64,000 bases of DNA, taken from contig CAZMEV010000001.1 of assembly GCA_964565375.1 (NCBI GenBank), forward strand, positions 1,638 to 65,637. Reading direction: 5' to 3'. This document shows positions 1 to 64,000 of this stretch, piece by piece. The first letter of the stretch is position 1. Each line of letters begins with the position of its first letter. A model generated the notes under the pieces. It was not told the origin of the DNA and made no database searches. It saw only the letters and a program-made list of their open reading frames with translations. This DNA is from an uncultured Spirochaetaceae bacterium. Its GTDB lineage: Bacteria > Spirochaetota > Spirochaetia > DSM-27196 > SKKC01. The position numbers were made by a program, and so were the translations under genes.

Positions 1-380
1 CGCTTATAATAGAGGCGACGAATCGCTACGAAACGCTGATCGCTAATACGCTTTCCGATGCGCTGTCACTGGTGGAGGGAACCGACCCGCGATGGGTAAA
101 GGTGCTTCCCGATACCTTTCATATGAATATAGAAGAGGCGGATATGGGCTCGGCACTCGAGTCGGCAATACCGCGGCTTATGAACATCCACCTTTCGGAG
201 AACAACCGTACGCTTCCGGGCCGTGGTGGGTTCGAGTTTCCTTCGTTCCTGCGGATGCTTGATGAGCTTGGCTATGCGGGCCGGCTTGCAATGGAGGGTA
301 ACCTCGTTGGTGACGAGGCGGAGGATGTGCCTCGGGCGGCAGGGTTTGTGTACGAGTGCTGGGAGGAATCAAATGGCTGA
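1..380 (+). CDS. Sugar phosphate isomerase/epimerase-like (xylose-isomerase-like TIM barrel) protein, C-terminal part; 5' end is outside the window
   Basis: Frame 3 is open from nt 3 to the TGA at 378-380. The tail FHMNIEE...IHLSENNRTLPGRGGFEFPSFLRMLDELGYAGRLAMEG resembles the last metal-binding strands of AP-endonuclease-2/IolE-type TIM barrels. The stop overlaps the next ATG. Confidence 0.55.
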   Translation, partial: LIIEATNRYETLIANTLSDALSLVEGTDPRWVKVLPDTFHMNIEEADMGSALESAIPRLMNIHLSENNRTLPGRGGFEFPSFLRMLDELGYAGRLAMEGNLVGDEAEDVPRAAGFVYECWEESNG

Positions 381-1404
381 CAGAATACGTTTCGCGGTAT
401 TGGGCGCCGGCCGGATCGGATCGCTTCATACGGAGCTGCTCTGCACGCGTGTTCCGGAGGCTGATGTTGTCGCTGTGGCGGATATCTATATCGATGCGGC
501 GCGTACGCTTGCCGATCGCTTTGGTATTTCCGGCGCCTGCACTTCGGTTGACGAGTTAATCACGGAGTACAGCCCGGATGTGCTGCTTGTCTGCGCGAGT
601 ACCGGTACCCATGAAGAGGCTATTCTGAAGTGTGCGGAGGCGAAGGTTGATGTTTTCGTCGAAAAGCCGCTTGCTCCGGACATTGCGGCTATCGAGCGGA
701 TTCGCTCCGCGGTCGAGAGAAGCGGCATATATCTGCAGGTTGGATTCAACCGCAGGTTCGACCCGAGCTATGCCCGAGTGCACGAGGCGATTCGAACCGG
801 CGAGGTGGGAACGCTTCATTCGGTTCGCCTCATCAGTCGTGATCCGGAAATGCCTCCGGTGGAATACCTCGCGGATTCCGGTGGACTGTTCATGGATATG
901 GCGATCCACGATTTCGATATGGTCCGTTTCCTCGTCGGCGAGGAACCGAAGGAGGTGTATGCCTTCGGCGAGCGACTGATTGATTCGCGCCTTGAGCAGT
1001 ACGACGATATTGACTCGGCGGTCACAACCCTGCGCTTTCCAAGCGGTGCGTTCGCTACGATAGAAAACTCCCGCCAGGCGGTGTTCGGCTACGATCAACG
1101 CGCGGAAGCGTTCGGGTCAGGTGGAATGGCGGCGACCGATAATGTCTACCCGAACAGTGCTACGTTGTCGGGGCCGGGCGGCATTTCGCGGGATCTTCCG
1201 TTGCGCTTCTTTCTCGAGCGATATCAGGCATCGTATCTCAGCGAGCTTGAAGTGCTGTGCCGGGCCGTGCGCGAACGAGCCCGCGCTCCGGTCGATACGA
1301 TTGACGGCCGGGAATCGGTGGTGCTCGCCATGGCGGCTGAGCGGTCGCGAAAGAGCGGTGCGCCGGTGAACATGGCGGAGTTCCGGTCGGAGCTCAAGCT
1401 GTAA
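373..1404 (+). CDS. Gfo/Idh/MocA-family NAD(P)-dependent oxidoreductase, myo-inositol 2-dehydrogenase-like
   Basis: Rossmann start IRFAVLGAGRIGSLH, EKP motif VFVEKPLA and C-terminal GGLFMDMAIHDFD domain. GGAGG lies about 6 nt upstream of ATG 373. The ORF-track start at 223 is an upstream run-on overlapping the previous gene. Confidence 0.8.
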   Translation: MADRIRFAVLGAGRIGSLHTELLCTRVPEADVVAVADIYIDAARTLADRFGISGACTSVDELITEYSPDVLLVCASTGTHEEAILKCAEAKVDVFVEKPLAPDIAAIERIRSAVERSGIYLQVGFNRRFDPSYARVHEAIRTGEVGTLHSVRLISRDPEMPPVEYLADSGGLFMDMAIHDFDMVRFLVGEEPKEVYAFGERLIDSRLEQYDDIDSAVTTLRFPSGAFATIENSRQAVFGYDQRAEAFGSGGMAATDNVYPNSATLSGPGGISRDLPLRFFLERYQASYLSELEVLCRAVRERARAPVDTIDGRESVVLAMAAERSRKSGAPVNMAEFRSELKL

Positions 1405-1475
1405 ATCCGAGATGTAAATCTGGCGTTCAATGTCGCTATGACTTCGCCGCGCATGGGTTCCTGTCGCCGGCGTGC

Positions 1476-2309
1476 TTACACCTCGCCAACCCGGTACACG
1501 GTTTGGTCGGCTCGCACCGCGTCGAGTACTCCGTCGCAGATTTCGTCGTGGCTCAGGTAGTTTCCGGACTCATTGCGGCCGAGAATTATGGCCCGGTAGG
1601 CGATATGCGAGAGCAGGGAGCAGCTGCGACGGTACAGTTCGACGTTTGCTCCCGGATCGCCTGAGACGCTGCTGTGCACGTGAAAAAAGCGGCAGACCGC
1701 CCTCGGTTTGCCGGGATCCCGGCCGAGAAGATCTGCCTCCGAGGTTGCTCCGTGAATGAGATATTCCCAGGGGTCGTCCGCGCCGGTCGTTGGAAAGGGG
1801 CTGGCTTGTCCCTCACCGGGCTCTTTCGGCAGCGTCGGATCCTGCCCTGCGGTTTCTCCGTACACGGTGCCGGTAACCGGTTCGTCGGGAGACGGCTTGT
1901 CGGGGAAGTATTCCGGATCAACCATTGCCCGCTGTTCCTCGCTGAGGCTGCGGGAGATGATGTGGGCGGTGTGCTGTGGGCCCTCCGGCGCGGTGTCGTG
2001 CATCCATACAAGGGCAAGGGTGGGTGCACCCCGCTCGGCAAATGCCACCGTAAGGGCCGCCTCGTATGCGGCTTCATCCGTATAATCGCAGACCAAAGGA
2101 AATATTCTCGGGTGTTCGGCGGCAAGGCGCTCGAGCCGTTCGGCGTTGCGGGCCACGACCGATACCCGCCACCCGGCGTTGGCCAGTCCTCGAACGGCGC
2201 CCGCGAGCATTCCACTGGCCCCGACTGCCAGAGCATGGGACGGAACGGGAACGGTGCCTAGCGGCTGGGTAACCGGGCGTGCCTGTGTCTGTTGTTGGTA
2301 ACGAGCCAT
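1476..2309 (-). CDS. Hypothetical Rossmann-fold (short-chain dehydrogenase-like) NAD(P)-binding protein with an acidic/Pro-rich insert
   Basis: VGASGMLAGAVRGLANAGWRVSVVARN resembles the dinucleotide-binding turn of SDRs. I saw no clear YxxxK catalytic motif, so the function is left open. Confidence 0.45.
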   Translation of the reverse strand: MARYQQQTQARPVTQPLGTVPVPSHALAVGASGMLAGAVRGLANAGWRVSVVARNAERLERLAAEHPRIFPLVCDYTDEAAYEAALTVAFAERGAPTLALVWMHDTAPEGPQHTAHIISRSLSEEQRAMVDPEYFPDKPSPDEPVTGTVYGETAGQDPTLPKEPGEGQASPFPTTGADDPWEYLIHGATSEADLLGRDPGKPRAVCRFFHVHSSVSGDPGANVELYRRSCSLLSHIAYRAIILGRNESGNYLSHDEICDGVLDAVRADQTVYRVGEV

Positions 2310-2397
2310 CTGTCCCCCTTCAGGCGATGCCCCCCGGCCTTCGCCCGTTCCGCGTGCTGCTGCCGTCTCAACCGCAGCTTACCACGACGGTGCAGTA

Positions 2398-3303
2398 TTA
2401 ATCGATCAGTCGCCGTCGCAGCCGCTTCAGTGCCACAAATCCGAACAGAAGAATGAAGCCTATGATGTAGGTAATATCCCACAGATGAATCAGTTCGAAC
2501 TCTACAAAGGTGAACGCCCGTACGAGACGCACCGAGTGGGTCAACGGGACAATTTCAGTTATAGGGCGTGCTGCCGCCGGCAGGTTCTCCACCGGGAACA
2601 CAACACCGGAGAAGAAAAACATGGGTGAAATAAAGGCTGAGAAGTAGAAGTTAAAATGATTAATGGTTTTCACAAAACTCGTGATCGAAAGCGACAGGCA
2701 GCCGAACATGAGGCCGGTAAGAAACCCGATAAACGGCGCGATTAGAACCTGCGCAAGCGGGAGTATGCCGAACGCCGCGATAATAATGGACACGCTCAGG
2801 GTAAAAATGAACCCCTTCGACGCCGCCCACAGCATTTCTCCGACGATCAGGTCGTGCGCGCTCAACGGTGAGCCGAGCATGCCCTGATAGACCTTATCGA
2901 ATTCCAGCCTGATAAAGGTTCCGAAGCTGCACTCAAATGCCGCGGTAAACATGGCCGCGGTGACAAGCAGGCCGCTTCCGAGGTACTGGATATAGGGAAC
3001 ACCGTTCATCTCCGAAACGTATTCACCGAGCCCGAGGCCGATTCCTACGAGAAAGATCAGCGGCTCGAGAAACGGCGGCATGGCGTTACTGAACAGGTTG
3101 CGGGAATACACGCGCACGTGTCGAAGCCACACACTGTATATGCGATGCACGTAGGACGGAGCGCGGTGCGACAGATGGTGTTGCGGCGCCTTCGGGTGGT
3201 GCTGTCCGTTTCCCTGGGATTCTTCCCTCGAGGCTGCGGTCGAGGGTGCAGGATGTTCGGATTGTCTGTTTCGTTCGCCGGTTGTTGCGCTACTGGAGCT
3301 CAT
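2398..3303 (-). CDS. ABC-2 type transporter permease (NodJ/DrrB-like) with a ~55-aa low-complexity N-terminal extension
   Basis: About six hydrophobic segments follow IYSVWLRHVRVYSRN, typical of the ABC-2 membrane domain. It overlaps the upstream ATPase gene by 14 nt. Confidence 0.75.
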   Translation of the reverse strand: MSSSSATTGERNRQSEHPAPSTAASREESQGNGQHHPKAPQHHLSHRAPSYVHRIYSVWLRHVRVYSRNLFSNAMPPFLEPLIFLVGIGLGLGEYVSEMNGVPYIQYLGSGLLVTAAMFTAAFECSFGTFIRLEFDKVYQGMLGSPLSAHDLIVGEMLWAASKGFIFTLSVSIIIAAFGILPLAQVLIAPFIGFLTGLMFGCLSLSITSFVKTINHFNFYFSAFISPMFFFSGVVFPVENLPAAARPITEIVPLTHSVRLVRAFTFVEFELIHLWDITYIIGFILLFGFVALKRLRRRLID

Positions 3304-4225
3304 TTAATCCCCTCCCGGTCGCCTTTATAAAAAGGTCTTCGAGATTTACTGGTCTGAGTATGTAGTCGTACTGGTCGAGATTACGCGCCATGTGCCGAAG
3401 CAGGCGTTCGTCATTCGAATAGTAAAAGACCCGGTGGCCGAAGTCGTCCTTCCTCCATCCCGCTGAACCCCCGGCGGCATGTTCGATTTCATCTGCGCGG
3501 TTTGAAGCGAGCAGTTCAAGTACATGCTGTTCGATATTCTGCTCGAGTAATGCCCGCGGAGCTCCTTCGAGCACCGCTCGTCCCTTATCCATAATGATCA
3601 CGTTATCTGACAGCTGATAGGCCTCATCCATATAGTGCGTTGTCAGAAGAATTGTAACGCCGCGTTCTTTGAGGCTGCGAAGTTTTTCCCAGATAGCCTG
3701 GCGCACCTGCGGGTCGAGTCCTGTCGTCGGCTCGTCGAGGATGAGAAGCTCGGGGTTATTCAGAAGCGCCCGGGCTATAATGAGGCGCCGCTGCATACCT
3801 CCGGACAGCTCGCGCACCCGGCCGCTTCGCTTCGCTCCCAGCTCCATGAAGTCCAGCAGATACTCGATCTGCTGTTCAATAAACTTCTTCGGTAGTCCGT
3901 AGAAGGTCGCGTAGTTCCTCAGATTCTGTTCTACGTTCAACTCCAGATCAAGGTTATCTTCCTGGGGAACAACACCGCTCTTTGCCTTTACCTCAAGCGG
4001 TTCCTTTCTCGGATCGAATGAGAAAACCCGCATACTGGTATCGGGATGGTGATCGGCGGTTGCCCGACCATAGAGAACTTTCATGGTCGATGTTTTTCCC
4101 GCACCGTTGGGCCCGAGGAAAGATGCGCACGTCGCCGGTTCCACACTGAAACTTACATCGTCAACAGCACGGAAACGGCCATAACTTTTATACAGGTGAG
4201 AGACTTCGATAACAGGATTGCTCAT
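3290..4225 (-). CDS. ABC transporter ATP-binding protein (NodI/DrrA-like partner of the ABC-2 permease)
   Basis: Walker A GPNGAGKTST, signature LSGGMQRRLIIA, Walker B LLILDEPTTGLD and an H-loop TTHYMDE. Confidence 0.9.
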   Translation of the reverse strand: MSNPVIEVSHLYKSYGRFRAVDDVSFSVEPATCASFLGPNGAGKTSTMKVLYGRATADHHPDTSMRVFSFDPRKEPLEVKAKSGVVPQEDNLDLELNVEQNLRNYATFYGLPKKFIEQQIEYLLDFMELGAKRSGRVRELSGGMQRRLIIARALLNNPELLILDEPTTGLDPQVRQAIWEKLRSLKERGVTILLTTHYMDEAYQLSDNVIIMDKGRAVLEGAPRALLEQNIEQHVLELLASNRADEIEHAAGGSAGWRKDDFGHRVFYYSNDERLLRHMARNLDQYDYILRPVNLEDLFIKATGRGLNELQ

Positions 4226-4361
4226 GACTCAGCCTGAATGTACATGGAATACCGCGCAAAAGGAAAGTCACAGGGTCAAACACGCTGCTTTTGTCCCGGT
4301 ATTCAATGCAACTGAACGACGTTGAATATGACGAGGGGAACAACGTACAATCCCGACCGTT

Positions 4362-5708
4362 GTGCCGTATTCAGCATCTTCTGCGAGGCGTCTTCAACGA
4401 AGCCGTTACACTGTACTTTCCATGAGCCTTATCCCGCTTCTTGCAGCGACCATATTCGCAGGCCTGCCGGCGTTCATGGGTGATCCCCCGCACGGCCGTT
4501 CGCTGCCCGCTGTTCCTGAGGGACCTGCAGCGGGTGATCAGCCACAACGGGTGAGCGCATTCGACAGTCGGCCCGGGGTGCCGGCGAGTTTTGACGAGCA
4601 TACCGCCGATTCGGCTGTGCTTATCGATCTCGAACAGGATGAACCGCTGTACGAGCGGAACGCCGATGCCCCCCGTGCCGCGGCCTCGTTGACGAAGATC
4701 GTTGCGATGTATGTTGTTCTCGATGAACTCGAGCGCGGGTCGATTTCCATAGACGATACGGTTACTCCCGATCCCCGAGCAGACTGGCGCCGAATGCCTG
4801 CGGGCAGCAGTCTCATGTTTCTGCGTGAGGGCGAATCGGTATCCTGGCACGAGCTGCTGCTCGGCCTGGCTGTTGCTTCCGGCAACGACGCTGCCTACGC
4901 GGTGGCATACGAAATATCCGGAAGCATCGAGTCGTTCGCCGAGCGTATGAATGATGCCGTCGAGCGCGCCGGTATTGATGGGCTGCACTTCACCGAGCCT
5001 TCCGGAATCGCTTCGGACAACGAAATAAATGCAGCGGCGTTCGCAGAATTTCTGCGCCACTACATCCGTCGGTTTCCCGAAGCGATAGCCGAGTATCATG
5101 CGCGGGAGTCGGTCTCGTTTCCCAAAAACGGTCGCGAGCCGGTCCCGGGAGCTGCCGAGTTCCGCAATCGAAACCGGCTTGTCTCCGAGTTTAACGGGGC
5201 CGATGGTCTTAAAACCGGCTACATCCGGGCAAGCGGATATAATCTGGCGGGGAGCGCTGAACGCGACGGCAGACGCCTGGTTTCGGTCGTTCTCGGTGTG
5301 GAAGGCAACTCCCACAATGAAGGCGGGCGCCGGCGCGCAGAGGAAGCAGGGGATATTCTCGATTATGGTTTCGATGCGTTTTCCTACGCCGAGCTGGAAC
5401 TGAACGGCTCTCCGCAGGTGCGCGTTGCCGGGGCGGACAGCGTGCGTGTACACATGCCGCCGGTCCGCATGCTGACGGCAGGCGGGGGGCAGGAGCCGCG
5501 TGCTCGACTGCATCTGGTATCCGAGCTGCGTGGCCCCATCTCGCGGGGTGACCCTGTTGGTTATGTGGATGTATTCCTTGGACAGCGGCAGGTTGCCTGG
5601 CAGCCGGTATTCGCGGCAGAAAACGTTCCCGTCGGCCGCGGGCTTGTGGATCGGCTTTCGCACACCGCTGCCTGGTGGCGTGGTGTCCCGAGGCCCGGAT
5701 CAGAGTAG
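4362..5708 (+). CDS. D-alanyl-D-alanine carboxypeptidase (PBP5/6-type, peptidase S11)
   Basis: SxxK (SLTKIV), SxN (ASGNDAA) and KTG (GLKTGYI) motifs occur in the correct order. The N-terminal Arg-rich n-region plus hydrophobic segment supports the GTG 4362 start, with ATG 4422 as an alternative. Confidence 0.85.
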   Translation: MPYSASSARRLQRSRYTVLSMSLIPLLAATIFAGLPAFMGDPPHGRSLPAVPEGPAAGDQPQRVSAFDSRPGVPASFDEHTADSAVLIDLEQDEPLYERNADAPRAAASLTKIVAMYVVLDELERGSISIDDTVTPDPRADWRRMPAGSSLMFLREGESVSWHELLLGLAVASGNDAAYAVAYEISGSIESFAERMNDAVERAGIDGLHFTEPSGIASDNEINAAAFAEFLRHYIRRFPEAIAEYHARESVSFPKNGREPVPGAAEFRNRNRLVSEFNGADGLKTGYIRASGYNLAGSAERDGRRLVSVVLGVEGNSHNEGGRRRAEEAGDILDYGFDAFSYAELELNGSPQVRVAGADSVRVHMPPVRMLTAGGGQEPRARLHLVSELRGPISRGDPVGYVDVFLGQRQVAWQPVFAAENVPVGRGLVDRLSHTAAWWRGVPRPGSE

Positions 5709-5827
5709 GAAAGGCCTGCTTGCCTCCGCCCGCGTATACGCGCGGGTACCGTCACATCGGGGAGGCCGGCCGCAGCGCCGGGGCAGAACATCAACCTAAA
5801 TTACTCCTCTGGAAAATTTTTATCCAC

Positions 5828-5856
5828 TTGCTTGGACGAAGTCAGCCCGGTATTAT
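5828..5856 (+). promoter_or_regulatory. Candidate sigma70-type promoter for the superoxide dismutase gene
   Basis: TTGCTT (5828-5833), a 17-nt spacer and TATTAT (5851-5856). It is followed by GGAGGA at 5881-5886 and ATG at 5891. Confidence 0.4.
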
Positions 5857-5890
5857 TACACTCACTATACACCCAGGATAGGAGGATACT

Positions 5891-6493
5891 ATGGCATTTA
5901 CATTACCAGAACTTCCGTACGCCTATAACGCGCTCGAGCCGCACATCGACGAGCAGACGATGCGCATTCATCATGATAAGCACCACGCCGGCTACGTGAA
6001 CAAACTCAACGCGGCGGTTGAGGGAACCGAATACGCCGATTGGCCGATCGAAAAGCTCATAAGTGAGCTCGAAAGTCTGCCGGAGAACCTTCGCACCCCG
6101 GTTCGAAACCATGGCGGTGGACATATTAACCACAGCCTCTTCTGGCCGGTTATGGCGCCGAACGGTGGTGGCCAGCCGGAAGGAGAGCTTGCGAGGGCTA
6201 TCGAAAGCACCTTCGGCAGCTTCGACGAGTTCAAGGATCAGTTTACGAAGGCTGCGACCGGCCGGTTCGGAAGCGGTTGGGCCTGGCTCGTTGTTTCCAA
6301 CGGAAAGCTTGAAATCATGAGCACGCCGAATCAGGATAATCCGCTGACACAGGGCAAGTCGCCGATTCTTGGACTCGATGTCTGGGAACATGCCTACTAT
6401 CTGAAGTATCAGAACCGCAGGCCGGAGTACATTGAGGCGTTCTTTAACGTTATCAACTGGAGCCAGGTCAGCAAGAATTTCGTGAACGCCTGA
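5891..6493 (+). CDS. sodA: Fe/Mn-family superoxide dismutase (Mn-type features)
   Basis: [32 protein letters not shown], metal ligands in HH...H and [19 protein letters not shown]. Full length at 200 aa, with a strong SD. Confidence 0.95.
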
Positions 6494-6515
6494 AGCATTG
6501 CACGCATTTTCGGGT

Positions 6516-6550
6516 CCGGGGTCGTGTTTCATTCGACCCCGGCTTCGTTA
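6516..6550 (+). terminator. Candidate intrinsic terminator after sodA
   Basis: Perfect 9-bp stem CCGGGGTCG (6516-6524) / CGACCCCGG (6534-6542) with a 9-nt loop, followed by CTTCGTTA (weak U tract). Confidence 0.45.
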
Positions 6551-6748
6551 TGCGTTTCTCGTTGTGAGACATGGTGCGGCGGGACATCGACCTCCCCCAA
6601 AGTTTCTATTTCCCGTGGCTGCAAGCCGGCATAAGGCAGTTGTCGGCAGGCCGGCTAGTTTCTTCCTCGCAAAGAACCGATAGGAGACTGTCCTTCCTGG
6701 TTTGTCTCCTTGTATCCTTTGAGGAAAGTCCGTTACCTTATTAGATGT

Positions 6749-7693
6749 ATGGGATGGTTCCACCGAAGGGATACATCTGTCCTCCTCATATTGCTTCTCA
6801 TGTCGTTCGGGGCGGCCGCTTCGGGGCTTTCCGCACGGCATGCGCAGCCCGAAATTCCGGATAAGTTGAATGTGGCTCCCGGTGTCGAGTCAGTAGAGGT
6901 TACCCGGCTTGCCGCAAACGGGGAAAAGGATGAGGTCCGGCTGGCCGCGGCCCGCTATGACGAGCGCGGGCGCGTAGTCGAGCGTGACTCCTTCAGCGAT
7001 GGGACGTTTCAGTGGAGAAGTCTGTTCGAGTATGACGAGCGTGGCTTACTTACCCGGTGGCGCAGTGTGGACGCTGATGGGCGCGAGCAGTGGGAATATC
7101 GTTACAGGTACGATGAATACGGACGTCTTGAACGGGAGGTTTCATACGATTCGTTCGGTGACATGGACGGTATGCAGACCTACGAGTACGATGGGTTGCA
7201 GCTTCTCGAAGAAGCGGTTTACGGCGGCACTGGAGCACTGCAGTGGAGCCGTATCTACGAATACGAAACCGATCGTACCGAGAGGCGATGGCGCCTGCTG
7301 TATCCTGACGGCGGCCCGGTCAAGACGGTTACCGAATATCTCGATCGCTTCGGCCGGGTCGTGAGAGAGCATCACCGGGACGAGACCGAACAGCAGGGGG
7401 AAGTGTTCCGGCACGACTACGATGCGGCAGGACGTCGAGTGCGTACCCGCGTCGAACGGCCGGACGGGCAGTCGATACGGACAATTGAGCGAAGCTTCAA
7501 CAGTGCTGGTGATCTCACCGAAGAGGTGCGAAAAGAGTTCGCAGAGGAACTCGAGCAGATCCGGCGTTTTGAGTACCGTTACGATGAACAGCGGAACTGG
7601 ACTCGACGGCTTGAAGAAGTGGAAGTCCGGCGTGATGGTTCGGTTGTTCGCGAAGAACGCGAACTTATCGAACGTTCGTTAACGTATCACTAA
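6749..7693 (+). CDS. Small secreted YD/RHS-repeat-like protein
   Basis: Signal-like N-terminus MGWFHRRDTSVLLILLLMSFGAAASG. It is followed by repeated YDxxGR-type units (RYDERGRVVE, EYDERGLLT, RYDEYGRLE, YEYDGLQLL, DYDAAGRRV, YRYDEQRNW). The start could also be TTG 6710. Confidence 0.6.
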   Translation: MGWFHRRDTSVLLILLLMSFGAAASGLSARHAQPEIPDKLNVAPGVESVEVTRLAANGEKDEVRLAAARYDERGRVVERDSFSDGTFQWRSLFEYDERGLLTRWRSVDADGREQWEYRYRYDEYGRLEREVSYDSFGDMDGMQTYEYDGLQLLEEAVYGGTGALQWSRIYEYETDRTERRWRLLYPDGGPVKTVTEYLDRFGRVVREHHRDETEQQGEVFRHDYDAAGRRVRTRVERPDGQSIRTIERSFNSAGDLTEEVRKEFAEELEQIRRFEYRYDEQRNWTRRLEEVEVRRDGSVVREERELIERSLTYH

Positions 7694-7713
7694 GCGGGGT
7701 ATAAATTACAGAT

Positions 7714-8418
7714 ATGGCACGAGTGTTTGTCATCGAAGATAATCAGCTCATACGTGACGCGGTCAGTCAGTACTTTCAGATTGATGGGGACGAGGTTGTC
7801 GAGTTTCCCCATGCAAAAGGAGTGCTTGACAGCCTCGAAACTCAGGCACCGGATGTTATTATTCTGGACATCATGCTGCCGGATGAGAACGGCTTTGTTC
7901 TCGCAAAGCGGATTCGGCGCAGATCCAGTGTTCCGATTATTTTCCTTACCGCAAAGGAAGCCGAAAGTGATCGCATTACCGGCTTTGAAATCGGTGGCGA
8001 CGACTATGTTGTGAAGCCCTTTTCCACAAAAGAGCTGGTACTTCGCACCCGTGCCCTTCTCAAGCGAGCCCAGGGTGAGGGCGAGGAGGATGAAAGCGAG
8101 ACCGAATGGGAGCTCGACGGAAATCACCTGCTCATTGATACACGACGGCACAGGGCGCTGCTGAACGGGGAAGAATTATCCTTGACGGTAAGCGAATGGA
8201 AGATTCTCGCGTATCTTTCCTACAGGGACCAGGAAGTCTGCTCGCGGCGACAGATTCTCGGGGAATGCCTCGATTATCTTCACGAGGGGCCGGAACGCAC
8301 TGTCGACACGCACATTGCAAATTTACGCGGAAAGCTTGGTGCGAGCGAATGGGTCGAAACGGTTCGCGGATACGGGTATCGGTTCTGTGGTGTGAGGGCT
8401 TCGGAGAAACAGAAGTAG
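7714..8418 (+). CDS. OmpR-family two-component response regulator
   Basis: Receiver domain (VFVIEDN, DVIILDIMLPDENG, KPF) plus a winged-helix output domain (TVDTHIANLRGKL, RGYGYRF). Confidence 0.9.
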   Translation: MARVFVIEDNQLIRDAVSQYFQIDGDEVVEFPHAKGVLDSLETQAPDVIILDIMLPDENGFVLAKRIRRRSSVPIIFLTAKEAESDRITGFEIGGDDYVVKPFSTKELVLRTRALLKRAQGEGEEDESETEWELDGNHLLIDTRRHRALLNGEELSLTVSEWKILAYLSYRDQEVCSRRQILGECLDYLHEGPERTVDTHIANLRGKLGASEWVETVRGYGYRFCGVRASEKQK

Positions 8419-8425
8419 CGGTATC

Positions 8426-9793
8426 ATGAAAACGCTCTTTGCGCAGACATTTTCCGCGATACTCGGCTCACTGTTCGTCCTGCTTCTGCTTATGGGAGTT
8501 CTGTTTTCCCTGGGGGTGCGCCGAAGCATCAGCGACTGGAACTTCTATCGGGATCAGCGGCTTCAGAATGTGATTCTGCCGGTCCTCTCGCGCACATACC
8601 GGCAATATGGTCAGTTCGATCAGGAAAATGTAGAGCAAAGTGTTACGGACTTTCTTACCCAGAATCAGTTTGTATACGTGTTTAATGCCGACCGGGAGCC
8701 GGTGTTCCTGTATGCGCGAGGCGACATACTGGATCCGGCGGATTACGAAATGGCGGATTCCGGCAACATTCAGGATCTTCCCGGCGGGCGGCCTCCGTCG
8801 GCACTTGTCCAGAATGACGAAGTGGTCGGCTATCTGAGCGCCGGCTCACTCGGCTTTACCAGCGATCTTGCCAATCTTCGGTTTTTGCGCTCAATGGTTC
8901 TCTCAGCGGTTGTCGGAGTGCTTGTGAGCTTTGCTCTGGCAACCGGCGCAGCAGTCGTCTTCAGCCGGAATATGAGTCGACATGCGAGCAATCTCTCGGA
9001 AGGTCTCCGCCGGCTTGCTGACGGGGAACGCGATGTGCGGTTTCCCACGCGCGGAGCCCAGGAGCTGCAGAGTATTGGTGAATCGGCTACGGCACTGCAG
9101 GAACAGTTGTCAAACGAGGAGCGGCTGCGCCGGCAGTGGACTCAGGACATTGCTCATGATCTTCGTACTCCGGTAGCTGCCTTGAAAGCACAGTTCGAGC
9201 TTCTTCAGGAAGGGATTGTTGAGCCGACACCTGAGCGTCTTACCTCCGTGTACGGGGAGGTCGAGCGCATAGACGAGCTTGTCAACGATCTGCGTGAGCT
9301 CAGCCGGCTTGAGTCGCCCGAAATGAAACTCGAGACTGCGGAGATCGATCTGCCGACGTTTGTCCGGCGACTTGAAGGGCGTTTCAAACCACTTGCCGAT
9401 GAACGGGAAGTTACCCTCTCGGTCAGTGCCGAGGACGGTATGGTAGTAGCAGACGAACACATGCTCAGCAGAGCCTTATCGAATATACTCGTGAATGCTG
9501 TCCAGCATACCGACCGCGGTGGGGAAATTGTAGTTGAGGCATCTCAAATGAACGGGCAGGCATACTTCGACATATCGAACACGGGGTATATCGACGAGAA
9601 AGATATTCCGCACGTGTTCGATCGCCTGTATCGCGGCGAGAACAGCCGCGGCTCGCGGGGCAGCGGTCTCGGATTGTCGATAACGAAGGCCATTGCCGAG
9701 GCGCATAACGGAAGTGTTGCCATGCGGCAGAACGGGGACAAAACCGAGGTGCTTTTCTCGGTGAATGCCCACGGTCCGGCATGCGTGCGGTAA
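8426..9793 (+). CDS. Sensor histidine kinase (two TM segments, HAMP, HisKA, HATPase_c)
   Basis: H-box IAHDLRTPV, N-box LSNILVNAVQHT, DISNTG and GSGLGLSI. It lies directly downstream of the response regulator. Confidence 0.9.
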   Translation: MKTLFAQTFSAILGSLFVLLLLMGVLFSLGVRRSISDWNFYRDQRLQNVILPVLSRTYRQYGQFDQENVEQSVTDFLTQNQFVYVFNADREPVFLYARGDILDPADYEMADSGNIQDLPGGRPPSALVQNDEVVGYLSAGSLGFTSDLANLRFLRSMVLSAVVGVLVSFALATGAAVVFSRNMSRHASNLSEGLRRLADGERDVRFPTRGAQELQSIGESATALQEQLSNEERLRRQWTQDIAHDLRTPVAALKAQFELLQEGIVEPTPERLTSVYGEVERIDELVNDLRELSRLESPEMKLETAEIDLPTFVRRLEGRFKPLADEREVTLSVSAEDGMVVADEHMLSRALSNILVNAVQHTDRGGEIVVEASQMNGQAYFDISNTGYIDEKDIPHVFDRLYRGENSRGSRGSGLGLSITKAIAEAHNGSVAMRQNGDKTEVLFSVNAHGPACVR

Positions 9794-9848
9794 CCTGAAA
9801 CGCCGGTGTTTGCTCTGTAATACGTAGAATAAGGGTTATTAAGAACAC

Positions 9849-12623
9849 ATGACAGACGCTATTCTCTCGACGTACCGGATTCAGTTGAATCCCGTATTCA
9901 ATTTTGACGCTGCTTCCGAGCAGCTTGACTATTTCAAAGCCCTCGGGGTTTCGCACGTGTACTGCTCGCCGTATCTGCAGGCGGCCCGTGGAAGCCAGCA
10001 CGGCTACGATGTAGTCGATCACTCGCATGTGAATGAGGAACTCGGCGGTGAAGCCGGTCATGAAGCATTCTGTGCCCGCCTGGGTGAGATCGGCCTGGGC
10101 CAGGTCCTCGATATCGTGCCCAATCATATGGCGGTATCCGTTCCGGAGAATCGGTGGTGGTGGGATGTGCTTGAAAACGGACCAAGCAGCCGCTACGCCG
10201 ATTACTTTGATGTGGATTGGGAGTACCCGCAAGGCTCGCGCGCGAACCAGGTATTGCTGCCGATTCTCGGTAATCATTATGGACGGATTCTGGAATCCGG
10301 GGAAATCCGCGTCGAGCGTGACGGCGGCATGTTTTTTGCCCGGTATTACGACCATCTCTTTCCAATCGATCCGCGGTCGCTGTCCGGACTGCTCGGTCGT
10401 GCTGCCGAACGGGCCGAGCATTCTGAACTCGGCTTCCTTGCGAGCGCGCTCGATTATCTCCCATTCCCGACGGCCACCGACCGGCCGAGTACGAGGCGCC
10501 GGCATCGTGATAAAGAGGTTATTCGCGAGAAACTCGCAACCCTCCTGTCTGAGCACGCCCATCTTCGCCGCGCTGTGGACGCCGAGGTCGATCTCATAAA
10601 TTCGAATGTAGACAGACTCGACGCGTTCCTGTCCCGGCAGAATTACCGTCTCGCCTACTGGCGTATTGCCCGCAGCGATCTGGGATATCGTCGCTTTTTC
10701 GACATTAATAACCTCATTGCAATTCGTGTCGAGGACCAGGATGTGTTTGCCGATACGCACGAGCGTATTACCGACTGGCTTCGTCGAGGAGTAATAGATG
10801 GTCTGCGAATCGATCATGCCGACGGGCTTCGTGATCCTGAACAGTATTTCTCACGGTTGCGCCACGAGGCCGGAAATGCGTGGATTGTTGCTGAGAAAAT
10901 TCTTCATCCCGGCGAGCAGCTTCCGGATGCCTGGTCGGTTGCAGGCACGACCGGATATGACTTTCTGGCGGTAACCGGCGGATTGTTCGTCAGGCAGGAT
11001 TCCGAACGGGCGATGACCGACTTCTATCGCTCCTTCACCGGCGAAGGCGACCCCTATCATGAATACCTCTACGAGGGAAAGCAGCAGGTGTTGCACGATC
11101 TGCTTGGTAGTGACGTGAACCGCCTCGTTGTGTTGCTTTCAGAGGTTTGCGAACATCACAGGCGGTTTCGTGATTTTACCCGTGAGGATATCTCCGAGGC
11201 CCTTATTGAACTGCTGGCCTGTTTCCCGGTCTACCGTACCTACACAAGGGCGAATGAACGGGTGCTGTATGAGCACGATCGCCGGATAATCGAAAACGCT
11301 GTGTCGGAAGCCCGGGAGCGGCGCGAAGATCTCGATGCCGAGCTGTTCGATCTCCTGTACCAGGTACTTACCCTCGAACTCGACGGCGAGAGCGAACGCG
11401 AGTTCGTCATGCGCTTTCAACAGCTGACAGGACCGACGATGGCCAAGGGCGGCGAGGATACCGCATTTTACCAGTATAACCGCCTTGTGTGTCTGAATGA
11501 GGTTGGAAGTGATCCGGGAGTGTTCGGGACGTCTATCGACGAGTTCCACAAGCACATGGAGGAGCGTGCCGTAAGTCATCCGCGTGCAATGCTTTGCTCG
11601 AGCACTCACGACACGAAACGAAGTGAAGATGTGCGTGCTCGACTTGCGGTTGTGAGCGAGTATCCAAGTCGCTGGGCGGAGGCGGTCTGGAGCTGGTCGA
11701 CCATGGCCGACGATTACCGTACCGAACAATGGCCGGATCGCAATATCGAGTATCTTATTTATCAGACGCTTGTGGGCGCTTGGCCGATCGACGAGGATCG
11801 CATGCTCGCATATATCGAAAAGGCCATGCGTGAAGCGAAAACCCATACGACATGGACTTCGCAGAACGAGCTGTACGAAGCCTCGGTGTTTGATTTTGCG
11901 AAAGGCATTATGAACGATTCCGCCATAATGGAATCTATCGAGCGGTTCGTGGAGCTTGTTCGAGTGCCGGGCTACATTAACTCGCTTGCGAATGTTGCTA
12001 TCAAGCTGCTCGGTCCGGGTATTCCGGACATCTATCAGGGATGTGAGCTGTGGGACTTGAGTCTCGTCGATCCTGACAACAGGCGACCGGTCGATTACGC
12101 CAGGCGTCGCTCAATGCTTGAAGCGGTTCAATCGTGTGGTCCGGATGAACTGTGGAAGCGACTTGACGAGGGCGCACCCAAACTTGCGCTTACGACCGCG
12201 TGTCTCAAGCTTCGCGATCGTCACCCCGAAGTGTTCGCCGGGGCCAGAGACGCTGGACCAGCCGGATATAAGAGACTTGAGGTTTCAGGTCCTGCCGCCG
12301 AAAACATCGTCGCGTTCTCGCGGGATGAGTCGATACTCTGCGTCGTTCCGCGCTTTCCGGCGAGTTCCACACTTGAGTATCCGGAGACTACTGTGGCGTT
12401 TCCCCAGGGAACCTTTCGCAATGTTCTGACCGGGAGGGTTCATACCATTTCCGACGGAAGTCCTCTCGATGCCGACGATCTTCTCAGCGAATTCCCGGTC
12501 GGTGTCTTTGAGTCGGTTTCGAGCTCGGATACGGACAGCGTTTCTGGCGCAGGCGCCCCTTCCGGAGGTGCTCGCTCCGCAGGCGCCCCGTCCGGGGACG
12601 ATGGTTCCGGAGGCAATGAATGA
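9849..12623 (+). CDS. treY: Malto-oligosyltrehalose synthase
   Basis: N-terminus STYRIQLNPVFNFDAASEQLDYFKALGVSHVYCSPYLQAARGSQHGYDVVDH...LDIVPNHMAV is the TreY signature. Its size (924 aa) fits, and it ends in a Ser/Gly/Ala low-complexity tail. Confidence 0.9.
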   Translation: MTDAILSTYRIQLNPVFNFDAASEQLDYFKALGVSHVYCSPYLQAARGSQHGYDVVDHSHVNEELGGEAGHEAFCARLGEIGLGQVLDIVPNHMAVSVPENRWWWDVLENGPSSRYADYFDVDWEYPQGSRANQVLLPILGNHYGRILESGEIRVERDGGMFFARYYDHLFPIDPRSLSGLLGRAAERAEHSELGFLASALDYLPFPTATDRPSTRRRHRDKEVIREKLATLLSEHAHLRRAVDAEVDLINSNVDRLDAFLSRQNYRLAYWRIARSDLGYRRFFDINNLIAIRVEDQDVFADTHERITDWLRRGVIDGLRIDHADGLRDPEQYFSRLRHEAGNAWIVAEKILHPGEQLPDAWSVAGTTGYDFLAVTGGLFVRQDSERAMTDFYRSFTGEGDPYHEYLYEGKQQVLHDLLGSDVNRLVVLLSEVCEHHRRFRDFTREDISEALIELLACFPVYRTYTRANERVLYEHDRRIIENAVSEARERREDLDAELFDLLYQVLTLELDGESEREFVMRFQQLTGPTMAKGGEDTAFYQYNRLVCLNEVGSDPGVFGTSIDEFHKHMEERAVSHPRAMLCSSTHDTKRSEDVRARLAVVSEYPSRWAEAVWSWSTMADDYRTEQWPDRNIEYLIYQTLVGAWPIDEDRMLAYIEKAMREAKTHTTWTSQNELYEASVFDFAKGIMNDSAIMESIERFVELVRVPGYINSLANVAIKLLGPGIPDIYQGCELWDLSLVDPDNRRPVDYARRRSMLEAVQSCGPDELWKRLDEGAPKLALTTACLKLRDRHPEVFAGARDAGPAGYKRLEVSGPAAENIVAFSRDESILCVVPRFPASSTLEYPETTVAFPQGTFRNVLTGRVHTISDGSPLDADDLLSEFPVGVFESVSSSDTDSVSGAGAPSGGARSAGAPSGDDGSGGNE

Positions 12624-14644
12624 GCCGGCGATTTTCCGTCTGGGCTCCCCAAGCGCAATCGGTTGAAATTGTCGTGGACGGGGTGAAGACAGTCATGGGC
12701 TCCAGCGGCGGACGCTGGATTGCGGATATGCGGGCGGATTCACTCGAGCCGCGGTACGCATTTTTCGTGGATGGTGAAGGCCCGTTTCCCGACCCTCGCG
12801 CGCCGCGACTTCCCGATGGCGTTCACGGTCCTGCCCAGGTGGTAGATCACAGCAGGTTTTCATGGAGCGACAAGGATTTCAGAGCGCCGCCGTTGTCCTC
12901 CGCGGTATTTTATGAGCTGCACGTTGGAACCTTCGCGCCGATCGACGACCATGAGTATACCGCCGGATTCGGCTGGTCCGGGCCGAAGGCGCACACTGTG
13001 CCCACAGGGGGTGCACCCGGAGGGGGGACCTTCGATAGTGCAGCAGGCCGTCTGGGCGAGCTTGCCGAGCTCGGCGTAACCCACGTAGAACTTATGCCGG
13101 TTGCCTCCTCGAGTGGAAATCGCGGATGGGGCTATGATGGGGTGGGGCTGTACGCGCCCTTTGAAGCCTACGGCGGGCCTGAGGGCCTGAAGCGGTTTGT
13201 CGATCGCGCCCATGCGCACGGACTCGCAGTCTGTCTCGACTGCGTCTACAACCACCTCGGCCCCGAGGGTAACTATCTCGGCAAGTTTGGCCCTTATTTC
13301 ACCGATGCCTATAACACCCCGTGGGGCGATGCGGTGAACTTCGATCATGAAGGCGCCGATGAGGTCAGGGCCTTTGTCCTCGACAACATTGAACAGTGGT
13401 TTCGCGACTATCACATAGATGCCATTCGACTCGATGCGGTACATGCCCTCTACGACGAAAGCGCCGTTCATATCATGGAGGCCATGGCCGAGCGGACCCA
13501 CCGTCTCGAAGGGGAGCTCGGTAAGCCGCTTGAACTTATCGCCGAAAGCAACATGAATAACCCTTCGCTGGTAACGCCGCGAGAAGCAGGTGGTACCGGA
13601 CTTTCGGCGCACTGGAGTGACGATTTTCACCACGTCGTGCATACCTTGCTTACCGGAGAAGAGCAGGGCTATTACGCCGGTTTCCGCTCTCTCGGCGCAC
13701 TCGCCAAGAGCCTTCGCGATGTCTACGTTCACGACGGCGGCTATTCGCCGGCACGTGGGCGGCATGTCGGTCGGCCGGTTGGAGCACTTCCGCGAAGCCG
13801 GTTTGTCCACTGCAGTCAGAACCATGACCAGGTCGGAAATCGTGCGGTGGGTGAGCGAATCTGTCATCTGGTTTCGCCCGAACGCGCAAAAATCGCCGCC
13901 GCCCTTACAATCCTGCAACCGGCGGTCCCCATGCTTTTCATGGGCGAGGAGTGGGCAGCAAGCTCGCCGTTTCAGTTTTTCACCGATCACCGTGACCCCG
14001 GCCTCGGCGAGGCGGTCACCAAAGGCCGGTGCAGCGAGTTCGTGTACTTCGGCTGGAACCCGGAGGATGTTCCCGACCCGCAGGCGCCGGAAACCTTCGA
14101 ACGAAGCATGCTCAATTGGCAGGAACGCGAGACGGGCGCCCACCGCGAAATGCTCGAATGGTATCGGTCGTTGCTTTCGCTTCGCAGGCGCGCCCCCGAG
14201 CTTTCCGCGTCGACCTGTGAAATCCCGGAGATCGGTTTTCGCCCTGATGGAGACAACGACGCAAGGGGGCTGCTCTGGTTCAGGCGCGGCCGATACCTTG
14301 TTGCACTTCACCTCGCGGCAGTACCATCCGACGACGCACCATCGGAAGCCGCGCCTTCAGCGGACGCATCTTCGCCGGACCCGCCGTCCCACGACGCACC
14401 TCAAGATTCGCAAAACAGAAGCCTCCACCTTCACGCAGCAAGAGCCAGTGCCGAAAGTAACTACTGCACCGTGAACGGTCATGGCAATTCATTTCCGGCG
14501 AGCGCAGCACCCCAGGCATCCGGCGTGAAGCTGCTTCTTTCCTGCGGTGGCGCCTCGTTGTCGGAGAGTGAGGAGCAGCTGCTTCTGGGAAGCGACAGTC
14601 TCGCGGTTGTAGATCTGCTGGCCGAAATCGACCACGAAGCTTGA
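12620..14644 (+). CDS. treZ: Malto-oligosyltrehalose trehalohydrolase with a ~100-aa low-complexity C-terminal extension
   Basis: FSVWAPQAQSVEIVV, PDGVHGPAQVVD, YELHVGTF, GH13 catalytic blocks (DAIRLDAVHA, IAESN, NHDQVGNR). Its start overlaps the treY stop (ATGA). Confidence 0.9.
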   Translation: MSRRFSVWAPQAQSVEIVVDGVKTVMGSSGGRWIADMRADSLEPRYAFFVDGEGPFPDPRAPRLPDGVHGPAQVVDHSRFSWSDKDFRAPPLSSAVFYELHVGTFAPIDDHEYTAGFGWSGPKAHTVPTGGAPGGGTFDSAAGRLGELAELGVTHVELMPVASSSGNRGWGYDGVGLYAPFEAYGGPEGLKRFVDRAHAHGLAVCLDCVYNHLGPEGNYLGKFGPYFTDAYNTPWGDAVNFDHEGADEVRAFVLDNIEQWFRDYHIDAIRLDAVHALYDESAVHIMEAMAERTHRLEGELGKPLELIAESNMNNPSLVTPREAGGTGLSAHWSDDFHHVVHTLLTGEEQGYYAGFRSLGALAKSLRDVYVHDGGYSPARGRHVGRPVGALPRSRFVHCSQNHDQVGNRAVGERICHLVSPERAKIAAALTILQPAVPMLFMGEEWAASSPFQFFTDHRDPGLGEAVTKGRCSEFVYFGWNPEDVPDPQAPETFERSMLNWQERETGAHREMLEWYRSLLSLRRRAPELSASTCEIPEIGFRPDGDNDARGLLWFRRGRYLVALHLAAVPSDDAPSEAAPSADASSPDPPSHDAPQDSQNRSLHLHAARASAESNYCTVNGHGNSFPASAAPQASGVKLLLSCGGASLSESEEQLLLGSDSLAVVDLLAEIDHEA

Positions 14645-14699
14645 GTGATATGCGCTTGGGGCGCACTGCAGAATACGGCTCGAACACAGGGGGATCGGC

Positions 14700-16058
14700 A
14701 TGCCGCAGCTGCCGTTTAATATTTTCATAATCATATTCTTCCTCGGCGGGTGGCTCGGCGCGAAAGCCACAGCCGGACTCAGGCTTCCCGGAATACTCGG
14801 CATGGTCCTCTTCGGTATCGCAGTTTCGGCGTTCGCCGCCGACGCCGTGCCCGAGCTCATGTGGGACCTCGCGCCGTTTCTCACCTCGGTGGCGCTTGTC
14901 GTAATTCTGCTTCGCGCCGGGCTCGGAATACGGCGTGACACCCTTTCGCGGGTAGGACTTCCGGCGGGCCTGCTCGGCGTCGTTCCCTGCCTCATCGAAG
15001 CGGTGGTGCTTACCGCGGCGTTTGTATGGCTGTTCGAGTTTCCGCTGCTCGTTGCTGCACTTGCCTCGTTCGTACTTGCCGCGGTGTCGCCTGCCGTGGT
15101 TGTGCCGTCCATGCTCGATCTCAAGCACCGTGGATTCGGCCGGCATAAGGAGGTTCCGACACTCGTACTCGCCGGTGCGTCGCTCGACGATGTAGTGGCG
15201 ATTACGTTTTTCACCGTTCTGTTGCAGCCGGCGGCCGGATTAGCGACGGCCGGTGCGAACGCGTCCAGCGGCGGACAGACCGCAGGCGCCGCCGGCGGGG
15301 CAGGGTTGGGTGCGAGCGCATCCGCCGGCGCCGGCGAGCAGCTCGGCTCCGCAAGTGAAGGCCTCAGTATCGAAGGCCTCAGTGTCTTCGCCCAAGCGAT
15401 GGCGCGCGTGCCCCTGTCGATAGCAGGCGGGCTTATCGCGGGAATCGTTGTCGGGCTTCTTCTCTCCTGGTTTTTCAGACGCTATTACCGGCACGTTCGG
15501 GCTACCGAAAAGACGCTTATTCTCCTCATGCTCGCGCTTCTCACCGTTGAAGTCGGCGAACTCATTCACGTCGCCGCCCTGCTGGCTGTCATGACCGTCG
15601 GCTTTATCCTCCTCGAGCGCAGCGAACACATCGCCCACGAACTCGCCCTGAAACTGTCCAAGGTCTGGGTAATCGCGGAAATCGTTCTCTTCGTACTTAT
15701 CGGAATGGCTGTTGAGGTTGATGTTGCTCTCGGCGCCGGTCTGCGCGGGCCGGCGGTCATTGCCCTCGGGCTTCTCGGGCGGTCGGCCGGAGTGCTTGTC
15801 TCGCTCGCTCTAGGCAGGGCCCGGCTCAATCCGGCCGAACGCCTTTTCTGCGTACTTGCCTACCTTCCGAAGGCGACCGTACAGGCGGCTCTCGGAAGCG
15901 TGCCCCTGGCCGCGGGCGTGTACGGCGGCGAGCAGATTCTCGCCGTAGCCGTGCTTGCCATTCTCGTAACCGCCCCGATCGGGCTTCTTTCTATTCGCCT
16001 TATCGGGCCGAAGCTTCTCGACGGGCCTGCCGATACCGCTCCGGAGACCGTCGTATGA
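14700..16058 (+). CDS. Cation:proton antiporter (Na+/H+ exchanger family)
   Basis: A polytopic membrane protein with about 11-12 hydrophobic segments and N-terminus FIIIFFLGGWLGAKATAGLRLPGILGMVLFG, typical of CPA-type exchangers. It contains a Gly/Ala/Ser-rich loop insert. Confidence 0.75.
   Translation: MPQLPFNIFIIIFFLGGWLGAKATAGLRLPGILGMVLFGIAVSAFAADAVPELMWDLAPFLTSVALVVILLRAGLGIRRDTLSRVGLPAGLLGVVPCLIEAVVLTAAFVWLFEFPLLVAALASFVLAAVSPAVVVPSMLDLKHRGFGRHKEVPTLVLAGASLDDVVAITFFTVLLQPAAGLATAGANASSGGQTAGAAGGAGLGASASAGAGEQLGSASEGLSIEGLSVFAQAMARVPLSIAGGLIAGIVVGLLLSWFFRRYYRHVRATEKTLILLMLALLTVEVGELIHVAALLAVMTVGFILLERSEHIAHELALKLSKVWVIAEIVLFVLIGMAVEVDVALGAGLRGPAVIALGLLGRSAGVLVSLALGRARLNPAERLFCVLAYLPKATVQAALGSVPLAAGVYGGEQILAVAVLAILVTAPIGLLSIRLIGPKLLDGPADTAPETVV
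15357..15386 (+). repeat. 15-bp in-frame tandem duplication (EGLSI/EGLSV) inside the antiporter loop insert
   Basis: gaaggcctcagtatc / gaaggcctcagtgtc, 14 of 15 identical. Confidence 0.8.
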
Positions 16059-17284
16059 CGACGCACCATACGCTTCATTTCTCCGCCGCGGACGCGCTCT
16101 CCGAGCGCGAAAACGAATCCGTGCACCTCGCAGTCACCTCTCCCCCGTATCCGATGATCGAAATGTGGGATGCGGCATTCGCCGACTGGGAGAGCAGATA
16201 TGGTGAATCCGGGGAGACCGCCCTGGAAAGCATCCGCTCGGCGCTCGATGCCGGCCGGGGGTGGAATGCCTTCGAGGCGATGCACGTGCTGCTTGATTCG
16301 GTGTGGCGTGAGTGCTTTCGTGTGCTTACCGACGGTGGCTTTCTCGTTATTAATATAGGCGATGCGACCCGCTCGCTGGGGAGCGAGTTCGCCCTTTATC
16401 CCAATCACGCGCGGATCGTTTCCAGCTGTGTTTCGATCGGCTTCACATCGCTTCCCGGCATCCTATGGCGCAAACAGACCAATGCCCCGAACAAGTTCAT
16501 GGGCTCCGGTATGCTTCCGGCCGGAGCCTACGTGACGCTCGAGCACGAGCATATCCTCGTGCTTCGAAAGGGCGGAAAGCGCGCCTTCCGCACGAGTGCC
16601 GAGAAGGCACGCCGCCGGGAAAGCGCGCTGTTCTGGGAGGAGCGCAACCGGTGGTTCTCCGATCTCTGGGATTTCAAAGGCGACAGGCAGGAAATGGGCG
16701 ACGGCGCCGAGCGCAGCCGAAGCGGAGCCTTTCCCTTCGAGCTTCCGTTTCGCATTGTGAACATGTACTCGCTTCTCGACGATCTCGTACTCGACCCCTT
16801 CGCGGGAACCGGAACGACACTCGCCGCCGCAGCCGCCTGCGGGCGACATTCTGTGGGATATGAGGTTGATGTTTCGCTACGGCCCGCGGTTGCCGCGACC
16901 TGCTCCCGGATTACCGACGCGGGTCGGGCGAGGCAGGAACAGCGACTTAGCGAGCACCGCGATTTTGTTGCCAAGGCGGCCGAACGTGGACGGCCGAAAA
17001 CCGCCCACCACAACCGAACCCACGACCTGCCCGTGGTAACCGGCCAGGAGCGCGAGCTCACCATTATGCGCCCGGAGCGGGTTCAGTTCGCCGCCGGCTC
17101 TCTTCCGACGCAAGATCCGGCCGGTGCGTCGGGGCCGTCGCAAGGGCCGGCCGGTGCGGCGCAAGGGCCGGCCGGTGCGGCCCCTTCCGGACCGGAGCTT
17201 GACCTTTTCCCGGCGACGGATTCACACGGACCGCTCAGTTTTGATGTGGATCTGGAGCCGGCCGGGTCGCCGCCCCGGCATTAA
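16055..17284 (+). CDS. Site-specific DNA methyltransferase, beta-class N4/N6 type (SPPY catalytic motif); no cognate endonuclease nearby
   Basis: Motif IV TSPPYP precedes motif I LDPFAGTGTT (beta permutation). The ATG overlaps the antiporter stop (ATGA at 16055-16058). The C-terminus is a Pro/Ala/Gly repeat tail. Confidence 0.85.
   Translation: MTTHHTLHFSAADALSERENESVHLAVTSPPYPMIEMWDAAFADWESRYGESGETALESIRSALDAGRGWNAFEAMHVLLDSVWRECFRVLTDGGFLVINIGDATRSLGSEFALYPNHARIVSSCVSIGFTSLPGILWRKQTNAPNKFMGSGMLPAGAYVTLEHEHILVLRKGGKRAFRTSAEKARRRESALFWEERNRWFSDLWDFKGDRQEMGDGAERSRSGAFPFELPFRIVNMYSLLDDLVLDPFAGTGTTLAAAAACGRHSVGYEVDVSLRPAVAATCSRITDAGRARQEQRLSEHRDFVAKAAERGRPKTAHHNRTHDLPVVTGQERELTIMRPERVQFAAGSLPTQDPAGASGPSQGPAGAAQGPAGAAPSGPELDLFPATDSHGPLSFDVDLEPAGSPPRH
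17109..17180 (+). repeat. 21-bp in-frame tandem repeat in the methyltransferase tail
   Basis: cgcaagggccggccggtgcgg occurs twice perfectly (17139-17159, 17160-17180). An imperfect copy lies at 17109-17129. It encodes (S/A)QGPAGA units. Confidence 0.85.
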
Positions 17285-17355
17285 GCATCCCGCGGTGTCC
17301 CTGGGCAACCGGGGTCGCCGCCCGGGCACTGAATCGCTATACTTCCGGCATAGCT

Positions 17356-18789
17356 ATGTCACATCGAAAGCTGCTCGCTGCGCTCATGGCGCCGACTCTC
17401 AGTTCCATCACCATGCTCGCCATGTTCGCCGTAGCGATTCCCTCGCTGCGTGCCGAGTTTTCGCTGACCGAGGATGTCGCGTCGTGGCTCCAGGTCGCCT
17501 ATGCGCTTCCTTTCATGATGTTCATGCCGCTGTACGGACGACTTGCCAACAGCCTCGGTGCACGACGACTGCTTCTGCTTGGTCTCGGTCTTTTCACGGT
17601 TGGTACGGCACTTATTCTGATCGTGGAGACGCTCGAAACCATCTTCCTCGCGCGTGCCATTCAGGGAATGGGAGCGGCCGGCATTAATCCGCTTTCGATG
17701 GCCATTATCATGCATCATGCGCCGAGCGATCGTCGTGGAAATATGCTCGGCACCTGGAACTCCATCGGGCCGATCTCGGGAATGGTCGGTCCGCTGGTCG
17801 GTGGGTTTCTGATTGACCTGTACGGGTGGCGAAGCATTTTCGCCTTTGCCCTGGTTATCGCGCTTGCCGCTCTTCTGCTTGCCCATCACGGGATCCCGTT
17901 CGACAAACACGAAACATCGAAACGCAAGCGTGATGTGCTTCGCACCTTTGACTGGCCGGGAGTCATCCTGTTCAACGCAGGTATAACGCTTTTTGTGTTT
18001 TATCTTTCGAGCAGGCCCATTTCGGGAGTGGCGCCACTGGCCGACTGGCGTTTTCTGGTCTCCGCCGTAGTCGTCGGCGCGGCGTTCGTCGTATTGCAGA
18101 GGCGTAGAAGGGATCCGTTTATCCGGCTGTCCATTTTCCGCAATCGCAACTTCTCTTTCGCATCGATCTGCGTAAGTGTGCGTATGGCACTTATGGGCGG
18201 AATTACCTTCGTAGCGCCGTTATATGTCACAGACCTCTTCGGGTTTTCAGCTACTGAGGCCGGGGCGGTTATTACGCTTCACGCGTTCGCCCTTCTTATT
18301 ACCATGCGTCTCGGTGGGAAGCTCATAGACCGCTATAAGAGCCGCGTTCAGATAATCGCCGGGCTCGGTATCGAGTCGGTGGCAATGCTTGTCCTCGCGC
18401 TTCTGCCGGAGGCAGCAGGGTTGTCACCGGTGCTCGCAGCGATTGCCCTGCACGGCCTGGGGGCCGGCCTGTGCCTCGCGGCGCTGCACCTGTATGCACT
18501 GAATGGTCTGCCTGCGGAAAAGTCGGCGGTTGGAGCCGGCTTGTACAGTATGGTTCGCTTCGCGGGCTCAATGTTCGGCCAGGCGGTTGGAGGAGTTGTC
18601 CTGTACGCAGGGATTGCCCGGCTCGGTGCTACGGCGGCGGGGTATACACCGGTGTTTGTATTCTATCTTCTCCTGAGCCTGATAGGAGCCGGCGCGGCGT
18701 TCGGTTTGACACCGAAGCTCGCCGGGGTAGAAAGCTCTGAAGCAGGAGAAGACTATGACGGTGGCGCTGCATTTAACTCGAGCCGGTAG
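17356..18789 (+). CDS. MFS transporter (14-TMS drug:H+ antiporter-like)
   Basis: MFS motif A-like GRLANSLGARRLLLLG, about 14 hydrophobic segments, 477 aa. Confidence 0.8.
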   Translation: MSHRKLLAALMAPTLSSITMLAMFAVAIPSLRAEFSLTEDVASWLQVAYALPFMMFMPLYGRLANSLGARRLLLLGLGLFTVGTALILIVETLETIFLARAIQGMGAAGINPLSMAIIMHHAPSDRRGNMLGTWNSIGPISGMVGPLVGGFLIDLYGWRSIFAFALVIALAALLLAHHGIPFDKHETSKRKRDVLRTFDWPGVILFNAGITLFVFYLSSRPISGVAPLADWRFLVSAVVVGAAFVVLQRRRRDPFIRLSIFRNRNFSFASICVSVRMALMGGITFVAPLYVTDLFGFSATEAGAVITLHAFALLITMRLGGKLIDRYKSRVQIIAGLGIESVAMLVLALLPEAAGLSPVLAAIALHGLGAGLCLAALHLYALNGLPAEKSAVGAGLYSMVRFAGSMFGQAVGGVVLYAGIARLGATAAGYTPVFVFYLLLSLIGAGAAFGLTPKLAGVESSEAGEDYDGGAAFNSSR

Positions 18790-21733
18790 TGGCACCGTCG
18801 TTTGTTGAATGCGGCACCGACCTCACATGGGATCGCCGCCGCGGACAGCCATCGTAGAGAAGCTGCCAGATTGCTGGAAACAGTCCGAATGTCGTAATCA
18901 GGTTTGCAAGCGTTCCACCTGCAAGCACGAGTCCGATGAGGTGCGTCATCGCGGCCATGGGAGCCCCTCCGGTAAAAAGCAGGAGCGGAACCGCTGCGCC
19001 CAGCGTTGTTACTCCTGCGAGTATCAGATCCGGAGCCCGCTCGTTAATTGCCGTTTCGATTGGACTACCCTGTGCCTGAAACCCGATAATTACAGCGTTG
19101 TTTACGGCTATTCCGACGAATATCACCGCACCTACGATAACTCCTCCCTCCAGCGGGGTCCCTCCCATTACGAATGGAAGCAGAGCGAGCGCTATGGTAG
19201 GAGGTATGAACAGCAGCGTGGCCACCGGAATGCGAAGCGATTCCGATGCGGTAGCCACCATCAGGGGAATCGCGATCGCGGTGCCGGCAAGCAGAATCCA
19301 GAGTGCCCTGTAGTGTCGCAGTTGCCGTTGGTAACGGCGGTCCACCTGTACAGCGTATCCCGGGGGCATTTCGAAGGTATCAAGCTGAGTGTGGACTGCG
19401 CTCAGGGTTCGCTCGAGACTGCGAGTCGCATAATGAGCGGTGAGAAACGAGGCGCGCTGTCGATTGTAGCGGTCGATACGGGCAGGACGGCTTACCGTAC
19501 GAAAGTCTGCTACCGAACTCATCGGCACTGACGAACTCCTGTTGCGCATACGTAGCAGCTGCAGGGATCGAGGGTCGTCAATCTGTTCCCTGCGCGCTCT
19601 CAGACGCACGTCGGTTTCCCCGGTTTCGCTGTGCCATTTGAGGATAACCGGTCCGTGAAGTGCCCAGCGCAGCGTTTCTCCAACCGAGCGAGCTGAGAGT
19701 CCCGACGTAGCGAGGCGTTCACGATCCGGTGCTATAACAAGCGCCGGGGGGTCATTTTTGAAGTGTAGAATCACAGACTCCACCAGTGGCGTATGCTCGA
19801 TCCCATTCGCGGACCTCGCCTGCGTGAGCTTGCCGGCGAGTTCGCGGGCAAGAGTTCGTGTCTGTTCACGGTCCGGACCGGTAACCGCGAGTTCAATCGG
19901 TGTTCTGCCCGCAGGGCCCTGCCGCGGAGCGAGTATCTGAAGATTGACATCGACAAGTTCTGCATCCAGGCGCCGTACCGCAGAGATAAGCTGTTCGGAT
20001 ACCGACCGGCCGCTCGGCTCGATCGCAACTGTCGCACTGTCGCGTCGTGCGATCTGCTCGATACGCTGTACGCCGGTAAGTCGCCCGAGCCGGCCACTTA
20101 TTGCTGTCGTACGCCGATCGACCGACTGTACTGACGCGCCGCTTTCGAACTCTGCATGAACCCGGACGGTCCAATCGTTCGCCGGGGTTTCCGGATTTGA
20201 GCCGGCTCGGAACGCAAACACCGTAGCTGCAATAACCACGCAACAAGCGATCGTGAGGGACAGCAGCGGATGCTTCAAGGACATCGCTGAAAGGTGGCGG
20301 CGCACGGCAATGGGAGGAACGGTGGATCCACGAAAGAAATCACATCCGCGCACGAGCAGCGCAACAGGAAAAGAGACCGCGGCAAGTACTGTCGAGGCAC
20401 GCGCAAGACCCGTTGCGCCGTCCACAATGCCGGGTACGACCGCGAAGGGCAGAAGCGCAGCAACTGTCGTCAACACCGAGGTCGCAACAGCAGAAACCTG
20501 CGTGCGCCCGCCCGATCCGGTCAGCACTATTGTCGAATCGACCACGAGTCCACACGAAATCGCGAATCCCGCAAGCATGGCGGTGTCGAGCGGTGTTCCG
20601 AGGCGGGCGAACACAGCTGTTGCGGCGAGAAGGCTGACTGTCAGTACTATCGCGATTTCTCCTGCACGAGCTGCCGAACGGCAGGCGAGTGCGACGACTA
20701 CAAGGACGGACGATAAAGACGCTGCTAATGCAGCAAGAGTATGGGTAACCGCGGTGCGGGCATCTCCTCCGGCGTCGGCATGAAGCTCGACTTCGATGCC
20801 ATGCTCGGTTTGCCACCGCCTTCGAAGCACGTGAATATGCTCCGACACCGAAAGAAGATTCGCATCGCCGGTTGCGCTCACGCTGATCAGGACTGTCTGT
20901 TCGCCGTTAATCCTGCTGATCGTCTCCGGGTCGCGGGTGCCGGCACGAACCGAAGCAATGCGGCCGAGCGGCATTACACCCGATCCTGTCCTGATTTCAA
21001 CGGAAGACAACAGCTCGTAGCGATCGTAGCGTGCATCAATGAATATCGGTATTGCTCTCGAATGAGTGAAAAGCGTCCCACCGCTGCGGGCGGCATGGCG
21101 GTCACTCAATGTCTGAAAAAGGTCCCTCCATTCGAGCCTCGTTGCGGCAAGTTGATCGCGATGAATATCAATATGAACTTCCTCTACGGTGCCGCCGCTC
21201 ACGCGAGCCTGAGCCACGCCCTGCAGCCGCTCGAGATCGCTGCGAAGCTTCTCCTCGGCAAGCCCGCGCAGCTCAGGCAGCGAACGGTCCGGGGCACTTA
21301 TGGAAAGTACCGCAGCCGGAAATGAATCACTGTCTCCGCGAATGATCCTTGGACGCTGCACCGCTTCCGGTAGTCGATTATACAGCGCTGCCGCAACATC
21401 TCGAATCTCTGCGTATGCGTGGTCGACCGCTGTGTCGTCGCGAATTGCCGCGCGTACTCGCACACGTCCGGCCTCGGTGCTGCTTCGCAACGAGTCAATT
21501 CCCACAACCGATGCGAGTTTCGCCTCGAGGGGTTCGGTTATGCGCCGTTCGAGTTCGGCGGGTTCGACGCCTGAGTACCGAATTATGACTGAGATCACCC
21601 GATGACGTTGCTTTGGCTCCGCTCCGAACTCAAGATTAAAGGCGAGAAACAGCGAACCCGCTGTCAGGGCCGCGAAAAGCACCCGGCATCGAAACACCCG
21701 GGTCTCACGACCGCCGCTAACCATTGACTTCAC
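18773..21733 (-). CDS. RND-superfamily efflux permease, divergent second paralog of a tandem pair
   Basis: AcrB-like layout: N-terminal TM, porter-domain blocks (ITEPLEAKLASVVGIDSLRS) and 12-TM topology. The TM4 motif reads GLVVDSTIVLTGS instead of the usual VDDAIVVVEN. Its start overlaps the upstream RND gene by 17 nt. Confidence 0.8.
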   Translation of the reverse strand: MKSMVSGGRETRVFRCRVLFAALTAGSLFLAFNLEFGAEPKQRHRVISVIIRYSGVEPAELERRITEPLEAKLASVVGIDSLRSSTEAGRVRVRAAIRDDTAVDHAYAEIRDVAAALYNRLPEAVQRPRIIRGDSDSFPAAVLSISAPDRSLPELRGLAEEKLRSDLERLQGVAQARVSGGTVEEVHIDIHRDQLAATRLEWRDLFQTLSDRHAARSGGTLFTHSRAIPIFIDARYDRYELLSSVEIRTGSGVMPLGRIASVRAGTRDPETISRINGEQTVLISVSATGDANLLSVSEHIHVLRRRWQTEHGIEVELHADAGGDARTAVTHTLAALAASLSSVLVVVALACRSAARAGEIAIVLTVSLLAATAVFARLGTPLDTAMLAGFAISCGLVVDSTIVLTGSGGRTQVSAVATSVLTTVAALLPFAVVPGIVDGATGLARASTVLAAVSFPVALLVRGCDFFRGSTVPPIAVRRHLSAMSLKHPLLSLTIACCVVIAATVFAFRAGSNPETPANDWTVRVHAEFESGASVQSVDRRTTAISGRLGRLTGVQRIEQIARRDSATVAIEPSGRSVSEQLISAVRRLDAELVDVNLQILAPRQGPAGRTPIELAVTGPDREQTRTLARELAGKLTQARSANGIEHTPLVESVILHFKNDPPALVIAPDRERLATSGLSARSVGETLRWALHGPVILKWHSETGETDVRLRARREQIDDPRSLQLLRMRNRSSSVPMSSVADFRTVSRPARIDRYNRQRASFLTAHYATRSLERTLSAVHTQLDTFEMPPGYAVQVDRRYQRQLRHYRALWILLAGTAIAIPLMVATASESLRIPVATLLFIPPTIALALLPFVMGGTPLEGGVIVGAVIFVGIAVNNAVIIGFQAQGSPIETAINERAPDLILAGVTTLGAAVPLLLFTGGAPMAAMTHLIGLVLAGGTLANLITTFGLFPAIWQLLYDGCPRRRSHVRSVPHSTNDGATTGSS

Positions 21734-24700
21734 GTTTATGTCCTTGAGTTACTTCATTTCCGAGGTTCGACGGCATCGAGAATCTTCCCGCCACAAGAAA
21801 GGCGGCAGGTATGCCGAAAAGTGTCAGTGCCGTACCGACAGACAGTCCTGCAATAATGGTCAATGCAAGACCGCTCTGGTTCGAACGAATACCAGGATCG
21901 ATCGCAAGGGGCAGGAGCGCGACAACAGTCGTGGCTGTGGTCATGAGGATGGGGCGGGCTCGCCTGACTGCGCCTCGCATGACTGTGACGCGCAGGAACG
22001 CAGGTGACGGTGCATTGCGTTGATTCTGATTGTAACCGGCACGGTGTGAGCTGACGGTCAGCTGCCGATTCCAGGTTTCGATAAGTACGATGGCCCCATT
22101 GATGACCATACCGATAAGAACCAGACAGCCTATTGCACTCTGAAGAGTGAATGCGCGTCCGAGGGCGGCCGGTCCGAGTATTGAACCTGCCAGCGCGAAC
22201 GGAAGTACCGAGAGTACGATCGCCGCCTGCATGACACTCTCGAATTGCAGCATGAGAATCGCTGCGACAATCATCATTGCCAGGGCGAACACCGGCATAA
22301 GCGAGCGGGCCAGGGAGGCAACCGTGGCCGCTGTGAGGTCTTCCGCCCACGGGTGGCGGCTGGTTTCGATTCGGCCGGTGTCACCCTGTACATAGATCAC
22401 ATCCCGCCGCGCACGTCTCGTAAGCACCGAGCGACCGTGGTGTTCTTCCAGTTGCAGTGCTTCGCGCAGCGGAATACCGTCGTGCAGGAGTGTGATATCA
22501 GGTTGGTTTCGACGGTCAGACGAGCCGTAGAAGAGCCGAATACCAATTTCCTCTCCACTCTGAATGAGCGAACCGGCAGCTGTCCCCTCGACCGATGAAC
22601 GAAGGAGAACTGAGGCGTCGGTGAGAGTAATATTTCGATGGTTGAGCACGTTACGGTCGGGCGTGGCCAGGATAGTCGGACGATATTCGACTGGTGCCAG
22701 CGCAATTTCGGTATCTTCAGCTGAAGCGCGTTCGATTTCCCGGCGCAGCTTCCTCGCTCGTTCGAGCGCAAGCTCCGGAGAATCGCCATGAACCGCGATT
22801 CCCTGTCCGTCATTAAACCCGAGAAGCCGCTCGAGAGCACCTTCGGGCAGCTCAATACGCGTGTGGTTTTCAGCAGATCCAAGCTGCTTACGCAACCGCG
22901 GCAGTATCGAGCGGGCGGAAACGCCTTCCTCGAGACTCAGGTGTATCGAGACAGCATTCGAGTTTGTCGAAGGGTCGGAAAGAATTGCCCACTCCTCCTC
23001 CTCCTCCTCGCCTCCGACCCGAGTTACTGTGGTCTCGATGCCGGGCAGAGCGCTCAGTATCTCCGCAATGTAGACCCCGCGGCGCGCTGCGGCTTCAACC
23101 GAGAGGTCGGGCGGAACGTTCACTGTTACCAGTACTTCCCCGGTATCTACCGGCTCGAGAACTGCTACCTCCACGTCGCGGACAGCCCATACGCCGCTTA
23201 GTCCCGCAATCATCGCTGCTGCAGTCACGGTTGCAACCGGGGATCGAAGGCAACGGCGGAGAACGCTGGGATAAAGGCGACATGGTTGCGCGTTCGATAC
23301 ATGCCGGATGGAGGATGTAGGGCTGAAATACAGCGCCCCGGATAGTCGCGAGGATGTTGACTGCTTCCAGCGTTCAAGCTGCATGTAAAAAAGGGGAATT
23401 ACTGTAACCGAAGCGAGGTAGCTTGCGAGTAGTGCGCTTATCACCGCGGTGGCAAGATCGGCATAGAGAAGTCCTGCGATTCCCGGAAGGGCATAAAGTG
23501 GTAGAAAAACCGCCACAGTGGTCAGGGTGCCTGAGAAGGTAGCGCCTGACACCTCTGCGACCGCTCGTGCTGTACGGTCGATGTCAGGCGCCCCGCCGCC
23601 GTATTCATGCAGGTTTTCGACAACTACAATGCTGTTGTCGACTACCATTCCGATTCCGACGGCAATCCCGGCAAGTGCCATAGTATTAAGATTGACCTGG
23701 AGCATCGCGAGCAACGCGAATGAAAATCCGGAAGATACGGGAATCGATAGTGCCACGATTGAAGCGCTTCGCCATGAACGGAGAAAGAGAAGGAGCACTG
23801 CAAACGCGGCGATTGTCCCTGAGGCAGCAGAAACAATGATCTGCGAGACCGCAGTGCGAACTGCTGCCGAGCGGTCGTGCAGCAGCTGAAAACGGGCCGA
23901 GGAACCAAAGCTTCGTTCAAGTTCGGGGAGGGCCGCTGTGACGCGCCCTGCGACTTGTGCAGGGTTCGCATCGCTCGTGGCATATACATGAAGACCTATA
24001 GCCTCATCGCCGTCCACATGAAACGCGGAAGTTCGTGGTGCATAGCCTGGCTCTATACGTGCGAGGGAGGACAGCGGGATCGGCCCGGCCGGCGCCGTCG
24101 GCCCGGCCTCCTCGTTTTCAGCCGTCCCGCCGGCTCGGTCAACGGGGACATAAAGTTGCCCGAGCTCGCCGCGCGAACCCACCCTTGCATCTGTAGTAAC
24201 GAAGATCTCGAGATCACCTTGAACAACCGATCCGGCGGCATACTCGGTGTTTCCATCGAGCAGTACTGATCTGATCGAAGCAATGTCGAGCTTGAGTTCC
24301 TGAGCTCGCTTCTGATCGACCGTGACATGCACTTCTTCCACCGGTCCGCCCGAAACCACGACCGCGCCGACTCCGGAAATCTGTTGTATGTACGCTCGTA
24401 TTTCGCGCTCTGCGAGGCGACGAACGCGCGCAGCAGAGGCACCGGTAGGATGAAGTGCCACCCTAATTGCCGGACCTGACGATGGATCTGCTCGACGTAC
24501 AGCCGGTCTTGATACGGCGCTTGGAAGCGCGGGGTAGAGTCTGTCGACCGCCTCCCGGGTTGTCGAGGTGGCGTGGCTGCTCCCTGTACCCGGATCGAAC
24601 CTGAGTTGAACCGACACAGCGCCGGCCCGGGTTGTACTGCTGATTCCTCGCAGTCCCGGAATTCCTGACAGCCCCCGCTCGAGCGGAAGGGTAACAAGCT

Positions 24701-24884
24701 CACGCATCTGTTCGGCGGGCAATCCTTCATACCTCGCCGTCACGGTGATCACCGGGACATCAATTGTTGGAAGCAGCGAAATGCTTGACGGCGCAATGCC
24801 CGCTATCCCGGCACTTACAACAGAAAGCGTAATCGCAATTGTTCCTATTGGTCGCCGCAGCACCGCTGCGATCAGCGGTTTCAT
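21717..24884 (-). CDS. RND-superfamily efflux permease (AcrB/HAE-like), first of a tandem pair
   Basis: MKPLIAAVLRRPIGTIAITL..., LPTIDVPVITV, TM4 GIGMVVDNSIVVVENL, 1055 aa. Contains a (GAG)6 run encoding E6. Confidence 0.9.
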   Translation of the reverse strand: MKPLIAAVLRRPIGTIAITLSVVSAGIAGIAPSSISLLPTIDVPVITVTARYEGLPAEQMRELVTLPLERGLSGIPGLRGISSTTRAGAVSVQLRFDPGTGSSHATSTTREAVDRLYPALPSAVSRPAVRRADPSSGPAIRVALHPTGASAARVRRLAEREIRAYIQQISGVGAVVVSGGPVEEVHVTVDQKRAQELKLDIASIRSVLLDGNTEYAAGSVVQGDLEIFVTTDARVGSRGELGQLYVPVDRAGGTAENEEAGPTAPAGPIPLSSLARIEPGYAPRTSAFHVDGDEAIGLHVYATSDANPAQVAGRVTAALPELERSFGSSARFQLLHDRSAAVRTAVSQIIVSAASGTIAAFAVLLLFLRSWRSASIVALSIPVSSGFSFALLAMLQVNLNTMALAGIAVGIGMVVDNSIVVVENLHEYGGGAPDIDRTARAVAEVSGATFSGTLTTVAVFLPLYALPGIAGLLYADLATAVISALLASYLASVTVIPLFYMQLERWKQSTSSRLSGALYFSPTSSIRHVSNAQPCRLYPSVLRRCLRSPVATVTAAAMIAGLSGVWAVRDVEVAVLEPVDTGEVLVTVNVPPDLSVEAAARRGVYIAEILSALPGIETTVTRVGGEEEEEEWAILSDPSTNSNAVSIHLSLEEGVSARSILPRLRKQLGSAENHTRIELPEGALERLLGFNDGQGIAVHGDSPELALERARKLRREIERASAEDTEIALAPVEYRPTILATPDRNVLNHRNITLTDASVLLRSSVEGTAAGSLIQSGEEIGIRLFYGSSDRRNQPDITLLHDGIPLREALQLEEHHGRSVLTRRARRDVIYVQGDTGRIETSRHPWAEDLTAATVASLARSLMPVFALAMMIVAAILMLQFESVMQAAIVLSVLPFALAGSILGPAALGRAFTLQSAIGCLVLIGMVINGAIVLIETWNRQLTVSSHRAGYNQNQRNAPSPAFLRVTVMRGAVRRARPILMTTATTVVALLPLAIDPGIRSNQSGLALTIIAGLSVGTALTLFGIPAAFLVAGRFSMPSNLGNEVTQGHKREVNG

Positions 24885-26473
24885 CGTGCGGAAACCTTGT
24901 TCAGCCGAAGTCGCCAGTCTTGTTCAAACTCGTTGCCGTATGTGTCCGCCACAGAGTTGTCTATCGCAAGGGTTATGAGACCGGAGTGTTCCAGATCCTC
25001 GATCTCCGCATATATTCGGATAATCTGCTCGTCCTCGGCCGGCGCCGAGGCGGGTGCAGGCGTGAATGCGTTCTGTGTTCCAACCTCGCCGGCAACGACG
25101 TTTACCAGCGCGAGATCGGCGGCAATGTTCTCCACCGAAAACGTGACCCCATCCGCCACGTCAAAACCTCCGAAACGGGCCCCCTCTCCGGGGACCACAT
25201 ACAGATCAAAGAATCCCGTGTAGGTATCGCCGGCGTACCGGGATAGATCAAGCTCGTCATCATCTGTGATCGGGCCGATAATCTGTCCGGTCTCCGGATC
25301 TTCAAGAAAGAATGCACGCGCTACGCTCGGCGGGCGCGATGCCTTGCCGTCAACCCGGAACCGGGCGAATTGCTCGATCCGCCGCTCGACGCCGGCACCT
25401 GAACGAATGGCACCCTCCATGCGCAGTGTGTAGTCGCGAGCGAACTCAAAGCGCTCATCGGGTACTATCTCGAAAGAGGTGGAGGTCGAAGCAAACTCGG
25501 GGACCAGCGAGAAGGAATGCTCCGGATCAAACTCCAGTGCAGCAAGAACATCCTTTCGGTGCACCGGCATATCAAATTCCATCTCAATTCCCCAGAATCG
25601 CTCCCACCCCGGGGTAGGAGTGACTGTGGGTTCTCGCCTTTCAGCAGGATAGGCCGGGAGTGGGAAGAGTTCGCCTGCGTGGTCGTCGAGCCATTTTGAG
25701 GGGGCTCTTTCGTGAGACGCGCGCAGGGCGAGAAGCTGCGGCCCGGGACCGTTTAACCCGGCGTGAACGGTCATTTCGAAAGGTTCTGCCATTGTTCTGC
25801 CGTGTGCCGCTTTTAACCGCGTGCTGAGCTGAACAGTGTATTCCTGCTGAGGCGTGAGGGCTTCCATCGTATGAATTGTTGCGGTTCTATCGGCGTCTTC
25901 CCAGGACACCGAGAATGCGAAGGAGGGTGAGATACTGAGTGCATGGTAAAAGCTCGTCCTGTCGACACTCCTGTTAAACTCAAGATGGATTACGGCTTCT
26001 TCAATCGGCACATGCACTTTGCCGTCTGCCTGCTCCGGAACAGTCCGCATAACGGTCGGACGAGTCTCGGAGGCAAGGGTAGTGAACACGTGCTCGAAAT
26101 CCCGTACAAGCGCATTGCCGTACACATCCTGGGCATCCCCGGTGACAGTCATACGGTAGACGTTGCCACTATCGATTGCTGAGTCCGGCGTAAATCGCAT
26201 TGTTTTGCCGTTCCAGCGGAATCGCCCTGTAACCGGTATATCGTTCGCAGCGAGTGAAAAAGCGCTTTCTATACGAGGCCTGTCAGGTGTCGATGAAAAC
26301 CGCAATCGCACAGCGTCGACTTTCTCCGGATTGCTTACCCGTTGTTGCTCAGGAGACCACTCAACGACTTCAAGCGGGGCCATGTTCGACAGTCGACAAC
26401 CGGTGCACAGAGAGACTACAGTAATGGCGACGGCGATCCATCCTTTACGCGCAGTAATCAGCTTCGCCGTCAT
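24881..26473 (-). CDS. Lipoprotein with repeated bacterial Ig-like (SbsA/Big_5-type) domains
   Basis: Lipobox VSLCTGC. It has repeated units of the form LRFSSTPDRPRIESAFSLA...VTGRFRWNGKTMRFTPDSAIDSGNVYRMTVTGDAQDVYGNAL. It has 4-nt overlaps with both neighbours. Confidence 0.6.
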   Translation of the reverse strand: MTAKLITARKGWIAVAITVVSLCTGCRLSNMAPLEVVEWSPEQQRVSNPEKVDAVRLRFSSTPDRPRIESAFSLAANDIPVTGRFRWNGKTMRFTPDSAIDSGNVYRMTVTGDAQDVYGNALVRDFEHVFTTLASETRPTVMRTVPEQADGKVHVPIEEAVIHLEFNRSVDRTSFYHALSISPSFAFSVSWEDADRTATIHTMEALTPQQEYTVQLSTRLKAAHGRTMAEPFEMTVHAGLNGPGPQLLALRASHERAPSKWLDDHAGELFPLPAYPAERREPTVTPTPGWERFWGIEMEFDMPVHRKDVLAALEFDPEHSFSLVPEFASTSTSFEIVPDERFEFARDYTLRMEGAIRSGAGVERRIEQFARFRVDGKASRPPSVARAFFLEDPETGQIIGPITDDDELDLSRYAGDTYTGFFDLYVVPGEGARFGGFDVADGVTFSVENIAADLALVNVVAGEVGTQNAFTPAPASAPAEDEQIIRIYAEIEDLEHSGLITLAIDNSVADTYGNEFEQDWRLRLNKVSAR

Positions 26474-27948
26474 TGTTCAGGCTCCGTTCGAAGGTAGACG
26501 GTGAGCGGGTATTCGAGTCCTTCGGCTTCATCCGGGGCGCTTGCAGCCCCGGCGGGAATGCGGAGGCGATATATCGATGGCTTCCCGGGCGAAGCGGAGG
26601 GAATGAATCCTGCAAAGGAAATGCGCAGACGCGACCCCTCGTCGAGCCAGCGGATCTGTTCTCTATCGGGGCTTACCGCGCGTTCCGGAAGCAGCGCCCT
26701 GAGCTCCACCGCATCGATCAGACGGTCCCGGGCGTCCTTGGATATGTATGGATAGTCGAATTCGAACTGAACGGTGTTTGTCCCATCAGTCTGTCCGATC
26801 CCTACCTCGGTTGTTTCGTCGAGATCCGCATCCAGTGCCAGCGTGACGCCGGCCCCGCCTTCGGGATCTCCCCAGAAACTGCGTATGCCGGATACACGCT
26901 GACGGGCAGCAACCGGCTCAACGACAATGGAACGCTCTGCGACCAGATGATTTCCCGAAAGATCGCGGATACTATCCGGGACTGTGATTTTGATCGCGGA
27001 TTCTGCCTCAAGTACCTCGTCGAATCGCAGAAGGAACTCGGTCTCGCTCAATTGCTCCATCGCCGAGAGCACAGTCGGGGAAACGGTAACCGCATGCCGG
27101 ACTGAATCGAATCGCACCGCTTCCGAAAACCGGAGCACTATCACACCATCAGTACGGAATTCGGATGTTTCGAGAACTATCCCTTCTTTACGAATGGCAA
27201 ATTGGAAATCCTCGAGGTCAGGTGCTGACCGATCGTACTGCGTCACGAACGATCCGGAACGCTCGGCGGCAAGAGGTACTCCGTGAGCCGAATGGCCATC
27301 GTCGGACACCGACCACTGATATACGGTCAGCGGGTCCCACTGCTCGGTCGGCGCAACTTCGGCAACGGTATCCTCGTTGTGCCACGTTATCTCCACGTCG
27401 GTTTCCGGCGAAACTGATATCGCCTCTGCTGCGGACTCAGGATCAACCGGCTCACTGAAGTAAAGGCGGATCGGATCAAACACGCCGGTGTCGCCTCCCG
27501 ACTCAGGGGTGCTTGATACGAGAGACGGACGTATCGAGTCAGTTCCGTAGAAGAAGGGCACGTACGTGTCAACGTTATGCTCGAGATCCCGATAGTCGAT
27601 AACCGTACCTTCGACCCGCAACTCGTAGCGCAGCCCCGGATTCAGTCTCTCTACCGGAACGGCCTGAAAGCCATCGTCCGACCAGACAAAATCCACGTCG
27701 ACCTGTCCCGTTGACGATTCAATCCGGAATGCCTGTTCGGCGCTTTCCCTGTCTACCGGCCGTGAGAACGACGCTGCTATATGCGAATCTGTGGCGATAA
27801 TCTCGTTCGCCGAAGAGGGGTCGGTTTCGACTTCGAGGCGATGCAGGTCAACCAGATCGCACGAGACAAACAGAAAGCTCGTGACTGCGGTGATGCCGAG
27901 TGCGAGGCCAAGCAGCGGTTTGAAGGTGGCTGCATTATTCATGGACAT
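26470..27948 (-). CDS. Lipoprotein with repeated bacterial Ig-like (SbsA/Big_5-type) domains
   Basis: Lipobox FLFVSC. It has units such as IAASFSRPVDRESAEQAFRIES...FQAVPVERLNPGLRYELRVEG and IRLYFSEPVDPESAAEAISVSP...WDPLTVYQWSVSD. Confidence 0.6.
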   Translation of the reverse strand: MSMNNAATFKPLLGLALGITAVTSFLFVSCDLVDLHRLEVETDPSSANEIIATDSHIAASFSRPVDRESAEQAFRIESSTGQVDVDFVWSDDGFQAVPVERLNPGLRYELRVEGTVIDYRDLEHNVDTYVPFFYGTDSIRPSLVSSTPESGGDTGVFDPIRLYFSEPVDPESAAEAISVSPETDVEITWHNEDTVAEVAPTEQWDPLTVYQWSVSDDGHSAHGVPLAAERSGSFVTQYDRSAPDLEDFQFAIRKEGIVLETSEFRTDGVIVLRFSEAVRFDSVRHAVTVSPTVLSAMEQLSETEFLLRFDEVLEAESAIKITVPDSIRDLSGNHLVAERSIVVEPVAARQRVSGIRSFWGDPEGGAGVTLALDADLDETTEVGIGQTDGTNTVQFEFDYPYISKDARDRLIDAVELRALLPERAVSPDREQIRWLDEGSRLRISFAGFIPSASPGKPSIYRLRIPAGAASAPDEAEGLEYPLTVYLRTEPEQ

Positions 27949-29395
27949 AGTCCCCTTCCCGTATAAGTGGAGATGGTGTGTCGATTATGAGTTCCTCGCC
28001 GGACAGGCCGTCGGTGACTTCAATCGTCTGATCCGGACGTTCCATGCCGACCTGGACCTCGCTCAAATACGCCCGTTCACTCCGAATCAGAAAAATCGAT
28101 GCACGAGAGCCGTCGCGCCGTACAAGTGAGGAAAGCGGTACAACCGGTACCCTCCGATCGCTTCCGTACACAATCGAGCCATGTACAAACATTCCCGGGC
28201 GCAGCTTGCCGTCACTGTTGCCGAGCACCACCCTTACTGAAGCGCTTCCGCTTCTCGGGTCGACTGTGGGAGATACACGTTCGACTGCTCCGCCAAGACG
28301 TATGTCGTCGAGCGCCGGTACGACGATCTCTGCGTATTGGCCCGGGCTCAGCCGGCCCGCTTCAGATTCCCGGACCGGCAACAGGGCGTGGATCGGGGCT
28401 TCCTCGAATATCGACACTACCGGCTCACCCTCCCGAAGGCGTTCGCCGACCTCTACGTGACGTGCGCCGATTAATCCACCGGCCGGCGCTGTGATTGTCA
28501 GCTCCTCGAGTAGAAGTTCAACCGAGTCGAGCTCTGCTCGAGCGGATTCGAGCGCACTTCGAGAAACCGCTGCTTCAGCGGCTTCGATCTGTGTGTTCAG
28601 CCTCTGAAGCACATCGATGCGCTCTTCCCGGGAAGCAGGAAGTGAAAGCCCTGCGTCCAGGATTGCCCGATCGCTCAGTGCCACAGACTGTATTGCCGTT
28701 TCCTTAAGAAACGCCTCATAGGCACCACGCATGCGTACCTGTTCGGCCTCGAGCTCTCGAAGCTCTTCGGCGGTTACTCCTCCGACGTCCTTCAGTTGCC
28801 GGGCGTGTTCGATTCGTTCGCTACCGTGGTCAAGATCAAATTCGCGTATTTCCTGTTCGATCTCCCGAAGTTCAAGGCTCATAAGCTCGCGCAGCACGTT
28901 CTCGCGTGCTTTCGCGAGGCGTGCCTCTGCAAGCTCCACGCTGCTTTCCGCGCGTTCGATATCACTGACCGCCTGCCGATGGCGCACGTCGAGTTGCACG
29001 TTTTCAAGCTCGGCGACATGGCTGCCGGAAGAAACACGATCACCTTCCTCTACCGGCAGGGATGCGACCACGCCGTCCACTTCCGCGGTGACATCGGTCT
29101 TGCGCCGAATTACGATCGAACCGAAACTTTCAACCGTATCGCTCACCGTGACCACCGCCGGCCTGACCACATCCACCGTATGGGCAGCTTCCTGCTCAAC
29201 TGTCTGAGATTCTCTCCCGCATGCAGCAAGCGCCGTGAAGACTACCGCGGCGAGCCACGCAATCCGCCACGCGCCGATCACCAGCCGCGTGACCCAGGCG
29301 ATCCGCCACGGGGAGGTCACCAGCCGTGTGACTGACGCAATCCGCCACGCGCCGATCACCAGCCGCGTGATCCACGCCAGACGCCACGCGCTCAT
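27935..29395 (-). CDS. RND efflux periplasmic adaptor (membrane fusion protein), lipoprotein form, with a repeat-expanded signal peptide
   Basis: Lipoyl-like hairpins (VEEGDRVSSGSHVAELEN ... APAGGLIGARHVEVGERLREGEPVVSI), a long coiled-coil hairpin and a beta-barrel C-terminus. Lipobox FTALAAC. The ATG overlaps the TolC stop (ATGA). Confidence 0.85.
   Translation of the reverse strand: MSAWRLAWITRLVIGAWRIASVTRLVTSPWRIAWVTRLVIGAWRIAWLAAVVFTALAACGRESQTVEQEAAHTVDVVRPAVVTVSDTVESFGSIVIRRKTDVTAEVDGVVASLPVEEGDRVSSGSHVAELENVQLDVRHRQAVSDIERAESSVELAEARLAKARENVLRELMSLELREIEQEIREFDLDHGSERIEHARQLKDVGGVTAEELRELEAEQVRMRGAYEAFLKETAIQSVALSDRAILDAGLSLPASREERIDVLQRLNTQIEAAEAAVSRSALESARAELDSVELLLEELTITAPAGGLIGARHVEVGERLREGEPVVSIFEEAPIHALLPVRESEAGRLSPGQYAEIVVPALDDIRLGGAVERVSPTVDPRSGSASVRVVLGNSDGKLRPGMFVHGSIVYGSDRRVPVVPLSSLVRRDGSRASIFLIRSERAYLSEVQVGMERPDQTIEVTDGLSGEELIIDTPSPLIREGDYVHE
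29255..29392 (-). repeat. 39-bp in-frame tandem repeat, 3.5 copies, encoding AWRIAWVTRLVIG-type units at the extreme N-terminus of the adaptor
   Basis: Units at 29255-29293, 29294-29332 and 29333-29371, plus a partial unit at 29372-29392. Units 1 and 3 are nearly identical. Confidence 0.9.
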
Positions 29396-30867
29396 AGCTC
29401 CTCCTGGCGAAGGCCTGTCAGCTCTTCTATACGTCGCCGACGCGTCATTGTGTCGAATCCGACCTCGAGGAAGTTCAGCTCAGCCTCGAGAAGTGACTTC
29501 GAGGCTGTGAGTAGATCCAGCGGGGTCGCGCGGCCGAGCTCCGACTCGGCTTCAAGGATTCTCAGTCGTCGGCGCGCCAGTCCGCGGCGGTGCCGTGCTG
29601 CCTCCCAGTGGTCCACCGATAACGCGAAGAGCGAAAGTTCCCGTCTGATTGTGAAATACAGCTCTTCTTCATAGCGCTCACGGGAGATCAGATGCTGCTC
29701 GAGTTCAAGTAATGCCTCGGTCCGATCGACCTCGCCGGTGATCCGGTTCAATGGTTCGGTTGCGACCTGTGCACCACGTCGGACCTCACCGTCGGCGCTC
29801 GCTCCTGCGGAGAATCCAGCGGAAGCCTGGGAGTCGCTCTGCCATGAGAACTCTATGCCCACCGAGTACCGCGGGTCCCGCAACGGCAGTGTGTCGGCGG
29901 CAAGGGATACGTCGAACGAGGCAGCGATTTCGGGAATTGCGCTCAGTCGCGCTTGCTTCACGTTCTCTCGTGATTGTACGGCAGTGAGAGAACGCCGGCG
30001 AAACTCGAGGTCATTGCGGGTCGCGTGGTCCATGAGTGTTGATGGATCGGCGGTAATGGGGTGGGGAGGTGATTCGGCGGTAAATCCGTCGCTGATAACC
30101 GGCATTTGCCCGGGCGGCAGCCGCAGCATCTGCATGAGCTCGAAACCCGCGCGTTGCTGCTCGAGGCGGTCGGCGCGCAGCTGATGTCTCATTTCAGCGA
30201 CTGAGACCCTGGCATCGTGTACATCGAGTTCGGTAATCCGGCCGAGTGCGAACTGCTCCTCTGCGATGACCAGAGCCCGCCCGGATACCTTCACCGCTTC
30301 CTCCCGTGCACGGACGCGCGCGTCGAACAGCTGAAGCAGGACAATCTTCTCCCAGGCCTCGCGAGCCGTCTGTCTTCGCGTAGTCTCGAGTTCGCGGCGC
30401 CGCAGTATCAGCTCCGCCTCGCGGTATCGTCGCGCCCGTAACAACGCACCGCCGTCGTAGAGTGTCTGGCGAAGCCCGACGGACAGCCGCCTCGAACGTC
30501 TGTCCGGCGACAGTGGCGTAACCGCGGTATCGGTCGCATAGGATAGCGAGAGCGCTGGAAGGTACGCCCGCCGCTCACGAATAAAACGGGAGGTCTGCAG
30601 CTCGGTTTCCATTGCGGCAAACCGAAGTCCCTCCGAGACATCTATCGCGCGCGCTATTGCCTCGTCGGTCGAAAGTGCCGGGCCCGAGGCTCGCCGTTCA
30701 CCGGAACCCGGCTCAATGGCGACGGCACCAGCCCCAGTGGCGACGGCACCAGCCCCTGTCGCGGGCCCATGTGTCGGACCAGCCCCCGTCTCAAGCCCGA
30801 ACACCGCGTACGTGCATGAGAGAATGAGAACTGCTTCCAGCGAAAGGCGAAACACCACGTCGGTCAA
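29392..30867 (-). CDS. TolC-family outer-membrane efflux protein
   Basis: Two OEP-type repeats with long helical segments (LSLSYATDTAV..., RQTLYDGGALLRARRYREAEL). The signal-like N-terminus is followed by a Gly/Ala/Thr repeat. Confidence 0.85.
   Translation of the reverse strand: MTDVVFRLSLEAVLILSCTYAVFGLETGAGPTHGPATGAGAVATGAGAVAIEPGSGERRASGPALSTDEAIARAIDVSEGLRFAAMETELQTSRFIRERRAYLPALSLSYATDTAVTPLSPDRRSRRLSVGLRQTLYDGGALLRARRYREAELILRRRELETTRRQTAREAWEKIVLLQLFDARVRAREEAVKVSGRALVIAEEQFALGRITELDVHDARVSVAEMRHQLRADRLEQQRAGFELMQMLRLPPGQMPVISDGFTAESPPHPITADPSTLMDHATRNDLEFRRRSLTAVQSRENVKQARLSAIPEIAASFDVSLAADTLPLRDPRYSVGIEFSWQSDSQASAGFSAGASADGEVRRGAQVATEPLNRITGEVDRTEALLELEQHLISRERYEEELYFTIRRELSLFALSVDHWEAARHRRGLARRRLRILEAESELGRATPLDLLTASKSLLEAELNFLEVGFDTMTRRRRIEELTGLRQEEL
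30717..30758 (-). repeat. 21-bp in-frame tandem duplication in the TolC N-terminal linker
   Basis: tggcgacggcaccagccccag / tggcgacggcaccagcccctg, 20 of 21 identical. It encodes ATGAGAV twice. Confidence 0.85.
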
Positions 30868-31476
30868 TTACGTACGCTCCTGGTTCTCTTCGAGCGCGTC
30901 GAAGAGCGCTGTGAAGGTCTCGACAACGATGCGGTTGTATACAGCCGGCGAGACAATCGTCTCGGAACTCTCGCCGCGGTACACCGCCTGCACAATCACT
31001 GATCCGCTTTCATGTCTGTTCCCGGTGGCGACGAGCTCGGCGGTAGCCGCTATGCCGCGCCGTTCGCGAATACCGTCTACATAGCTCTGCTCGCGAACAT
31101 CGACCTTGATCACAAAATCGGTATACAACGAATCGGATCCGTCGGCCGGTGAGGAGGAACTGCGTGTGGAGAACGTCGGTCGGTCGGCGATTACCTCGTG
31201 TAATGCCATGTATGCGAGAAGTTCCGGGTCGTAGGCCGGGTCTCCTGCGATATGATCGCTGTTGGTACGTGCCCGGAGACCTGAGATCACAAGCGCCTGC
31301 TGCGACCTGTCGTTGTGGTCGGTGGACGCATACCCGGGCTGCTCCCGGATTCCCTGGTTCACCACTGCGCTCACCTCCGCACGGTCCATACTCACGCACC
31401 CGCTTATCAGAAACACCGACAACACGGTACCTGCGGCGCCGGCGGTCGCCGGATTCCGCCTGCAGCCCCACCTCAC
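30868..31476 (-). CDS. Hypothetical lipoprotein
   Basis: Lipobox VFLISGC. It has a 4-nt overlap with the upstream TPR gene and abuts the TolC start. I recognised no family motif. Confidence 0.5.
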   Translation of the reverse strand: MRWGCRRNPATAGAAGTVLSVFLISGCVSMDRAEVSAVVNQGIREQPGYASTDHNDRSQQALVISGLRARTNSDHIAGDPAYDPELLAYMALHEVIADRPTFSTRSSSSPADGSDSLYTDFVIKVDVREQSYVDGIRERRGIAATAELVATGNRHESGSVIVQAVYRGESSETIVSPAVYNRIVVETFTALFDALEENQERT

Positions 31477-32174
31477 AGTCTGCCCCCGTCGATGCGCCTG
31501 CGAAGGTCATTCGCCGCGTCGTATACCGGACCGCCTGTCTCTCCGGAAAGCTTCGTTGCCGTGAGCGCCCGCCGTTCCGCACGATCTGTGAGGCCGAGCC
31601 GGTAGTAGATTCTCGCCGCGTCCAGATGAAGGCGTGCGATCTCATCGAGCCGTTCGATGCCAAGCTGGTATGCACCGAGCGCGCCGGGCACCTCTCCATC
31701 GGCCTCGAGGAGTGTTCCGAGCGCGTGATACAGCCGTACATCGCCCGGGTCTTCAGCGATCTGCGCTTCAAGTACGCGCCGCGCCTCCTCAATTGCATCA
31801 GGGTCAACTGCGGCTGCCGCTACGCGTGAGTACCAAAGGGCTCCCGGCCTGTGTTCCGGGGCAAGATCGAGTACCCGTCCGAGCGCCTCTTTCGCTGCAT
31901 CTAGATTGCCGTCTATGGCGTAGAGTCGCCCTGCAAGCAGGTGGGCTTCAGGCCAGGTTCGAAGGCGCTCGCGTAACCGGTTGGCCCGTGCCAGTGCTTC
32001 CGAAGGGTGTTCTGCGGCAAGCGCATGCGCGGCGGCAAGCTCATGCCGGTTTTCCGCATTGACCGACTGTCGACACGCGATGAGCGAAGTGACGGCGACG
32101 TGCACGATAACAAGCCACCAGAGCCGCATAAAAACGGGATGCGACAAACCATCAACCTTGATCCTCTTCTTCAT
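31473..32174 (-). CDS. Tetratricopeptide-repeat lipoprotein, first gene of the envelope operon
   Basis: TPR-like helix pairs (AHLLAGRLYAIDGNLDAAKEALGRVLDLAPEH; RLYHALGTLLEADGEVPGALGAYQLGI; AARIYYRLGLTDRAERRAL). Lipobox VTSLIAC. I chose ATG 32174, preceded by GGAGGA, over the ORF-track start at 32258. Confidence 0.65.
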   Translation of the reverse strand: MKKRIKVDGLSHPVFMRLWWLVIVHVAVTSLIACRQSVNAENRHELAAAHALAAEHPSEALARANRLRERLRTWPEAHLLAGRLYAIDGNLDAAKEALGRVLDLAPEHRPGALWYSRVAAAAVDPDAIEEARRVLEAQIAEDPGDVRLYHALGTLLEADGEVPGALGAYQLGIERLDEIARLHLDAARIYYRLGLTDRAERRALTATKLSGETGGPVYDAANDLRRRIDGGRL

Positions 32175-32317
32175 AGTTCCTCCGGCATGAGTCACTACGG
32201 GTCGAACTGCCGGTCTGATTGCAAAATTTTTTGAAAAAGTTGAAATCGCCACGGACATGCGGTGCGTAGGTATGGGTGAGAAGCAATACCTCGAGAAGAG
32301 TATAGGAGGATAGGTTG
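32175..32317. promoter_or_regulatory. Divergent control region between the envelope operon and the giant ORF
   Basis: 143 bp. It contains the only A/T-rich block in the area (GCAAAATTTTTTGAAAAAGTTGAAATCG, 32221-32248), with TTGAAA at 32231 and 32240. I could not resolve a convincing -10 hexamer. Confidence 0.35.
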
Positions 32318-35300
32318 ATGGGTTCGCCAGGACGCATGGCTGATTGGTGGCGATCGTACGTGAATCGTATCGCCGGCTGTGCCTTGTTTATCGTCTGTTT
32401 TATCGCGGCACCCGGCTATGGGGATCCGCTGCCCGCGGACACCGGGGGCGGGACTCACCTTCCGGGTGATATCATGCCACGCGTCGAACTGCAGCTTTCC
32501 TACGCCGACCGTTCGACCGACCCGGAGGAGTGGCGGCGCAGGGTCGCATCGCTCGACGACATTGCAGCGGTCGACGTGCTGATCGAGGAACGGTTCGCCG
32601 AGTGGCTGCGCAGACGATTTCTCGAGGAAGGCGACGGTATAAGTCCGGGGCAACTTCTTGCATCGGTGACTTCGGCCAACCTTGAGTATCTGTACTATAC
32701 AGACGCTGAGGGGGGCATACAGCGAGACCGCGCCGGTGCGCCGCGCATGCGTACCACAGCCGGGCTTGCCGACGACCGTGCCGCATGGCAGCAACGGGCG
32801 AACGAGGCGATAGATGACGCGGTCGCAGCGTGGCAGCAGTCCTTCGAAGCACGGAGGGCCCGGTTGTTCGCCGACCTGGAAGGCTGGGCTGATCCGGAAG
32901 CAGTCGGTTCTGCGTTGCGCGTGTCGCTTGACGGGGACCGTGCGCGGTTGCGCCGGGAGTATCATGCAGAGCTCGAAGCGATTATGCGGCTTGAGGAGCA
33001 GCGCTTTGTAGCAAAACGCACGCGTGACCAGTGGTCCCTGCGTCGCCGAAGCGAGGCGGAAACGGCATCGGAAATCAGTGCGGCGCTGATCGCTGAAAGT
33101 GAACAGCGGCTGGCGGAAGGCCTTGAGCGGCTTGAGGCGGCACTCGAGCCCGCGCAATCCGGGGATCCGGCGGAGGTTGCGGTTGACGCGGGGGCGTGGC
33201 GTGAGAGCTTTCGCGCGCAGTTTGATGCCGGAATGCGCCGGTGGGATGAAGCCGAGGAGCGCCTGATTGCCGAGAGGGTCGAGTGGGAGCGGCAGGCAGG
33301 CATCGACCTTGAGCGGGGTGAACACATCTGGTCGAAGGCGTATCGTGAGCTTCGCGAAGCGCGTGCTGAATGGCAACGCGGGTTACGGAACATTGTCGAA
33401 CGCGGCGAGCAACAGTGGGCGAACGAGCACGAAGCGCTCGAGGCGACGATCTTTGAGGCCCGACGTGAGCTCGAGCGGGCAATTACCGAGCGCAAAGCAT
33501 CGGCGCGCGATCGTATTCATAATCTTGTGGAAATGTATGCCTCCGCGCGTGACACGCTTCGCGCAAGTCTCGAATCAGCTGAATACTGGGTGGGACAACT
33601 GGAGTTCTCCGACGGCTCTGACGACGCGATCCGGGAACGCTCTGAAGTGGGGAAACTGCTTGCTGCCGAAACCGCCGGCGCTTATCAACGTGTTGCCGAG
33701 GGCTTCGATGCGAGATACCTCGAGCCCATGCGGACAGAGCTGCAGGACGCACAGGAAGCCCTTGATACATGGATCCTCGATACATGGATCGAGGAGAACC
33801 CTGAATACGTTGCGTGGCGGCATTTTGTTGGTATTTTGCCACATATTCCGGACTATCCCGATCCGCCGCAGCACCTTGTTGATGAGGTCGAAGCCGCGGA
33901 AACGGAGCTTGCGAGGCGCGAATCGGCTGTCGAGTTCGTCGATTCTCTTGTTACAGCCGGGTTTGATATAGAGGCGTTCGAATCATGGGCTGTATTCGAT
34001 TCCCATGAGGCAGTCGGCGTGGACACCGGAGCAATGTCGGATGTGATTACCGGCTGGGGAGAAGACCTTTCCGAATCGCTTGTAGAGACCATCTTTTCCG
34101 ATATATTCGCCGTCTTTCATAACCGGCGCTCTGCGAGCCAGTTATTGTTCTGGTCAGCAACCTGGGATCGATATGTACAGCAGGCCGAGCAGGCAATGGC
34201 CGACCTCATGGGTACCTACGGCGTCACGCTTGTCGATGAGCCGTTCACTCCGAACGGGGATGAGCTCGACATCCACGGTATCTTCGAGGCCGGTTCGTGG
34301 GAGACGATATACCTTGACGACTATCAGATCGAGCTCCTGAAGGCGAGGGCTACCGAGGAGTACTGGGGGCATCAACTCTCGATTGCCGAGAGTGTTTACG
34401 ATTACGCGCACGACACGTCGAGTAACCGCCCGACCGAGGCACAAACAATGGATGCACTGGAAGCCGCCCGTGAGCACCTCGAAGCGTCGCAAAGTGCCTA
34501 CGAGGAGGCGGTGAATGAGCTGGAAGCTGGTGGCGAGCGGCTGGCGGGCGACCGGCAGCGGATGAGCGATCTCATTGCCGATATCGACCGCATGCAGCTT
34601 CGGCTTTCCGAAGCCCGCGAGGAATACCGGACGCTCATGGATCTTCATCTCGGTCAGAACTACGACTTCTACCAGCGTCGCGTTGCCGAATACTTCACGC
34701 AGCTCGCCGGAATCTGGGGTCTTGACGGTGACAGTGACGGCGGCGAAGAGTGGTCGGCCCTGCTCGAGCTCCGCGATGCCCGTGCAGCGTATGAGGCGGA
34801 ATATCGCTACGTCCGTGCCTGGAACGATATTGCTGCAGTAACCGACGAGATCGCTGAGATCGAATACACGCGATGGAAGTTCGCTTCCGATCCGGAGGAA
34901 TTCGAAGCATCGCTCTCGGCTTTTCACGAAGGTGATGTGTACACGCTCTCCGTACTGCATGAGCAGTGGCGGGAGGTCGCACATGTTGATCCTGCGACGG
35001 CCAGGCTGCTTCGTATTGAGATCGAAGCGGTAGCCGGTCGTGCAGACTCATTTGCGGAACAGAACGTTCGTGAGCTCGAAGAAGGTCTTGCACTGCTCAC
35101 CGCTCCGGACGTGGAGCAGTGGCTTCAGCGGAGTGCTGTTCCGGCTGACGTGCTGGATGCGTACGGGATTCATTCGATGCGGTTTTCGGATATCGACGAA
35201 CTTCTCAATGCGATCGCTGAGGCCGAAGCCCGGGAAGAAGCTGCCTGGCTGGCTCGGCGTGCCGAGCGGGAGGCCGAGGCTGTTGAGCTTCTGCTTGTGG

Positions 35301-38300
35301 TATTGAGCGAGTTCGACCGAATGCCGGATGGTTCTCAGTTGCTCTCGCAGGTCGAGTTACACCTCGAGAGTTCCCTTGCAGGCCCGCTCGACAGCTCGCC
35401 GGGGAGTGACTATGCAACAGGGGCTCTGGCGGCAACGCTCTGGGCGTCGTTTGTCGATGAGGGACAGGCTAATGCACCGGAGCCTGACTGGAGGGAACAA
35501 CTGAAATCGTTTGAAAGCGTGCTTCGGGAACTTGTACACGTTCTGAATTCGCTTGAAGCCCTGGAGAGTGTTGACCGCGATGCGATTACCGCAGCAGTTC
35601 GTCCGCTCGTTGAACGCGAGCACTATGCATCCCGCTTTCTCACCGGACAGAGCGTTTTTACCGGCCACTACGATGATATCTCCCGGTCTATTGCAGAGAG
35701 TGATCGTGGTGCGCTCGCCGGTCTGACAGCACTTCGCCGGGCAGTCGAGCGCCATGGAGATACTGCTCCTGCATTTATCGAACTCCAGGCGAACAGCTCG
35801 CGCAGTTCGCTTGCCTCCGCCTTCGATGCTGCCGGGCTGCTCTCACATATCGACAGCGAAGGCACCGTTGAGCCACGTGCCCCCGGAAACGTTTCCGCTA
35901 TGCTCGCCTCCCTTTCTACATCGGAGTTAAGTCGCTGGAGGAGCGAAACTGCTCGCTCTTTGCGCTCTGCGGCTGCCGGACTTGGACAGCCTCTGCAGCG
36001 GGAACTGCTTATGCTGCTCGATGACGCTGTCGCGATGACGCTCGCCGAACGGGCTACATCCGGCTCCCCGCAAGCGTATGCTGTGGAGCGGGAGGCGGCC
36101 GAGTCGAAAATAGAGGCGAGGCGACGGGAACTGCAGGACGTACATACCGTGGTTTCGGCGCTGCGGGATCCGCAGCGCTCTGCCCGTTCCCGTCTGGCCG
36201 GCGTGATTGAATGGTGGTATGGAAATCCGGCCATGCAGGAAGAACTCGAGGCAACTGTGTCGGTACTTGGTGAAAGCATTGCCGTCTCGGTTGCCGGGGA
36301 GCTTGCGCTGCGCTACGACGGGGGCTTCTCTGATCGTGAGCTCCTCACGAATGCAGCAGCTGAAGAAGTAGAGGCGGTGCTGGAGCGAATCGGGGCGCAA
36401 TCGCTTATCTCAGCGTATGGGGAGCGTTTCACGGAGAAGGCGGTATCGCGGCTGGAGCTTGCCCGATTGCGGTTTTCCGATCTGCAGACGATCGAGTGGG
36501 CCGCCCTCGATTCCCGGCAACAGCTTTTCATTACGCTTTCGAACTGGGAGCACATTCCTCCCGAGGAGGTCGAAGCGGCCGTCGCGGCAGTGAACAGTAC
36601 GGCAGTCGCTCTTATAGATGACTTTGTCACCTCGGCGTCACTTTCAAAGAGCGATCCGCTTCCGGACATTGATATTATCGAGTATTGGATGGCTGACCGG
36701 TACTTCGACGGGTCAAAGGCACATGCGGAAGTGTTACTGCTTCTTGATACCATCAATGACCTCGCGCTGACCGAAGTGTATCGCGCAGGTGAGCTTGCCG
36801 AACCCGGTCTTGAGTCCAAGGCCGAAGCCGATGTCGAGGCCGAGGCCGAGTCCGAAGCCGAGTCTTCCGGGGTATTCAGCTTTCTCGAAGACGAGCTCGA
36901 GAGCGCCGGAGAACTTCTCTCTGTCACTGCGGACCTGCTTACAGACGCAGCTGTTCGCGCGCAGCTCATCAACGGGCCGGATGCGGGATACGAGTCGCGC
37001 CGACTGGGACTTATCGCAGAATATGTCGAACGGATTTATGCCGCTGCTGAAGAACTCGACGGGACGCTGGAATTTGAGGCTGAGTTTCCCGGTACGCTTG
37101 AAGAGGTGCGGAAAACGTTTCTTCTGGAAGTCTACGGCGTGAGCCACGACAATCTCGTATCGCTAGACACCGCGCTAACGCATGTCTTGAGACTTACCGC
37201 CGAGCCCGTGATAGGGGATATAACGCTTGGCGAGCGAATCGCAGACACTCTTGGATTGGCAGGGGAGGTGTCACATCTTACGAAGCTCGCGACACTCGAC
37301 GGAGATCTTGCGGATCCTTACCGAAGGGCGGTGCACAGCGGGTTTTCAGAGGTGCTCGAAGAGGATGTTGCGTTTCGAACCGCTGGAATGCTTGGTATCG
37401 AGACGGACAGCGTATCTTTTGAAGATAGGGCGAAAGATCTTTACTCGGGGAGTGAGCTTGGTATCGCCTTTGAGGCGATTCGTTCAGGTCGCAGCGGGAA
37501 ACGCTCCGGTGAACTACTGCATCCAGCAGGCGCTGGGGCAAGAGCGATTCAGGAAACCGCCTTTGGCTACACCGGCCGGCTGGACGGGGGAGTAGCACGG
37601 TTCGCCGCGAATGCGGGCGAAGACTTGTTCGACGCAATGCGAATTGCTGCTGCGATAGAAACGAATGAAGCGGTGGCTATAGACGGATACACTCCCGGAA
37701 AGGGCACTTTTGGCGATCCCGCCCGTCTGCTCAGTGCTGAACGGGCGTCGGCGCAGCGGAGACTGAGTGCGGCAATACCGGTAATCGAGCAGAGTCTCAC
37801 ACTCCAGACGCAGGCTATCTCCGTTGCATTGGACGCAGCCGAGGCCGAGCGTGAAATTCTTGCGCAACTGCAAGCTGCTGCGCGTCGCTACGAATCCGGC
37901 GAGTTCGCGGCACGGTCTTTTAATAATGCTGCCTACCTGCCGGATAACTGGGAGACGTGGGATATTACCGATGCCGGGCTCGACGCTACCGCCGGCGAAG
38001 ATACGTATGTGCTTGCTACTTTCGAGGTGCCTGGCGACTGGGCAGGCCAGGAATATGTGTCACGTTCGAATGCCTTCACGCGGAGTTCCGCCCGCATTGC
38101 TGATTTGTACGCAACAAGCGAAGCCTCGCTCGCCGGGAGCCTCGCAGACGTGCGCTCTGGCGAGACGCCGGCGACAGCGTTTCACAATGCGTTTACCGGG
38201 CAAAGCGAAGAATCTCTTATTGACCGCGCAGCCGGGTGGCTTGCCGGCACCGACCGCCCGGGGTCGGTAGGGCGCTCGACGTCGCTGCATTGGGAAACCG

Positions 38301-41300
38301 CCCTTGAACGGCTGGAATCGGTGCGCTCCCATGCCGATCAGTTGAAACGCGAGATAGCTGTCACGGGGGGTGGTATCCGTACAGCAAGGGAAAACCTGAG
38401 TCGCGACCTCACGTCCCTGCTTGGACCGGTCGAGTCAGAAATTACTTCGCTGCAAAAGGAAATCGCTTCAGTGGACCAGGCTCTTATCGAAGCAATTGAT
38501 GCATTCGAGCACTCCAATGAGGCGTATCTGCTTCTGCGTGATAATGTGGACGAACGCAGCGACGAAGTAGATCTTGCACGAGTCGAAATGCGTCGTGCTG
38601 AGGCGATTATGGAGTTCGCCTCCAGCGGATACCTTAACCCGGAGTCGCAAGGGCAGCTCGAAGATGACAACGGGGAATTGAGTCAGGCGGTCGATCCTGC
38701 CGACCGGCTGGAAACGGCGCACCGGCGATACGTCAATGCAGCCGCGGTGACTGCCGCTCTCGAACGTCTGCACGAGGAAGGTGTGGCCGATCCCCGGAAC
38801 ATCGATATTGAAGCACATCCGCAATACGCCGCGTATCAGCTGACCTTCAAGTCGTACGAGGAGGTCTACCGGGACCTTCTGTCTGTCGAGGCCCTTGAAG
38901 CACTCTTTAACGATGCCCTGTCGAAACAGGAGAGCATTGTTACCGAGAGATTCGAGGAGGCGAACGAAATTCTGTTTTCGAAAATGGCACCGATCCAACC
39001 GGGAGGAGTGGCCGAAGAGTGGCTGCCTTTCATCGCCTTCGAGCATGATCAAAACAGTGGATTCCCGGGTTTTGCCTTTGGTCTTGAGGCCGGCGCCACC
39101 TCCGGGCTGCACGCCTATGTCGAAGCGGAACACGAACAACCGCGTGCAAGCGATGATCCGGATAAACGCGATATTGAGCGGCACCGTCACGAATGGCTGC
39201 TCGGTGTAGGAGACCTTCTCGCACGCAGAGGCAGCTCGGTGCTTACCGATTGGGGACTGGCAATGTACCATCGGGATCTGCAGCTCTATAACCTCGTTTC
39301 TGAAGCTCTGCGACACAGATCTATCCATAGCAGGGAGTCGACTCAGTCGATCTATGGCGACCAGGAGTATGCTCTCGAGCATTATCTGTGGTCCGAGTAT
39401 GGCACCAGCCTGAACGACTCCCTTGGAATTACCGGTCCTTCGGATATTGCAGGTCGATGGGACGAACTTGAAGCCTTGCACGAGCTTCTCGGTACAGCGG
39501 TCACACCTCCTCGGGATATGCTCAGTGGGGGAATTGCAGACTTTCTCGAAGGCAGTGGGCTCCTTCGCAACGAAATCAAATACGAGAGATTCATTCATCG
39601 GGAGAGTAAGGACGCATATGATCGTGTGATGGCCGATCCGCAGTCACGAAGACTGTTCGAATACTATGCCGGCTTGCATCGGTTGGGTACCGTAGGGGGC
39701 AATTCCGCCGACGGTATTCTCCGCGACACTGCCGAAGCCCAGATGTCCCAATACATCATCCGCACGCTTTCTTCCGAGAGACGCAGACATCGTAACGCAG
39801 CAGACCGGGACCGGCGTCGGGCAAACCGGGCGACGGCGGCCGGGATTGCGACGTTGCCGTGGCCACCCGCCGCCCGGTTCTTCGCTGCCGCAACGGCCCT
39901 GTACGCGACGTCGGCGGGACATGCAGACAATGCCAGGCGTGTCGGTGAAATACGCTCCGACATGCGCCGCAACAGCAGTGCAGCGCGAAACCGGGCGCGT
40001 GATGCTCGAAGACGTTTGCAGCAGGCTGCAGGGGAATATGAGAGGGCATACGCAGAGCTCGTGTATGAGCGTGAACGCCTTGCGGTGCTCCGTGGCAATG
40101 ACAAAGAGCGAGTGGAGCGCATGGAGCCTTCGGATATTTCGGCAAGTATTGAACTTGCGGCCGAGGTTATGGGAGAGAAACTCGCCGACTACCTCGGCGA
40201 TGCGCGGTTTGCCGAGGTGGGTGACGCTGTAACCGCGTTGTTCGGATCATACAGCGAAACTCTCAGCGACGCCGAGCGCGGTTCAACCGCGTCGTTCATC
40301 GCCGCTACACGCAGTGAGCTTCAGCGGGTGCTTTCGCACACGCGCACAGCCCTTGAAGCGGAGGCGCGTTCGGTGCGGAACAGTAATCTTGAAGCCATGA
40401 ACACATATCGACAGCGGTTCAGAGAGTTATCTGTGAGAGGGCACAACCCCGACGAACACTTCGAACCGGCGGAGCTTGTAGAGGACGTTTTAGAAGGTGG
40501 TCTGTTTTCGAAGCGCGAACATGAACGGGCACTCCTGAACGTTCACCATGAACTGTACGGCCGGTTTGATCCACTCAACTACAGACGACTTGCCGAGTTC
40601 GACCGACGGCACATGAAAGCGCTGTCATCCGATCTTCTGCGCCTTGTGGACGGTCGCTACAAGGCCTATCTGGCAGCGCGGGAGAACGAGTTTGAATCAC
40701 TCAGAGATGATCTTGCTACCCGGCAAGCGGAATGGGTGTCGACCATGACAGCGATCAGTGAACGCGGCAGGATGCAATGGCGTGAGAGTGAGCGGCGAAT
40801 GAACCGTTCCCGTGAGCGATGGCTCGAGCGCACAGAATCAGCCTACGAGGCGAGTGTGGATCGGTGGGACGGACGGTATCTCTCTCTCCATGAACGGCGT
40901 GCGGACTGGATCGAGCGTGCGGCCCGGGCTGCCGCCAAGGTCGGAAGTGCGACGGTGCTCGAGTCAATCGGAGCGAGCGCTGAAGAGGCTATTGCAGAGC
41001 TGGAGAGTGCACACATCGGTGCTGTGGATACCGGCGGCGTCGACGCCGACTCACTGGTGGCTGAGGCACTTGGTGGCTATAACTTCGCCGGGATTCTTGC
41101 ACGCGGACGGGTAATGAATGCCTCGATACCTCGGGGGCGGGCGAACATATTTGCCGGACCCGGGGCTGATCGATTTGCTGATGGAGCAGTGCTCCATCGT
41201 ATTCGCCAGGCACGCAGGGCGGACAGTGGAGAGATCGAAAAAGCGGTAAGCCTTGTCAGCGCTGAGCAGGCTCGCAGGCGGTTTGTACAGATTGCCGGGG

Positions 41301-44161
41301 ACATGAAGCAACAGGTCGAACATGCTAACGAACTGGTGGAAACAAATGTCGACCGGATATATACCGGCGCCGGCTGGAGCCTCGCAGGCCCCCGTTTCCG
41401 TCGTAATACACTTATCGGTGACACGGTATTCAGTGGAGCGATACGGGAAAATCACAGCGTCCGTCGATATCGACATTTTAGCGACTATGACTTCGATATC
41501 GAAACCGATCTGAGCCCGGATACCCTGAGTCGAATGAGCGCTCGGGGGATCGAGGCACAACTCGACGCAGCGGTGAGGGAACTTGAGGCTGAGCGGGACA
41601 GGATCTTCGGCGATCCCGATGCCGACGCGCAAACAGTCGCTGAGGCAGGACAGGAAGCCAGGATGGAGCTCGACCGCGGTTGGTTTGCGGGGACCTTCGA
41701 TATTGGTGACGGCAGCAGCACTATTACCAGGCAGGTCGACGCGGTATTGCAGCCTGGACTGTTCGGCGAGCATGTGGGGTATGCCCCGCAGCTTCGCCCG
41801 GATATTGACTTTGACCGCAGCTGGCGGCGCAGCGTGGTGTTCCCTGGAACCGGACAGATGCACCGGCTCATGGGGGAGTTCAGTTATTACGAGGCAATGC
41901 AGGCGGCCGGCTACGGTGAGTTGAATGCAGGACTTCACAATACGCCGCTGTGGCACGGCAGCTACGCTCCTACCATCCGTCAGGTCGCCGACGTGGGTGT
42001 GGGCGTTGCGGGAGCTTTCATGTCCGGCGGTTCAAGTCTCGCGCTCACAATGGGTAGCGCTGCCGCCTGGGGTGCTGTCGATGCGGCAAGCGGAGACGGA
42101 ACGCTCGGGCAGGCTATGCTCGGCGTCATGCAGGCCGGCGCCATAACTGGTGTTAATCATATGTCCGGGCTCGCCGGAGGAGCAGTGGGAGACATAGTCG
42201 GTGCCGATACAATGCTTGGCGGCATGGGCGGAAACCTGACGCGTGCCGCAGTGGCGAATATTGGTAGCGGTGCAGTTCACTCGGTTCGAATCGACGACGT
42301 GAGAGGGCTCGGCTTCTCGACTGATTCGTTTCTCCAAGCCAGTCTTTGCGACCGGGCTCTTGCCGGCTATGGGGGTACTCTCGCAGGCGATCTGGCTGTG
42401 GGGAGGCTGGAAGGATTCTCCGGCACTCATAAGACCGATGTTGAAACCGTTGGTGCAGCTTTCGGTAGCGGTGTGCAGGCCGGCCTGGAGTATGGAATGA
42501 CGGGAAACACGGTTGTAAACATTGCCAACCTGAGAGATGTGGGTTTTCTCGCGGGGCAGGAATGGAACTCCGCCGGGCTCGCCGAGCTACATCTCGGTGA
42601 CGACGGCATGGGAGTTATGGCCGGACGCGGGGGTGTTGATCTCAGTGCAAGCCGTCTTCGGGATGTTTCAACGGGCGTGGGCACATTTGTCGAACAGCAG
42701 CGCATGCGTGTATACGACATGCTGGGTGGAGTGGATGCGGCCGCCGATTACGACGGAACACGACTGGCAGGTACTTCGCTTCGCGCGCTGTACAGCTACG
42801 GAGACTCCGAAGGTCTGAAGCTTCGCGACGCCATACTTCGTGGGGATACCGTGCTTCGTGCAGGCTATGAACAGGATTTCGAGGAAAACGACCTGCACAA
42901 AGCGTTCACTTCGGTCGGCAGTGACGGGGAAACCATTGTATCCATGCGTACGCTCGGAGACCGTGGCCGCGACGGGCTTTCGGGAAGACTTATTGCTGGG
43001 TTAACCATGCAGCATGAGGCGCGACGCGACGGGTATGGTGCCGGGGATACACGTAGTGACGGGACAGTTGTCACCGGCGAAGAGAATACTGCGGAGACCG
43101 AATCTGCTGTATTCGCACGCATGGGTATGGCAGCCCGGATGATGGACGACCGGTATGAGCGCCAGCTCCTATCGAATGATTTTCTGCGAAGTGAGCATGC
43201 CCTGTATGAGGCTGCCAGGCAGACCGATCAGCTCGATGTATTCGGCCGTTACGCGGCAGTAGGGTATGGTTCGGAGGAAGATGATTTTTTCGCCCGCGTA
43301 AGTTCGGATGGAATGTATCAGAACGACTGGAGTATGCGGGAGCTGCTTACTGTTGCGCTGCTCGACGGGCCGCAGCAGCCGGAAATCGATCAATACAACG
43401 AGGCGCATCGAAGAGAACTGTACGAGCAGTATCTGACAGATTACGGCGAAGGCGCGCTGGACTATTCGGATTTTGAAGAAGAGTTGGATTATGATGAATT
43501 TGCTCGACGGTTGAAGGACAGCGATGAACGACTTGTCGAGCGCTATGACTATCAACCTCAGCAGAAGATTGATGTGTGGACATACGGCTGCGCGCTCTAC
43601 TCCCTCGGGTACATGGTCAATAAGGCCACCGGACAGATTCGAAACCCTGTCGAGTTGAATGAAGCAATGCGTGAAAACGGGTACTACAGTTTCAACAGTC
43701 GAGGGCAGGGGACCCTGCTTTCCACCGCGAACATCGTTGCTGCGCTCAACAGCTTCACCGACAGCTCTGTGAGTTTCGAACATGAGCGCAGTGCGTATAA
43801 CCCTGAATACACAGACTTCTCTCAGGCGCACAACAGTGAGGATGAATATTTCGGGTACCTGCGGGTTGCACACCCTGAGCCGGAACTGCGCGATAAATTC
43901 CCGAATGGCATTCACTCGGAAGTAATACACGAAATGGAAACGGTTGTCGGGCCGCGAATGGATCAGGATGTACTTTCGGGCTCCATCTCTACGGCCAATC
44001 CGTGGGATGCCGGACGAGCTGCTCCCGGCAGTTACAGCGAATATATCGGTCGCAGCAGGCGCGAATTCGACGAAATTCAACGCATGGATCTGATACGGGT
44101 GCATCGCCACGAGCCGGAGGAACCGTACTGGTCGCAACTCGGGCTCGACAGCTGGTGGTAA
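32318..44161 (+). CDS. Giant (~3,947 aa) secreted, acidic, helix-rich protein with a C-terminal Gly-rich hydrophobic region and a papain-fold Cys/His domain
   Basis: A single stop-free frame of 11.8 kb. AGGAGGA lies 7 nt upstream of ATG 32318 (TTG 32315 is also in frame). The signal/anchor-like N-terminus is RIAGCALFIVCFIAAPGYG. See the findings for the domain map. Confidence 0.9.
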   Translation: MGSPGRMADWWRSYVNRIAGCALFIVCFIAAPGYGDPLPADTGGGTHLPGDIMPRVELQLSYADRSTDPEEWRRRVASLDDIAAVDVLIEERFAEWLRRRFLEEGDGISPGQLLASVTSANLEYLYYTDAEGGIQRDRAGAPRMRTTAGLADDRAAWQQRANEAIDDAVAAWQQSFEARRARLFADLEGWADPEAVGSALRVSLDGDRARLRREYHAELEAIMRLEEQRFVAKRTRDQWSLRRRSEAETASEISAALIAESEQRLAEGLERLEAALEPAQSGDPAEVAVDAGAWRESFRAQFDAGMRRWDEAEERLIAERVEWERQAGIDLERGEHIWSKAYRELREARAEWQRGLRNIVERGEQQWANEHEALEATIFEARRELERAITERKASARDRIHNLVEMYASARDTLRASLESAEYWVGQLEFSDGSDDAIRERSEVGKLLAAETAGAYQRVAEGFDARYLEPMRTELQDAQEALDTWILDTWIEENPEYVAWRHFVGILPHIPDYPDPPQHLVDEVEAAETELARRESAVEFVDSLVTAGFDIEAFESWAVFDSHEAVGVDTGAMSDVITGWGEDLSESLVETIFSDIFAVFHNRRSASQLLFWSATWDRYVQQAEQAMADLMGTYGVTLVDEPFTPNGDELDIHGIFEAGSWETIYLDDYQIELLKARATEEYWGHQLSIAESVYDYAHDTSSNRPTEAQTMDALEAAREHLEASQSAYEEAVNELEAGGERLAGDRQRMSDLIADIDRMQLRLSEAREEYRTLMDLHLGQNYDFYQRRVAEYFTQLAGIWGLDGDSDGGEEWSALLELRDARAAYEAEYRYVRAWNDIAAVTDEIAEIEYTRWKFASDPEEFEASLSAFHEGDVYTLSVLHEQWREVAHVDPATARLLRIEIEAVAGRADSFAEQNVRELEEGLALLTAPDVEQWLQRSAVPADVLDAYGIHSMRFSDIDELLNAIAEAEAREEAAWLARRAEREAEAVELLLVVLSEFDRMPDGSQLLSQVELHLESSLAGPLDSSPGSDYATGALAATLWASFVDEGQANAPEPDWREQLKSFESVLRELVHVLNSLEALESVDRDAITAAVRPLVEREHYASRFLTGQSVFTGHYDDISRSIAESDRGALAGLTALRRAVERHGDTAPAFIELQANSSRSSLASAFDAAGLLSHIDSEGTVEPRAPGNVSAMLASLSTSELSRWRSETARSLRSAAAGLGQPLQRELLMLLDDAVAMTLAERATSGSPQAYAVEREAAESKIEARRRELQDVHTVVSALRDPQRSARSRLAGVIEWWYGNPAMQEELEATVSVLGESIAVSVAGELALRYDGGFSDRELLTNAAAEEVEAVLERIGAQSLISAYGERFTEKAVSRLELARLRFSDLQTIEWAALDSRQQLFITLSNWEHIPPEEVEAAVAAVNSTAVALIDDFVTSASLSKSDPLPDIDIIEYWMADRYFDGSKAHAEVLLLLDTINDLALTEVYRAGELAEPGLESKAEADVEAEAESEAESSGVFSFLEDELESAGELLSVTADLLTDAAVRAQLINGPDAGYESRRLGLIAEYVERIYAAAEELDGTLEFEAEFPGTLEEVRKTFLLEVYGVSHDNLVSLDTALTHVLRLTAEPVIGDITLGERIADTLGLAGEVSHLTKLATLDGDLADPYRRAVHSGFSEVLEEDVAFRTAGMLGIETDSVSFEDRAKDLYSGSELGIAFEAIRSGRSGKRSGELLHPAGAGARAIQETAFGYTGRLDGGVARFAANAGEDLFDAMRIAAAIETNEAVAIDGYTPGKGTFGDPARLLSAERASAQRRLSAAIPVIEQSLTLQTQAISVALDAAEAEREILAQLQAAARRYESGEFAARSFNNAAYLPDNWETWDITDAGLDATAGEDTYVLATFEVPGDWAGQEYVSRSNAFTRSSARIADLYATSEASLAGSLADVRSGETPATAFHNAFTGQSEESLIDRAAGWLAGTDRPGSVGRSTSLHWETALERLESVRSHADQLKREIAVTGGGIRTARENLSRDLTSLLGPVESEITSLQKEIASVDQALIEAIDAFEHSNEAYLLLRDNVDERSDEVDLARVEMRRAEAIMEFASSGYLNPESQGQLEDDNGELSQAVDPADRLETAHRRYVNAAAVTAALERLHEEGVADPRNIDIEAHPQYAAYQLTFKSYEEVYRDLLSVEALEALFNDALSKQESIVTERFEEANEILFSKMAPIQPGGVAEEWLPFIAFEHDQNSGFPGFAFGLEAGATSGLHAYVEAEHEQPRASDDPDKRDIERHRHEWLLGVGDLLARRGSSVLTDWGLAMYHRDLQLYNLVSEALRHRSIHSRESTQSIYGDQEYALEHYLWSEYGTSLNDSLGITGPSDIAGRWDELEALHELLGTAVTPPRDMLSGGIADFLEGSGLLRNEIKYERFIHRESKDAYDRVMADPQSRRLFEYYAGLHRLGTVGGNSADGILRDTAEAQMSQYIIRTLSSERRRHRNAADRDRRRANRATAAGIATLPWPPAARFFAAATALYATSAGHADNARRVGEIRSDMRRNSSAARNRARDARRRLQQAAGEYERAYAELVYERERLAVLRGNDKERVERMEPSDISASIELAAEVMGEKLADYLGDARFAEVGDAVTALFGSYSETLSDAERGSTASFIAATRSELQRVLSHTRTALEAEARSVRNSNLEAMNTYRQRFRELSVRGHNPDEHFEPAELVEDVLEGGLFSKREHERALLNVHHELYGRFDPLNYRRLAEFDRRHMKALSSDLLRLVDGRYKAYLAARENEFESLRDDLATRQAEWVSTMTAISERGRMQWRESERRMNRSRERWLERTESAYEASVDRWDGRYLSLHERRADWIERAARAAAKVGSATVLESIGASAEEAIAELESAHIGAVDTGGVDADSLVAEALGGYNFAGILARGRVMNASIPRGRANIFAGPGADRFADGAVLHRIRQARRADSGEIEKAVSLVSAEQARRRFVQIAGDMKQQVEHANELVETNVDRIYTGAGWSLAGPRFRRNTLIGDTVFSGAIRENHSVRRYRHFSDYDFDIETDLSPDTLSRMSARGIEAQLDAAVRELEAERDRIFGDPDADAQTVAEAGQEARMELDRGWFAGTFDIGDGSSTITRQVDAVLQPGLFGEHVGYAPQLRPDIDFDRSWRRSVVFPGTGQMHRLMGEFSYYEAMQAAGYGELNAGLHNTPLWHGSYAPTIRQVADVGVGVAGAFMSGGSSLALTMGSAAAWGAVDAASGDGTLGQAMLGVMQAGAITGVNHMSGLAGGAVGDIVGADTMLGGMGGNLTRAAVANIGSGAVHSVRIDDVRGLGFSTDSFLQASLCDRALAGYGGTLAGDLAVGRLEGFSGTHKTDVETVGAAFGSGVQAGLEYGMTGNTVVNIANLRDVGFLAGQEWNSAGLAELHLGDDGMGVMAGRGGVDLSASRLRDVSTGVGTFVEQQRMRVYDMLGGVDAAADYDGTRLAGTSLRALYSYGDSEGLKLRDAILRGDTVLRAGYEQDFEENDLHKAFTSVGSDGETIVSMRTLGDRGRDGLSGRLIAGLTMQHEARRDGYGAGDTRSDGTVVTGEENTAETESAVFARMGMAARMMDDRYERQLLSNDFLRSEHALYEAARQTDQLDVFGRYAAVGYGSEEDDFFARVSSDGMYQNDWSMRELLTVALLDGPQQPEIDQYNEAHRRELYEQYLTDYGEGALDYSDFEEELDYDEFARRLKDSDERLVERYDYQPQQKIDVWTYGCALYSLGYMVNKATGQIRNPVELNEAMRENGYYSFNSRGQGTLLSTANIVAALNSFTDSSVSFEHERSAYNPEYTDFSQAHNSEDEYFGYLRVAHPEPELRDKFPNGIHSEVIHEMETVVGPRMDQDVLSGSISTANPWDAGRAAPGSYSEYIGRSRREFDEIQRMDLIRVHRHEPEEPYWSQLGLDSWW

Positions 44162-44172
44162 GGAGGAGAGGG

Positions 44173-44916
44173 ATGAGCGAAAAGGTGTTTTTGGTAGTAC
44201 TCAGCATGTGGTTTCTGCTGGCGAGCGCCGGTATTGTGCTGGGCGACGAGTATGAGGATCTCTTTGATTCGCACTGGCTGCCGCTGGTGCACGACTGGAC
44301 TCAACAGCTGCATGAACCGCGAGGGGCAGCCTTCCGACAGGTATCCGTTCCTCAGGACCGAAGTATCTATTGGGAGTATAGCGAGGGCAACATTGTCTGG
44401 TCTGAGATCCAACTTCGACGGCGATCGGATGGACGATCACAGAATATTCGGCGGGGTGATGAAGAAATCCTCGAACTTATTTCCGATGGTACACGACTTT
44501 TTGTTCGCGCCGTTGAGGAAGAGAACGGGTTCCCCATCGCAACCTACCAGAGGATCCAGCCAACTGACCGACCCGAGAGCATAGCGGGCGGATGGGATTT
44601 TCGGGGCCGTCCGCTTACCATTGTCGAGGTTCCTTACGCCTCAACGATTGAGGTATTCGTTCTGTATGAAGACGTTCCTGTTGTGGACATTCCAAGGGGG
44701 GCGTATATCGTCGAGCGTGTTGCCGACGGCGTTATACAGGCACAGACGTTCGGCGTTTTTGAGCCCTTCTATATTCTTTTCGACCCCACTGATGCGGAGC
44801 GACTATGGCTGACAACTGAAAAGGACGGTCCGGATATTGAACCCTGGGTCGATCGTTCCGGGCTTACCGTGGCATATCTCAGGAAGCTCGACAGTAGCCG
44901 CATTCAGGACAGGTAA
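44173..44916 (+). CDS. Hypothetical secreted protein immediately downstream of the giant ORF
   Basis: AAGGAGGAG SD, with ATG 44173 lying 11 nt after the giant ORF stop. Signal peptide MSEKVFLVVLSMWFLLASAGIVLG. The ORF-track start at 44002 is a run-on into the giant gene. Confidence 0.6.
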   Translation: MSEKVFLVVLSMWFLLASAGIVLGDEYEDLFDSHWLPLVHDWTQQLHEPRGAAFRQVSVPQDRSIYWEYSEGNIVWSEIQLRRRSDGRSQNIRRGDEEILELISDGTRLFVRAVEEENGFPIATYQRIQPTDRPESIAGGWDFRGRPLTIVEVPYASTIEVFVLYEDVPVVDIPRGAYIVERVADGVIQAQTFGVFEPFYILFDPTDAERLWLTTEKDGPDIEPWVDRSGLTVAYLRKLDSSRIQDR

Positions 44917-45070
44917 AAGCAGACGGGCGACAATTCAACTGAGCAACTTGGAACAGGTGCCAGGTCTTGGGGGCAAAAGCCAGGAGCAGAATAGAGTTTA
45001 TGGTATTTCCACCGGCTGATGACGTGATCCCTTGCTTTGCACCCTGCAGCCTGTGCACTATGGCGGGCGT

Positions 45071-46078
45071 ATGATTCTGGTGAATACCCGCGACGAGGGC
45101 GAACTTTCAAAATATGGAATTCTTGTGCCGGTTATGCCGAAAACCGCCGACCTGGTGCTTGAACACCTTGCCGATGGCATTGGTGCAGATGAACGACCCG
45201 ACTGGATGATAGGTCGAGATCAGACGATCCCTGGACGTGAAGACCTGGTGCGTGCGCATGATCCGGACTACGTCGGGCGCATCATCGATCCGTACCGTCG
45301 GGAGGATGAGCTCAAGCGGGCGTTCGAGCTTATTGCCGAAGACGGGAGCTATCATCGTTACGATCCCTCGCAGGCGGAGGTTCCCCTCGGAAGGCTTGCC
45401 GATCGTCTATTCGATGTCGCCGGTGGCACGATCCAATGTATGCGTCGTGCGATGCTGCAGGGATTCTGCTTCTTTCTCGGTGGCGGGATGCACCATGCCA
45501 TGTATGACTACGGCAGCGGTTTCTGTTTCATAAACGATATCGTGATCGGGGTCAGAGCACTTCAGGCGACCGGAACCATTCGCACCGCATGGATTATCGA
45601 TACGGATGCACACAAGGGGGACGGCACCGCCGCGCTTACTGCCGATGACGAGTCGGTTGTTACCCTGAGCATTCACATGGGCGACAGTTGGCCCATGACT
45701 GAGCCGCGGACGCTTTCGGACGGCAGACCGAATCCTTCCTTTATCGACAGCAACGTAGAGATCCCCGTTTTCGACGGGGAAGAGGCTCAGTACATCCACA
45801 AGCTCAAAGACGGATTGTCCCGGCTTGAGCGCTATCCGCGCCCGGATCTTGTCGTGGTGGTGTATGGAGCTGATCCGTATGAGCACGACGAACTGCCGTC
45901 AACCGCCACATTGCGGCTTTCCCTGGAACAGATGGGGGAGCGCGATGAGCTGGTGTGGGAATTTCTGCGTGACCAGGACGTCCCTGTTGCATATCTGCAT
46001 TCGGGTGGCTACGGGCGGCGTGCCTGGGAGCCTACTGCACAATTCCTGCGTATGCGGACGCAGCGCTCTGAAGGGTAG
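45071..46078 (+). CDS. Histone-deacetylase-family (arginase-fold) deacetylase/amidohydrolase
   Basis: GGGMHHAMYDYGSGFCFINDIVIG and IIDTDAHKGDGT zinc/catalytic motifs, and a late YGADPYEHD. The start could also be TTG 45032. Confidence 0.85.
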   Translation: MILVNTRDEGELSKYGILVPVMPKTADLVLEHLADGIGADERPDWMIGRDQTIPGREDLVRAHDPDYVGRIIDPYRREDELKRAFELIAEDGSYHRYDPSQAEVPLGRLADRLFDVAGGTIQCMRRAMLQGFCFFLGGGMHHAMYDYGSGFCFINDIVIGVRALQATGTIRTAWIIDTDAHKGDGTAALTADDESVVTLSIHMGDSWPMTEPRTLSDGRPNPSFIDSNVEIPVFDGEEAQYIHKLKDGLSRLERYPRPDLVVVVYGADPYEHDELPSTATLRLSLEQMGERDELVWEFLRDQDVPVAYLHSGGYGRRAWEPTAQFLRMRTQRSEG

Positions 46079-46089
46079 GCCTGCTTATT

Positions 46090-46557
46090 CTATTGTGACG
46101 GTGTTACCGGAAGGAATGACAGGATCTCCTCGGCGTCGATGGCCTGTCCGTCACCGGGTGCGCTCACAAGTACAGGCTCGGTTTGCCCTCTTGTAGATGT
46201 TTCGACAATGCCTATCGATAGCGCCGAAATGTGGCGTGAAACGGAAGACGGACCCCGGTCAATATCGAAATCCGGCCCCGGCTCTGCGGCAAATGCGTCG
46301 GCGTAATCGCTGAACAGCTCCTGTGCGTCTTCACCGTTTATTGTGTTCTCTGTTTCCGAGAAAATCCGCCCGTCTTCACGATGTACATAATCAAATCGTG
46401 CCGAACTGACCGATCCGCCCTGAACTTCCACTTGGAACCATGCGACCCACCCATCCCCGCGATCAATGTCGGAGATCGCAAGGTAGCTGCCGTCCTGGAG
46501 TTCGGGCCTGTCCTCGCAGGAGGCAAGGGTAAGAATTGCCGGCAGGATCAGGATCAT
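46090..46557 (-). CDS. Hypothetical lipoprotein (155 aa)
   Basis: MILILPAILTLASC lipobox. The remaining 135 codons of the ORF-track entry (to 46962) run through an AT-richer, low-coding-quality intergenic stretch and were trimmed. Confidence 0.5.
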   Translation of the reverse strand: MILILPAILTLASCEDRPELQDGSYLAISDIDRGDGWVAWFQVEVQGGSVSSARFDYVHREDGRIFSETENTINGEDAQELFSDYADAFAAEPGPDFDIDRGPSSVSRHISALSIGIVETSTRGQTEPVLVSAPGDGQAIDAEEILSFLPVTPSQ

Positions 46558-47040
46558 GATTGGAACCTGGCGTATCCAAACCCGGGGTGAAATGGTGTGC
46601 GATTTCAGGATTGGCGGCGCTGACGGCGCCGAAGCGGTCAGGCGGTCTTTGGTAACTACGTCGGCGGACATCCGGAAACAGCATAGGACAAACAGCATAT
46701 GCATGTCACGTGAGGAATCCGAACACCGCAGCCTTAAAGCAATAATGTATGTGGTTGTTGCGAAAGATGTGGAATCCTGCTTGTCATGTAGCCCTAATGG
46801 TGACATAATACGGCCAGTATGAAGCCGTAGGGCTTCGCTTAGATTAGTTGATTGTTCGTGTTCTGCCTTTCCCGGTTGCCCCTTGACTGTTTTCATTGGA
46901 GAATCCCGGTGTAGAACCTGCCGTGAGTGTCCCATCCTGTTCGTGTATTCAGCAATTGCCAAATATCAAAAGGACCACACTTCAGCAGTTAGTACGTTAG
47001 AAAGACAGGTGCGAAAACAGTCGCGAGAAAGGATGCTATT

Positions 47041-47346
47041 ATGGCAACCAAGCTTTATGTAGGTAATCTCAATTACCGCACCCAGGAAGAGGATCTCAGG
47101 TCCCTCTTTGCCCAGTACGGCGATGTTTCGTCGGTTTCGATAATCAGTGACCGTGATACCGGTCGATCGCGTGGTTTCGGCTTCGTCGAAATGAGCGATG
47201 AGGGTGGTGCCCGTTCAGCCGAGGAGGCTCTCAACGGTGCGGATTTCGAAGGCCGTGCGCTGAAAGTAAATGAAGCTCGTCCGCGGGAAGACAACCGCCG
47301 TGGTGGCGGTGGCCGTGACGGCGGATTCCGCCGCGACCGCTTCTAA
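47041..47346 (+). CDS. RRM-type RNA-binding protein with a Gly/Arg-rich tail
   Basis: RNP-2 KLYVGNL, RNP-1 RGFGFVEM and C-terminal RRGGGGRDGGFRRDRF. Confidence 0.9.
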   Translation: MATKLYVGNLNYRTQEEDLRSLFAQYGDVSSVSIISDRDTGRSRGFGFVEMSDEGGARSAEEALNGADFEGRALKVNEARPREDNRRGGGGRDGGFRRDRF

Positions 47347-47641
47347 AAATCGGTTTGTCCGTATCCCATAACTGGATACTCGCGGACAGCAAACATCGAA
47401 CGGTAGTCAGCCGGCTGAACGACCAGGGTCCGGGACATTGCCCGGTATCGGCGTCTTGGCCGGCTGCGTGCTGAAATCGTCATTCCTTTTCGGAAGCTGC
47501 CGCAACAATTTCCGGTCCAGGAAATACGTCCGTGCGGCAGCGGACTTACTGAATTTTTCATTACTGTAACATCGGAATCGTGCTCGCCAGATGTGGGATG
47601 ATTCCGAATCTATGAATCCGAAGCCATAAAGGAGGTGCATC

Positions 47642-47887
47642 GTGCCTAAACGCTCATTCAAGGGTGATAAACGACGTCGCGAGCTCCAGAAGAAGCGAAA
47701 GCGAGAAGATAAAATGGCGCGCCGCCAGAATAAATCCTCAGAAGAGGGGGGCGAAAACACCGAGGACACCTCATATTTGGAGTATCTGAATCCGGGCGGT
47801 CCCGTCGACCAACGGTTTGTCGATGAGGATGAAAACGGCGACGATAACGATGAAGAGTCGGAGGAGGAAGCCGGCGGCGGCAATTAA
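47642..47887 (+). CDS. Small hypothetical protein with a basic N-terminal half and an acidic C-terminal half
   Basis: AAGGAGG lies 6 nt upstream of GTG 47642. N-terminus KRSFKGDKRRRELQKKRKREDKMARR, C-terminus DEDENGDDNDEESEEE. No family recognised. Confidence 0.45.
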   Translation: MPKRSFKGDKRRRELQKKRKREDKMARRQNKSSEEGGENTEDTSYLEYLNPGGPVDQRFVDEDENGDDNDEESEEEAGGGN

Positions 47888-47901
47888 GCCGCCGTAAGCC
47901 T

Positions 47902-48195
47902 TCAGACTTCGGTTATTTCCGCCTCAAATTGAAAGAGGCGGATTCCTTCGTTGGGGAATCGTCCCTTCACCCGCCTGACAGCCGAAACAATCCGTGTCCC
48001 ACTTTCGGCATCTGTATAGAAAAGAAAGAGAATATTCTCCTCAGGCCAGATATGGTCACCGCGTCGTTCGCCGCTGTTACCCACGCCGTGAACACCGGGT
48101 ATCCGTGTGTGATACCCGGCAACGTTTTCTCGAGTGAACTCATCGAGAAGATCCTCCTCGATGGCCCGATTCGCAATGACTTCAGTGCGGGTCAT
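47902..48195 (-). CDS. Small PII-fold-like protein co-translated with the RND pump (transporter-associated)
   Basis: 97 aa. It has a beta-alpha-beta x2-like pattern (TEVIANRAIEEDLLDEF...GYHTRIPGVHGVG...ILFLFYTD...IVSAVRRV). Its start overlaps the RND stop by 4 nt. The family assignment is inferred from pattern and context only. Confidence 0.45.
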   Translation of the reverse strand: MTRTEVIANRAIEEDLLDEFTRENVAGYHTRIPGVHGVGNSGERRGDHIWPEENILFLFYTDAESGTRIVSAVRRVKGRFPNEGIRLFQFEAEITEV

Positions 48196-51100
48196 GATTG
48201 ATCCTCCGGCTTCTCGGGTGGGGCATCGGAGCCTTCACTCAGTCCCTGATCCTGGTCGCCTTCACTCAGTCCCTGATCATCCGGGCCCTCAGTCAGTCCC
48301 TGATCATCTGTAAGCTCGGCTCCCGGCTGCACTACTTCTTCATGTGCCTCGAAGCGACGCTCAAGGCGGGCTTCCCGCTTTCTTCGCCTCTGTTCGTCGT
48401 TTGCGTTGAACAGTGCATAGAGCGTGGGTACGAAGAACAGGGTCAGCAGGGTGCTCACGCTCAAGCCTCCGATAACGGTCAGCGCGATGGGCTGGATGAG
48501 TTCCGAGCCTTCGCCGCCGAGGAACGCTATCGGCATGAGTCCGAGCACTGTTGTCAGGGTGGTCATGAGAATGGGGCGCAGCCTGTTGCCTCCTGCATCA
48601 ACGCACGCCTGGACAAGGGGCAACCCACGGGCTCTCAGGAGATTGGTATAGTCGACAAGCACTATTCCGTTGTTCACAACAATACCGATAAGCATAACCA
48701 GCCCGACTGCGGTGAATATGCTGAGATTCACCCCCGCCCAGTCATGGATACCAAGGATTCCAATCAGGGTAAGGGGAATCGAGAAGAAAATGATGAACGG
48801 ATCGCGGAAAGACTCGAATTGTGCAGCCATGACTCCGTACACAAGCAGGATTGCCACAATTATAATGCCAATGAATGTCGTCCCGTAATCTATTATGTCC
48901 TGTAACTCGCCCTCAAAGGCGATTGTTACATCGTCTTCGGCCGGAATCTGTGCCTCCACGAGCCTGCGGATCTGGGGTTCTACATCGGCCGCAGTCGTTC
49001 CTTCGGCGACGTCGGCGGTAATACGCAACTCGCGCCTCTGGTTAACTCTGCGGATATCCACAGGGCCAGTAGTGCGCTCCAGCGTTGCGATATTCGAAAG
49101 CGGTATGCGGGTACCGGCGCGACTCTCCACGTAAATGCGGTTCAGGTCGGGAATCGACAGCCTGTCCTGTTGATCGAGGATTACGAATATGTCGGTCTCG
49201 GTCCCGTCAATTTCCATTTGCGATGCGGTAACGCCGTCAATGTTCGCGCGCACCTCCTGTCCGATTGTTCCCATATCCAGTCCGAGCGCATATACCCGTT
49301 CACGGTCAACATTAATATCGACCTGTGGAAGGCCCTCGGATATTCCAAGCTCCGGTTCAACTGCGTCGGGGACTTCGGAAGCAATGAGCGAACGAATCTG
49401 CTCGGAGATCTGGCGTGCCCGGTCAAGGTTATTCGATCGCACACGGATGTCGATCGGTGGGCCGCCCCCGGGACCTCCGAATCCCTCGCCGAAGGTGATT
49501 TCCGCCCCCGGGAAGCGGTCGAAGTGGGGGCGCAGGATTCGGCGGATATCGCTTTCCTGTTCAATGCGGTCTTCGAAATCGGGAAGCGTAATGGTTATGG
49601 AACCTTCGTTGGCGGCGCCTCCGCCGAAGAAACCTCCGCCTCCAACTTCGAGAATAATATCGTCATAGCCTTCGATCTCATCCTGGATAATCGACTCGAA
49701 GTTCTGCAGCGTCTCACGGGTAACATCAAGCCGTGTACCCTCGGCCAGTTCGAAATCAATTACTACGAAGTCTTCTTCCTGGTCGGGTAGTAACTCGAAG
49801 CCGACTCGGGGAAGCAGAGCAAGGCTTCCTCCGAACAGCGCAAGGACGACAAGAATTGTGATGGCCTTATGCCTGAGCACAGCCGCGAGGGCGTACTTGT
49901 ACCGGGTGTCAAGCGCAACAAACATGCGGTCCATGCGCTCGTCGAGCCGGCCAAGTGGCCCACGGGGTGGGCGCTGCGTTCGCGAAACCAGCGGGAAGTA
50001 GTGACTTGCAAGCACCGGAACAAGAAAGATGGCTACCATAAGGGAAGCCGAAAGAGATATGACGACTGTAAACGAAAGCCCGCTGAACAGTTCCCCGACA
50101 AACTCAAGTTGATCCCTGAAAAGCGCAACCGGCAGGAATACCGTAATCGTTGTCAGCGTTGCCGCAACAATAGCATTGATCATCTCCTGCGTACCGAGGA
50201 TAGCGGCCGGACGGAGTTTTGCCCCTTTTTCGCGATACCGGTAAATGTTCTCGAGGATTACGATGGAGTTGTCGACCAGGAGACCGACCCCCAGCGCCAG
50301 GCCGGCCAGGGTCATGAGATTCAAGGTCAGACCGAAGAAGTACATCAGCGTCAGCGCAAAAATAATCGACGTCGGTATGCTGACGGCGACAACCGCGGTG
50401 GCCTTGACGCTTCGAAGGAAAAAGAACAGCACAATTACCGCGAGCACACCGCCGCTGATCGCCTGGTTGGAAACCGTGCGCAGCGAATTCCTTATAATGT
50501 CGGTGGTGTCGACGACGACTTCGAGTCGCGTATCGCCGGGAAGGTTCTCGTTTATTGAGTCCAGCTGTGCCAGAACGGCATCCGCTGCGTTCACAGCATT
50601 GGCGTCACTCTGCTGCTGAACAGATACAGACACCCCTTCCTCGCCGTTTATGTAAACGGCACTGCTTTCCGGGCGGAATCCTTCTTCCACTGTACCGAGG
50701 TCACCGAGACGGACTGGAACCTGGATCGGCGGGCCGTCGGGGCGTTCAACGCTCACCAGAGACACCACAGCACTGCGAAGTTCCTCGACCGTATCGAACC
50801 TTCCCGCGGTCTCTACTATATATTCGGTTTCACCTTCTTCAAGTGTTCCGCCGGACAGCCTTACATTCTGACTGCGGATCGCCTGCTGAACCCCCGAAAG
50901 CGTCAGTCCGTAGGCGTCAAGCCGATCGCGCTGGATATCCACACGTACGACGCTGTCACGCCCACCGTCAATGTTCGTAGCAGCGATACCGTCAAGCTGT
51001 TCGATTTCCGGTTGAACGATATCTTCCGCGAGTTCGCGGAGATCCTCGGGCGTGCGGTCTCCCGCCATTCGCAAGGTCATGATCGGAATCAGCGACGGAT

Positions 51101-51491
51101 CAAACCGGAAAATGCTCGGCTGATCAGCATCATCCGGCAGTGCGCCCCGAATCTGCTCGAGTCGGTCACGTACATCATTCGCGGCGGCATCCATGTTTGT
51201 TCCCCAGGTAAACTCAAGGGTAATCTGACTGCTGCCACGTGAGGAAGTAGAGCTTATCTGGTTAAGGTTGCTGACGTTACTCAGCGCCCCTTCCAGTGGG
51301 CGGCTCACCGATTCCTCAACCTCTTCCGGACTTGAGCCTTCATATCCCGTCTGAACTATGAGAACCGAGGGCTCGATTTCGGGAAACAGGTCGAGCGGAA
51401 GATTCATTGCCGTATAAATCCCGAACCCGGTAATCAGCGCAAAAATAATGAAAAACGTAGTGGGTCGATGTACGATCGTTCGGGTTAGCAT
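48192..51491 (-). CDS. RND-superfamily efflux permease (AcrB/HAE-like) with an acidic repeat tail
   Basis: MLTRTIVHRPTTFFIIFALI, LDLFPEIEPSVLIVQT, TM4 GVGLLVDNSIVILENI, 1099 aa. Confidence 0.9.
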   Translation of the reverse strand: MLTRTIVHRPTTFFIIFALITGFGIYTAMNLPLDLFPEIEPSVLIVQTGYEGSSPEEVEESVSRPLEGALSNVSNLNQISSTSSRGSSQITLEFTWGTNMDAAANDVRDRLEQIRGALPDDADQPSIFRFDPSLIPIMTLRMAGDRTPEDLRELAEDIVQPEIEQLDGIAATNIDGGRDSVVRVDIQRDRLDAYGLTLSGVQQAIRSQNVRLSGGTLEEGETEYIVETAGRFDTVEELRSAVVSLVSVERPDGPPIQVPVRLGDLGTVEEGFRPESSAVYINGEEGVSVSVQQQSDANAVNAADAVLAQLDSINENLPGDTRLEVVVDTTDIIRNSLRTVSNQAISGGVLAVIVLFFFLRSVKATAVVAVSIPTSIIFALTLMYFFGLTLNLMTLAGLALGVGLLVDNSIVILENIYRYREKGAKLRPAAILGTQEMINAIVAATLTTITVFLPVALFRDQLEFVGELFSGLSFTVVISLSASLMVAIFLVPVLASHYFPLVSRTQRPPRGPLGRLDERMDRMFVALDTRYKYALAAVLRHKAITILVVLALFGGSLALLPRVGFELLPDQEEDFVVIDFELAEGTRLDVTRETLQNFESIIQDEIEGYDDIILEVGGGGFFGGGAANEGSITITLPDFEDRIEQESDIRRILRPHFDRFPGAEITFGEGFGGPGGGPPIDIRVRSNNLDRARQISEQIRSLIASEVPDAVEPELGISEGLPQVDINVDRERVYALGLDMGTIGQEVRANIDGVTASQMEIDGTETDIFVILDQQDRLSIPDLNRIYVESRAGTRIPLSNIATLERTTGPVDIRRVNQRRELRITADVAEGTTAADVEPQIRRLVEAQIPAEDDVTIAFEGELQDIIDYGTTFIGIIIVAILLVYGVMAAQFESFRDPFIIFFSIPLTLIGILGIHDWAGVNLSIFTAVGLVMLIGIVVNNGIVLVDYTNLLRARGLPLVQACVDAGGNRLRPILMTTLTTVLGLMPIAFLGGEGSELIQPIALTVIGGLSVSTLLTLFFVPTLYALFNANDEQRRRKREARLERRFEAHEEVVQPGAELTDDQGLTEGPDDQGLSEGDQDQGLSEGSDAPPEKPEDQS
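48231..48311 (-). repeat. 27-bp in-frame tandem repeat x3 encoding DQGLSEG-type units at the RND C-terminus
   Basis: Units at 48231-48257, 48258-48284 and 48285-48311. Confidence 0.85.
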
Positions 51492-52411
51492 TATTCAGAC
51501 TCCTGTATGTCAAAGTCCGTAACCTGCAGTAATGCCCCCTGCGAGGCAAGATTCTGGCCTCGTGTCACGACGCGATCGCCGGGTTCGAGCCCTTCAACGA
51601 TTTCGACCCTGCCGTCGGCCTCAATACCGAGTTCGACCGGTCGGCGCTCGGCACGATCATCCTCATCAACTATGAAGACGTGACGTTCATCCGCGCGACG
51701 TACTACAGCTCGCTGAGGGACTGTAACGGCATCCGGTCTTTCCTCGGCGATAAGGTCAATTCGAGCGAACATGCCCGGCCGAATGCGCGGGTCAGGTGTA
51801 TCGAACACCATCGTGGTGCCGAGCGAGCGGCTTGTCCGGTCCAGTTGGGGTGCTAATCGCACCACAGAAGCGGAAAACTCTTCTCCCGGTAGAGCATCGA
51901 GGCGAACTGCCGCCTGCTGCCCGAGCGATAGCCCCCCAATAAAGCGCTCCGGAACATAGGTGCTGATCTCCAGATCATCGATCGATGCAACCTGGGCTAC
52001 AGGCGATTGCTGGCTTACGTTCGACCCCTCGCGCATATTAAGCTGCGTAATCGTCCCGGCGATCGGAGAGCGAACTGGTCCGACCGCGAAGCGCTGGCCG
52101 GGACGTGAGGGATCAACCCGCGCAATGACTTCGTCCTTTTCAACCCGGTCACCGATTTCTACGAAGAGCTCAACCACTTCGCCGGCCTGGTCCGGAATAA
52201 CGCCAACGGTTCTCGAAGGCTCGATCTCTCCGCTCAGATTGATGACTTCGGTAATACCGGTCTGTTCAGCCTCTTCCATTTCGACGGCGAGGCGGTCCTC
52301 TTCTTCATCTGCTTCCTCTTCAGCGTCCGGCGAGCAGGCGGCGAATACCGCCACTGTCAGGCCGAGAAGCAGAAATCGTACTGTTAGATACCTTTTGGTG
52401 TTCATCATCAA
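51491..52411 (-). CDS. RND efflux periplasmic adaptor (membrane fusion protein), lipoprotein
   Basis: Lipobox VAVFAAC. Lipoyl-like hairpins (EIGDRVEKDEVIARVDP ... SPIAGTITQLNMREGSNV) and a C-terminal beta-barrel. Confidence 0.85.
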   Translation of the reverse strand: MMMNTKRYLTVRFLLLGLTVAVFAACSPDAEEEADEEEDRLAVEMEEAEQTGITEVINLSGEIEPSRTVGVIPDQAGEVVELFVEIGDRVEKDEVIARVDPSRPGQRFAVGPVRSPIAGTITQLNMREGSNVSQQSPVAQVASIDDLEISTYVPERFIGGLSLGQQAAVRLDALPGEEFSASVVRLAPQLDRTSRSLGTTMVFDTPDPRIRPGMFARIDLIAEERPDAVTVPQRAVVRRADERHVFIVDEDDRAERRPVELGIEADGRVEIVEGLEPGDRVVTRGQNLASQGALLQVTDFDIQESE

Positions 52412-52422
52412 TATATCTCCGT

Positions 52423-53847
52423 CTACTGTGTGTCGGTCAGTTCCGAAACCGGGGTGTCGAGCAGAAATTCAAGATTCACCAGCGCCTCGCGGTAATCAAA
52501 CTGTTCCTGTAGAAGATCAAGCTGTGCGTCGAGAAGGTCAATCTCGGCGTCACGCACATCTGAAATATCGCGCAATCCTGCATCGTATCCTTCTTCTGCC
52601 AGCTCCAGCGCCCGTTCGGCAACTTCAACACTGAACATGACCGATTCCATTGCTTCACGCGTAATTTCAATTGTCTCGAGCAGGGTAAGAAGTCTCGACT
52701 CGACCCCGTCGATCGCCTGTTCGACCGCCACTTCCGCCTGTTCCCGCTGGCGCTCCTGCTCGGCCAGCTCAGTTCTCGTCGAGGAACGCGGGAGCAACGG
52801 GTCGATCGGTACGTTTAACGTAATGCTGAACGCACCGCTGCGTTGCTCCCATTGGTCCAGGTCAAACACATCGCTTGAAAACGGATCACCTTCGAGTGCC
52901 GGATCAATGTTGTAGCCGAACGTAAGCGTGGGAAACATCTGTGACACCGTCGCATCCCGCGCCAGCTCGATCTGATCGATCGAGCGACGTGCCTCCCTGA
53001 TATCCGCGCTACGCCCTATACGTGCACGGAGCTCACGTTCGCTTTCAAGCTCAACCGTTTCGATTCCTATATCGCCGGTAAGCTCAAGCTCTTCCTCGGG
53101 TGGTACTCCGAGAGTAAGGGCGAACTGCCGTATTGCAGCATCATAGGCCTGGCGCTGACGGCGCAGAGCCGGACGCTGATTTTCAAGTGCGACCTGCGTT
53201 GAGAGTAAGGTGAACTCGTCGATAATTCCGTCTTCAAAGTCCTGCTGTGCCTCTTCATAACGCTGTTCGGCTTCTTCGAGTCGGCGTTCGGAAAGCGCAA
53301 TCTGTTCCTGCTGGAGAAGCAGCTCGTAGAATGACAGCCGTACATCGCGTTCAGTTTCTCTTCGCGCCTGCCGGAGATCGAACTCCGCGTCATCGAGCGA
53401 CTGCGTCCGCTGTTCCAACCCGACGAGCATCTGGCGGGTGAGTGTCAGACTTATATCCAGATTCGTGCTCAGGTTCCAGCGGGGCGGATCGTCTGGTTCA
53501 TCAACATCCAGTGCGGTGGGGTCCTCGGTCAGTAGAAATTCTTCGAGTCCCTGAAGGGTCCCCTGGAGATCCGGCGTAGCCTCCGGCTCCACATTCGGGC
53601 GCGCAAGGGTAGAACGGGCGCTGATCTGCGGAAGAAAGACGTTCCAGCGGTCCGAATAGTTGCGCTCGGCGATCATAAGTTCTATTTCCTGCGTGCGGAT
53701 ATTCAGGTTTCGCTGCAGCGCAAGCTCTACCGCAAGGTCGGCGTCGAGTTCGAGTGGTTCCCGGTCCTCTGCGGTCACCATCATAAGTGGCAGAATCAGA
53801 ACGATTGCTGCAATCAGCACTGTTCGAAGAGTAAAACGGATGTTCAT
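52423..53847 (-). CDS. TolC-family outer-membrane efflux protein
   Basis: Signal peptide followed by two OEP repeats with long helices (LDADLAVELALQRNLNIR..., RREAEIDLLDAQLDLLQEQFDY). Confidence 0.85.
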   Translation of the reverse strand: MNIRFTLRTVLIAAIVLILPLMMVTAEDREPLELDADLAVELALQRNLNIRTQEIELMIAERNYSDRWNVFLPQISARSTLARPNVEPEATPDLQGTLQGLEEFLLTEDPTALDVDEPDDPPRWNLSTNLDISLTLTRQMLVGLEQRTQSLDDAEFDLRQARRETERDVRLSFYELLLQQEQIALSERRLEEAEQRYEEAQQDFEDGIIDEFTLLSTQVALENQRPALRRQRQAYDAAIRQFALTLGVPPEEELELTGDIGIETVELESERELRARIGRSADIREARRSIDQIELARDATVSQMFPTLTFGYNIDPALEGDPFSSDVFDLDQWEQRSGAFSITLNVPIDPLLPRSSTRTELAEQERQREQAEVAVEQAIDGVESRLLTLLETIEITREAMESVMFSVEVAERALELAEEGYDAGLRDISDVRDAEIDLLDAQLDLLQEQFDYREALVNLEFLLDTPVSELTDTQ

Positions 53848-54033
53848 ATCGTTGTTAATATAGCAAAGCAGGGGAGAAATGACTGCGGATTGCAGGTAAA
53901 CGCTGGATTAACGCAGCTGCCGGGCGAGGCCGCAGGTGCCTCGGCCCCGGGCCGCCGATCCGGCGAAGATCTGAACTGTCCTACAGCACAGGCGGCCTCT
54001 GCCTGCCGCTCACTGCAGTACCGTCCCCGGGAG

Positions 54034-55329
54034 CTATTGCCTGCCGGGTCTGAACGGAAGCTGCTCGAACATTTCCTTTGTTTGTACGCCGGCGATCGTC
54101 GCCTGCTTTGTGTATTTGGTATGCAGACGCGTGGCGCCCTCGATCAGGATCTGCGAGGCGACGCCGAGTTGAATGGACTGCTGTGCTTCGAGAAATGCCG
54201 CGAACTCGTCGCAGATGCGCACGAGCCCACCGTCGAGCGGCCGGTAGTCGTCGCTGTTGTAGCGATTGTCGATCTCTTCGCTTTCGACCTGCTCGACGCC
54301 CTTAGGACTGCTTATCTTGCCGGTGAACTCATCGTCGATGAAGTACCGCATTTCCGCTGCGATTTCCCTGGTCATGTGCGGGTATATTTCTTCAGCTACC
54401 GTTTCATCTTCGATCTTGCGGACGATTTCCGGTAGACCGGGGGTCGCCGTCTTGGTGGGGGCCACAATGTCGCGGGTAACCGACTCGGGAAGGTCGTGAA
54501 AGAGGCCTGCGAAGAAGTTGTTGTACCGCCGTGTGTGACAGGGGTCACGCTGCTCGGTAAGGAGCAGCGCGAATGTCGCCACCATGAGGGAATGTCCGAG
54601 TACGGCCGTCTCGGGAATGCGGGGCGTACGGCTCCAGCGGGTCTGGTAGCGCAGCCGGTCGGCGACACTGATTACGCGGAACAGGTCAAGTTCGAGAATA
54701 AGCTGCCGCATACCGGCGAGATCGAGAAAGGGTTCCATGCGTTTTCGCAGGTGGTTCTCGATAGCGGGAATACGCGGATCGTGGGAGTTCACACCCTTAA
54801 TGATCTGAAACTCACGGTACGTAGAGTAGCTTCGTGCCGCCTCAAGGATCTGCAGGGAGCGCTCGGCGGGTGTGCGATTGCGTTCCATCGGAATTCGCCC
54901 ACCGGAATGTCCCTCAAGTCCAAGTTCCGGGTCGAGACCGAGCTGCAGGGCGGTCACCGGACGCGAGAAGTACTCGCGGAATCGGGACTCGAGCCCATAG
55001 GGGGCGAGCATGGGGGCCACCGAATCGGCGACCCACTGATTGAGCCTGTGGTATTCATCCGGATGCTCGACTCGAATGCGTCTGTGAACGGTTTCCTTGA
55101 TGTCGGAAAGCGCAATCTTTCGAAGCAGATCGAATACCCCGGTGAAGATAATCGTATCCCAGTCGACCTCGCGACCGTCCTGCTCCTCAAGTTTGCCGAG
55201 AAACCATGCAAGCATCATCGCGAACGACCGCCGGTCCATTTCGTTGAGTTCCATGGGCCGCACGAGGTCATTCCATCGCTTTACCGAAAAGCCTCCGAAG
55301 AGGTGAAGGGCTACGGTCTTTTCGATCAT
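54034..55329 (-). CDS. HD-domain phosphohydrolase with tandem YfbR-like repeats (N-terminal repeat degenerate)
   Basis: The second repeat keeps the metal ligands (TAVLGHSLMVA ... AGLFHDLPESVTRDI). The first repeat has NEMDRRSF / VFDLLRKIALSDI at the equivalent positions. It has a 4-nt overlap with the upstream PtsI-like gene. Confidence 0.7.
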   Translation of the reverse strand: MIEKTVALHLFGGFSVKRWNDLVRPMELNEMDRRSFAMMLAWFLGKLEEQDGREVDWDTIIFTGVFDLLRKIALSDIKETVHRRIRVEHPDEYHRLNQWVADSVAPMLAPYGLESRFREYFSRPVTALQLGLDPELGLEGHSGGRIPMERNRTPAERSLQILEAARSYSTYREFQIIKGVNSHDPRIPAIENHLRKRMEPFLDLAGMRQLILELDLFRVISVADRLRYQTRWSRTPRIPETAVLGHSLMVATFALLLTEQRDPCHTRRYNNFFAGLFHDLPESVTRDIVAPTKTATPGLPEIVRKIEDETVAEEIYPHMTREIAAEMRYFIDDEFTGKISSPKGVEQVESEEIDNRYNSDDYRPLDGGLVRICDEFAAFLEAQQSIQLGVASQILIEGATRLHTKYTKQATIAGVQTKEMFEQLPFRPGRQ

Positions 55330-57086
55330 AGCTGCGAGCGTAGTGGATTTGTTTCTGAAACACCAGCCACGCCAAGCGTGCTTGCTACATCACCAAGCAG
55401 GGCGTTCATTTCTTCCATAGTACTGATCCGCGTCATATCTTCGGCGATACCCCGGCACCACGCTTCATCGAGCCGGTCGATGTGCTCGGCGGTCGCGGTG
55501 AGCTGTCCTGGTGCCACACTCACCGCATTCACACCGATCCCGCGGTAGAATGGCAGCAGGAGCGGGTCAGAGGCGGCCTCTCCGCATACCGAAACCGGGA
55601 CGGTGGCCTTCCGCGCACCCACTACGATGCGCCGCACGGTCCGTGCGATCACCGGATGACGTGTGCGATACAGATCCGTAAGGCGGGCATTCGTGCGGTC
55701 GACAGCCAGCATGTACATGACCAGATCGTTCATGCCGATGGACAGGAAATCTGTCTCGGCGGCGAGTTCCTCAGCGACGACCGCCGCAGAGGGGATCTCG
55801 ATCATGGCACCGAGTCTGGGAGCCGCGTTGTGGGAGAGCTCCTCGTCTTCGAGTTCGGCGATGCACCGGTTAAGTTCCCCGCGGGCTTCGCGTACTTCCT
55901 CAACGGTGGAAACCATGGGAAGCATGATATGAAGGTCGGCATCCGGCGCTGCACGGAGCATTGCCCGCAACTGAGTGCGGAACATTGGTCTGTTTGCGAG
56001 CGAAAACCGTATACCGCGAACGCCAAGAAACGGATTGTCCTCGGGCACTTCGCCGGCGAGGAGTTTATCGCCGCCTATGTCCGCGGTACGGAGCGTGACC
56101 TGGCGTTCGGGAAAGAGCGCAACGATATGACGATACATGCGCATCTGCGTTTCCTCATCGACCTGGCCCTGGCGAATAATGAACGGAAACTCGCTTCTGT
56201 ACAGGCCAATGCCCTCGGCAAGGTCTCGGGCTGCGTACGCGTCGGCAAGAATGTTTACGCTTGCAAGCAGACGCATCCCGCGGGTGCGTGTATGGAACTC
56301 GATCTGGCGGTCGACGGAGTCCTGGATGCTCTGTGAGCGGTTTACCCGGCATGCACGATCTTGCTCGCTCTCGTGCCCGATAGGAAGAATATGCCCACGG
56401 TCACCGTCGAGCGTCACAGTCGTCTCATTGGGTACACTGAGAATCTCGCGCGTTGAGGTAGTTATTACAGGAATCCCCAGCGATCGCGCCAGAATAGACA
56501 GATGTGCGGTGAGCGGAATGTTCACGAGCACAACACCGGCAGCGCCGTCTACGGCGAGCCGCAGCAGCTCCGATGGAAAGACATCGGTGAGTACCACGAT
56601 GCGCCCTGAAACAAATGCCCGCTCAGGCGGTTCGGCCGACAGGTTGGTCAGCAACCGGTAACCGAGATCACGTACGTCTTCCGATTTCTCAGCGGTGCGG
56701 TCATTGTCCCGACTGCAAAAGGCCTGAACGAAGGTTTCGATCGTGTTCGTCACAGCTCGCTCGGGAGCCATGCCTTCGCTGACAAGTCTCTGGATTTCGC
56801 CCGAAAAACTCTCATCCTCCAGCATGAGAAGATGGGCGCGAAAGACCAGTTCCACAATGTCGCTGAACCGGTTACCGCCGTCTTCTATGAGCTCGGTAAG
56901 CTGTTCACGGGTACGTGTGAACGCCCGTTGCAGGCGCTCGACGGCGGCATTACTCGATGAGTCTTCCGGCGCAGCGGCCGGTTCATGGCGGTGCGGATCC
57001 TGGTCGAATTGCAGAAGCGGACCGACGGCACTGCCCTGGGAGAGCGAGATACCTCTGATTGGTGCTGTTCGTTTATCAGACCCCAC
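55326..57086 (-). CDS. ptsI: Phosphoenolpyruvate-protein phosphotransferase (PTS enzyme I-like, PEP-utilising enzyme)
   Basis: Phospho-His loop LTAHLSILARSLGIPVI and PEP-binding TIM barrel motifs LYRSEFPFI, IGGDK, GMNDLVMYMLAVDR, VCGEAASDP. The symbol denotes the family only; I saw no HPr or EII gene nearby. Confidence 0.8.
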   Translation of the reverse strand: MGSDKRTAPIRGISLSQGSAVGPLLQFDQDPHRHEPAAAPEDSSSNAAVERLQRAFTRTREQLTELIEDGGNRFSDIVELVFRAHLLMLEDESFSGEIQRLVSEGMAPERAVTNTIETFVQAFCSRDNDRTAEKSEDVRDLGYRLLTNLSAEPPERAFVSGRIVVLTDVFPSELLRLAVDGAAGVVLVNIPLTAHLSILARSLGIPVITTSTREILSVPNETTVTLDGDRGHILPIGHESEQDRACRVNRSQSIQDSVDRQIEFHTRTRGMRLLASVNILADAYAARDLAEGIGLYRSEFPFIIRQGQVDEETQMRMYRHIVALFPERQVTLRTADIGGDKLLAGEVPEDNPFLGVRGIRFSLANRPMFRTQLRAMLRAAPDADLHIMLPMVSTVEEVREARGELNRCIAELEDEELSHNAAPRLGAMIEIPSAAVVAEELAAETDFLSIGMNDLVMYMLAVDRTNARLTDLYRTRHPVIARTVRRIVVGARKATVPVSVCGEAASDPLLLPFYRGIGVNAVSVAPGQLTATAEHIDRLDEAWCRGIAEDMTRISTMEEMNALLGDVASTLGVAGVSETNPLRSQL

Positions 57087-57099
57087 GATACTTCAAATG

Positions 57100-58452
57100 C
57101 TACGCCGTCGGTTTTCGGTCGGTCAACCGAGACTTTCGCTTCTTTCCCGGGACGCCGGAGGGGCTACGGCTGCTCGCTCTGCCGACGACACGGGAAACCA
57201 TCAGACTAAGATATTTGTGAACGAGGCGAAACGGACGAAGCACAATGTGAAGCGGGCGCAGTGCGGGAGGAAGAGGCCAGAGGTCCTGTTCGCGGTCGGT
57301 AGGTTGTGTTATGTGGGCAAGGACGGCGGGAAGGTACGCGAACCGGTCGGCGGTCTGCTCGCGGCTTTGAAGGTATGCGGCGGTGCGGGCGATCGGATTT
57401 TCGCGGCTTGTTCCGTCGAATGCCCGAATTCGTTCCGCCGCTTTCCGGGCCAAGGCGCGTGCATGGGGGTCGGTCGCCGCCCGTTCGAGCAGCTCGTCGG
57501 CAATGGGCGCGTCGAGCAGGGAAAAGGCGAGTAGAATACCAGTGTGAAGCAGACGGAGCGTGCCCGTCGCCCTCGCGCGGGCGTGGAGCTCGCGGCACAT
57601 CTCGGGCGTCAGGCGCGCGGTAAGAACCGCAATATCACAGACCATATACAGGCGCATCCAGTCATGCTTGCCCCCGTGATGCGCGGCGAGATATACGATC
57701 TCGTCGGTCGGATCGAGCGCTCGAACATCCCTGCCCATAATTTCGACCGTGGTCGCGCGCGCGATCGCCGCTTCCGGGTCAAGCCCGAACGCCACGTCCG
57801 GGGGAAGAAACCGCCAATGCAGCTCTACGTGAATTCCGGTACGCGGATGGTCCAGATTGTACTCGCAGTTATCGACGAGAAGCCGTCCGAGCGGGCGTGC
57901 AGCCGACGCAGCCTCGGCGATATAGCCGTCGTTTCGAAGTATTTCTATGGCATCCCGAATGGTCGCCGGAGGCAGCAGAAAATCGAGATCCCGGAAAGAC
58001 CGACGCAGTATACTCCCGTAGCCGCGCTCGGCGAGCGCCGGGCCCTTCATGACCGCGGCCCGGATCCCGCACGCCTCGAAACGCGCGAGAATCCGCAGCA
58101 GCTCCAGCGTCATTCCGAGCACATACCGTCTGTCGGCCCGGGCGGGTGACTGCGGATCTTCGTGAAGTCCGGCAACTCCATGAAGATTTTTAAGGTTGAT
58201 GTATTCCTCTTCGTCGCCGGCGTGAGTCGCGGATTTCGCGTTCCCGCGAAATCCCAGGTCCGATGCGCTTTCACAGAGCAGGCGTTCGAACGTTCCGTTT
58301 CCGGCCACCGCCCGGGAGCGAACCGAGGCCCGGATTGCCCGAAAACGCCCGTTCGCTCCGACGGCGATCGGGCATTGATCCGGATTCCCGGCCGACCCTG
58401 ACGCTCCGGTCGTTGGTGCGGGCAGGTGCCAGGCGGCTACTTCCGGTCTCAT
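57100..58452 (-). CDS. Nucleotidyltransferase-family protein (uncharacterised NTase type often seen in RiPP clusters)
   Basis: ILARFEACGIRAAVMKGPALAE...FRDLDFLLP...GIHVELHW pattern of minimal NTase-fold proteins. I chose ATG 58452 because it forms an ATGA overlap with the ABC exporter stop. Confidence 0.65.
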   Translation of the reverse strand: MRPEVAAWHLPAPTTGASGSAGNPDQCPIAVGANGRFRAIRASVRSRAVAGNGTFERLLCESASDLGFRGNAKSATHAGDEEEYINLKNLHGVAGLHEDPQSPARADRRYVLGMTLELLRILARFEACGIRAAVMKGPALAERGYGSILRRSFRDLDFLLPPATIRDAIEILRNDGYIAEAASAARPLGRLLVDNCEYNLDHPRTGIHVELHWRFLPPDVAFGLDPEAAIARATTVEIMGRDVRALDPTDEIVYLAAHHGGKHDWMRLYMVCDIAVLTARLTPEMCRELHARARATGTLRLLHTGILLAFSLLDAPIADELLERAATDPHARALARKAAERIRAFDGTSRENPIARTAAYLQSREQTADRFAYLPAVLAHITQPTDREQDLWPLPPALRPLHIVLRPFRLVHKYLSLMVSRVVGRASSRSPSGVPGKKRKSRLTDRKPTA

Positions 58453-60404
58453 ACCGGCACTCCCTGCAGCTGATTCAACTGCATGCGGTACATGGTTTCG
58501 TACAATCCTCCGCGTGCGCACAGCTCCTCGTGGGTTCCCTCTTCGGTTATACGGCCGTCGCGCATGACATAGATCCGGTCGGCCATGCGCGCGGCTGCCG
58601 CCCGGTGGGTTACCAGAAGGACGCTGCGGTGCTCGGCCCAGAGACGAATCGTAGCAAGGAGCCGGGCCTCGGAGTCCGGATCAAGCCCACTTGTCGGCTC
58701 GTCGAGAATCGCGAAGCTCGAGTCGCGGTAGAAGGTCCGCGCGAGTGCGAGCTTCTTCCACTGGCCTCCACTCGGTTCAATGCCTTCCTCAAGAAATCTT
58801 CCGAGCTGTGTCTTCCACCCCGAGGGCAGCGACGCAATGAAGCTTCCGGCACACGCGGAATCAGCGGCGGCGTCGAGCGCCGTGCGGTCGGGCGGTCTGT
58901 CGCTTCGGCCGAACCAGAGATTCTCCTCGGCGGTGTAGTGATACTGCGCGTAGTCCTGGAACAGGGCGGTTATCGAGTTCCACCAGAGATCTTTCGGTAT
59001 GCCGGAAAGCGGCGTGTCGCCGTAGCGGATCGTTCCCCGGTCGGGCTCGTAGAAGCCGCAGGCGAGTTTCATGAGTGTGGATTTGCCGGCCCCGTTGTCG
59101 CCGACGAGGGCCACAAGCTCCCCGGGGCCCATCGACAGCGATACGCGGTCGAGCACAAGGCGATCGGTTCCGGGGTAGGAGAAGGAGACATCCCGGAGCG
59201 TCAGCGGGGCCGGCCGGACACGGGCCGCGTTATGAGCGTTGCTGCCGCGGGTACTCCGGGTGGACGTCGCGGCGCCGGACTCCGGTTCGTCGGCCGGTGT
59301 CCGCGTATTTGCGGCGCCGTCGTCGGTGGGAAGACGAAGGAACTCGAATACGGTTGCGAGAAAGAGGTTGCTTTCGTACAGTCCGTTAACAGCTCCCGAC
59401 AGTTCACTTGCGAGTGCCTGGCCCTTCTGCACCGCCTGCAGAAGCAGTACGAAATCGCCGAGCGTCGTTTCGCCGCGCAGCGCCGCTAACGCCACGACGG
59501 CCACAACGGCGAAAACGACAAGTGTCTGAAGGGAATAGGCGATTGCTTCTCCCTTGGATCGGGCCGCTGCGAGCGCGAGACGCTCCCCGCGAAGCTCGTT
59601 GCGTTTCTCCGCCGAGCGGCGTGCGAGCAGACGGCCAAGGCCGAAAAGCCGAAGCTCCTTGGCGTGTTCCCGTCCGGTGAGAAGCCAGTTAAGGTAGACC
59701 ACGTGGCGCTCGGCCGACGTGCGTCGCATTCGCCAGCGGTAATGGCGACGTGAGTGAAGCACACGTGCGAGCACGAGCGGCAGCGAGGCAACGAGCAGGG
59801 CGGGAAGGCCGTACCACGGAAGGACGGCGATAAGGATAACCGCGATGCCCGCAAGCGAAAGTCCGGTGCGAAGCAGAAGCATAAGCTCGTCTACAACCTG
59901 CGTCGGGCGAAACGGAGCCTCCTCCTGGGCCCGGTGTAACGCGTCAAAGAATGCCGGGCGCTCGTAGTACGTCAGCGGGACATCTATCGATTTCGCATGG
60001 ATTCGTGACTGTATGAAATCCCCGAGTGTGTGTGCCTGCATTTCCCGGACGTACAGTGCGGCTGATTTCAGAATCATCGAGACGATCGTGGCCCCTGCGG
60101 CGATAGCAATAAGGCCGAGCACGCGCGCCCCGGTGGTCTCAAGCCATGCGTTTGATCCGGGAAACGAGGTTACTCCCTCGGTTATGGTATTGACGATCAG
60201 ACGGACTACGTACAGCGGAACGAGCGGAACGAGCGCCTGCGCGGTGACCACGCACATCGAGAGCAGGGTGACGCCGGGAGCACTTTGCCACACCAGCGAA
60301 AGCGCTTGGAGAAGGTGAAAGCGTCCGCCGTTGCTGGTTACGGTCGTGCGAGCCGCAGTCGACGGTTCGTCCGGCTTTGCGGAGCGAAACCCTTCCGCGC
60401 TCAT
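58449..60404 (-). CDS. Fused TMD-NBD ABC exporter (lasso-peptide D-type candidate)
   Basis: Six N-terminal TM segments, Walker A GDNGAGKST, signature PSGGQWKKLALA, Walker B FAILDEPTSGLD. ATGA overlaps on both sides. Confidence 0.9.
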   Translation of the reverse strand: MSAEGFRSAKPDEPSTAARTTVTSNGGRFHLLQALSLVWQSAPGVTLLSMCVVTAQALVPLVPLYVVRLIVNTITEGVTSFPGSNAWLETTGARVLGLIAIAAGATIVSMILKSAALYVREMQAHTLGDFIQSRIHAKSIDVPLTYYERPAFFDALHRAQEEAPFRPTQVVDELMLLLRTGLSLAGIAVILIAVLPWYGLPALLVASLPLVLARVLHSRRHYRWRMRRTSAERHVVYLNWLLTGREHAKELRLFGLGRLLARRSAEKRNELRGERLALAAARSKGEAIAYSLQTLVVFAVVAVVALAALRGETTLGDFVLLLQAVQKGQALASELSGAVNGLYESNLFLATVFEFLRLPTDDGAANTRTPADEPESGAATSTRSTRGSNAHNAARVRPAPLTLRDVSFSYPGTDRLVLDRVSLSMGPGELVALVGDNGAGKSTLMKLACGFYEPDRGTIRYGDTPLSGIPKDLWWNSITALFQDYAQYHYTAEENLWFGRSDRPPDRTALDAAADSACAGSFIASLPSGWKTQLGRFLEEGIEPSGGQWKKLALARTFYRDSSFAILDEPTSGLDPDSEARLLATIRLWAEHRSVLLVTHRAAAARMADRIYVMRDGRITEEGTHEELCARGGLYETMYRMQLNQLQGVPV

Positions 60405-61474
60405 CCTCGACTCCGGTTCATTGAGCTGCAGGTACTGCCTTCGCGGCTCGAACCGCTTGAATGCCGGACATTTCTCACAACGTCGAAGGGCTCAGACAAC
60501 ACTCGTGAGTCTGCGGCGGAACCACGGAGATCGGCGGTCAGGATCTCGGCGACCGATGGAAGTGCGTCATATCCTGTCGGGTAGCGAAGGCGCATTACCG
60601 GAACGTGTTCCACCAGCGTTGAGAACCGGTGGAATCTCCTCTCGCGAAGCGAGTGAAGATCGCTGACGAGCTCCGCGAGGAACGCCGACCGGATAAGCCC
60701 GATAATCGCGACCCCGGGCGGAATGCGTTCGAGTTCTACCGCGCTGCCGGGTTGCCGGCGATCGAGAAGATAGATACGGTGCACAGGTCGCGCAGATGTT
60801 TCGAACGATCCAAGATCGCGAGCCGGTACACTGAGCTTCCCGTATCCCGGATGAACTCGCGTGTAGCCTTCGCATGTACCCACGAACAGTTCAGCCTGCT
60901 CGGGCGTCAACTTGATCTGCGGAAACGCCGGGCGACAACAGGTGTATCCTCCGCACGGTTCAACGGCAGCAATGTCGTCCCCGAGCAGGGAGAAGCCTCG
61001 ATTGAGAAGGGAAGCAACAAGGGTGCTTTTGCCGCCGCCCCGATCGGCAAGAAACAGCGCTGCCCGGCCATCGAGTGCGAGCGCCCCACCGTGAAGTGCC
61101 GGTATTCCCGACCGCTCGAGATACCATGCCAGCACATGACCGAGCAGACAGATTTCGACCATATGCGCGAGCGACGGCTTGTGAAGCGCGCAGGTAATAC
61201 GTCCCGGATACAGCGAAAAATCCGCTATTCGCGGGAATCGCATACGGTGTCCGGCCGGAATCGAGTAAACCGAAACCGCTGCTTCGCCGTATCGGTTCGT
61301 CTCCCGGGACGCCGCGATACGCATTTCCTGTGAATCGAACGGAAGGTGAGTACCGAAACTGCATTCAAAGATAAGGTCGACCGGTGCGCCGGAATCGGCA
61401 CGGTGCATCGGTGTCCTGAACTCATACTCCGTTTCCACGCACATGCCGAAAAGCAGCACCTTCCTTCTGTTCAC
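60401..61474 (-). CDS. HPr kinase/phosphorylase-like serine kinase (RiPP tailoring kinase candidate)
   Basis: LHGGALALDGRAALFLADRGGGKSTLVASLLNRGFSLLGDDI matches the P-loop core of the HprK C-terminal domain. It lacks the HprK N-terminal domain. Confidence 0.75.
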   Translation of the reverse strand: MNRRKVLLFGMCVETEYEFRTPMHRADSGAPVDLIFECSFGTHLPFDSQEMRIAASRETNRYGEAAVSVYSIPAGHRMRFPRIADFSLYPGRITCALHKPSLAHMVEICLLGHVLAWYLERSGIPALHGGALALDGRAALFLADRGGGKSTLVASLLNRGFSLLGDDIAAVEPCGGYTCCRPAFPQIKLTPEQAELFVGTCEGYTRVHPGYGKLSVPARDLGSFETSARPVHRIYLLDRRQPGSAVELERIPPGVAIIGLIRSAFLAELVSDLHSLRERRFHRFSTLVEHVPVMRLRYPTGYDALPSVAEILTADLRGSAADSRVLSEPFDVVRNVRHSSGSSREGSTCSSMNRSRG

Positions 61475-62865
61475 GATACATTTCCTTCATGCATGGGGTC
61501 CTCAATCTGTTCCTCGGGGAACGATTCGCAACAACGATCGGCGCTGTCGGACGAACGGAATTCGAGGAGACCGAATTCGGACAGTTCCGTGAGCAGGTTT
61601 TCTACATCATGGCATACCGTTTCACGGTCTCCCTGATACTGCGACAGAATCTCATCCACACACCCGTCGACGTTCCCATGCCGGATAATTCCGTACCACA
61701 TGGAAACGGCGCTTCCGCTCAGTTCGAAGTAGTCGACCGCGCCCGGCCGACCTTCGGATCGCGGCGTAATACGGGCAAGCTGAAGCCCCTGGTCCGACGG
61801 GCACCATACGACCCCGTCAGCCGCTCTAATCGACCCGTTTCCGCCGTGAATAAGATCCGGTGTCGTTTTTGACAGCGTTTCGAGTTCCTCGACACCGTTT
61901 AATTCCGCACGGCGGATTCGAAGCCGGTTCGATAGGCATCGATTCGCCGGCGCAAGATACCACCCGTCCTCGATTTCCCCGGTTTCCTGGTTCCAGGCCC
62001 GGCTGTCGGGTTCATGCCAGGCGAACGACACATACTCGGGAATGCCGATCCAGTAGGCGTCGGTGAACATCCTGCTTCGTTCCGCATACCACTCCGGATA
62101 GCGGTTCACGAAGCGTGCAGGCGCGAGATCCTCGAGTGGGTGTGCCGTTATGCACGCCTGAACCGCCGGTTCGTTCTCTTCGATCGACCGACACAGATCT
62201 GTCGGCGCAAAAAAGGGACAGAAAACGATGCCGCCTCCAGCCTGCAATGGCTCCGGCGGGGCGTTGCCTGCGTCGGACCTGTGCATCGCTCGCAGTGTTT
62301 CCCGGAAACGAATCCCCGAAAGCGCGCAGTCGTCCACGATACAGATAGTTCTGTCGTTTTTCGGAATATTCCGGGTGCCCGCGATGAATATCTGATCCGG
62401 CTTCAAATCGAGAATGTAGGCGAGCAGCCCCATGACCACGATTCCGCCCCGGGGCATTGCCGCGAAGTTCCAGCTGTGAATCTCTTTATTTCCGAAGCGG
62501 GCGATAAGAATGTCCGCCAGACCGAGTGCGGCCGCCTCGGCGTCGCCGTACTCGACGAAGGTATGCCTCGGAAGAATTTCTTCAAGTGTTTCCCTGAGTG
62601 TGATCAGTTGTCCGGTGTGTCCGGGTACATCCGGTGCGAACACGGCGAGCAGCGGTGATGGAGCGGGGCGTGCGACCAGACGCAACCCCTCCATGCGTTT
62701 CCAGGCAGCGTTTGCCTGTATTGTCATACAGAGGGCCCGAAGTCCGCTCTCAACCGAGTCAGCGGCCGTGAAATCGAGAAGGTGCTCGACGGCACACGTG
62801 CCGTCGAGCAGGGGAACAACGTGGAACGGGGGTGGCGTGGTATCTGCGGTATTCACAGGACTCAC
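61471..62865 (-). CDS. Fusion protein: phosphoribosyltransferase-like domain plus a C-terminal PqqD-like RiPP recognition element
   Basis: PRTase motifs MPRGGIVVMGLLA and ICIVDDCALSGIRF. The C-terminal ~90 aa VDYFELSGSAVSMWYGIIRHGNVDGCVDEILSQYQGDRETVCHDVENLLTELSEFGLLEF read as PqqD. The start may be GTG 62865 or GTG 62856. Confidence 0.65.
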   Translation of the reverse strand: MSPVNTADTTPPPFHVVPLLDGTCAVEHLLDFTAADSVESGLRALCMTIQANAAWKRMEGLRLVARPAPSPLLAVFAPDVPGHTGQLITLRETLEEILPRHTFVEYGDAEAAALGLADILIARFGNKEIHSWNFAAMPRGGIVVMGLLAYILDLKPDQIFIAGTRNIPKNDRTICIVDDCALSGIRFRETLRAMHRSDAGNAPPEPLQAGGGIVFCPFFAPTDLCRSIEENEPAVQACITAHPLEDLAPARFVNRYPEWYAERSRMFTDAYWIGIPEYVSFAWHEPDSRAWNQETGEIEDGWYLAPANRCLSNRLRIRRAELNGVEELETLSKTTPDLIHGGNGSIRAADGVVWCPSDQGLQLARITPRSEGRPGAVDYFELSGSAVSMWYGIIRHGNVDGCVDEILSQYQGDRETVCHDVENLLTELSEFGLLEFRSSDSADRCCESFPEEQIEDPMHEGNVS

Positions 62866-62903
62866 TCCGCAGCAATATAGCCTGCAGTGTGAATGGTGTG
62901 CAG

Positions 62904-63098
62904 TTACCTGCCGCCGGCGTTCGTAATACTGCCGGACTCACGCCCGCGCGCTTGTCCGGGAAGAAGATCCGAGCCGGGATTTGTCTGTCCGACCTGTGTC
63001 AGTTCGGCAATAGACCCCCAGCGCCTGAGACGCGGGCTCGTGTACGGTTTGCGTACCGAGTCACGGGACAAGCCTGACGTTTGATCTGTCATGGACAT
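62904..63098 (-). CDS. Lasso-peptide precursor candidate (64 aa from ATG 63098; 62 aa from ATG 63092)
   Basis: AGGAGG lies just upstream of the ATGs at 63098 and 63092. The leader contains Y-T-S-P-R-L-R-R-W-G-S-I-A-E-L-T-Q, an exact fit to YxxPxLx3Gx5Tx. It is followed by VGQTNPGSD..., with an Asp positioned for an 8- or 9-residue macrolactam. The ORF sits between the cyclase and RRE genes. Confidence 0.7.
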   Translation of the reverse strand: MSMTDQTSGLSRDSVRKPYTSPRLRRWGSIAELTQVGQTNPGSDLLPGQARGRESGSITNAGGR

Positions 63099-63267
63099 GG
63101 TCCTCCTCGTAAACACGATTAACATGTCCCCTCGCGGACATTCTCACAATACTGCGGAAGTATGATTTTGCGGGTATCGATGGTTGGTATAATCGCTCAT
63201 TCTTTCGGTGATGCCGGGCGGTGAATCACGACCTGACGGTTAGTCCCTTCTCATGCCGTCCGCGGCG

Positions 63268-64000
63268 CTAATCCCAGTGGGATCTCAGCCACATCTCCAG
63301 CGAAAGGGTCGACCAGAGATCGAACCGCGGCATGTCACCGTTGACGAAGCGGTTAAACTGTTCGGTAAGTGCCGCTTCATCGACATAGCCGAGCGCTGCG
63401 CATCGGCTGTCGGTGATCAATTCGCGCACCTTCTCCCGTGCCTCGAAGCGAAGGGTGTGCAGGTAGTGCGGTTCGGGGGAAACCTTGTCGGCGGCAAGCC
63501 GGGCTTCCTCCGGCATGATTCCGGTCCCCGCGCGTTTTGCCAGGCGCTTCACTTCGAGCGCGCGATCGACTATGTGCTGGGGACATGCGAGAATAAACTC
63601 GGCTATGCGCCTGTCGCTCCACGGGTCGGCGAATCCCATTCCGGATTCCGCGGTAAGTCGTTCCGTATAGGCGACGCCGCGGGTCACCAGGGGGGAGTAG
63701 ATGTGAATATAGCGATTCCGGGCGTCCGACCGGGGCCAGACATCGGCGCGCACACGCACCGGATCACGATCGGGAAGCCCTGCCCGGGCGAGAAAAGATC
63801 GTCTTACGTGACAGGCCGCCCTCGCCTGAGGTCCGGAGAATCGTCCGTTTCGAAGTGCTATAGCTATCTCCCTCGGAACGAGGTCCGATAATGCGGGTCG
63901 GAGAAGATAACGCAGGAACGAAGTAGTGCGGCGTTCGTTGAATATCCGTGACAACTCGTTGAGCTCGCGAACCGTATCACGTACGTGCCCGCTCCTAAGA
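63268..64000 (-). CDS. Asparagine-synthetase-like lasso cyclase, C-terminal part; 5' end is outside the window
   Basis: The frame stays open to nt 64000, beyond the TTG used by the ORF track. The tail GFADPWSDRRIAEFILACPQH...KRLAKRAGTGIMPEE matches the conserved C-terminal region of AsnB-type/lasso macrolactam synthetases. Confidence 0.75.
   Translation of the reverse strand, partial: LRSGHVRDTVRELNELSRIFNERRTTSFLRYLLRPALSDLVPREIAIALRNGRFSGPQARAACHVRRSFLARAGLPDRDPVRVRADVWPRSDARNRYIHIYSPLVTRGVAYTERLTAESGMGFADPWSDRRIAEFILACPQHIVDRALEVKRLAKRAGTGIMPEEARLAADKVSPEPHYLHTLRFEAREKVRELITDSRCAALGYVDEAALTEQFNRFVNGDMPRFDLWSTLSLEMWLRSHWD

What the first reader, a model, noticed from the sequence alone, without database searches (positions are those of the whole stretch)
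24881..27948. Two paralogous multi-Ig (SbsA/Big_5-like) lipoproteins embedded inside an RND operon
The 492-aa and 530-aa products both start with lipoprotein signal peptides. Both consist of several ~90-100-aa units with the pattern hydrophobic-x-FS-x-P-hydrophobic-D...S...AF-x-hydrophobic...F-x-P...L-x-P-G-x-x-Y-x-hydrophobic-x-V...D-x-x-GN-x-L. That is the signature I associate with SbsA-type bacterial Ig-like domains, normally found on S-layer and surface proteins.

Their position between the adaptor and permease genes, with 4-nt overlaps, implies stoichiometric co-production with the pump. They could be periplasmic scaffolds, substrate-capture modules or outer-membrane tethers.
Basis: inference. 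Interest (0 to 1): 0.6.

Follow-up and report, generated by a model that had tools for sequence, protein, structure and literature searches.

The report
Ig-lipoprotein pair of a spirochaete pump
Two related lipid-anchored proteins built from four Ig-like domains are fixed parts of an unusual spirochaete-only envelope pump. That pump nearly always sits next to a giant exported protein with swappable cell-wall-cutting ends, so it looks like an undescribed machine rather than an ordinary drug pump.

Summary
ORFs 27948..26470 (IgA, 492 aa) and 26473..24881 (IgB, 530 aa) are paralogous lipoproteins made of Big_5/SbsA-type Ig-like domains. They lie between an MFP gene and two RND permease genes, with ATGA overlaps.

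- **Lipid anchor:** the lipobox Cys is kept in 95% (IgA) and 98% (IgB) of relatives.
- **Fold:** an AlphaFold model of IgA shows four beta-sandwich domains.
- **Family:** it is large (405 representatives at E<=1e-30). So far it is seen only in Spirochaetota, and always in the order OMF-MFP-IgA-IgB-RND1-RND2.

The operon is linked to the adjacent 3948-aa Sec-signal protein (32315..44161). A reciprocal metagenome search seeded with that protein found the Ig/RND operon directly upstream in 66 of 67 informative loci.

The giant's last ~280 aa is exchangeable: an intact M23 peptidase in 21 of 46 homologues, and a papain-like Cys/His module in the window. It co-varies with the downstream exported protein independently of the core, which is a toxin/immunity-like pattern.

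Best reading: IgA and IgB are periplasmic accessory subunits of a specialised trans-envelope RND machine that handles, and probably exports, the giant protein. Physical association, localisation and substrate are inferred, not shown. No description was found in the searchable literature.

The parts
26470..27948 (-). IgA: 492-aa lipoprotein with four Big_5/Ig-like beta-sandwich domains (residues about 36-134, 138-237, 245-343, 350-488)
   Evidence: Pfam Big_5 E=4e-27. AlphaFold model pLDDT 78.4. Foldseek hits to SbsC, SbsB and LdtMt2 Ig domains. Family of 405 representatives at E<=1e-30.
27859..27861 (-). Codon of the IgA lipobox cysteine (C30, LFVS-C), directly followed by the conserved motif C-x-[LIVF]-[IVL]-[DSN]-[LFI]
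   Evidence: Cys kept in 95% of 127 family members. Motif listing.
24881..26473 (-). IgB: 530-aa paralogous lipoprotein with four Big_5-like units. FS-x-PV occurs at residues 59-63, 166-170 and 300-304. D-x-x-GN occurs at 116-120, 358-362 and 510-514. The C-terminal motif W-x-x-RLN-x-V is conserved.
   Evidence: Pfam Big_5 E=5.5e-29. Alignments. hhalign to IgA E=1.1e-28. The AlphaFold model is poor (pLDDT 55.5).
26396..26398 (-). Codon of the IgB lipobox cysteine (C26, CTG-C)
   Evidence: Cys kept in 98% of 62 orthologues.
27935..29395 (-). Membrane fusion protein (486 aa, lipobox LAAC) with an insertion of about 170 residues between the lipoyl half-motifs, taken to be a long helical hairpin (inferred)
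   Evidence: Pfam HlyD_D23 and HlyD_3; TIGR01730 166.5 bits against a cut-off of 94.9. The orthologue in L099 carries a weak HH_EMRA hit.
29392..30867 (-). TolC-like outer membrane factor (491 aa)
   Evidence: Pfam OEP E=1.3e-24.
30868..31476 (-). Small conserved lipoprotein (202 aa, lipobox ISGC), no known domain
   Evidence: No Pfam or NCBIfam hit. Orthologues in L001, L007, L020, L023, L024, L099 and L100.
31473..32258 (-). TPR lipoprotein (lipobox LIAC), first gene of the operon
   Evidence: TPR Pfam hits. Conserved at this position.
21717..24884 (-). RND permease 1 (1055 aa); start overlaps the IgB stop (ATGA)
   Evidence: ACR_tran E=3e-140. TM4 Asp invariant in 36/36. Junction.
18773..21733 (-). 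RND permease 2 (986 aa), a divergent paralogue of RND1
   Evidence: ACR_tran E=6e-78. Always paired with RND1. TM4 Asp invariant in 36/36.
32315..44161 (+). Giant exported protein (3948 aa). It has an N-terminal signal peptide and conserved blocks at about aa 20-440, 620-830 and 2750-3650, the last with a Gly-rich stretch. The C-terminal ~280 aa is an exchangeable module, here with a papain-like Q..GC..H..AN pattern.
   Evidence: Adjacency to the operon in 66/67 informative loci. Signal peptides. Conservation. C-terminal classes. No Pfam, NCBIfam or PDB match for the window protein.
44173..44916 (+). Downstream 247-aa protein with a predicted signal peptide, starting 11 nt after the giant's stop. 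Candidate cognate partner (immunity-like) of the giant's C-terminal module.
   Evidence: ORF. No Pfam hit. Downstream exported proteins co-vary with the C-terminal class in related loci. The window's copy is not detectably related to the class-0 partners.

Best explanation
IgA and IgB are paralogous periplasmic lipoproteins. Each is a rod of four Ig-like (Big_5) beta-sandwich domains, and the first strand follows the lipidated cysteine with no tether. They have no conserved catalytic or metal-binding residues.

They are obligate, co-translated accessory subunits of a specialised tripartite RND machine. So far it is seen only in Spirochaetota. Its parts are:
- a TolC-like outer membrane factor;
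- a long-hairpin MFP;
- two RND paralogues;
- a TPR lipoprotein and a small lipoprotein.

This machine is genetically locked to a giant Sec-exported protein. That protein's C-terminal peptidase module (intact M23, or papain-like Cys/His) is swapped together with a downstream exported partner protein.

The most likely mechanism is as follows. The Ig rods stand beside the RND/MFP palisade and act as adaptors. They couple the pump to the giant protein in the periplasm and guide it to the MFP-OMF duct for PMF-driven release.

Shown: fold, lipobox, paralogy, strict synteny and coupling, linkage to the giant protein, and modularity of its C-terminus.
Inferred: physical association, which membrane holds the lipid anchors, and that the giant protein is the cargo.
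For: - Fold and paralogy.
- Lipobox Cys kept in 95% and 98% of relatives, with a conserved post-Cys strand motif.
- No conserved His/Met/Cys cluster.
- The order OMF-MFP-IgA-IgB-RND1-RND2 is kept in every locus with enough flank. This covers 11 genome loci (all Spirochaetota), 8 sampled family representatives and more than 40 metagenome loci.
- The IgB stop lies 5-12 nt from the RND1 start in 45 of 47 loci, and overlaps as ATGA in the window.
- Reciprocal linkage to the giant protein: 66 of 67 informative loci, in two different arrangements (tandem and divergent).
- All components, including the giant's N-terminus, share one phylogeny (distance-matrix r>=0.95).
- The same window holds a canonical OMF-MFP-RND operon without Ig genes. 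Its RND scores 818 bits on ACR_tran against 469 and 263 bits here, so this system is a divergent specialised one.
- The giant has Sec-type signal peptides. It has variable C-termini with intact M23 motifs in 20-21 of 46 or a conserved Q/C/H/N pattern.
- The C-terminal class co-varies with the downstream exported protein but not with core relatedness.
Against: - No direct evidence of protein-protein contact, and no complex prediction was possible.
- No RND pump is known to move a protein. A 300-400 kDa cargo through a TolC-like duct from the periplasm would be unprecedented.
- Two IgA-seeded loci (L024, L100) have the full Ig/RND operon but no giant gene within 10 kb. One giant homologue (L026) has no operon within 5.6 kb upstream. 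The Ig proteins are therefore tied to the pump more tightly than to the giant.
- The downstream 'partner' proteins match no known immunity family, and the window's copy is unrelated to the class-0 partners.
- The partial-correlation hints (IgA with the giant's N-terminus 0.41, IgB with RND1 0.40) may only reflect rate classes.
- The IgB model is unreliable.
Confidence: 0.5

Rival explanations
1. IgA and IgB are pump-intrinsic structural braces of a small-molecule or lipid efflux pump. For example, they could stabilise a tall trans-envelope assembly in the wide, flagella-containing spirochaete periplasm. The neighbouring giant gene would be functionally separate, or only co-regulated.
For: The Ig pair is kept with the pump even where no giant gene lies within 10 kb (L024, L100). 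All known RND tripartite pumps move small molecules (established knowledge). Both RND paralogues keep an invariant TM4 Asp, as expected for working proton-driven permeases. The LdtMt2 lipoprotein uses similar Ig domains as a periplasmic spacer.
Against: Linkage to the giant holds in 66/67 loci, survives a rearrangement between tandem and divergent layouts, and shows matched phylogeny. This is hard to explain without a shared function. The organism already has a canonical RND pump without Ig genes.
Confidence: 0.22
2. The machine controls the giant protein rather than exporting it. By analogy with FtsEX-EnvC, FtsEX-PcsB, FtsEX-CwlO and FtsEX-RipC, a membrane transporter transmits conformational changes to a long helical periplasmic protein that ends in a peptidoglycan hydrolase (LytM/M23 or Cys-peptidase). 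The Ig lipoproteins would be the coupling arms, and the downstream protein a regulator or inhibitor.
For: The giant is largely helical by composition. It ends in M23 or a Cys/His peptidase module. These are the same two kinds of module as in EnvC and in PcsB/CwlO/RipC (PMC7668044; 10.1101/432344; established knowledge). Its N-terminal block co-evolves with the operon.
Against: An OMF and a long-hairpin MFP are always present and would be unnecessary for periplasmic control. The M23 modules keep the H-x3-D and H-x-H metal ligands, unlike the degenerate EnvC LytM domain. Frequent swapping of the C-terminus together with its partner gene among close relatives looks like diversifying selection, not housekeeping.
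Confidence: 0.15
3. IgA and IgB are periplasmic substrate- or metal-binding chaperones that feed the pump, like CusF or CopC.
For: IgA has a weak Pfam CopC hit (E=4.7e-5, 24.8 bits against a cut-off of 23.3). One domain superposes on CopC with TM-score 0.70-0.76.
Against: No conserved His, Met or Cys apart from the lipobox Cys in 127 IgA and 62 IgB sequences. The CopC similarity is at the level of the shared Ig-like fold. The RNDs are no closer to the CusA/CzcA family than to the multidrug families.
Confidence: 0.03
4. IgA and IgB are surface-exposed S-layer-like or adhesin lipoproteins that merely share a transcript with the pump.
For: Big_5 domains are typical of S-layer and surface proteins. 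The top Foldseek hits are SbsC and SbsB. Many spirochaete lipoproteins are surface-exposed (established knowledge).
Against: There are no SLH or other S-layer anchoring domains. The position between MFP and RND is strictly fixed, with translational coupling across deep divergence. Both paralogues are always present together.
Confidence: 0.05

Closest known systems
Tripartite RND efflux pumps, especially MdtABC-TolC with two RND paralogues (MdtB/MdtC)
   Same: OMF (PF02321), MFP (TIGR01730 above its cut-off) and RND permeases (PF00873) encoded together. The two adjacent RND paralogues suggest a hetero-oligomer.
   Different: Two Ig lipoproteins sit between the MFP and RND genes, and a TPR lipoprotein and a small lipoprotein are also encoded. 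The operon is linked to a giant exported protein. The RNDs score far below the NCBIfam multidrug-permease cut-offs (366 and 258 bits against 1250). TM4 has a single Asp.
MmpS4/5-MmpL4/5 of mycobacteria (operon-encoded accessory protein of an RND transporter)
   Same: A small membrane-anchored accessory protein with an extracytoplasmic domain, encoded next to its RND partner and needed for function and oligomerisation (PMC12122801).
   Different: There is no sequence relationship. MmpS is anchored by a transmembrane helix and has one domain. IgA and IgB are lipid-anchored, have four domains and come as a pair. This system also has its own MFP and OMF.
BesABC of Borrelia burgdorferi (the characterised spirochaete RND pump)
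   Same: A spirochaete OMF-MFP-RND system (PMC2279261).
   Different: BesA lacks the alpha-hairpin (PMC3807786), whereas the MFP here has an insertion of about 170 residues at that position (inferred hairpin). BesABC has one RND and no Ig lipoproteins.
LdtMt2 (LppS) lipoprotein Ig-like domains A and B, and S-layer proteins SbsC and SbsB
   Same: The same Ig-like domain type. LdtMt2 is the only solved relative found by sequence (E about 1e-3) and a top structural hit. It is also a lipoprotein that uses the domains as a periplasmic spacer.
   Different: IgA and IgB have no catalytic domain and no S-layer anchoring or self-assembly module, and they sit in a pump operon.
FtsEX-EnvC / FtsEX-PcsB hydrolase control systems
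   Same: A membrane transporter paired with a long helical extracytoplasmic protein that ends in an M23/LytM or a Cys-peptidase domain (PMC7668044; 10.1101/432344).
   Different: The transporter here is an RND, not an ABC. An OMF and an MFP are present. The partner is 10 times larger. Its M23 is catalytically intact and its C-terminus is polymorphic.
Polymorphic toxin systems and type 1 secretion of giant proteins
   Same: A giant protein with a conserved body, an exchangeable C-terminal enzymatic module and a co-varying downstream gene. MFP and OMF genes lie next to a giant protein gene, as in T1SS loci.
   Different: There is no ABC transporter, no RTX repeats and no C-terminal secretion signal. 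The protein has an N-terminal Sec signal instead. The partner proteins match no known immunity family. Toxicity is untested.

Membership tests
Big_5 / SbsA-type bacterial Ig-like domain (Pfam PF13205) | Significant match to the Pfam model above the gathering score | tested here: met
   IgA 95.4 bits and IgB 101.4 bits against a cut-off of 23.6.
Big_5 / SbsA-type bacterial Ig-like domain (Pfam PF13205) | Ig-like beta-sandwich fold | tested here: met
   The AlphaFold model of IgA has four beta-sandwich domains (pLDDT 78.4). Foldseek hits SbsC (E=2.4e-9), LdtMt2 Ig domains (1e-8) and SbsB (6e-8). The IgB model is too poor to judge beyond domain 1.
Bacterial lipoprotein | Signal peptide ending in a lipobox with an invariant Cys | tested here: met
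   C30 is kept in 95% of 127 IgA relatives and C26 in 98% of 62 IgB relatives. No dedicated predictor (such as SpLip or SignalP) was available, and lipidation itself is untested.
S-layer protein (SbsA/SbsB/SbsC type) | Cell-wall anchoring module (SLH or equivalent) and a self-assembling lattice | tested here: not met
   No SLH or other anchoring domain in Pfam; there is a lipobox instead. Lattice formation cannot be tested here.
Tripartite RND efflux system | Co-encoded OMF, MFP and RND permease | tested here: met
   PF02321, TIGR01730 (166.5 against 94.9 bits) and PF00873.
Tripartite RND efflux system | Membership of a characterised RND subfamily (HAE1 multidrug or HME metal), by curated cut-off | tested here: not met
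   The best NCBIfam scores are 366 bits (RND1) and 258 bits (RND2) against a cut-off of 1250 for NF033617. TIGR00915 scores 238 against 940, and TIGR00914 scores 205 against 701.
MdtABC-like heteromeric RND | Two adjacent RND paralogues forming a hetero-trimer | tested here: inconclusive
   Two paralogues are always adjacent and their distances are tightly correlated (partial r 0.78). Hetero-oligomerisation is untested, and the MdtB/MdtC equivalog cut-offs are not reached.
CopC/CusF-type periplasmic metallochaperone | Conserved metal-ligand residues (His/Met) | tested here: not met
   No conserved His, Met or Cys beyond the lipobox Cys. The CopC hit is marginal (24.8 against 23.3 bits).
MmpS-type RND accessory protein | Sequence homology to MmpS and an N-terminal transmembrane anchor | tested here: not met
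   There is no MmpS Pfam hit, and the anchor is a lipobox. The analogy is functional only.
Type 1 secretion system | ABC transporter partner and a substrate with a C-terminal signal or RTX repeats | tested here: not met
   There is no ABC gene in the cluster. The giant has no RTX or other Pfam domain. It has an N-terminal Sec signal.
Polymorphic toxin / immunity system (applies to the giant neighbour) | Conserved body, variable C-terminal enzymatic domain and a co-varying downstream gene | tested here: met
   There are at least 5 C-terminal classes. M23 is found in 21/46 and the papain-like pattern in 16/46. Class-to-partner association: CT0-DN0 11/14, CT1-DN1 6/9, CT3-DN3 3/3, CT4-DN4 3/3. 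The class is independent of core identity (median 0.54 against 0.53).
Polymorphic toxin / immunity system (applies to the giant neighbour) | Toxicity of the C-terminal domain and neutralisation by the downstream protein | not testable with these tools
   This needs expression and competition assays. The partner proteins match no known immunity family.

The most novel reading that the evidence does not exclude
The cluster encodes a previously unrecognised two-step protein secretion route. A 300-400 kDa polymorphic peptidoglycan-peptidase toxin first enters the periplasm through Sec. A proton-driven hetero-oligomeric RND pump with a long-hairpin MFP and a TolC-like duct then expels it across the outer membrane. 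The lipid-anchored Ig rods IgA and IgB (with the TPR lipoprotein) act as the periplasmic receptor or chaperone that holds the cargo and feeds it in. The only loose precedent for an RND-superfamily protein acting on a polypeptide is SecDF.
Probability: 0.3. Interest if true: 0.9.

Novelty: new variant of a known kind. Interest (0 to 1): 0.7.

Why it matters
RND tripartite pumps are textbook small-molecule exporters with a three-part plan. Known accessories are tiny (AcrZ), are chaperones (CusF), or are the mycobacterial MmpS proteins.

Here a large, deeply conserved clade of spirochaete systems carries extra fixed parts:
- two four-domain Ig lipoproteins;
- a second permease;
- two more lipoproteins.

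The clade has 405 representatives at 50% clustering with E<=1e-30. It is almost always wired to a giant exported protein with swappable cell-wall-peptidase ends.

If the giant protein is the cargo, this would be the first RND-driven protein or toxin export system. It would also be a likely weapon in the very dense spirochaete communities of termite guts.

If the giant is not the cargo, the system is still a new architecture for building or bracing a trans-envelope pump in the flagella-filled spirochaete periplasm. It also gives a first functional context to a giant protein family that has no annotation at all.

Tried and rejected
- **CopC/metallochaperone reading:** rejected. The Pfam hit is marginal and no ligand residues are conserved.
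- **S-layer reading:** rejected. There is no anchoring domain, the proteins have a lipobox, and their operon position is fixed.
- **T1SS reading:** rejected. There is no ABC transporter and no RTX repeats.
- **Word-indexed homologue searches:** these gave only 4-7 hits and wrongly suggested a tiny family. The exhaustive profile search corrected this.
- **IgB structure model:** poor (pLDDT 55.5), so it was used only for domain 1.
- **PDB sequence searches:** nothing beyond the LdtMt2 Ig domains for IgA. Nothing at all for IgB, the giant protein or its C-terminus.
- **Pfam/NCBIfam on the window's giant:** nothing.
- **Class-0 downstream partner HMM:** it does not match the window's downstream ORF (E=0.22).
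- **Pfam on downstream partners:** only scattered SH3_3, LRR_5, WD40 and NlpE hits, and no immunity family.
- **Promoter/terminator scan:** no better than shuffles.
- **Cluster-member names:** gave no taxonomy.
- **Mirror-tree partial correlations:** suggestive only, and confounded by rate classes.
- **Literature searches:** searches on Big_5 with RND, on Treponema Ig-like efflux, and on spirochaete polymorphic toxins with RND found no description of this system.
- **First giant N-terminus alignment:** too divergent for the metagenome scan. A 4-sequence alignment worked.

Full report
**1. Observation**

The region holds two tail-to-head ORFs on the minus strand. I call them IgA (27948..26470, 492 aa) and IgB (26473..24881, 530 aa).

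- Pfam Big_5 (PF13205, the SbsA-type bacterial Ig-like domain) matches both far above its gathering score. IgA: E=4e-27, three stretches. IgB: E=5.5e-29, two stretches. NCBIfam has no model for either protein.
- They are paralogues. BLASTP gives 27% identity over the first 227 residues, E=1e-13. A profile-profile comparison aligns them colinearly from the lipobox through three domains (probability 99.8%, E=1.1e-28, 343 columns).
- The IgA/IgB and IgB/RND1 junctions are ATGA overlaps. The MFP/IgA junction is a 14-nt overlap preceded by a GGGAAGGGGA stretch.

**2. Anatomy**

- An AlphaFold model of IgA, built from a four-sequence alignment, has mean pLDDT 78.4. It shows four beta-sandwich domains at about residues 36-134, 138-237, 245-343 and 350-488. 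The low pTM (0.44) means the relative domain orientation is not defined.
- Foldseek against the PDB returns the S-layer proteins SbsC and SbsB, the two Ig-like domains of the mycobacterial lipoprotein LdtMt2, and cadherin-type rods. CopC matches as a single domain only.
- By sequence, the only solved relatives are the LdtMt2 Ig domains.
- The IgB model is poor (pLDDT 55.5) apart from domain 1. However, the repeat motifs recur four times along IgB in a 62-sequence alignment: FS-x-PV at 59-63, 166-170 and 300-304, and D-x-x-GN at 116-120, 358-362 and 510-514.
- The lipobox cysteine is kept in 95% of 127 IgA-family sequences and 98% of 62 IgB-family sequences.
- In both paralogues the Cys is followed at once by a short conserved hydrophobic motif. 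This is C-x-[LIVF]-[IVL]-[DSN]-[LFI] in IgA, and CRL.N or CD[IL]LR in IgB. The first domain therefore sits directly on the membrane with no tether.
- The +2 residue is variable, so sorting cannot be read from it.
- No His, Met or Cys other than the lipobox Cys is conserved. This argues against catalysis or metal binding.

**3. Size and range of the family**

- Word-indexed searches found only 4-7 relatives.
- The exhaustive profile search found 6674 proteins at E<=1e-3 and 405 at E<=1e-30. Of the best 150, 123 are 430-520 aa long and match end to end. Their median identity to the window protein is 25%.
- A scan of one genome per prokaryotic species returned 11 loci, all from Spirochaetota: Spirochaetales, Spirochaetaceae, Treponema, Treponemataceae and Spirochaetia. 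That scan used only two peptide patterns, so 'only in spirochaetes' means 'so far'.

**4. Co-conservation with the pump**

- The window operon reads: TPR lipoprotein (32258..31473), small lipoprotein (31476..30868), OMF (30867..29392), MFP (29395..27935), IgA, IgB, RND1 (24884..21717), RND2 (21733..18773).
- In every related locus with enough flank, the order OMF-MFP-IgA-IgB-RND1-RND2 is the same, down to 24-30% identity. This holds for the genome loci, for the contigs of homologues and of eight sampled family representatives, and for the metagenome loci.
- The TPR and small lipoprotein genes precede the OMF gene wherever the flank reaches them.
- The IgB stop lies 5-12 nt from the RND1 start in 45 of 47 loci.
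- The same window also has a canonical OMF-MFP-RND operon (53847..48192) with a 306-aa MFP, one RND and no Ig genes. Its RND scores 818 bits on ACR_tran, against 469 and 263 bits for RND1 and RND2.
- RND1 and RND2 fall far below every curated NCBIfam RND cut-off, yet each keeps an invariant TM4 Asp (36/36).
- The MFP has about 170 residues inserted between its lipoyl half-motifs (Pfam coordinates). An orthologue carries a weak EmrA-hairpin hit. I infer a long hairpin like that of EmrA, which is 127 Å (PMC4158417, abstract). Borrelia BesA, by contrast, has none (PMC3807786).

**5. The unexpected neighbour**

- The divergent 3948-aa ORF (32315..44161) has homologues next to the operon in most IgA- or IgB-seeded loci. 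It lies either divergently upstream as here, or in tandem after RND2.
- As a reciprocal test, I scanned metagenomes with an alignment of its N-terminal 430 residues. Of 74 loci, 67 have upstream sequence, and 66 of those carry the RND/Ig operon immediately upstream.
  - 43 loci show the complete MFP-IgA-IgB-RND1-RND2-giant string.
  - L025 and L040 have the window's divergent layout.
  - L026 is the single exception.
- In the other direction, two operon loci (L024, L100) have no giant gene within 10 kb.
- Pairwise distance matrices of IgA, IgB, RND1, RND2 and the giant's N-terminus over 35 loci all correlate at r>=0.95. The cluster has therefore evolved as one unit.

**6. What the giant protein is**

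- It has no Pfam, NCBIfam or PDB match in the window copy.
- All homologues start with a type-I signal peptide.
- Three blocks are conserved: about aa 20-440, 620-830 and 2750-3650. The last includes a Gly-rich stretch.
- The final ~280 residues are not conserved and fall into at least five unrelated classes.
  - 21 of 46 carry a Pfam M23 peptidase domain (best E=1.3e-16). 20 have both H-x3-D and H-x-H motifs intact.
  - 16 of 46, including the window, share a module with conserved Q, G-C, H and A-N positions in the order of papain-like cysteine peptidases. This assignment is by pattern only.
- The gene immediately downstream almost always encodes an exported protein or lipoprotein, and its family tracks the C-terminal class: CT0-DN0 11/14, CT1-DN1 6/9, CT3-DN3 3/3, CT4-DN4 3/3.
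- C-terminal class is independent of relatedness of the conserved core. Median core identity is 0.54 for same-class pairs and 0.53 for different-class pairs, and the nearest core neighbour shares the class in only 22 of 45 cases.
- This is the architecture of polymorphic toxin/immunity systems. However, toxicity is untested, the partner proteins match no known immunity family, and the window's downstream ORF (44173..44916) is unrelated to the class-0 partners.

**7. How it most likely works**

Shown:
- IgA and IgB are lipid-anchored four-domain Ig rods without catalytic signatures.
- They are produced in fixed order and tight coupling with the MFP and two RND paralogues.
- They are never seen apart from the pump.
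- The pump is divergent, specialised and linked to a giant Sec-exported protein with exchangeable peptidoglycan-peptidase ends.

Inferred:
- The rods stand beside the RND/MFP assembly. Four Ig domains would give roughly 15 nm, comparable to a long-hairpin MFP.
- They act as adaptors between the pump and the giant protein.
- That protein is most likely released through the MFP-OMF duct.

Weak hints for a division of labour are the partial correlations of IgB with RND1 (0.40) and of IgA with the giant's N-terminus (0.41). These may only reflect rate classes.

Rivals:
- The Ig pair simply braces a small-molecule pump. This is supported by L024 and L100.
- The machine regulates rather than exports the giant hydrolase, as FtsEX does for EnvC and PcsB (PMC7668044; 10.1101/432344). 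The ever-present OMF, the intact M23 sites and the cassette swapping speak against it.
- A metallochaperone role, or a surface-adhesin role. Both are poorly supported.

**8. Comparison and novelty**

- The parts are known kinds: Big_5 lipoproteins and an OMF/MFP/RND pump. The two-permease layout recalls MdtABC.
- The nearest functional analogue of an operon-encoded RND accessory is MmpS-MmpL (PMC12122801), but there is no homology to it.
- Searches of the open literature found no description of Ig-like lipoproteins in RND operons, or of this cluster. The library excludes most subscription journals.
- I class it as a new variant of a known kind. There is a substantial chance (about 0.3) that it is a categorically new protein-export route.

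**Limits**
- No complex prediction was possible.
- No localisation predictor for spirochaete lipoproteins was available.
- The IgB model is poor.
- The taxonomy of the metagenome loci is unknown.

Noticed in passing
window 32315-44161 (+): A 3948-aa ORF with a signal peptide and no known domain, linked to the Ig/RND operon in 66/67 informative loci. Its C-terminal ~280 aa is exchangeable: intact M23 peptidase in 21/46 homologues, and a papain-like Q/C/H/N pattern in the window. It co-varies with the downstream gene.
   Followed up: yes
window 44173-44916 (+): A 247-aa ORF with a predicted signal peptide starts 11 nt after the giant's stop. It has no Pfam hit and is not related to the partner family found downstream of other class-0 giants.
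   Followed up: partly
window 29255-29391: A 39-nt tandem repeat (3.5 copies, 77% matches) at the 5' end of the MFP gene. It encodes a repeated WRIAWVTRLVIGA-like N-terminal extension that orthologues lack, so the true start may lie further downstream, just before the LAAC lipobox.
   Followed up: partly
window 30717-30763: A 21-nt tandem repeat (2.2 copies, 92% matches) in the N-terminal region of the OMF gene, encoding repeated TGAGAVA.
   Followed up: no
window 48192-53847 (-): A second, canonical tripartite RND operon: OMF 474 aa, short MFP 306 aa, and one RND of 1099 aa that scores 818 bits on ACR_tran. It has no Ig lipoproteins. It was used as an internal contrast.
   Followed up: partly
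L026 1-5800: The only giant-protein homologue with upstream sequence (5.6 kb) that has no Ig/RND operon next to it. The upstream genes were not identified.
   Followed up: no
L024 19567-21527 and L100 14592-16043: Two Ig/RND operons with no giant gene within 10 kb. In L024 the operon is followed by DUF3419 and a Patched/MMPL-like RND gene. In L100 it is followed by an unannotated 483-aa gene on the opposite strand.
   Followed up: no
loci L025-L098, genes downstream of the giant homologues: The variable downstream exported proteins include bacterial SH3_3 domains (5), BspA-type LRR_5 (3), one WD40 propeller and one NlpE-like protein. Most have no known domain.
   Followed up: partly
window 21717-24884 and 18773-21733 (RND1 D416/N929, RND2 D399/N878): Both RND paralogues keep a single invariant TM4 Asp (36/36). 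They also have an invariant Asn in the motif that, from memory, corresponds to TM10, where AcrB has Lys. This suggests a proton relay unlike that of AcrB.
   Followed up: partly

What the first reader, a model, noticed from the sequence alone, without database searches (positions are those of the whole stretch)
61471..62865. Phosphoribosyltransferase-like domain fused to the PqqD-type RiPP recognition element
The N-terminal two thirds carry type-I PRTase hallmarks: the PRPP-loop-like MPRGGIVVMGLLAYIL and the acidic motif ICIVDDCALSGIRF. The last ~90 residues (about 61474-61758) are a textbook PqqD/RRE sequence.

RREs are normally stand-alone or fused to the leader peptidase or cyclase. A PRTase-RRE fusion implies leader-guided delivery of a phosphoribosyl-type, or nucleotide-dependent, chemistry to the peptide. 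Alternatively the PRTase fold has been recruited as a non-catalytic module replacing the missing B2 partner.
Basis: inference. Interest (0 to 1): 0.6.

Follow-up and report, generated by a model that had tools for sequence, protein, structure and literature searches.

The report
Phosphoribosyltransferase-fold domain fused to lasso RRE
This gene really does join an enzyme-like domain with an intact sugar-phosphate (PRPP) binding site to the small domain that grips lasso-peptide precursors; it belongs to a widespread, unstudied protein family that always sits next to a peptide kinase and probably adds a new chemical decoration to the peptide.

Summary
Window 61471-62865 (-) is one 464-aa gene. 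Residues ~101-245 form a type I phosphoribosyltransferase (PRTase) core, and both hallmark motifs are invariant across the family. Residues ~346-436 form a lasso B1-type PqqD/RRE domain. The evidence is Pfam hits, an AlphaFold model (pLDDT 89.7), and Foldseek matches to HGXPRT, OPRT, XGPRT and TbiB1.

It is not a one-off. An exhaustive search found 427 family representatives, almost all about 400 aa and carrying the RRE. They occur in Halomonas, Spirochaetes, Acidobacteriota, Gemmatimonadota, Cyanobacteria and other groups. Databases call them only "PqqD family protein".

The gene is nearly always adjacent to, and often overlaps, an HprK-like kinase gene. It usually follows a distinct lasso cyclase and a precursor with a YxxPxL...T leader. 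In the closest clade the precursor tail carries a conserved G-S-[V/I] serine.

The window has no B2 peptidase. A third of complete related loci carry a normal B1+B2 pair in addition, so the domain is an extra module, not a general B2 substitute.

Best reading (inferred, untested): a leader-guided tailoring enzyme or subunit that works with the kinase, related to the paeninodin/LPP phospho-tailoring module. I rate it a new variant of a known kind, of moderately high interest.

The parts
61471..62865 (-). PRTase-like / RRE fusion gene (464 aa; likely true start at 62856)
   Evidence: ORF listing and translation. An identical ENA gene call P0001 and a 60%-identical collinear homologue P0002. Family of 427 representatives.
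62566..62826 (-). N-terminal alpha/beta subdomain (residues ~14-100), no known family; contains near-invariant R66 and G77
   Evidence: AlphaFold secondary structure and pLDDT above 90. Conservation. No Pfam hit.
62131..62565 (-). Type I PRTase-like core (residues ~101-245)
   Evidence: Foldseek hits to HGXPRT, OPRT and XGPRT at E 5e-5 to 1e-3. Profile alignments to PRTases. PF00156 and PF24390 hits among family members.
62443..62454 (-). PPi-loop motif P138-R139-G140-G141 (RGG invariant in the family)
   Evidence: Invariant columns. Aligned to the SRGG of XPRT and the PRGG of TT1426.
62308..62340 (-). PRPP-binding motif I176-V-D178-D179-C-A-L-S183-G184-I-R186
   Evidence: D178, D179 and G184 are invariant; V177 and R186 are near-invariant. 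Aligned to the DDxxxTG motif of XPRT, HPRT, OPRT and TT1426.
61831..62130 (-). Trp-rich subdomain (residues ~246-345) in the position of a PRTase hood; W283 invariant; D246, W259, W272, G274, E285, P286, W302 and P306 near-invariant
   Evidence: Conservation. AlphaFold model. No Pfam family.
61558..61830 (-). Lasso B1-type PqqD/RRE domain (residues ~346-436: three to four strands followed by three helices)
   Evidence: PF05402 above its cut-off. Profile against TbiB1 E 3.8e-16. Foldseek TbiB1 TM 0.83-0.85.
61474..61557 (-). Low-confidence acidic C-terminal tail (residues 437-464), shared only with P0002
   Evidence: pLDDT below 50. Other relatives end directly after the RRE.
62904..63098 (-). 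Lasso-type precursor peptide gene: leader ...KPYTSPRLRRWGSIAELTQ, core VGQTNPGSD(9)LLPGQARGRESGS(22)ITNAGGR
   Evidence: NF033521 lasso leader hit. 90% identical in L001. The same leader and core pattern recurs in about 40 related loci.
63268..64000 (-). 3' part of the lasso cyclase gene (Asn-synthase-like), cut by the window end; 630 aa in L003
   Evidence: PF00733. For the full-length protein the best NCBIfam hit is NF033535 lasso cyclase, E 5e-74, below its cut-off. Cyclase HMM hit.
60401..61474 (-). HprK-like P-loop kinase gene; its start overlaps the fusion gene's stop by 4 bp
   Evidence: TIGR04352 HprK-related kinase A E 2.6e-10, and a weak Hpr_kinase_C hit. Adjacent in 68 of 83 loci.
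58449..60404 (-). MsbA-like ABC exporter gene; 4-bp overlap with the kinase gene
   Evidence: PF00005 and MsbA-type NCBIfam hits. Present in 21 of 40 complete loci.
57100..58521 (-). NTP_transf_5 nucleotidyltransferase gene (the called start at 58452 overlaps the ABC stop by 4 bp)
   Evidence: PF14907 E 1.6e-40. Gene call in L003. Present in 22 of 40 complete loci.

Best explanation
The protein is a leader-peptide-guided tailoring enzyme, or the catalytic or adaptor subunit of one, in a lasso-type RiPP pathway.

Proposed steps:
1. Its C-terminal B1-type RRE binds the YxxPxL motif of the precursor leader.
2. This holds the core peptide next to the N-terminal PRTase-fold domain, which keeps an intact PPi loop and PRPP motif and so binds PRPP or another 5-phosphoribosyl or nucleotide ligand.
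3. It works as a pair with the HprK-like kinase encoded next to it, whose gene overlaps it by 4 bp. The pair most likely targets the conserved serine of the G-S-[V/I] motif in the peptide tail. The kinase phosphorylates the serine, and the PRTase domain transfers a phosphoribosyl-type group to that serine or to its phosphate.
4. The NTP_transf_5 enzyme and the MsbA-like exporter then complete and export the product.

Shown: the fold, motif conservation, the fusion, gene linkage, and the precursor pattern.
Inferred: RRE-leader binding (by homology to TbiB1 and LppB), cooperation with the kinase, the serine as target, and any phosphoribosyl transfer.
For: - Fold and motifs: AlphaFold pLDDT 89.7. 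Foldseek matches type I PRTases and TbiB1. The PPi-loop and PRPP motifs align in register with XPRT and TT1426.
- Conservation: R139, G140, G141, D178, D179 and G184 are invariant across 81 sequences at about 30% identity. A purely structural domain would be expected to lose these.
- Fusion: 78 of 81 members carry PqqD.
- The RRE is of the lasso B1 kind, and the cognate precursors carry the YxxPxL...T leader.
- Linkage: the HprK-like gene is adjacent in 68 of 83 loci, and in 37 of 40 loci with at least 6 kb on both sides; the genes often overlap.
- The protein is additional to B1+B2 in 13 of 40 complete loci. That is the expected pattern for a tailoring enzyme with its own RRE.
- 25 of 27 close-clade precursors keep a G-S-[V/I/...] serine in an otherwise variable tail.
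- Published precedent: HprK-like kinases (poly)phosphorylate a serine of lasso and LPP precursors within RRE + kinase + NTP-transferase + MsbA modules. The NTP-transferase there appears to need an unidentified partner or a prior modification (PMC13381572; PMC9266682).
Against: - No biochemical data exist for any member.
- The window protein alone does not reach any PRTase Pfam threshold.
- Sequence-level matches to solved PRTases are weak, E 0.008-2.
- The loop in the position of the PRTase flexible catalytic loop (residues ~162-173) is variable and carries indels.
- To my knowledge, no type I PRTase is known to use a peptide acceptor.
- The conserved GS[VI] serine is not evident in the more distant clades such as Acidobacteriota and Chloroflexota.
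- The window cluster lacks a leader peptidase, so the pathway as encoded here is incomplete or uses an unknown step.
Confidence: 0.5

Rival explanations
1. The protein is a non-catalytic adaptor. The RRE recruits the precursor, and the PRTase-fold domain is only a docking or regulatory platform for the HprK-like kinase and/or the cyclase, perhaps sensing PRPP or a nucleotide as PyrR and PurR do. The only chemistry at the serine would be phosphorylation.
For: - Tight pairing with the kinase gene.
- The flexible-loop region is not conserved.
- PRTase-fold regulators exist (PyrR, PurR; established knowledge).
- The known LPP and paeninodin modules need only a plain RRE for the kinase and the peptidase.
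Against: - The PPi-loop and PRPP-motif residues, and many residues of the Trp-rich subdomain, are invariant. That is more conservation than a docking surface needs.
- Discrete B1 proteins of about 90 aa already serve as adaptors in the same clusters, so a 340-aa addition suggests an added function.
Confidence: 0.27
2. The protein replaces B1/B2. In clusters without a B2 peptidase, such as the window's, it serves as the only RRE for the cyclase. Together with the kinase it would substitute for leader removal, or it would present the precursor to a protease encoded elsewhere.
For: - There is no B2 in the 64-kb window or in L003.
- 27 of 40 complete related loci lack B2 within 6-10 kb.
- The cyclase next to this gene is a distinct lineage, 28-30% identical to cyclases that sit beside B1/B2. 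This suggests co-adaptation of a C-A-PRT.RRE-K module.
- In Cyanobacteria the pair sits next to a CHAT protease.
Against: - The fold is PRTase, with no peptidase match among the Foldseek hits.
- No conserved Cys, His or Ser catalytic set is present.
- Clusters such as L022 and L007 have B1+B2 as well as this protein and a single cyclase.
- B2 may simply lie elsewhere in the genome; this could not be checked.
Confidence: 0.13
3. The PRTase domain makes a small-molecule substrate, an unusual nucleotide or phosphoribosyl donor, for the NTP_transf_5 enzyme rather than acting on the peptide. The RRE would serve only to co-localise it.
For: - The LPP study proposed that the NTP-transferase needs a partner that makes a rare substrate.
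- Canonical PRTases act on small bases.
Against: - NTP_transf_5 is present in only 22 of 40 complete loci, whereas the kinase is present in 37 of 40.
- Fusing a metabolite-making enzyme to an RRE has no obvious advantage.
Confidence: 0.07

Closest known systems
Lasso peptide B1 proteins (discrete RREs: TbiB1 5V1U/5V1V, TfuB1 6JX3, PbaB1 9X90)
   Same: The C-terminal ~90 residues have the same fold and a close profile match (E 3.8e-16 to TbiB1; TM 0.83-0.85). The cognate precursors carry the YxxPxL...T leader that these RREs bind.
   Different: B1 proteins are about 90 aa and stand alone, or are fused N-terminally to the B2 peptidase. Here the RRE is C-terminal to a 340-aa PRTase-fold region, and a third of related clusters contain a normal B1 as well.
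Paeninodin-type and LPP phospho-tailoring module (RRE LppB + HprK-like kinase LppK + NTP-transferase LppN + MsbA-like LppD; PMC13381572)
   Same: The same set of partner genes is present: HprK-like kinase, NTP_transf_5-type transferase, MsbA-like exporter and RRE. There is a conserved serine in the peptide. The module occurs either co-located with or independent of lasso cyclases, and the cyanobacterial loci lack a cyclase as LPP clusters do.
   Different: - Those modules use a plain RRE and are reported as restricted to Bacillota.
- Here the RRE carries a PRTase-fold domain.
- The hosts here are Pseudomonadota, Spirochaetota, Acidobacteriota, Gemmatimonadota, Cyanobacteria and others.
- The serine here is internal (GS[VI]) rather than C-terminal or at position 3.
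- The associated peptidase is B2, CHAT or none, rather than SpI.
Type I phosphoribosyltransferases (XGPRT 1A95/4JIT, HGXPRT 5BQO, OPRT 4OHC, putative PRTase TT1426 1WD5)
   Same: The Rossmann-like core is shared. The PPi loop (xRGG) and the PRPP motif (hydrophobic stretch, then DD-x3-[ST]-G) align in register.
   Different: - Sequence similarity is below family thresholds.
- There is an extra N-terminal subdomain, and a Trp-rich subdomain replaces the base-binding hood.
- The last Thr of the phosphate loop is Arg (R186).
- The flexible loop is not conserved.
- The likely acceptor is a peptide rather than a base.
Other RRE-enzyme fusions in RiPP pathways (for example McjB-type RRE-peptidase, and RRE-containing radical SAM, cyclodehydratase and dehydratase enzymes)
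   Same: The principle is the same: an RRE fused to a modifying domain delivers the core peptide through leader binding.
   Different: In the literature and databases I could search, no PRTase-fold partner has been described.

Membership tests
PqqD-type RiPP recognition element (lasso B1 kind) | Pfam PF05402 match above the gathering score | tested here: met
   27.8 bits against a cut-off of 23.4, residues 378-434. 78 of 81 relatives also match.
PqqD-type RiPP recognition element (lasso B1 kind) | Winged-helix fold: a three-stranded sheet followed by three helices, superposable on solved B1 proteins | tested here: met
   AlphaFold strands 352-356, 361-366 and 377-382 and helices 385-396, 399-409 and 414-430. 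Foldseek TbiB1 TM 0.83-0.85, rmsd 2.5.
PqqD-type RiPP recognition element (lasso B1 kind) | A cognate precursor with the [Y/W]xxPx[L/V/I] leader motif encoded nearby | tested here: met
   The leader KPYTSPRLRRWGSIAELTQ lies 38 nt upstream. The same motif occurs in about 40 related loci.
PqqD-type RiPP recognition element (lasso B1 kind) | Physical binding of the leader peptide | not testable with these tools
   Needs pull-down, ITC or co-crystallisation.
Type I phosphoribosyltransferase superfamily | PRTase core fold | tested here: met
   Foldseek against PDB: HGXPRT, OPRT and XGPRT at E 5e-5 to 1e-3, probability 1.00.
Type I phosphoribosyltransferase superfamily | PRPP-binding motif (two acidic residues after a hydrophobic strand, then x3-[ST]-G) | tested here: met
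   I-V-D178-D179-C-A-L-S183-G184 aligns to IDDLVDTG of XPRT and VDDGVATG of TT1426. D178, D179 and G184 are invariant.
Type I phosphoribosyltransferase superfamily | PPi-binding loop after the first core strand | tested here: met
   P138-R-G-G141 aligns to the SRGG of XPRT and the PRGG of TT1426. It is invariant.
Type I phosphoribosyltransferase superfamily | Conserved flexible catalytic loop | tested here: inconclusive
   The equivalent segment, residues ~162-173, is variable and has indels in the family. Catalytic loops differ between PRTase families.
Type I phosphoribosyltransferase superfamily | Pfam Pribosyltran PF00156 (or PRTase-CE PF24390) above the gathering score | tested here: not met
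   Window protein: no PF00156 hit, and PF24390 at 20 bits against a cut-off of 27. Only 11 and 19 of 81 relatives match at E < 0.01.
Type I phosphoribosyltransferase superfamily | PRPP-dependent phosphoribosyl transfer | not testable with these tools
   Requires an enzyme assay.
Lasso peptide biosynthetic gene cluster | Asn-synthase-like macrolactam cyclase | tested here: met
   Window 63268-64000 is the 3' part. The full-length protein in L003 hits NF033535 best, E 5e-74, although below the curated cut-off of 525 bits.
Lasso peptide biosynthetic gene cluster | Precursor with Thr at leader position -2 and an Asp or Glu at core position 7-9 | tested here: met
   ...ELT(-2)Q | VGQTNPGSD(9). The first core residue is Val rather than the usual Gly.
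Lasso peptide biosynthetic gene cluster | Transglutaminase-like leader peptidase B2 | tested here: not met
   A B2 HMM built from related loci finds nothing in the window at E <= 1. None is present in the upstream 5.6 kb of L003. B2 is present in 19 of 83 related loci.
Paeninodin/LPP-type phospho-tailoring module | HprK-like kinase + NTP-transferase + MsbA-like exporter + RRE encoded together | tested here: met
   Window genes 60401-61474, 57100-58521, 58449-60404 and the RRE, compared with PMC13381572.
Paeninodin/LPP-type phospho-tailoring module | Serine (poly)phosphorylation of the precursor | not testable with these tools
   Only a conserved GS[VI] serine is seen. Mass spectrometry is needed.

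The most novel reading that the evidence does not exclude
The family catalyses a RiPP modification not yet described. It would carry out leader-guided transfer of a 5-phosphoribosyl group from PRPP, or the reverse reaction on a nucleotide, onto the conserved tail serine or onto the phosphate or diphosphate that the partner HprK-like kinase installs. The product would be a phospho(ribosyl)-decorated lasso peptide, or a linear peptide in Cyanobacteria. It would also be the first type I PRTase fold known to act on a peptide.
Probability: 0.3. Interest if true: 0.8.

Novelty: new variant of a known kind. Interest (0 to 1): 0.62.

Why it matters
RRE-fused enzymes point to new RiPP chemistry, and no PRTase fold has been linked to peptide modification in the literature I could search.

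- The family is large: 427 representatives at 50% identity, in more than 80 species genomes across many phyla. Some hosts are culturable Halomonas, Billgrantia and Litchfieldella strains with complete genomes.
- Databases label these ~400-aa proteins only "PqqD family protein", so about 340 residues of each are effectively unannotated.
- The family extends the phospho-tailoring module, recently described only in Bacillota, to Gram-negative and other phyla.
- It offers a candidate for the "missing partner" that the LPP study invoked for the NTP-transferase.
- Many of these clusters contain a cyclase but no leader peptidase. That is a concrete, testable puzzle for lasso biosynthesis.

Tried and rejected
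- AlphaFold with only two sequences failed (pLDDT 34.5). The rerun with 81 family members succeeded.
- The search for homologous proteins with the window protein found only itself and P0002. With the 81-sequence alignment it found only 3 proteins, a limit of the word index. The exhaustive profile search was what revealed the family.
It worked with 13 sequences.
- PADLOC defence models gave no hit for the fusion protein, the kinase or the NTP-transferase.
- Literature searches for lasso, PqqD or RRE combined with phosphoribosyl(transferase), and for PRTase-CE, found nothing relevant. The Tietz 2017 and Zhu 2016 papers are not held.
- I rejected a sequencing frameshift joining two genes. The architecture is conserved in nearly all relatives. 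One Halomonas copy (L014, and P0200 from a related strain) is split by an in-frame stop.
- I rejected a hidden B2 peptidase in the N-terminal region: there are no transglutaminase fold hits and no conserved Cys/His.
- The 131/141-aa ORF and the CN_hydrolase upstream of the cyclase in L003 were checked as possible peptidases. The small ORF has no Pfam hit, and both occur only in the window's close relatives.
Full report
**1. The observation**

Window 61471-62865 on the minus strand is one uninterrupted ORF of 464 codons. The two quoted motifs are there: MPRGGIVVMGLLAYIL at residues 137-152 and ICIVDDCALSGIRF at residues 174-187. Pfam places a PqqD domain at residues 378-434 above its gathering score (27.8 against 23.4 bits). 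It gives only a sub-threshold PRTase-CE match at residues 160-241 (E 7e-4). NCBIfam adds a weak lasso PqqD chaperone match. An identical protein (P0001) and a 60%-identical, fully collinear one (P0002) exist in public assemblies. The fusion is therefore not a local frameshift.

**2. What the N-terminal region is**

An exhaustive profile search with residues 1-340 (window plus P0002) found 427 representatives at E <= 1e-3, of which 381 had E <= 1e-10. Almost all are 380-430 aa long.

- Of 81 full-length members, 78 carry PqqD, 11 match Pribosyltran PF00156 (best E 1.3e-6) and 19 match PRTase-CE.
- Invariant across these ~30%-identical sequences are R139, G140, G141, L152, D178, D179, G184 and W283. 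P138, V177 and R186 are near-invariant, as is a set of Trp, Glu and Pro residues between 246 and 306.
- AlphaFold2 on two sequences was useless (pLDDT 34.5). On the 81-sequence alignment it gave pLDDT 89.7 and pTM 0.87.
- Foldseek against the PDB returned type I PRTases (HGXPRT 5BQO, OPRT 4OHC, XGPRT 4JIT and 1A95 and others; E 5e-5 to 1e-3, probability 1.00). For the C-terminus it returned TbiB1 bound to its leader (TM 0.83-0.85, 26-28% identity).
- At sequence level the family profile hits TbiB1 (3.8e-16), TfuB1, LppB (9X8Z) and PbaB1 (9X90) strongly, and several PRTases weakly.
- A profile of the core alone aligns PRGG with the SRGG PPi loop of XPRT and with the PRGG of TT1426. It aligns VDDCALSG with their IDDLVDTG and VDDGVATG PRPP motifs.

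The anatomy is therefore:

| Residues | Part |
|---|---|
| ~14-100 | N-terminal alpha/beta subdomain |
| ~101-245 | PRTase core |
| ~246-345 | Trp-rich subdomain in the position of a hood |
| ~346-436 | B1-type RRE |
| 437-464 | Disordered acidic tail |

**3. Context in the window**

The minus-strand gene order is:

- cyclase (63268 to the window end)
- precursor (62904-63098)
- this gene
- HprK-like kinase (60401-61474)
- MsbA-like ABC exporter (58449-60404)
- NTP_transf_5 (57100-58521)

The last four genes each overlap the next by 4 bp.

The contig L003 covers the same locus and extends further. It shows a full 630-aa cyclase whose best NCBIfam match is the lasso cyclase (E 5e-74). Upstream lie a CN_hydrolase and a small unknown ORF, but no B2. 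A B2 HMM built from related loci finds nothing in the whole 64-kb window.

The precursor reads ...KPYTSPRLRRWGSIAELTQ | VGQTNPGSDLLPGQARGRESGSITNAGGR. It matches a lasso leader model and is 90% identical in the homologous locus.

**4. Context elsewhere**

A scan of species-representative genomes returned 80 loci. The hosts include many Halomonas, Billgrantia and Litchfieldella isolates, some with complete genomes. They also include Spirochaetaceae, Opitutia, Gemmatimonadota, Acidobacteriota, Chloroflexota, Actinomycetota, Cyanobacteria and others.

I clustered all ORFs of the 83 loci and searched them with HMMs built from those clusters.

| Partner gene | All 83 loci | 40 loci with >= 6 kb on both sides |
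|---|---|---|
| HprK-like kinase | 68 (nearly always directly adjacent) | 37 |
| Cyclase | 61 | 36 |
| NTP_transf_5 | 24 | 22 |
| ABC exporter | 28 | 21 |
| B2 | 19 | 13 |

- Wherever B2 occurs, a discrete ~90-145-aa RRE (B1) lies next to it.
- In some loci everything forms one operon with a single cyclase: L022 is B1-B2-C-A-PRT.RRE-K-D-N, and L007 is N-D-C-A-PRT.RRE-K-B2-B1.
- In Litchfieldella and Halomonas double clusters, B1/B2 sit beside a second cyclase that is only 28-30% identical to the one next to this gene. In L016 and L017 they also sit beside separate precursors that end in Ser.
- The conserved unit is therefore C-A-PRT.RRE-K, with its own cyclase lineage.
- In Cyanobacteria the pair occurs as CHAT protease - kinase - PRT.RRE with no cyclase within 10 kb.

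**5. Precursors**

About 40 loci have a recognisable precursor immediately upstream. All share the leader Y-x-x-P-x-L-x2-3-[W]G-x5-6-T-x.

In the clade closest to the window the core begins [V/T/A/L]-G-x-T-x-P-G-x-D, with Asp at position 9. In 25 of 27 of these the tail keeps a G-S-[V/I/...] serine, either about 4 or about 12 residues after the ring Asp. More distant clades have G-G...D(8) cores without an obvious shared serine motif.

**6. Mechanism**

Shown:
- a PRTase fold with a conserved ligand-binding site
- fusion to a B1-type RRE
- obligatory linkage to an HprK-like kinase
- occurrence in addition to B1/B2

From the literature:
- HprK-like kinases of lasso clusters (PadeK, ThcoK, PsmK) phosphorylate, often repeatedly, a serine of the linear precursor. 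An NTP-transferase homologue adds hexoses to that phosphate in pseudomycoidin (PMC9266682; PMC8498205).
- In the newly described LPP family, the core set is RRE + HprK-like kinase + NTP-transferase + MsbA-like pump + a leader peptidase. The kinase polyphosphorylates one serine. The NTP-transferase was inactive and was proposed to need an unidentified partner or a prior modification (PMC13381572).

Inference: the protein is a leader-guided tailoring enzyme or subunit that acts with the kinase on the conserved serine. It most plausibly adds a phosphoribosyl-type group to the serine or to its phosphate. I put this at about 0.5.

The rivals are:
- a non-catalytic adaptor or regulator for the kinase (0.27)
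- a substitute for the B1/B2 function in B2-less clusters (0.13)
- a maker of a small-molecule substrate (0.07)

**7. Comparison and novelty**

- The RRE half meets every testable criterion for a lasso B1-type RRE.
- The N-terminal half meets the fold and motif criteria of the type I PRTase superfamily. It fails the Pfam thresholds and lacks a conserved flexible loop. It is best called a divergent PRTase-fold domain, not a member of any characterised PRTase family.
- The gene set is the same as the paeninodin/LPP phospho-tailoring module, but with a PRTase-fold domain added to the RRE, and in phyla outside Bacillota.
- Public annotation calls these proteins "PqqD family protein", "PqqD family peptide modification chaperone" or "hypothetical". 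The only copy named "phosphoribosyltransferase" is P0200 from Halomonas sp. E14, which is N-terminal only. The related locus L014 is split by an in-frame stop.
- I found no paper describing the fusion. Several key subscription papers could not be read.

**8. Verdict**

This is a new variant of a known kind, an RRE-fused RiPP tailoring enzyme. It is widespread, unannotated and experimentally tractable.

Noticed in passing
L044, L054, L055, L057, L051 (also L040, L081), around locus coordinates 7000-11200: In Cyanobacteria the kinase and the PRTase-RRE gene sit directly after a CHAT-domain (caspase-like) protease gene. No lasso cyclase lies within 10 kb, and a housekeeping gatB often follows. 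This looks like a linear-peptide (LPP-like) version of the system with a different leader peptidase. No precursor was looked for.
   Followed up: partly
L016 273-9490, L017, L026 558-8281, L037 5555-9441, L034: Some loci carry two lasso cyclases. The one beside B1/B2 in the Halomonas/Litchfieldella double clusters (L016, L026) is only 28-30% identical to the one beside the PRTase-RRE gene. L016 and L017 also encode three or four extra precursors that end in ...PS or ...SS (a C-terminal Ser, as in kinase-modified paeninodin-type peptides).
   Followed up: partly
window 62904-63098 (-) and related precursors: If Thr is at leader position -2 as usual, the first core residue is Val, Thr, Ala or Leu rather than Gly, and the ring would close on Asp9. 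This is an unusual N-terminal residue for a lasso macrolactam.
   Followed up: no
L003 1704-3280 (just beyond the window's 64000 end); L001 1780-3357: A CN_hydrolase (nitrilase-superfamily amidase, 353-356 aa) and a 112-141-aa ORF with no Pfam match lie directly upstream of the cyclase. They occur only in the window's closest relatives. Their relation to the cluster, for example as a stand-in peptidase, is unknown.
   Followed up: partly
L014 9917-11179 (Halomonas sp. E19); P0200 (Halomonas sp. E14): In L014 the fusion gene is split by an in-frame stop into a 278-aa PRTase part and a 120-aa RRE part. P0200, a 278-aa N-terminal-only copy from Halomonas sp. E14, is the only family member that NCBI names 'phosphoribosyltransferase'.
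   Followed up: partly
window 54034-57086 (-): Immediately downstream of the cluster on the same strand lie a PtsP/enzyme-I-like PEP-utilising protein (55326-57086) and an HD-domain YfbR-like phosphohydrolase (54034-55329), which overlap each other by 4 bp. Whether they belong to the cluster, for example in phosphoryl supply or removal, was not examined.
   Followed up: no
L069 6112-7773, L079 5093-7693, L059 11111-13402, L063 3700-6444: A large protein family (cluster 53, 10 loci, 550-900 aa) recurs next to the cyclase in Acidobacteriota and Chloroflexota loci. One member has SdrD_B and CarboxypepD_reg-like domains.
   Followed up: no

What the first reader, a model, noticed from the sequence alone, without database searches (positions are those of the whole stretch)
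62904..63098. Precursor peptide: perfect YxxPxLx3Gx5Tx leader, but a Val (not Gly) at the predicted core position 1 and a long 29-aa core without a C-terminal Ser
The translation from ATG 63098 is MSMTDQTSGLSRDSVRKPYTSPRLRRWGSIAELTQ followed by VGQTNPGSDLLPGQARGRESGSITNAGGR.

The Y-T-S-P-R-L-R-R-W-G-S-I-A-E-L-T-Q stretch fits the published lasso leader consensus at every fixed position, placing the cleavage after TQ. That predicts Val1 with an Asp9 isopeptide partner (Asp codon 62967-62969). If cleavage occurs one residue later, Gly1-Asp8 gives the most classical ring, but with the conserved Thr at -3.

Either way the core is longer than most known lasso peptides. It is Gly/Arg-rich and ends in GGR. 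Kinase-containing clusters described so far modify a C-terminal Ser, so the kinase target here (Ser8, Ser20, Ser22 or Thr) would be new.
Basis: partly seen in the sequence, partly recalled or inferred. Interest (0 to 1): 0.65.

Follow-up and report, generated by a model that had tools for sequence, protein, structure and literature searches.

The report
Lasso peptide precursor with Val start
The small gene is a real precursor of a knotted "lasso" peptide; its odd features (Val first residue, no final Ser) are shared by a widespread, unstudied lasso family that carries an uncharacterised phosphoribosyltransferase-like tailoring protein.

Summary
The likelier start is ATG 63092 (62 aa), not 63098. 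It lies between a lasso cyclase gene and a 461-aa protein that fuses a phosphoribosyltransferase (PRTase) fold to a lasso B1-type leader-binding domain (RRE). An HprK-like kinase, an ABC exporter and a PsmN-like nucleotidyltransferase follow.

Homologous precursors sit at the same position in more than 70 loci from many phyla. Their shared features:
- Thr(-2) in 70 of 71.
- A non-Gly first core residue in 49 of 71 (Val 17, Thr 16).
- Asp9 in 37 of 38 "x1-Gly2" cores.
- A C-terminal Ser in only 5 of 71.
- A Gly-Ser/Thr pair in the tail in 66 of 71. Here it is Gly21-Ser22-Ile23.

Val1-Asp9 is therefore the better-supported ring, though Gly-Asp8 is not excluded. Ser22 is the best candidate modification site; Ser8 and Ser20 are not conserved.

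No B2 leader peptidase is encoded in the window or upstream of the cyclase.

Verdict: a genuine lasso precursor, and a new variant of a known kind. The most novel element is the neighbouring PRTase-RRE protein, not the peptide.

The parts
62904..63098 (-). Precursor gene (A), stop codon included. It is 64 aa from ATG 63098. The more likely start is ATG 63092 (62 aa).
   Evidence: NCBIfam lasso leader hit.
62994..63092 (-). Leader peptide (33 aa from ATG 63092). The motif YTSPRLRRWGSIAELTQ occupies positions -17 to -1, with Thr at -2.
   Evidence: The -17..-12 YxxPxL rule is from PMC10368454.
62907..62993 (-). Predicted 29-aa core VGQTNPGSDLLPGQARGRESGSITNAGGR. Val1 is 62993-62991, Asp9 is 62969-62967, and Gly21-Ser22-Ile23 is 62933-62925.
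63102..63106 (-). Shine-Dalgarno GGAGG, 3 nt before ATG 63098 and 9 nt before ATG 63092.
   Evidence: The same element is present in L008.
63268..64000 (-). 3' part of the lasso cyclase gene (C), cut by the window end. The full 630-aa protein is in L001 3352-5244.
   Evidence: Full-length best NCBIfam hit is NF033535 lasso cyclase, E=5e-74.
61471..62856 (-). 461-aa fusion protein. The type I PRTase-fold domain spans about residues 100-280 (62017-62559). The C-terminal lasso B1-type RRE spans about residues 335-435 (61552-61854).
   Evidence: TbiB1, E=2.4e-12; XGPRT/HGXPRT prob 1.0; TbiB1 TM 0.79.
60401..61474 (-). HprK-like lasso peptide kinase (K). Its start overlaps the stop of the fusion gene by 4 nt. 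The catalytic motif is H128...G146xG148-K149-S150...D166-D167.
   Evidence: The motif definition is from PMC10368454.
58449..60404 (-). ABC exporter (D), a fused permease/ATPase.
57100..58452 (-). NTP_transf_5 nucleotidyltransferase (N), the family named for PsmN. The start overlaps the stop of D.
   Evidence: (PF14907, E=1.6e-40). PsmN function is from PMC6993621.

Best explanation
The ORF encodes the precursor of a class II-type lasso peptide made by a C-A-(PRTase-RRE)-K-D-N operon.

Proposed steps:
1. The leader motif YxxPxLx3Gx5Tx is bound by a B1-type RRE. Here the only RRE is the C-terminal domain of the 461-aa fusion protein.
2. The leader is removed after Thr(-2)-Gln(-1). The peptidase is most likely a B2-type enzyme encoded outside this window.
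3. The cyclase joins the alpha-amine of Val1 to the side chain of Asp9, giving a 9-residue ring with a 20-residue loop and tail.
4. Before leader removal, the HprK-like kinase, recruited through the fusion protein's RRE, modifies the family-invariant Ser22 in Gly21-Ser22-Ile23. The PRTase-fold domain and/or the PsmN-like nucleotidyltransferase then elaborate it further.
5. The bulky group may help lock the thread.
6. The ABC transporter exports the product.

Shown here: the coding status of the ORF, its family, its synteny, the domain identities and the conservation pattern. Inferred: the cleavage site, ring, modification site, chemistry and order of steps.

Sub-probabilities: lasso precursor about 0.95; Val1-Asp9 about 0.7; Ser22 as tailoring site about 0.55.
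For: Precursor identity:
- It lies immediately downstream of the cyclase.
- It has the strict leader motif and an NCBIfam leader hit above cut-off.
- The same small gene sits between C and the fusion gene in related contigs and in most of the 80 genome loci plus 9 metagenome loci.
- Core codons 1-23 show 15 synonymous against 2 non-synonymous differences.

Cleavage after Thr-x:
- Thr(-2) is present in 70 of 71 precursors.
- Tyr sits at -17, as in the rule used and experimentally confirmed for BsfA.
- In homologous pairs the non-Gly residue occupies the same column as Gly1: L052 SGQAGTQD against L071 GSSSGSAD, and L088 NILNGTQD against L092 GTFNGTQD.
- Eleven cores have no Gly at position 1 or 2.
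- Litchfieldella qijiaojingensis has a Val-type precursor together with canonical B2 and B1 genes.
- Pseudomycoidin is proven to be Ala1-Asp9 by NMR, and paeninodin also cyclises from an N-terminal Ala.

Ser22:
- A Gly-Ser/Thr pair beyond position 9 occurs in 66 of 71 cores.
- It is invariant in the Val-type alignment, while the loop between Asp9 and it varies from 4 to about 16 residues.

Kinase: the BsfK catalytic residues are present with identical spacing. BsfK needs its RRE protein.

Fusion protein. The fusion and kinase genes are adjacent in 68 of 79 loci that have enough sequence to show it.
Against: - In x1-Gly2 cores and in Gly1 cores alike, the invariant Gly usually lies 7 residues before the Asp (G-x6-D). 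This is what one would also see if Val were the last leader residue.
- As far as I recall, no characterised lasso peptide starts with Val. This could not be checked.
- No B2 peptidase or separate B1 is found in the 64-kb window or in the 3.3 kb upstream of the cyclase, so the processing enzyme is unknown.
- Nothing shows which enzyme acts on Ser22 or what is attached.
- The structural model of the fusion protein is only moderate (mean pLDDT 59.5).
Confidence: 0.6

Rival explanations
1. The ring is Gly-Asp8 (8 residues). Val is the last leader residue, so the conserved Thr sits at -3 and the peptidase cuts one residue later than in other lasso systems.
For: Gly at the second position is invariant in all 38 x1-Gly2 cores. 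The spacing Gly-x6-Asp equals that of the Gly1-Asp8 cores of the same family, including the optional extra acidic residue just before the acceptor. Gly1-Asp8 is the most classical lasso ring. No B2 gene is nearby, so the usual Thr(-2) rule might not apply to the unknown peptidase.
Against: - Thr at -3 has no precedent, whereas Tyr at -17 and Thr at -2 hold with Val as residue 1.
- Homologous pairs place non-Gly residues in the Gly1 column.
- Ring sizes of both 8 and 9 occur among closely related cores that lack Gly altogether: L054, L069 and L074 against L091 and L078.
- L052 (SGQAGTQD) would get a 7-residue ring under this rule.
- Related kinase-type peptides cyclise from Ala1 to Asp9.
Confidence: 0.22
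2. The cluster is a degenerate or incomplete remnant. Without B1/B2 the precursor is not matured into a lasso, and the peptide is either unprocessed or only a modified linear or branched-cyclic peptide.
For: No B2 or B1 is present in the window or upstream. B2 is detectable in 24 of 37 related loci with at least 6 kb on both sides. Pseudomycoidin made without its tailoring genes was not a threaded lasso (PMC6993621, section title seen).
Against: - All genes are intact and translationally coupled.
- Precursor and fusion genes are conserved with mainly synonymous change across three lineages that share the same B-less layout around C-A-fusion-K.
- Thirteen of 37 well-flanked loci, including cultured Halomonas, also lack a nearby B2, so a distant B2 or another peptidase is common.
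- Pseudomycoidin forms in E. coli and B. subtilis without B1/B2.
- A B-less cyanobacterial C/A/K cluster has been noted before.
Confidence: 0.12
3. The ORF is a chance open frame and the motif match is fortuitous.
For: The ORF is short (62-64 aa) and has no Pfam hit.
Against: The motif is expected 0.11 times per window and is found once, exactly next to the cyclase. The NCBIfam leader model scores above its cut-off. The ORF is conserved in synteny in more than 70 loci, and its substitutions are mainly synonymous.
Confidence: 0.01

Closest known systems
Paeninodin / pseudomycoidin clusters of Firmicutes (padeCAKB1B2D, psmCAKB1B2ND)
   Same: - The gene order starts C-A.
- There is an HprK-like peptide kinase, an NTP_transf_5 gene (PsmN) and an ABC exporter.
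- The first core residue is not Gly (Ala), and the ring closes on Asp9.
   Different: - Those peptides are phosphorylated, and then hexosylated, on an obligatory C-terminal Ser. Here the C-terminus is Arg and the conserved Ser is internal.
- Separate B1 and B2 genes are present there and absent here.
- Those clusters have no PRTase-fold protein.
- Residue 1 is Val here.
bsf cluster of Bradymonas sediminis (BsfA/BsfK/BsfB1/BsfB2/BsfN)
   Same: - It is a lasso cluster from a Gram-negative bacterium with K and N genes.
- The kinase acts on an internal Ser of the linear precursor and depends on the RRE protein.
- The kinase catalytic motif is the same.
- YxxPxL lies at -17..-12.
   Different: - BsfA has Ile, not Thr, at -2.
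- Its ring is Gly1-Asp8.
- The target is Ser3 inside the ring, not a tail Ser.
- B1 is a free protein and B2 is present.
B-less C/A/kinase cluster of Stanieria cyanosphaera PCC 7437, noted in PMC6993621
   Same: It has a cyclase, a precursor and a PsmK homologue without B genes. Our cyclase and precursor score best or weakly against NCBIfam's cyanobacterial lasso models.
   Different: It is only mentioned, not characterised. Whether it holds a PRTase-RRE gene is unknown to me. It carries a recognisable glycosyltransferase.
Caulonodins IV-VII (Ser1/Ala1 lasso peptides)
   Same: They set the precedent that lasso cyclases can use a non-Gly N-terminus (title of Zimmermann et al. 2014, cited). Their x1-Gly2 starts with a 9-residue ring are recalled from memory.
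   Different: They have no kinase, their acceptor is Glu, and canonical B proteins are present.

Membership tests
Lasso peptide precursor (A gene) | A small ORF adjacent to a lasso cyclase (Asn-synthase-like C gene). | tested here: met
   The ORF starts about 170 nt downstream of the cyclase stop. The full cyclase's best hit is NF033535, E=5e-74.
Lasso peptide precursor (A gene) | A leader with YxxPxLx3Gx5Tx and Thr at -2. | tested here: met
   All fixed positions match. NF033521 scores 20.3 bits against a cut-off of 19. The motif occurs once in the window against 0.11 in shuffles.
Lasso peptide precursor (A gene) | An Asp or Glu acceptor at core position 7-9. | tested here: met
   Asp9 is present, and it is invariant in 37 of 38 x1-Gly2 homologues.
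Lasso peptide precursor (A gene) | A leader-binding B1/PqqD-type RRE encoded in the cluster. | tested here: met
   The C-terminal domain of the 461-aa protein matches TbiB1 (5v1u) at E=2.4e-12 and TfuB1. Foldseek gives TM 0.79 to TbiB1. It is fused to another domain rather than free.
Lasso peptide precursor (A gene) | A B2 (transglutaminase-like) leader peptidase encoded in the cluster. | tested here: not met
   An iterated B2 profile (32 members, validated by NF033537) finds nothing in the window or L001. The rest of the genome could not be searched.
Lasso peptide precursor (A gene) | The mature product is a threaded macrolactam. | not testable with these tools
   This needs MS/MS, NMR or a carboxypeptidase/heat assay.
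Paeninodin-type phosphorylated lasso peptides | An HprK-like kinase with the catalytic His, P-loop GxGKS and Asp-Asp. | tested here: met
   H128, G146, G148, K149, S150, D166 and D167 have the BsfK spacing. There is a weak HprK P-loop match.
Paeninodin-type phosphorylated lasso peptides | A conserved C-terminal Ser as the phosphorylation site. | tested here: not met
   The core ends in Arg. Only 5 of 71 family members end in Ser.
Paeninodin-type phosphorylated lasso peptides | A PsmN-like NTP_transf_5 gene (optional feature of the family). | tested here: met
   PF14907, E=1.6e-40.
Type I phosphoribosyltransferases (for the neighbouring fusion protein) | The PRTase fold with a PRPP loop (acidic pair-x3-S/T-G) and a PPi loop (K/R-G-G). 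| tested here: inconclusive
   Foldseek top hits are XGPRT/HGXPRT at probability 1.0, but on a model of mean pLDDT 59.5. The loops P-R-G-G and D-D-C-A-L-S-G are invariant. Pfam PRTase models score only below their cut-offs. Catalysis was not tested.

The most novel reading that the evidence does not exclude
The PRTase-fold/RRE fusion protein, working with the adjacent kinase, installs a post-translational modification not yet known in RiPPs on the invariant tail Ser. One candidate is a phosphoribosyl or ribose-phosphate-linked group derived from PRPP. That group would serve as the steric lock of a lasso whose tail is otherwise Gly/Ser-rich. The same family would also supply the first lasso peptides cyclised from Val or Thr.
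Probability: 0.3. Interest if true: 0.8.

Novelty: new variant of a known kind. Interest (0 to 1): 0.55.

Why it matters
Lasso peptides are valued as stable scaffolds and antibiotics, and each new tailoring reaction widens what can be made.

- This gene marks a family found in at least 90 species-level genomes. The fusion protein has about 400 cluster representatives at 50% identity.
- In the two family members checked that carry a source name, public records call the key extra enzyme only a 'PqqD family protein'.
- The family predicts three things that can be tested in cultured Halomonas and Litchfieldella strains: rings that start with Val or Thr, a conserved internal Ser modification site, and an RRE fused to a PRTase fold.
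- Roughly a third of the well-flanked clusters, including this one, have no nearby leader peptidase. This bears on the open question of whether B2 is universally required.

Tried and rejected
- Exact look-up of the 64-aa product found nothing. The 62-aa form is the one on record.
- The CN_hydrolase (a Cys amidase fold with a signal/TM segment) and the 131-aa helical protein upstream of the cyclase were considered as substitute peptidases. They recur only in this lineage and L008, not in other family loci, so they were dropped.
- The Pfam 'ScmC' faint hit on the kinase led nowhere, and the literature search for it was uninformative.
- The paeninodin JBC paper (PMC4919450) is not held. Its core sequence is therefore cited only from memory.
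- Literature searches for PRTase or ribosyl chemistry in lasso or RRE contexts found nothing relevant. The 'Val1' search returned only Val1x matches.
- The kinase and nucleotidyltransferase have no informative solved relatives by sequence.
- No Rfam family occurs in the window. There is no terminator near the gene, and only one weak promoter-like site after its stop.
- The GC profile shows no island signature.
A 5-sequence alignment worked.
- The organism could not be named. The best genome-collection match to the fusion protein is only 39% identical.

Full report
**1. The observation**

The Asp9 codon is at 62967-62969, as stated. The stretch YTSPRLRRWGSIAELTQ satisfies every fixed position of YxxPxLx3Gx5Tx.

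- The strict pattern occurs once in the six-frame translation of the window, against 0.11 per shuffled window.
- The NCBIfam lasso-leader model NF033521 matches residues 19-38 above its curated cut-off, 20.3 against 19 bits.
- Public gene calls use the second ATG (63092, 62 aa). That start lies 9 nt after the GGAGG at 63106-63102. Homologue L006 has no upstream in-frame ATG, and its start aligns with our second ATG.
- A 29-aa core is long but within the reported 13-33 aa range (PMC13352647).

**2. The neighbourhood**

All genes lie on the minus strand and are tightly packed or overlapping. In order:

- The 3' end of a cyclase gene. Its full 630-aa product, recovered from an identical contig (L001), is best matched by the lasso cyclase model NF033535 (E=5e-74).
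- The precursor.
- A 461-aa protein.
- A 357-aa HprK-like protein.
- An ABC exporter.
- An NTP_transf_5 nucleotidyltransferase.
- A PtsI-like enzyme I.
- An HD-domain protein.

*The 461-aa protein.* It is a fusion.
- Its C-terminal ~100 residues are a lasso B1-type RRE. A profile search of the PDB gives TbiB1 at E=2.4e-12, and also TfuB1.
- Its central part has a type I phosphoribosyltransferase fold. On an AlphaFold model of moderate quality (mean pLDDT 59.5, core blocks 70-90), the top Foldseek hits are XGPRT/HGXPRT at probability 1.0 and target TM-score 0.6-0.68. TbiB1 matches the C-terminal domain at TM 0.79.
- The loops P-R-G-G and D-D-C-A-L-S-G are invariant in the six-sequence alignment. 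From general knowledge of type I PRTases, they correspond to the PPi loop and the PRPP loop.
- The two family members checked that carry a source name are called only 'PqqD family' proteins.

*The 357-aa protein.* It carries the catalytic signature defined for lasso peptide kinases (His, GxGKS, Asp-Asp) with exactly the BsfK spacing: H128, G146, G148, K149, S150, D166, D167.

*Missing genes.* An iterated B2 profile was validated on a Litchfieldella B2 by NF033537. It finds no B2 leader peptidase and no separate B1 in the 64-kb window or in the 3.3 kb upstream of the cyclase.

**3. Relatives**

The precursor itself has one more distant hit in the protein collection (61% identity). Homologues of the fusion protein led to further contigs.

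- A scan of one genome per species returned 90 relatives, of which 80 loci were fetched. They include cultured Halomonas and Litchfieldella strains, soda-lake Spirochaetaceae MAGs, Gemmatimonadota, Acidobacteriota, Chloroflexota, cyanobacteria and others.
- An exhaustive profile search finds 404 cluster representatives at E<=1e-30.
- The fusion gene is next to a kinase homologue in 68 of 79 loci that have enough sequence to show it. It usually follows C and A directly.
- B2 is detectable within 6-10 kb in 24 of 37 well-flanked loci and absent in 13.
- Where B1 and B2 are present with a single cyclase (for example L016, L027, L041, L057, L059), the fusion/kinase pair is an addition to the core machinery, not a replacement.

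**4. The precursor family**

A leader-motif scan finds a precursor just upstream of the fusion gene in most loci. I tabulated 71 of them:

- Thr(-2) in 70.
- First core residue: Gly 22, Val 17, Thr 16, Leu 5, Ala 4, Ser 2, Glu 2, and Tyr, Gln and Asn 1 each.
- In the 38 cores of type x1-Gly2, Asp9 is present in 37.
- Only 5 of 71 end in Ser.
- 66 of 71 carry a Gly-Ser/Thr pair after position 9.

In the Val-type subfamily the alignment shows these invariant residues: Tyr, Pro, Trp-Gly, Thr(-2), Gly2, Asp9 and the Gly-Ser-(Ile/Val) element. That element is often followed by x-Pro-Pro-Gly. The loop between Asp9 and this Ser varies from 4 residues (L023, L046) to about 16.

In our peptide the conserved pair is Gly21-Ser22, followed by Ile23. 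Ser8 is Ala, Asp or Gly in homologues. Ser20 is Gly or Pro.

At the DNA level, core codons 1-23 differ from L006 by 15 synonymous and 2 non-synonymous changes, whereas the last six residues and the N-terminal part of the leader vary freely. It fails: the homologous clusters carry this same gene at this same place.

**5. Which residue starts the ring**

In both the x1-Gly2 and the Gly1 cores, the invariant Gly usually lies seven residues before the acceptor Asp. Four observations favour cleavage after Thr-x, and hence Val1-Asp9:

- **Leader spacing.** Tyr of YxxPxL sits at -17 only if Val is +1. This spacing rule was confirmed by in vitro B2 cleavage for BsfA.
- **Homologous pairs.** Near-identical leaders are followed by cores in which a non-Gly residue occupies the Gly1 column with the same Asp8: SGQAGTQD against GSSSGSAD, and NILNGTQD against GTFNGTQD. 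Eleven cores have no Gly at either of the first two positions.
- **A canonical B2 next to a Val-type precursor.** Litchfieldella qijiaojingensis carries both a Val-type precursor and canonical B2 and B1 genes.
- **Experimental precedent.** The kinase-associated peptides already studied cyclise from Ala1, and for pseudomycoidin an Ala1-Asp9 NOE was observed.

I put Val1-Asp9 at about 0.7 and Gly-Asp8 at about 0.2. Only mass spectrometry can decide.

**6. How it most likely works**

The steps below are inferred, not shown.

- The RRE domain of the fusion protein binds the leader.
- The kinase, translationally coupled to the fusion gene, phosphorylates the linear precursor. BsfK and PadeK also act on linear precursors, and BsfK is strongly accelerated by its RRE protein.
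- Ser22 is the only hydroxyl residue conserved across the family, so it is the likely site.
- PsmN-type enzymes add hexose to the phosphoserine of pseudomycoidin. A homologue is present here.
- The chemistry of the PRTase-fold domain is unknown. Retention of both signature loops suggests binding of PRPP or a related ribose-phosphate ligand.
- The Ser sits at a variable distance from the ring but always precedes Ile or Val, and the tails are otherwise poor in bulky residues. A modified Ser might therefore serve as the steric lock. This extends an idea voiced for the hexosylated C-terminus of pseudomycoidin.
- Leader removal needs a peptidase that is not encoded nearby. The near-universal Thr(-2) argues for a B2-type enzyme elsewhere in the genome. 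However, pseudomycoidin can be made without B1/B2, and a B-less cyanobacterial cluster has been noted.

**7. Comparison with what is known**

This is a lasso precursor by every sequence criterion except the local presence of B2.

- It resembles the paeninodin/pseudomycoidin type in the C-A start, the kinase, the PsmN-like gene, and a non-Gly residue 1 with Asp9. It fails that type's defining C-terminal Ser.
- It resembles the bsf system in having an internal Ser target and RRE dependence. It differs in the site, in Thr against Ile at -2, and in ring size.
- I found no paper in the held library that describes a PRTase-RRE protein in lasso or other RiPP pathways. That library is incomplete.

**8. 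Verdict**

The features it flagged as oddities of one gene are hallmarks of a broad, uncharacterised lasso subfamily. The peptide is a new variant of a known kind. The element with the most potential for new chemistry is the adjacent PRTase-RRE/kinase module and its conserved Gly-Ser target.

Noticed in passing
window 54034-57086 (minus strand): A PtsI-like enzyme I (586 aa, TIGR01417 above cut-off) lies 13 nt after the nucleotidyltransferase gene. An HD-domain protein (431 aa, YfbR-like) overlaps the enzyme I gene by 4 nt. This pairing with a lasso cluster was seen only in this lineage: the only enzyme I hits were in the window, in L001, and in an unrelated position in L044.
   Followed up: partly
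window 48192-53847 (minus strand): An RND efflux set (OEP 474 aa, membrane-fusion protein 306 aa, AcrB-like pump 1099 aa) lies directly downstream of the HD gene on the same strand. It could be an export or immunity function, or merely a neighbour.
   Followed up: no
L011 9641-9763 (GCA_044866285.1): A second precursor lies in tandem with the Ser-type one: MKTKRPYSKPILSRWGTVRDLTR|GISVLGVPIDVIGGSTG. Its only acidic residue near the N-terminus is Asp10, which would imply a 10-residue ring.
   Followed up: no
L047 182-420: A precursor-like ORF directly upstream of a fusion gene has a perfect leader, but its core has no Asp or Glu at all (VAAGNGYNGSVVPGNGSNNSNGYTPVNGGKTLSWWQKR). It cannot form the usual isopeptide ring.
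   Followed up: no
L022 and L023 (Litchfieldella rifensis, L. anticariensis), 1-11200: This is a double cluster. The first part is C, then three or four precursors that end in Ser (paeninodin-like), then B1-B2-N-D. It is followed immediately by a second C, a Val-type precursor, and the fusion and kinase genes. The only detected kinase gene next to the lasso genes may therefore serve two precursor types.
   Followed up: partly
L070, L072: Two contigs binned as archaeal MAGs (Methanospirillaceae, Methanobacteriota) carry lasso genes with the fusion gene. L070 has B1-B2-C-A-A-fusion. This is either a rare archaeal lasso cluster or a binning error.
   Followed up: no
L001 1704-3280 and L008 1681-3357: A 131-141-aa helical protein with no family hit and a CN_hydrolase with an N-terminal hydrophobic segment precede the cyclase gene on the same strand. 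This holds in both close lineages but in no other family locus.
   Followed up: yes
fusion protein family: About 400 cluster representatives at 50% identity exist. Of ten checked, the two with a public name are called only 'PqqD family protein/chaperone', so the PRTase-fold domain goes unannotated there.
   Followed up: partly
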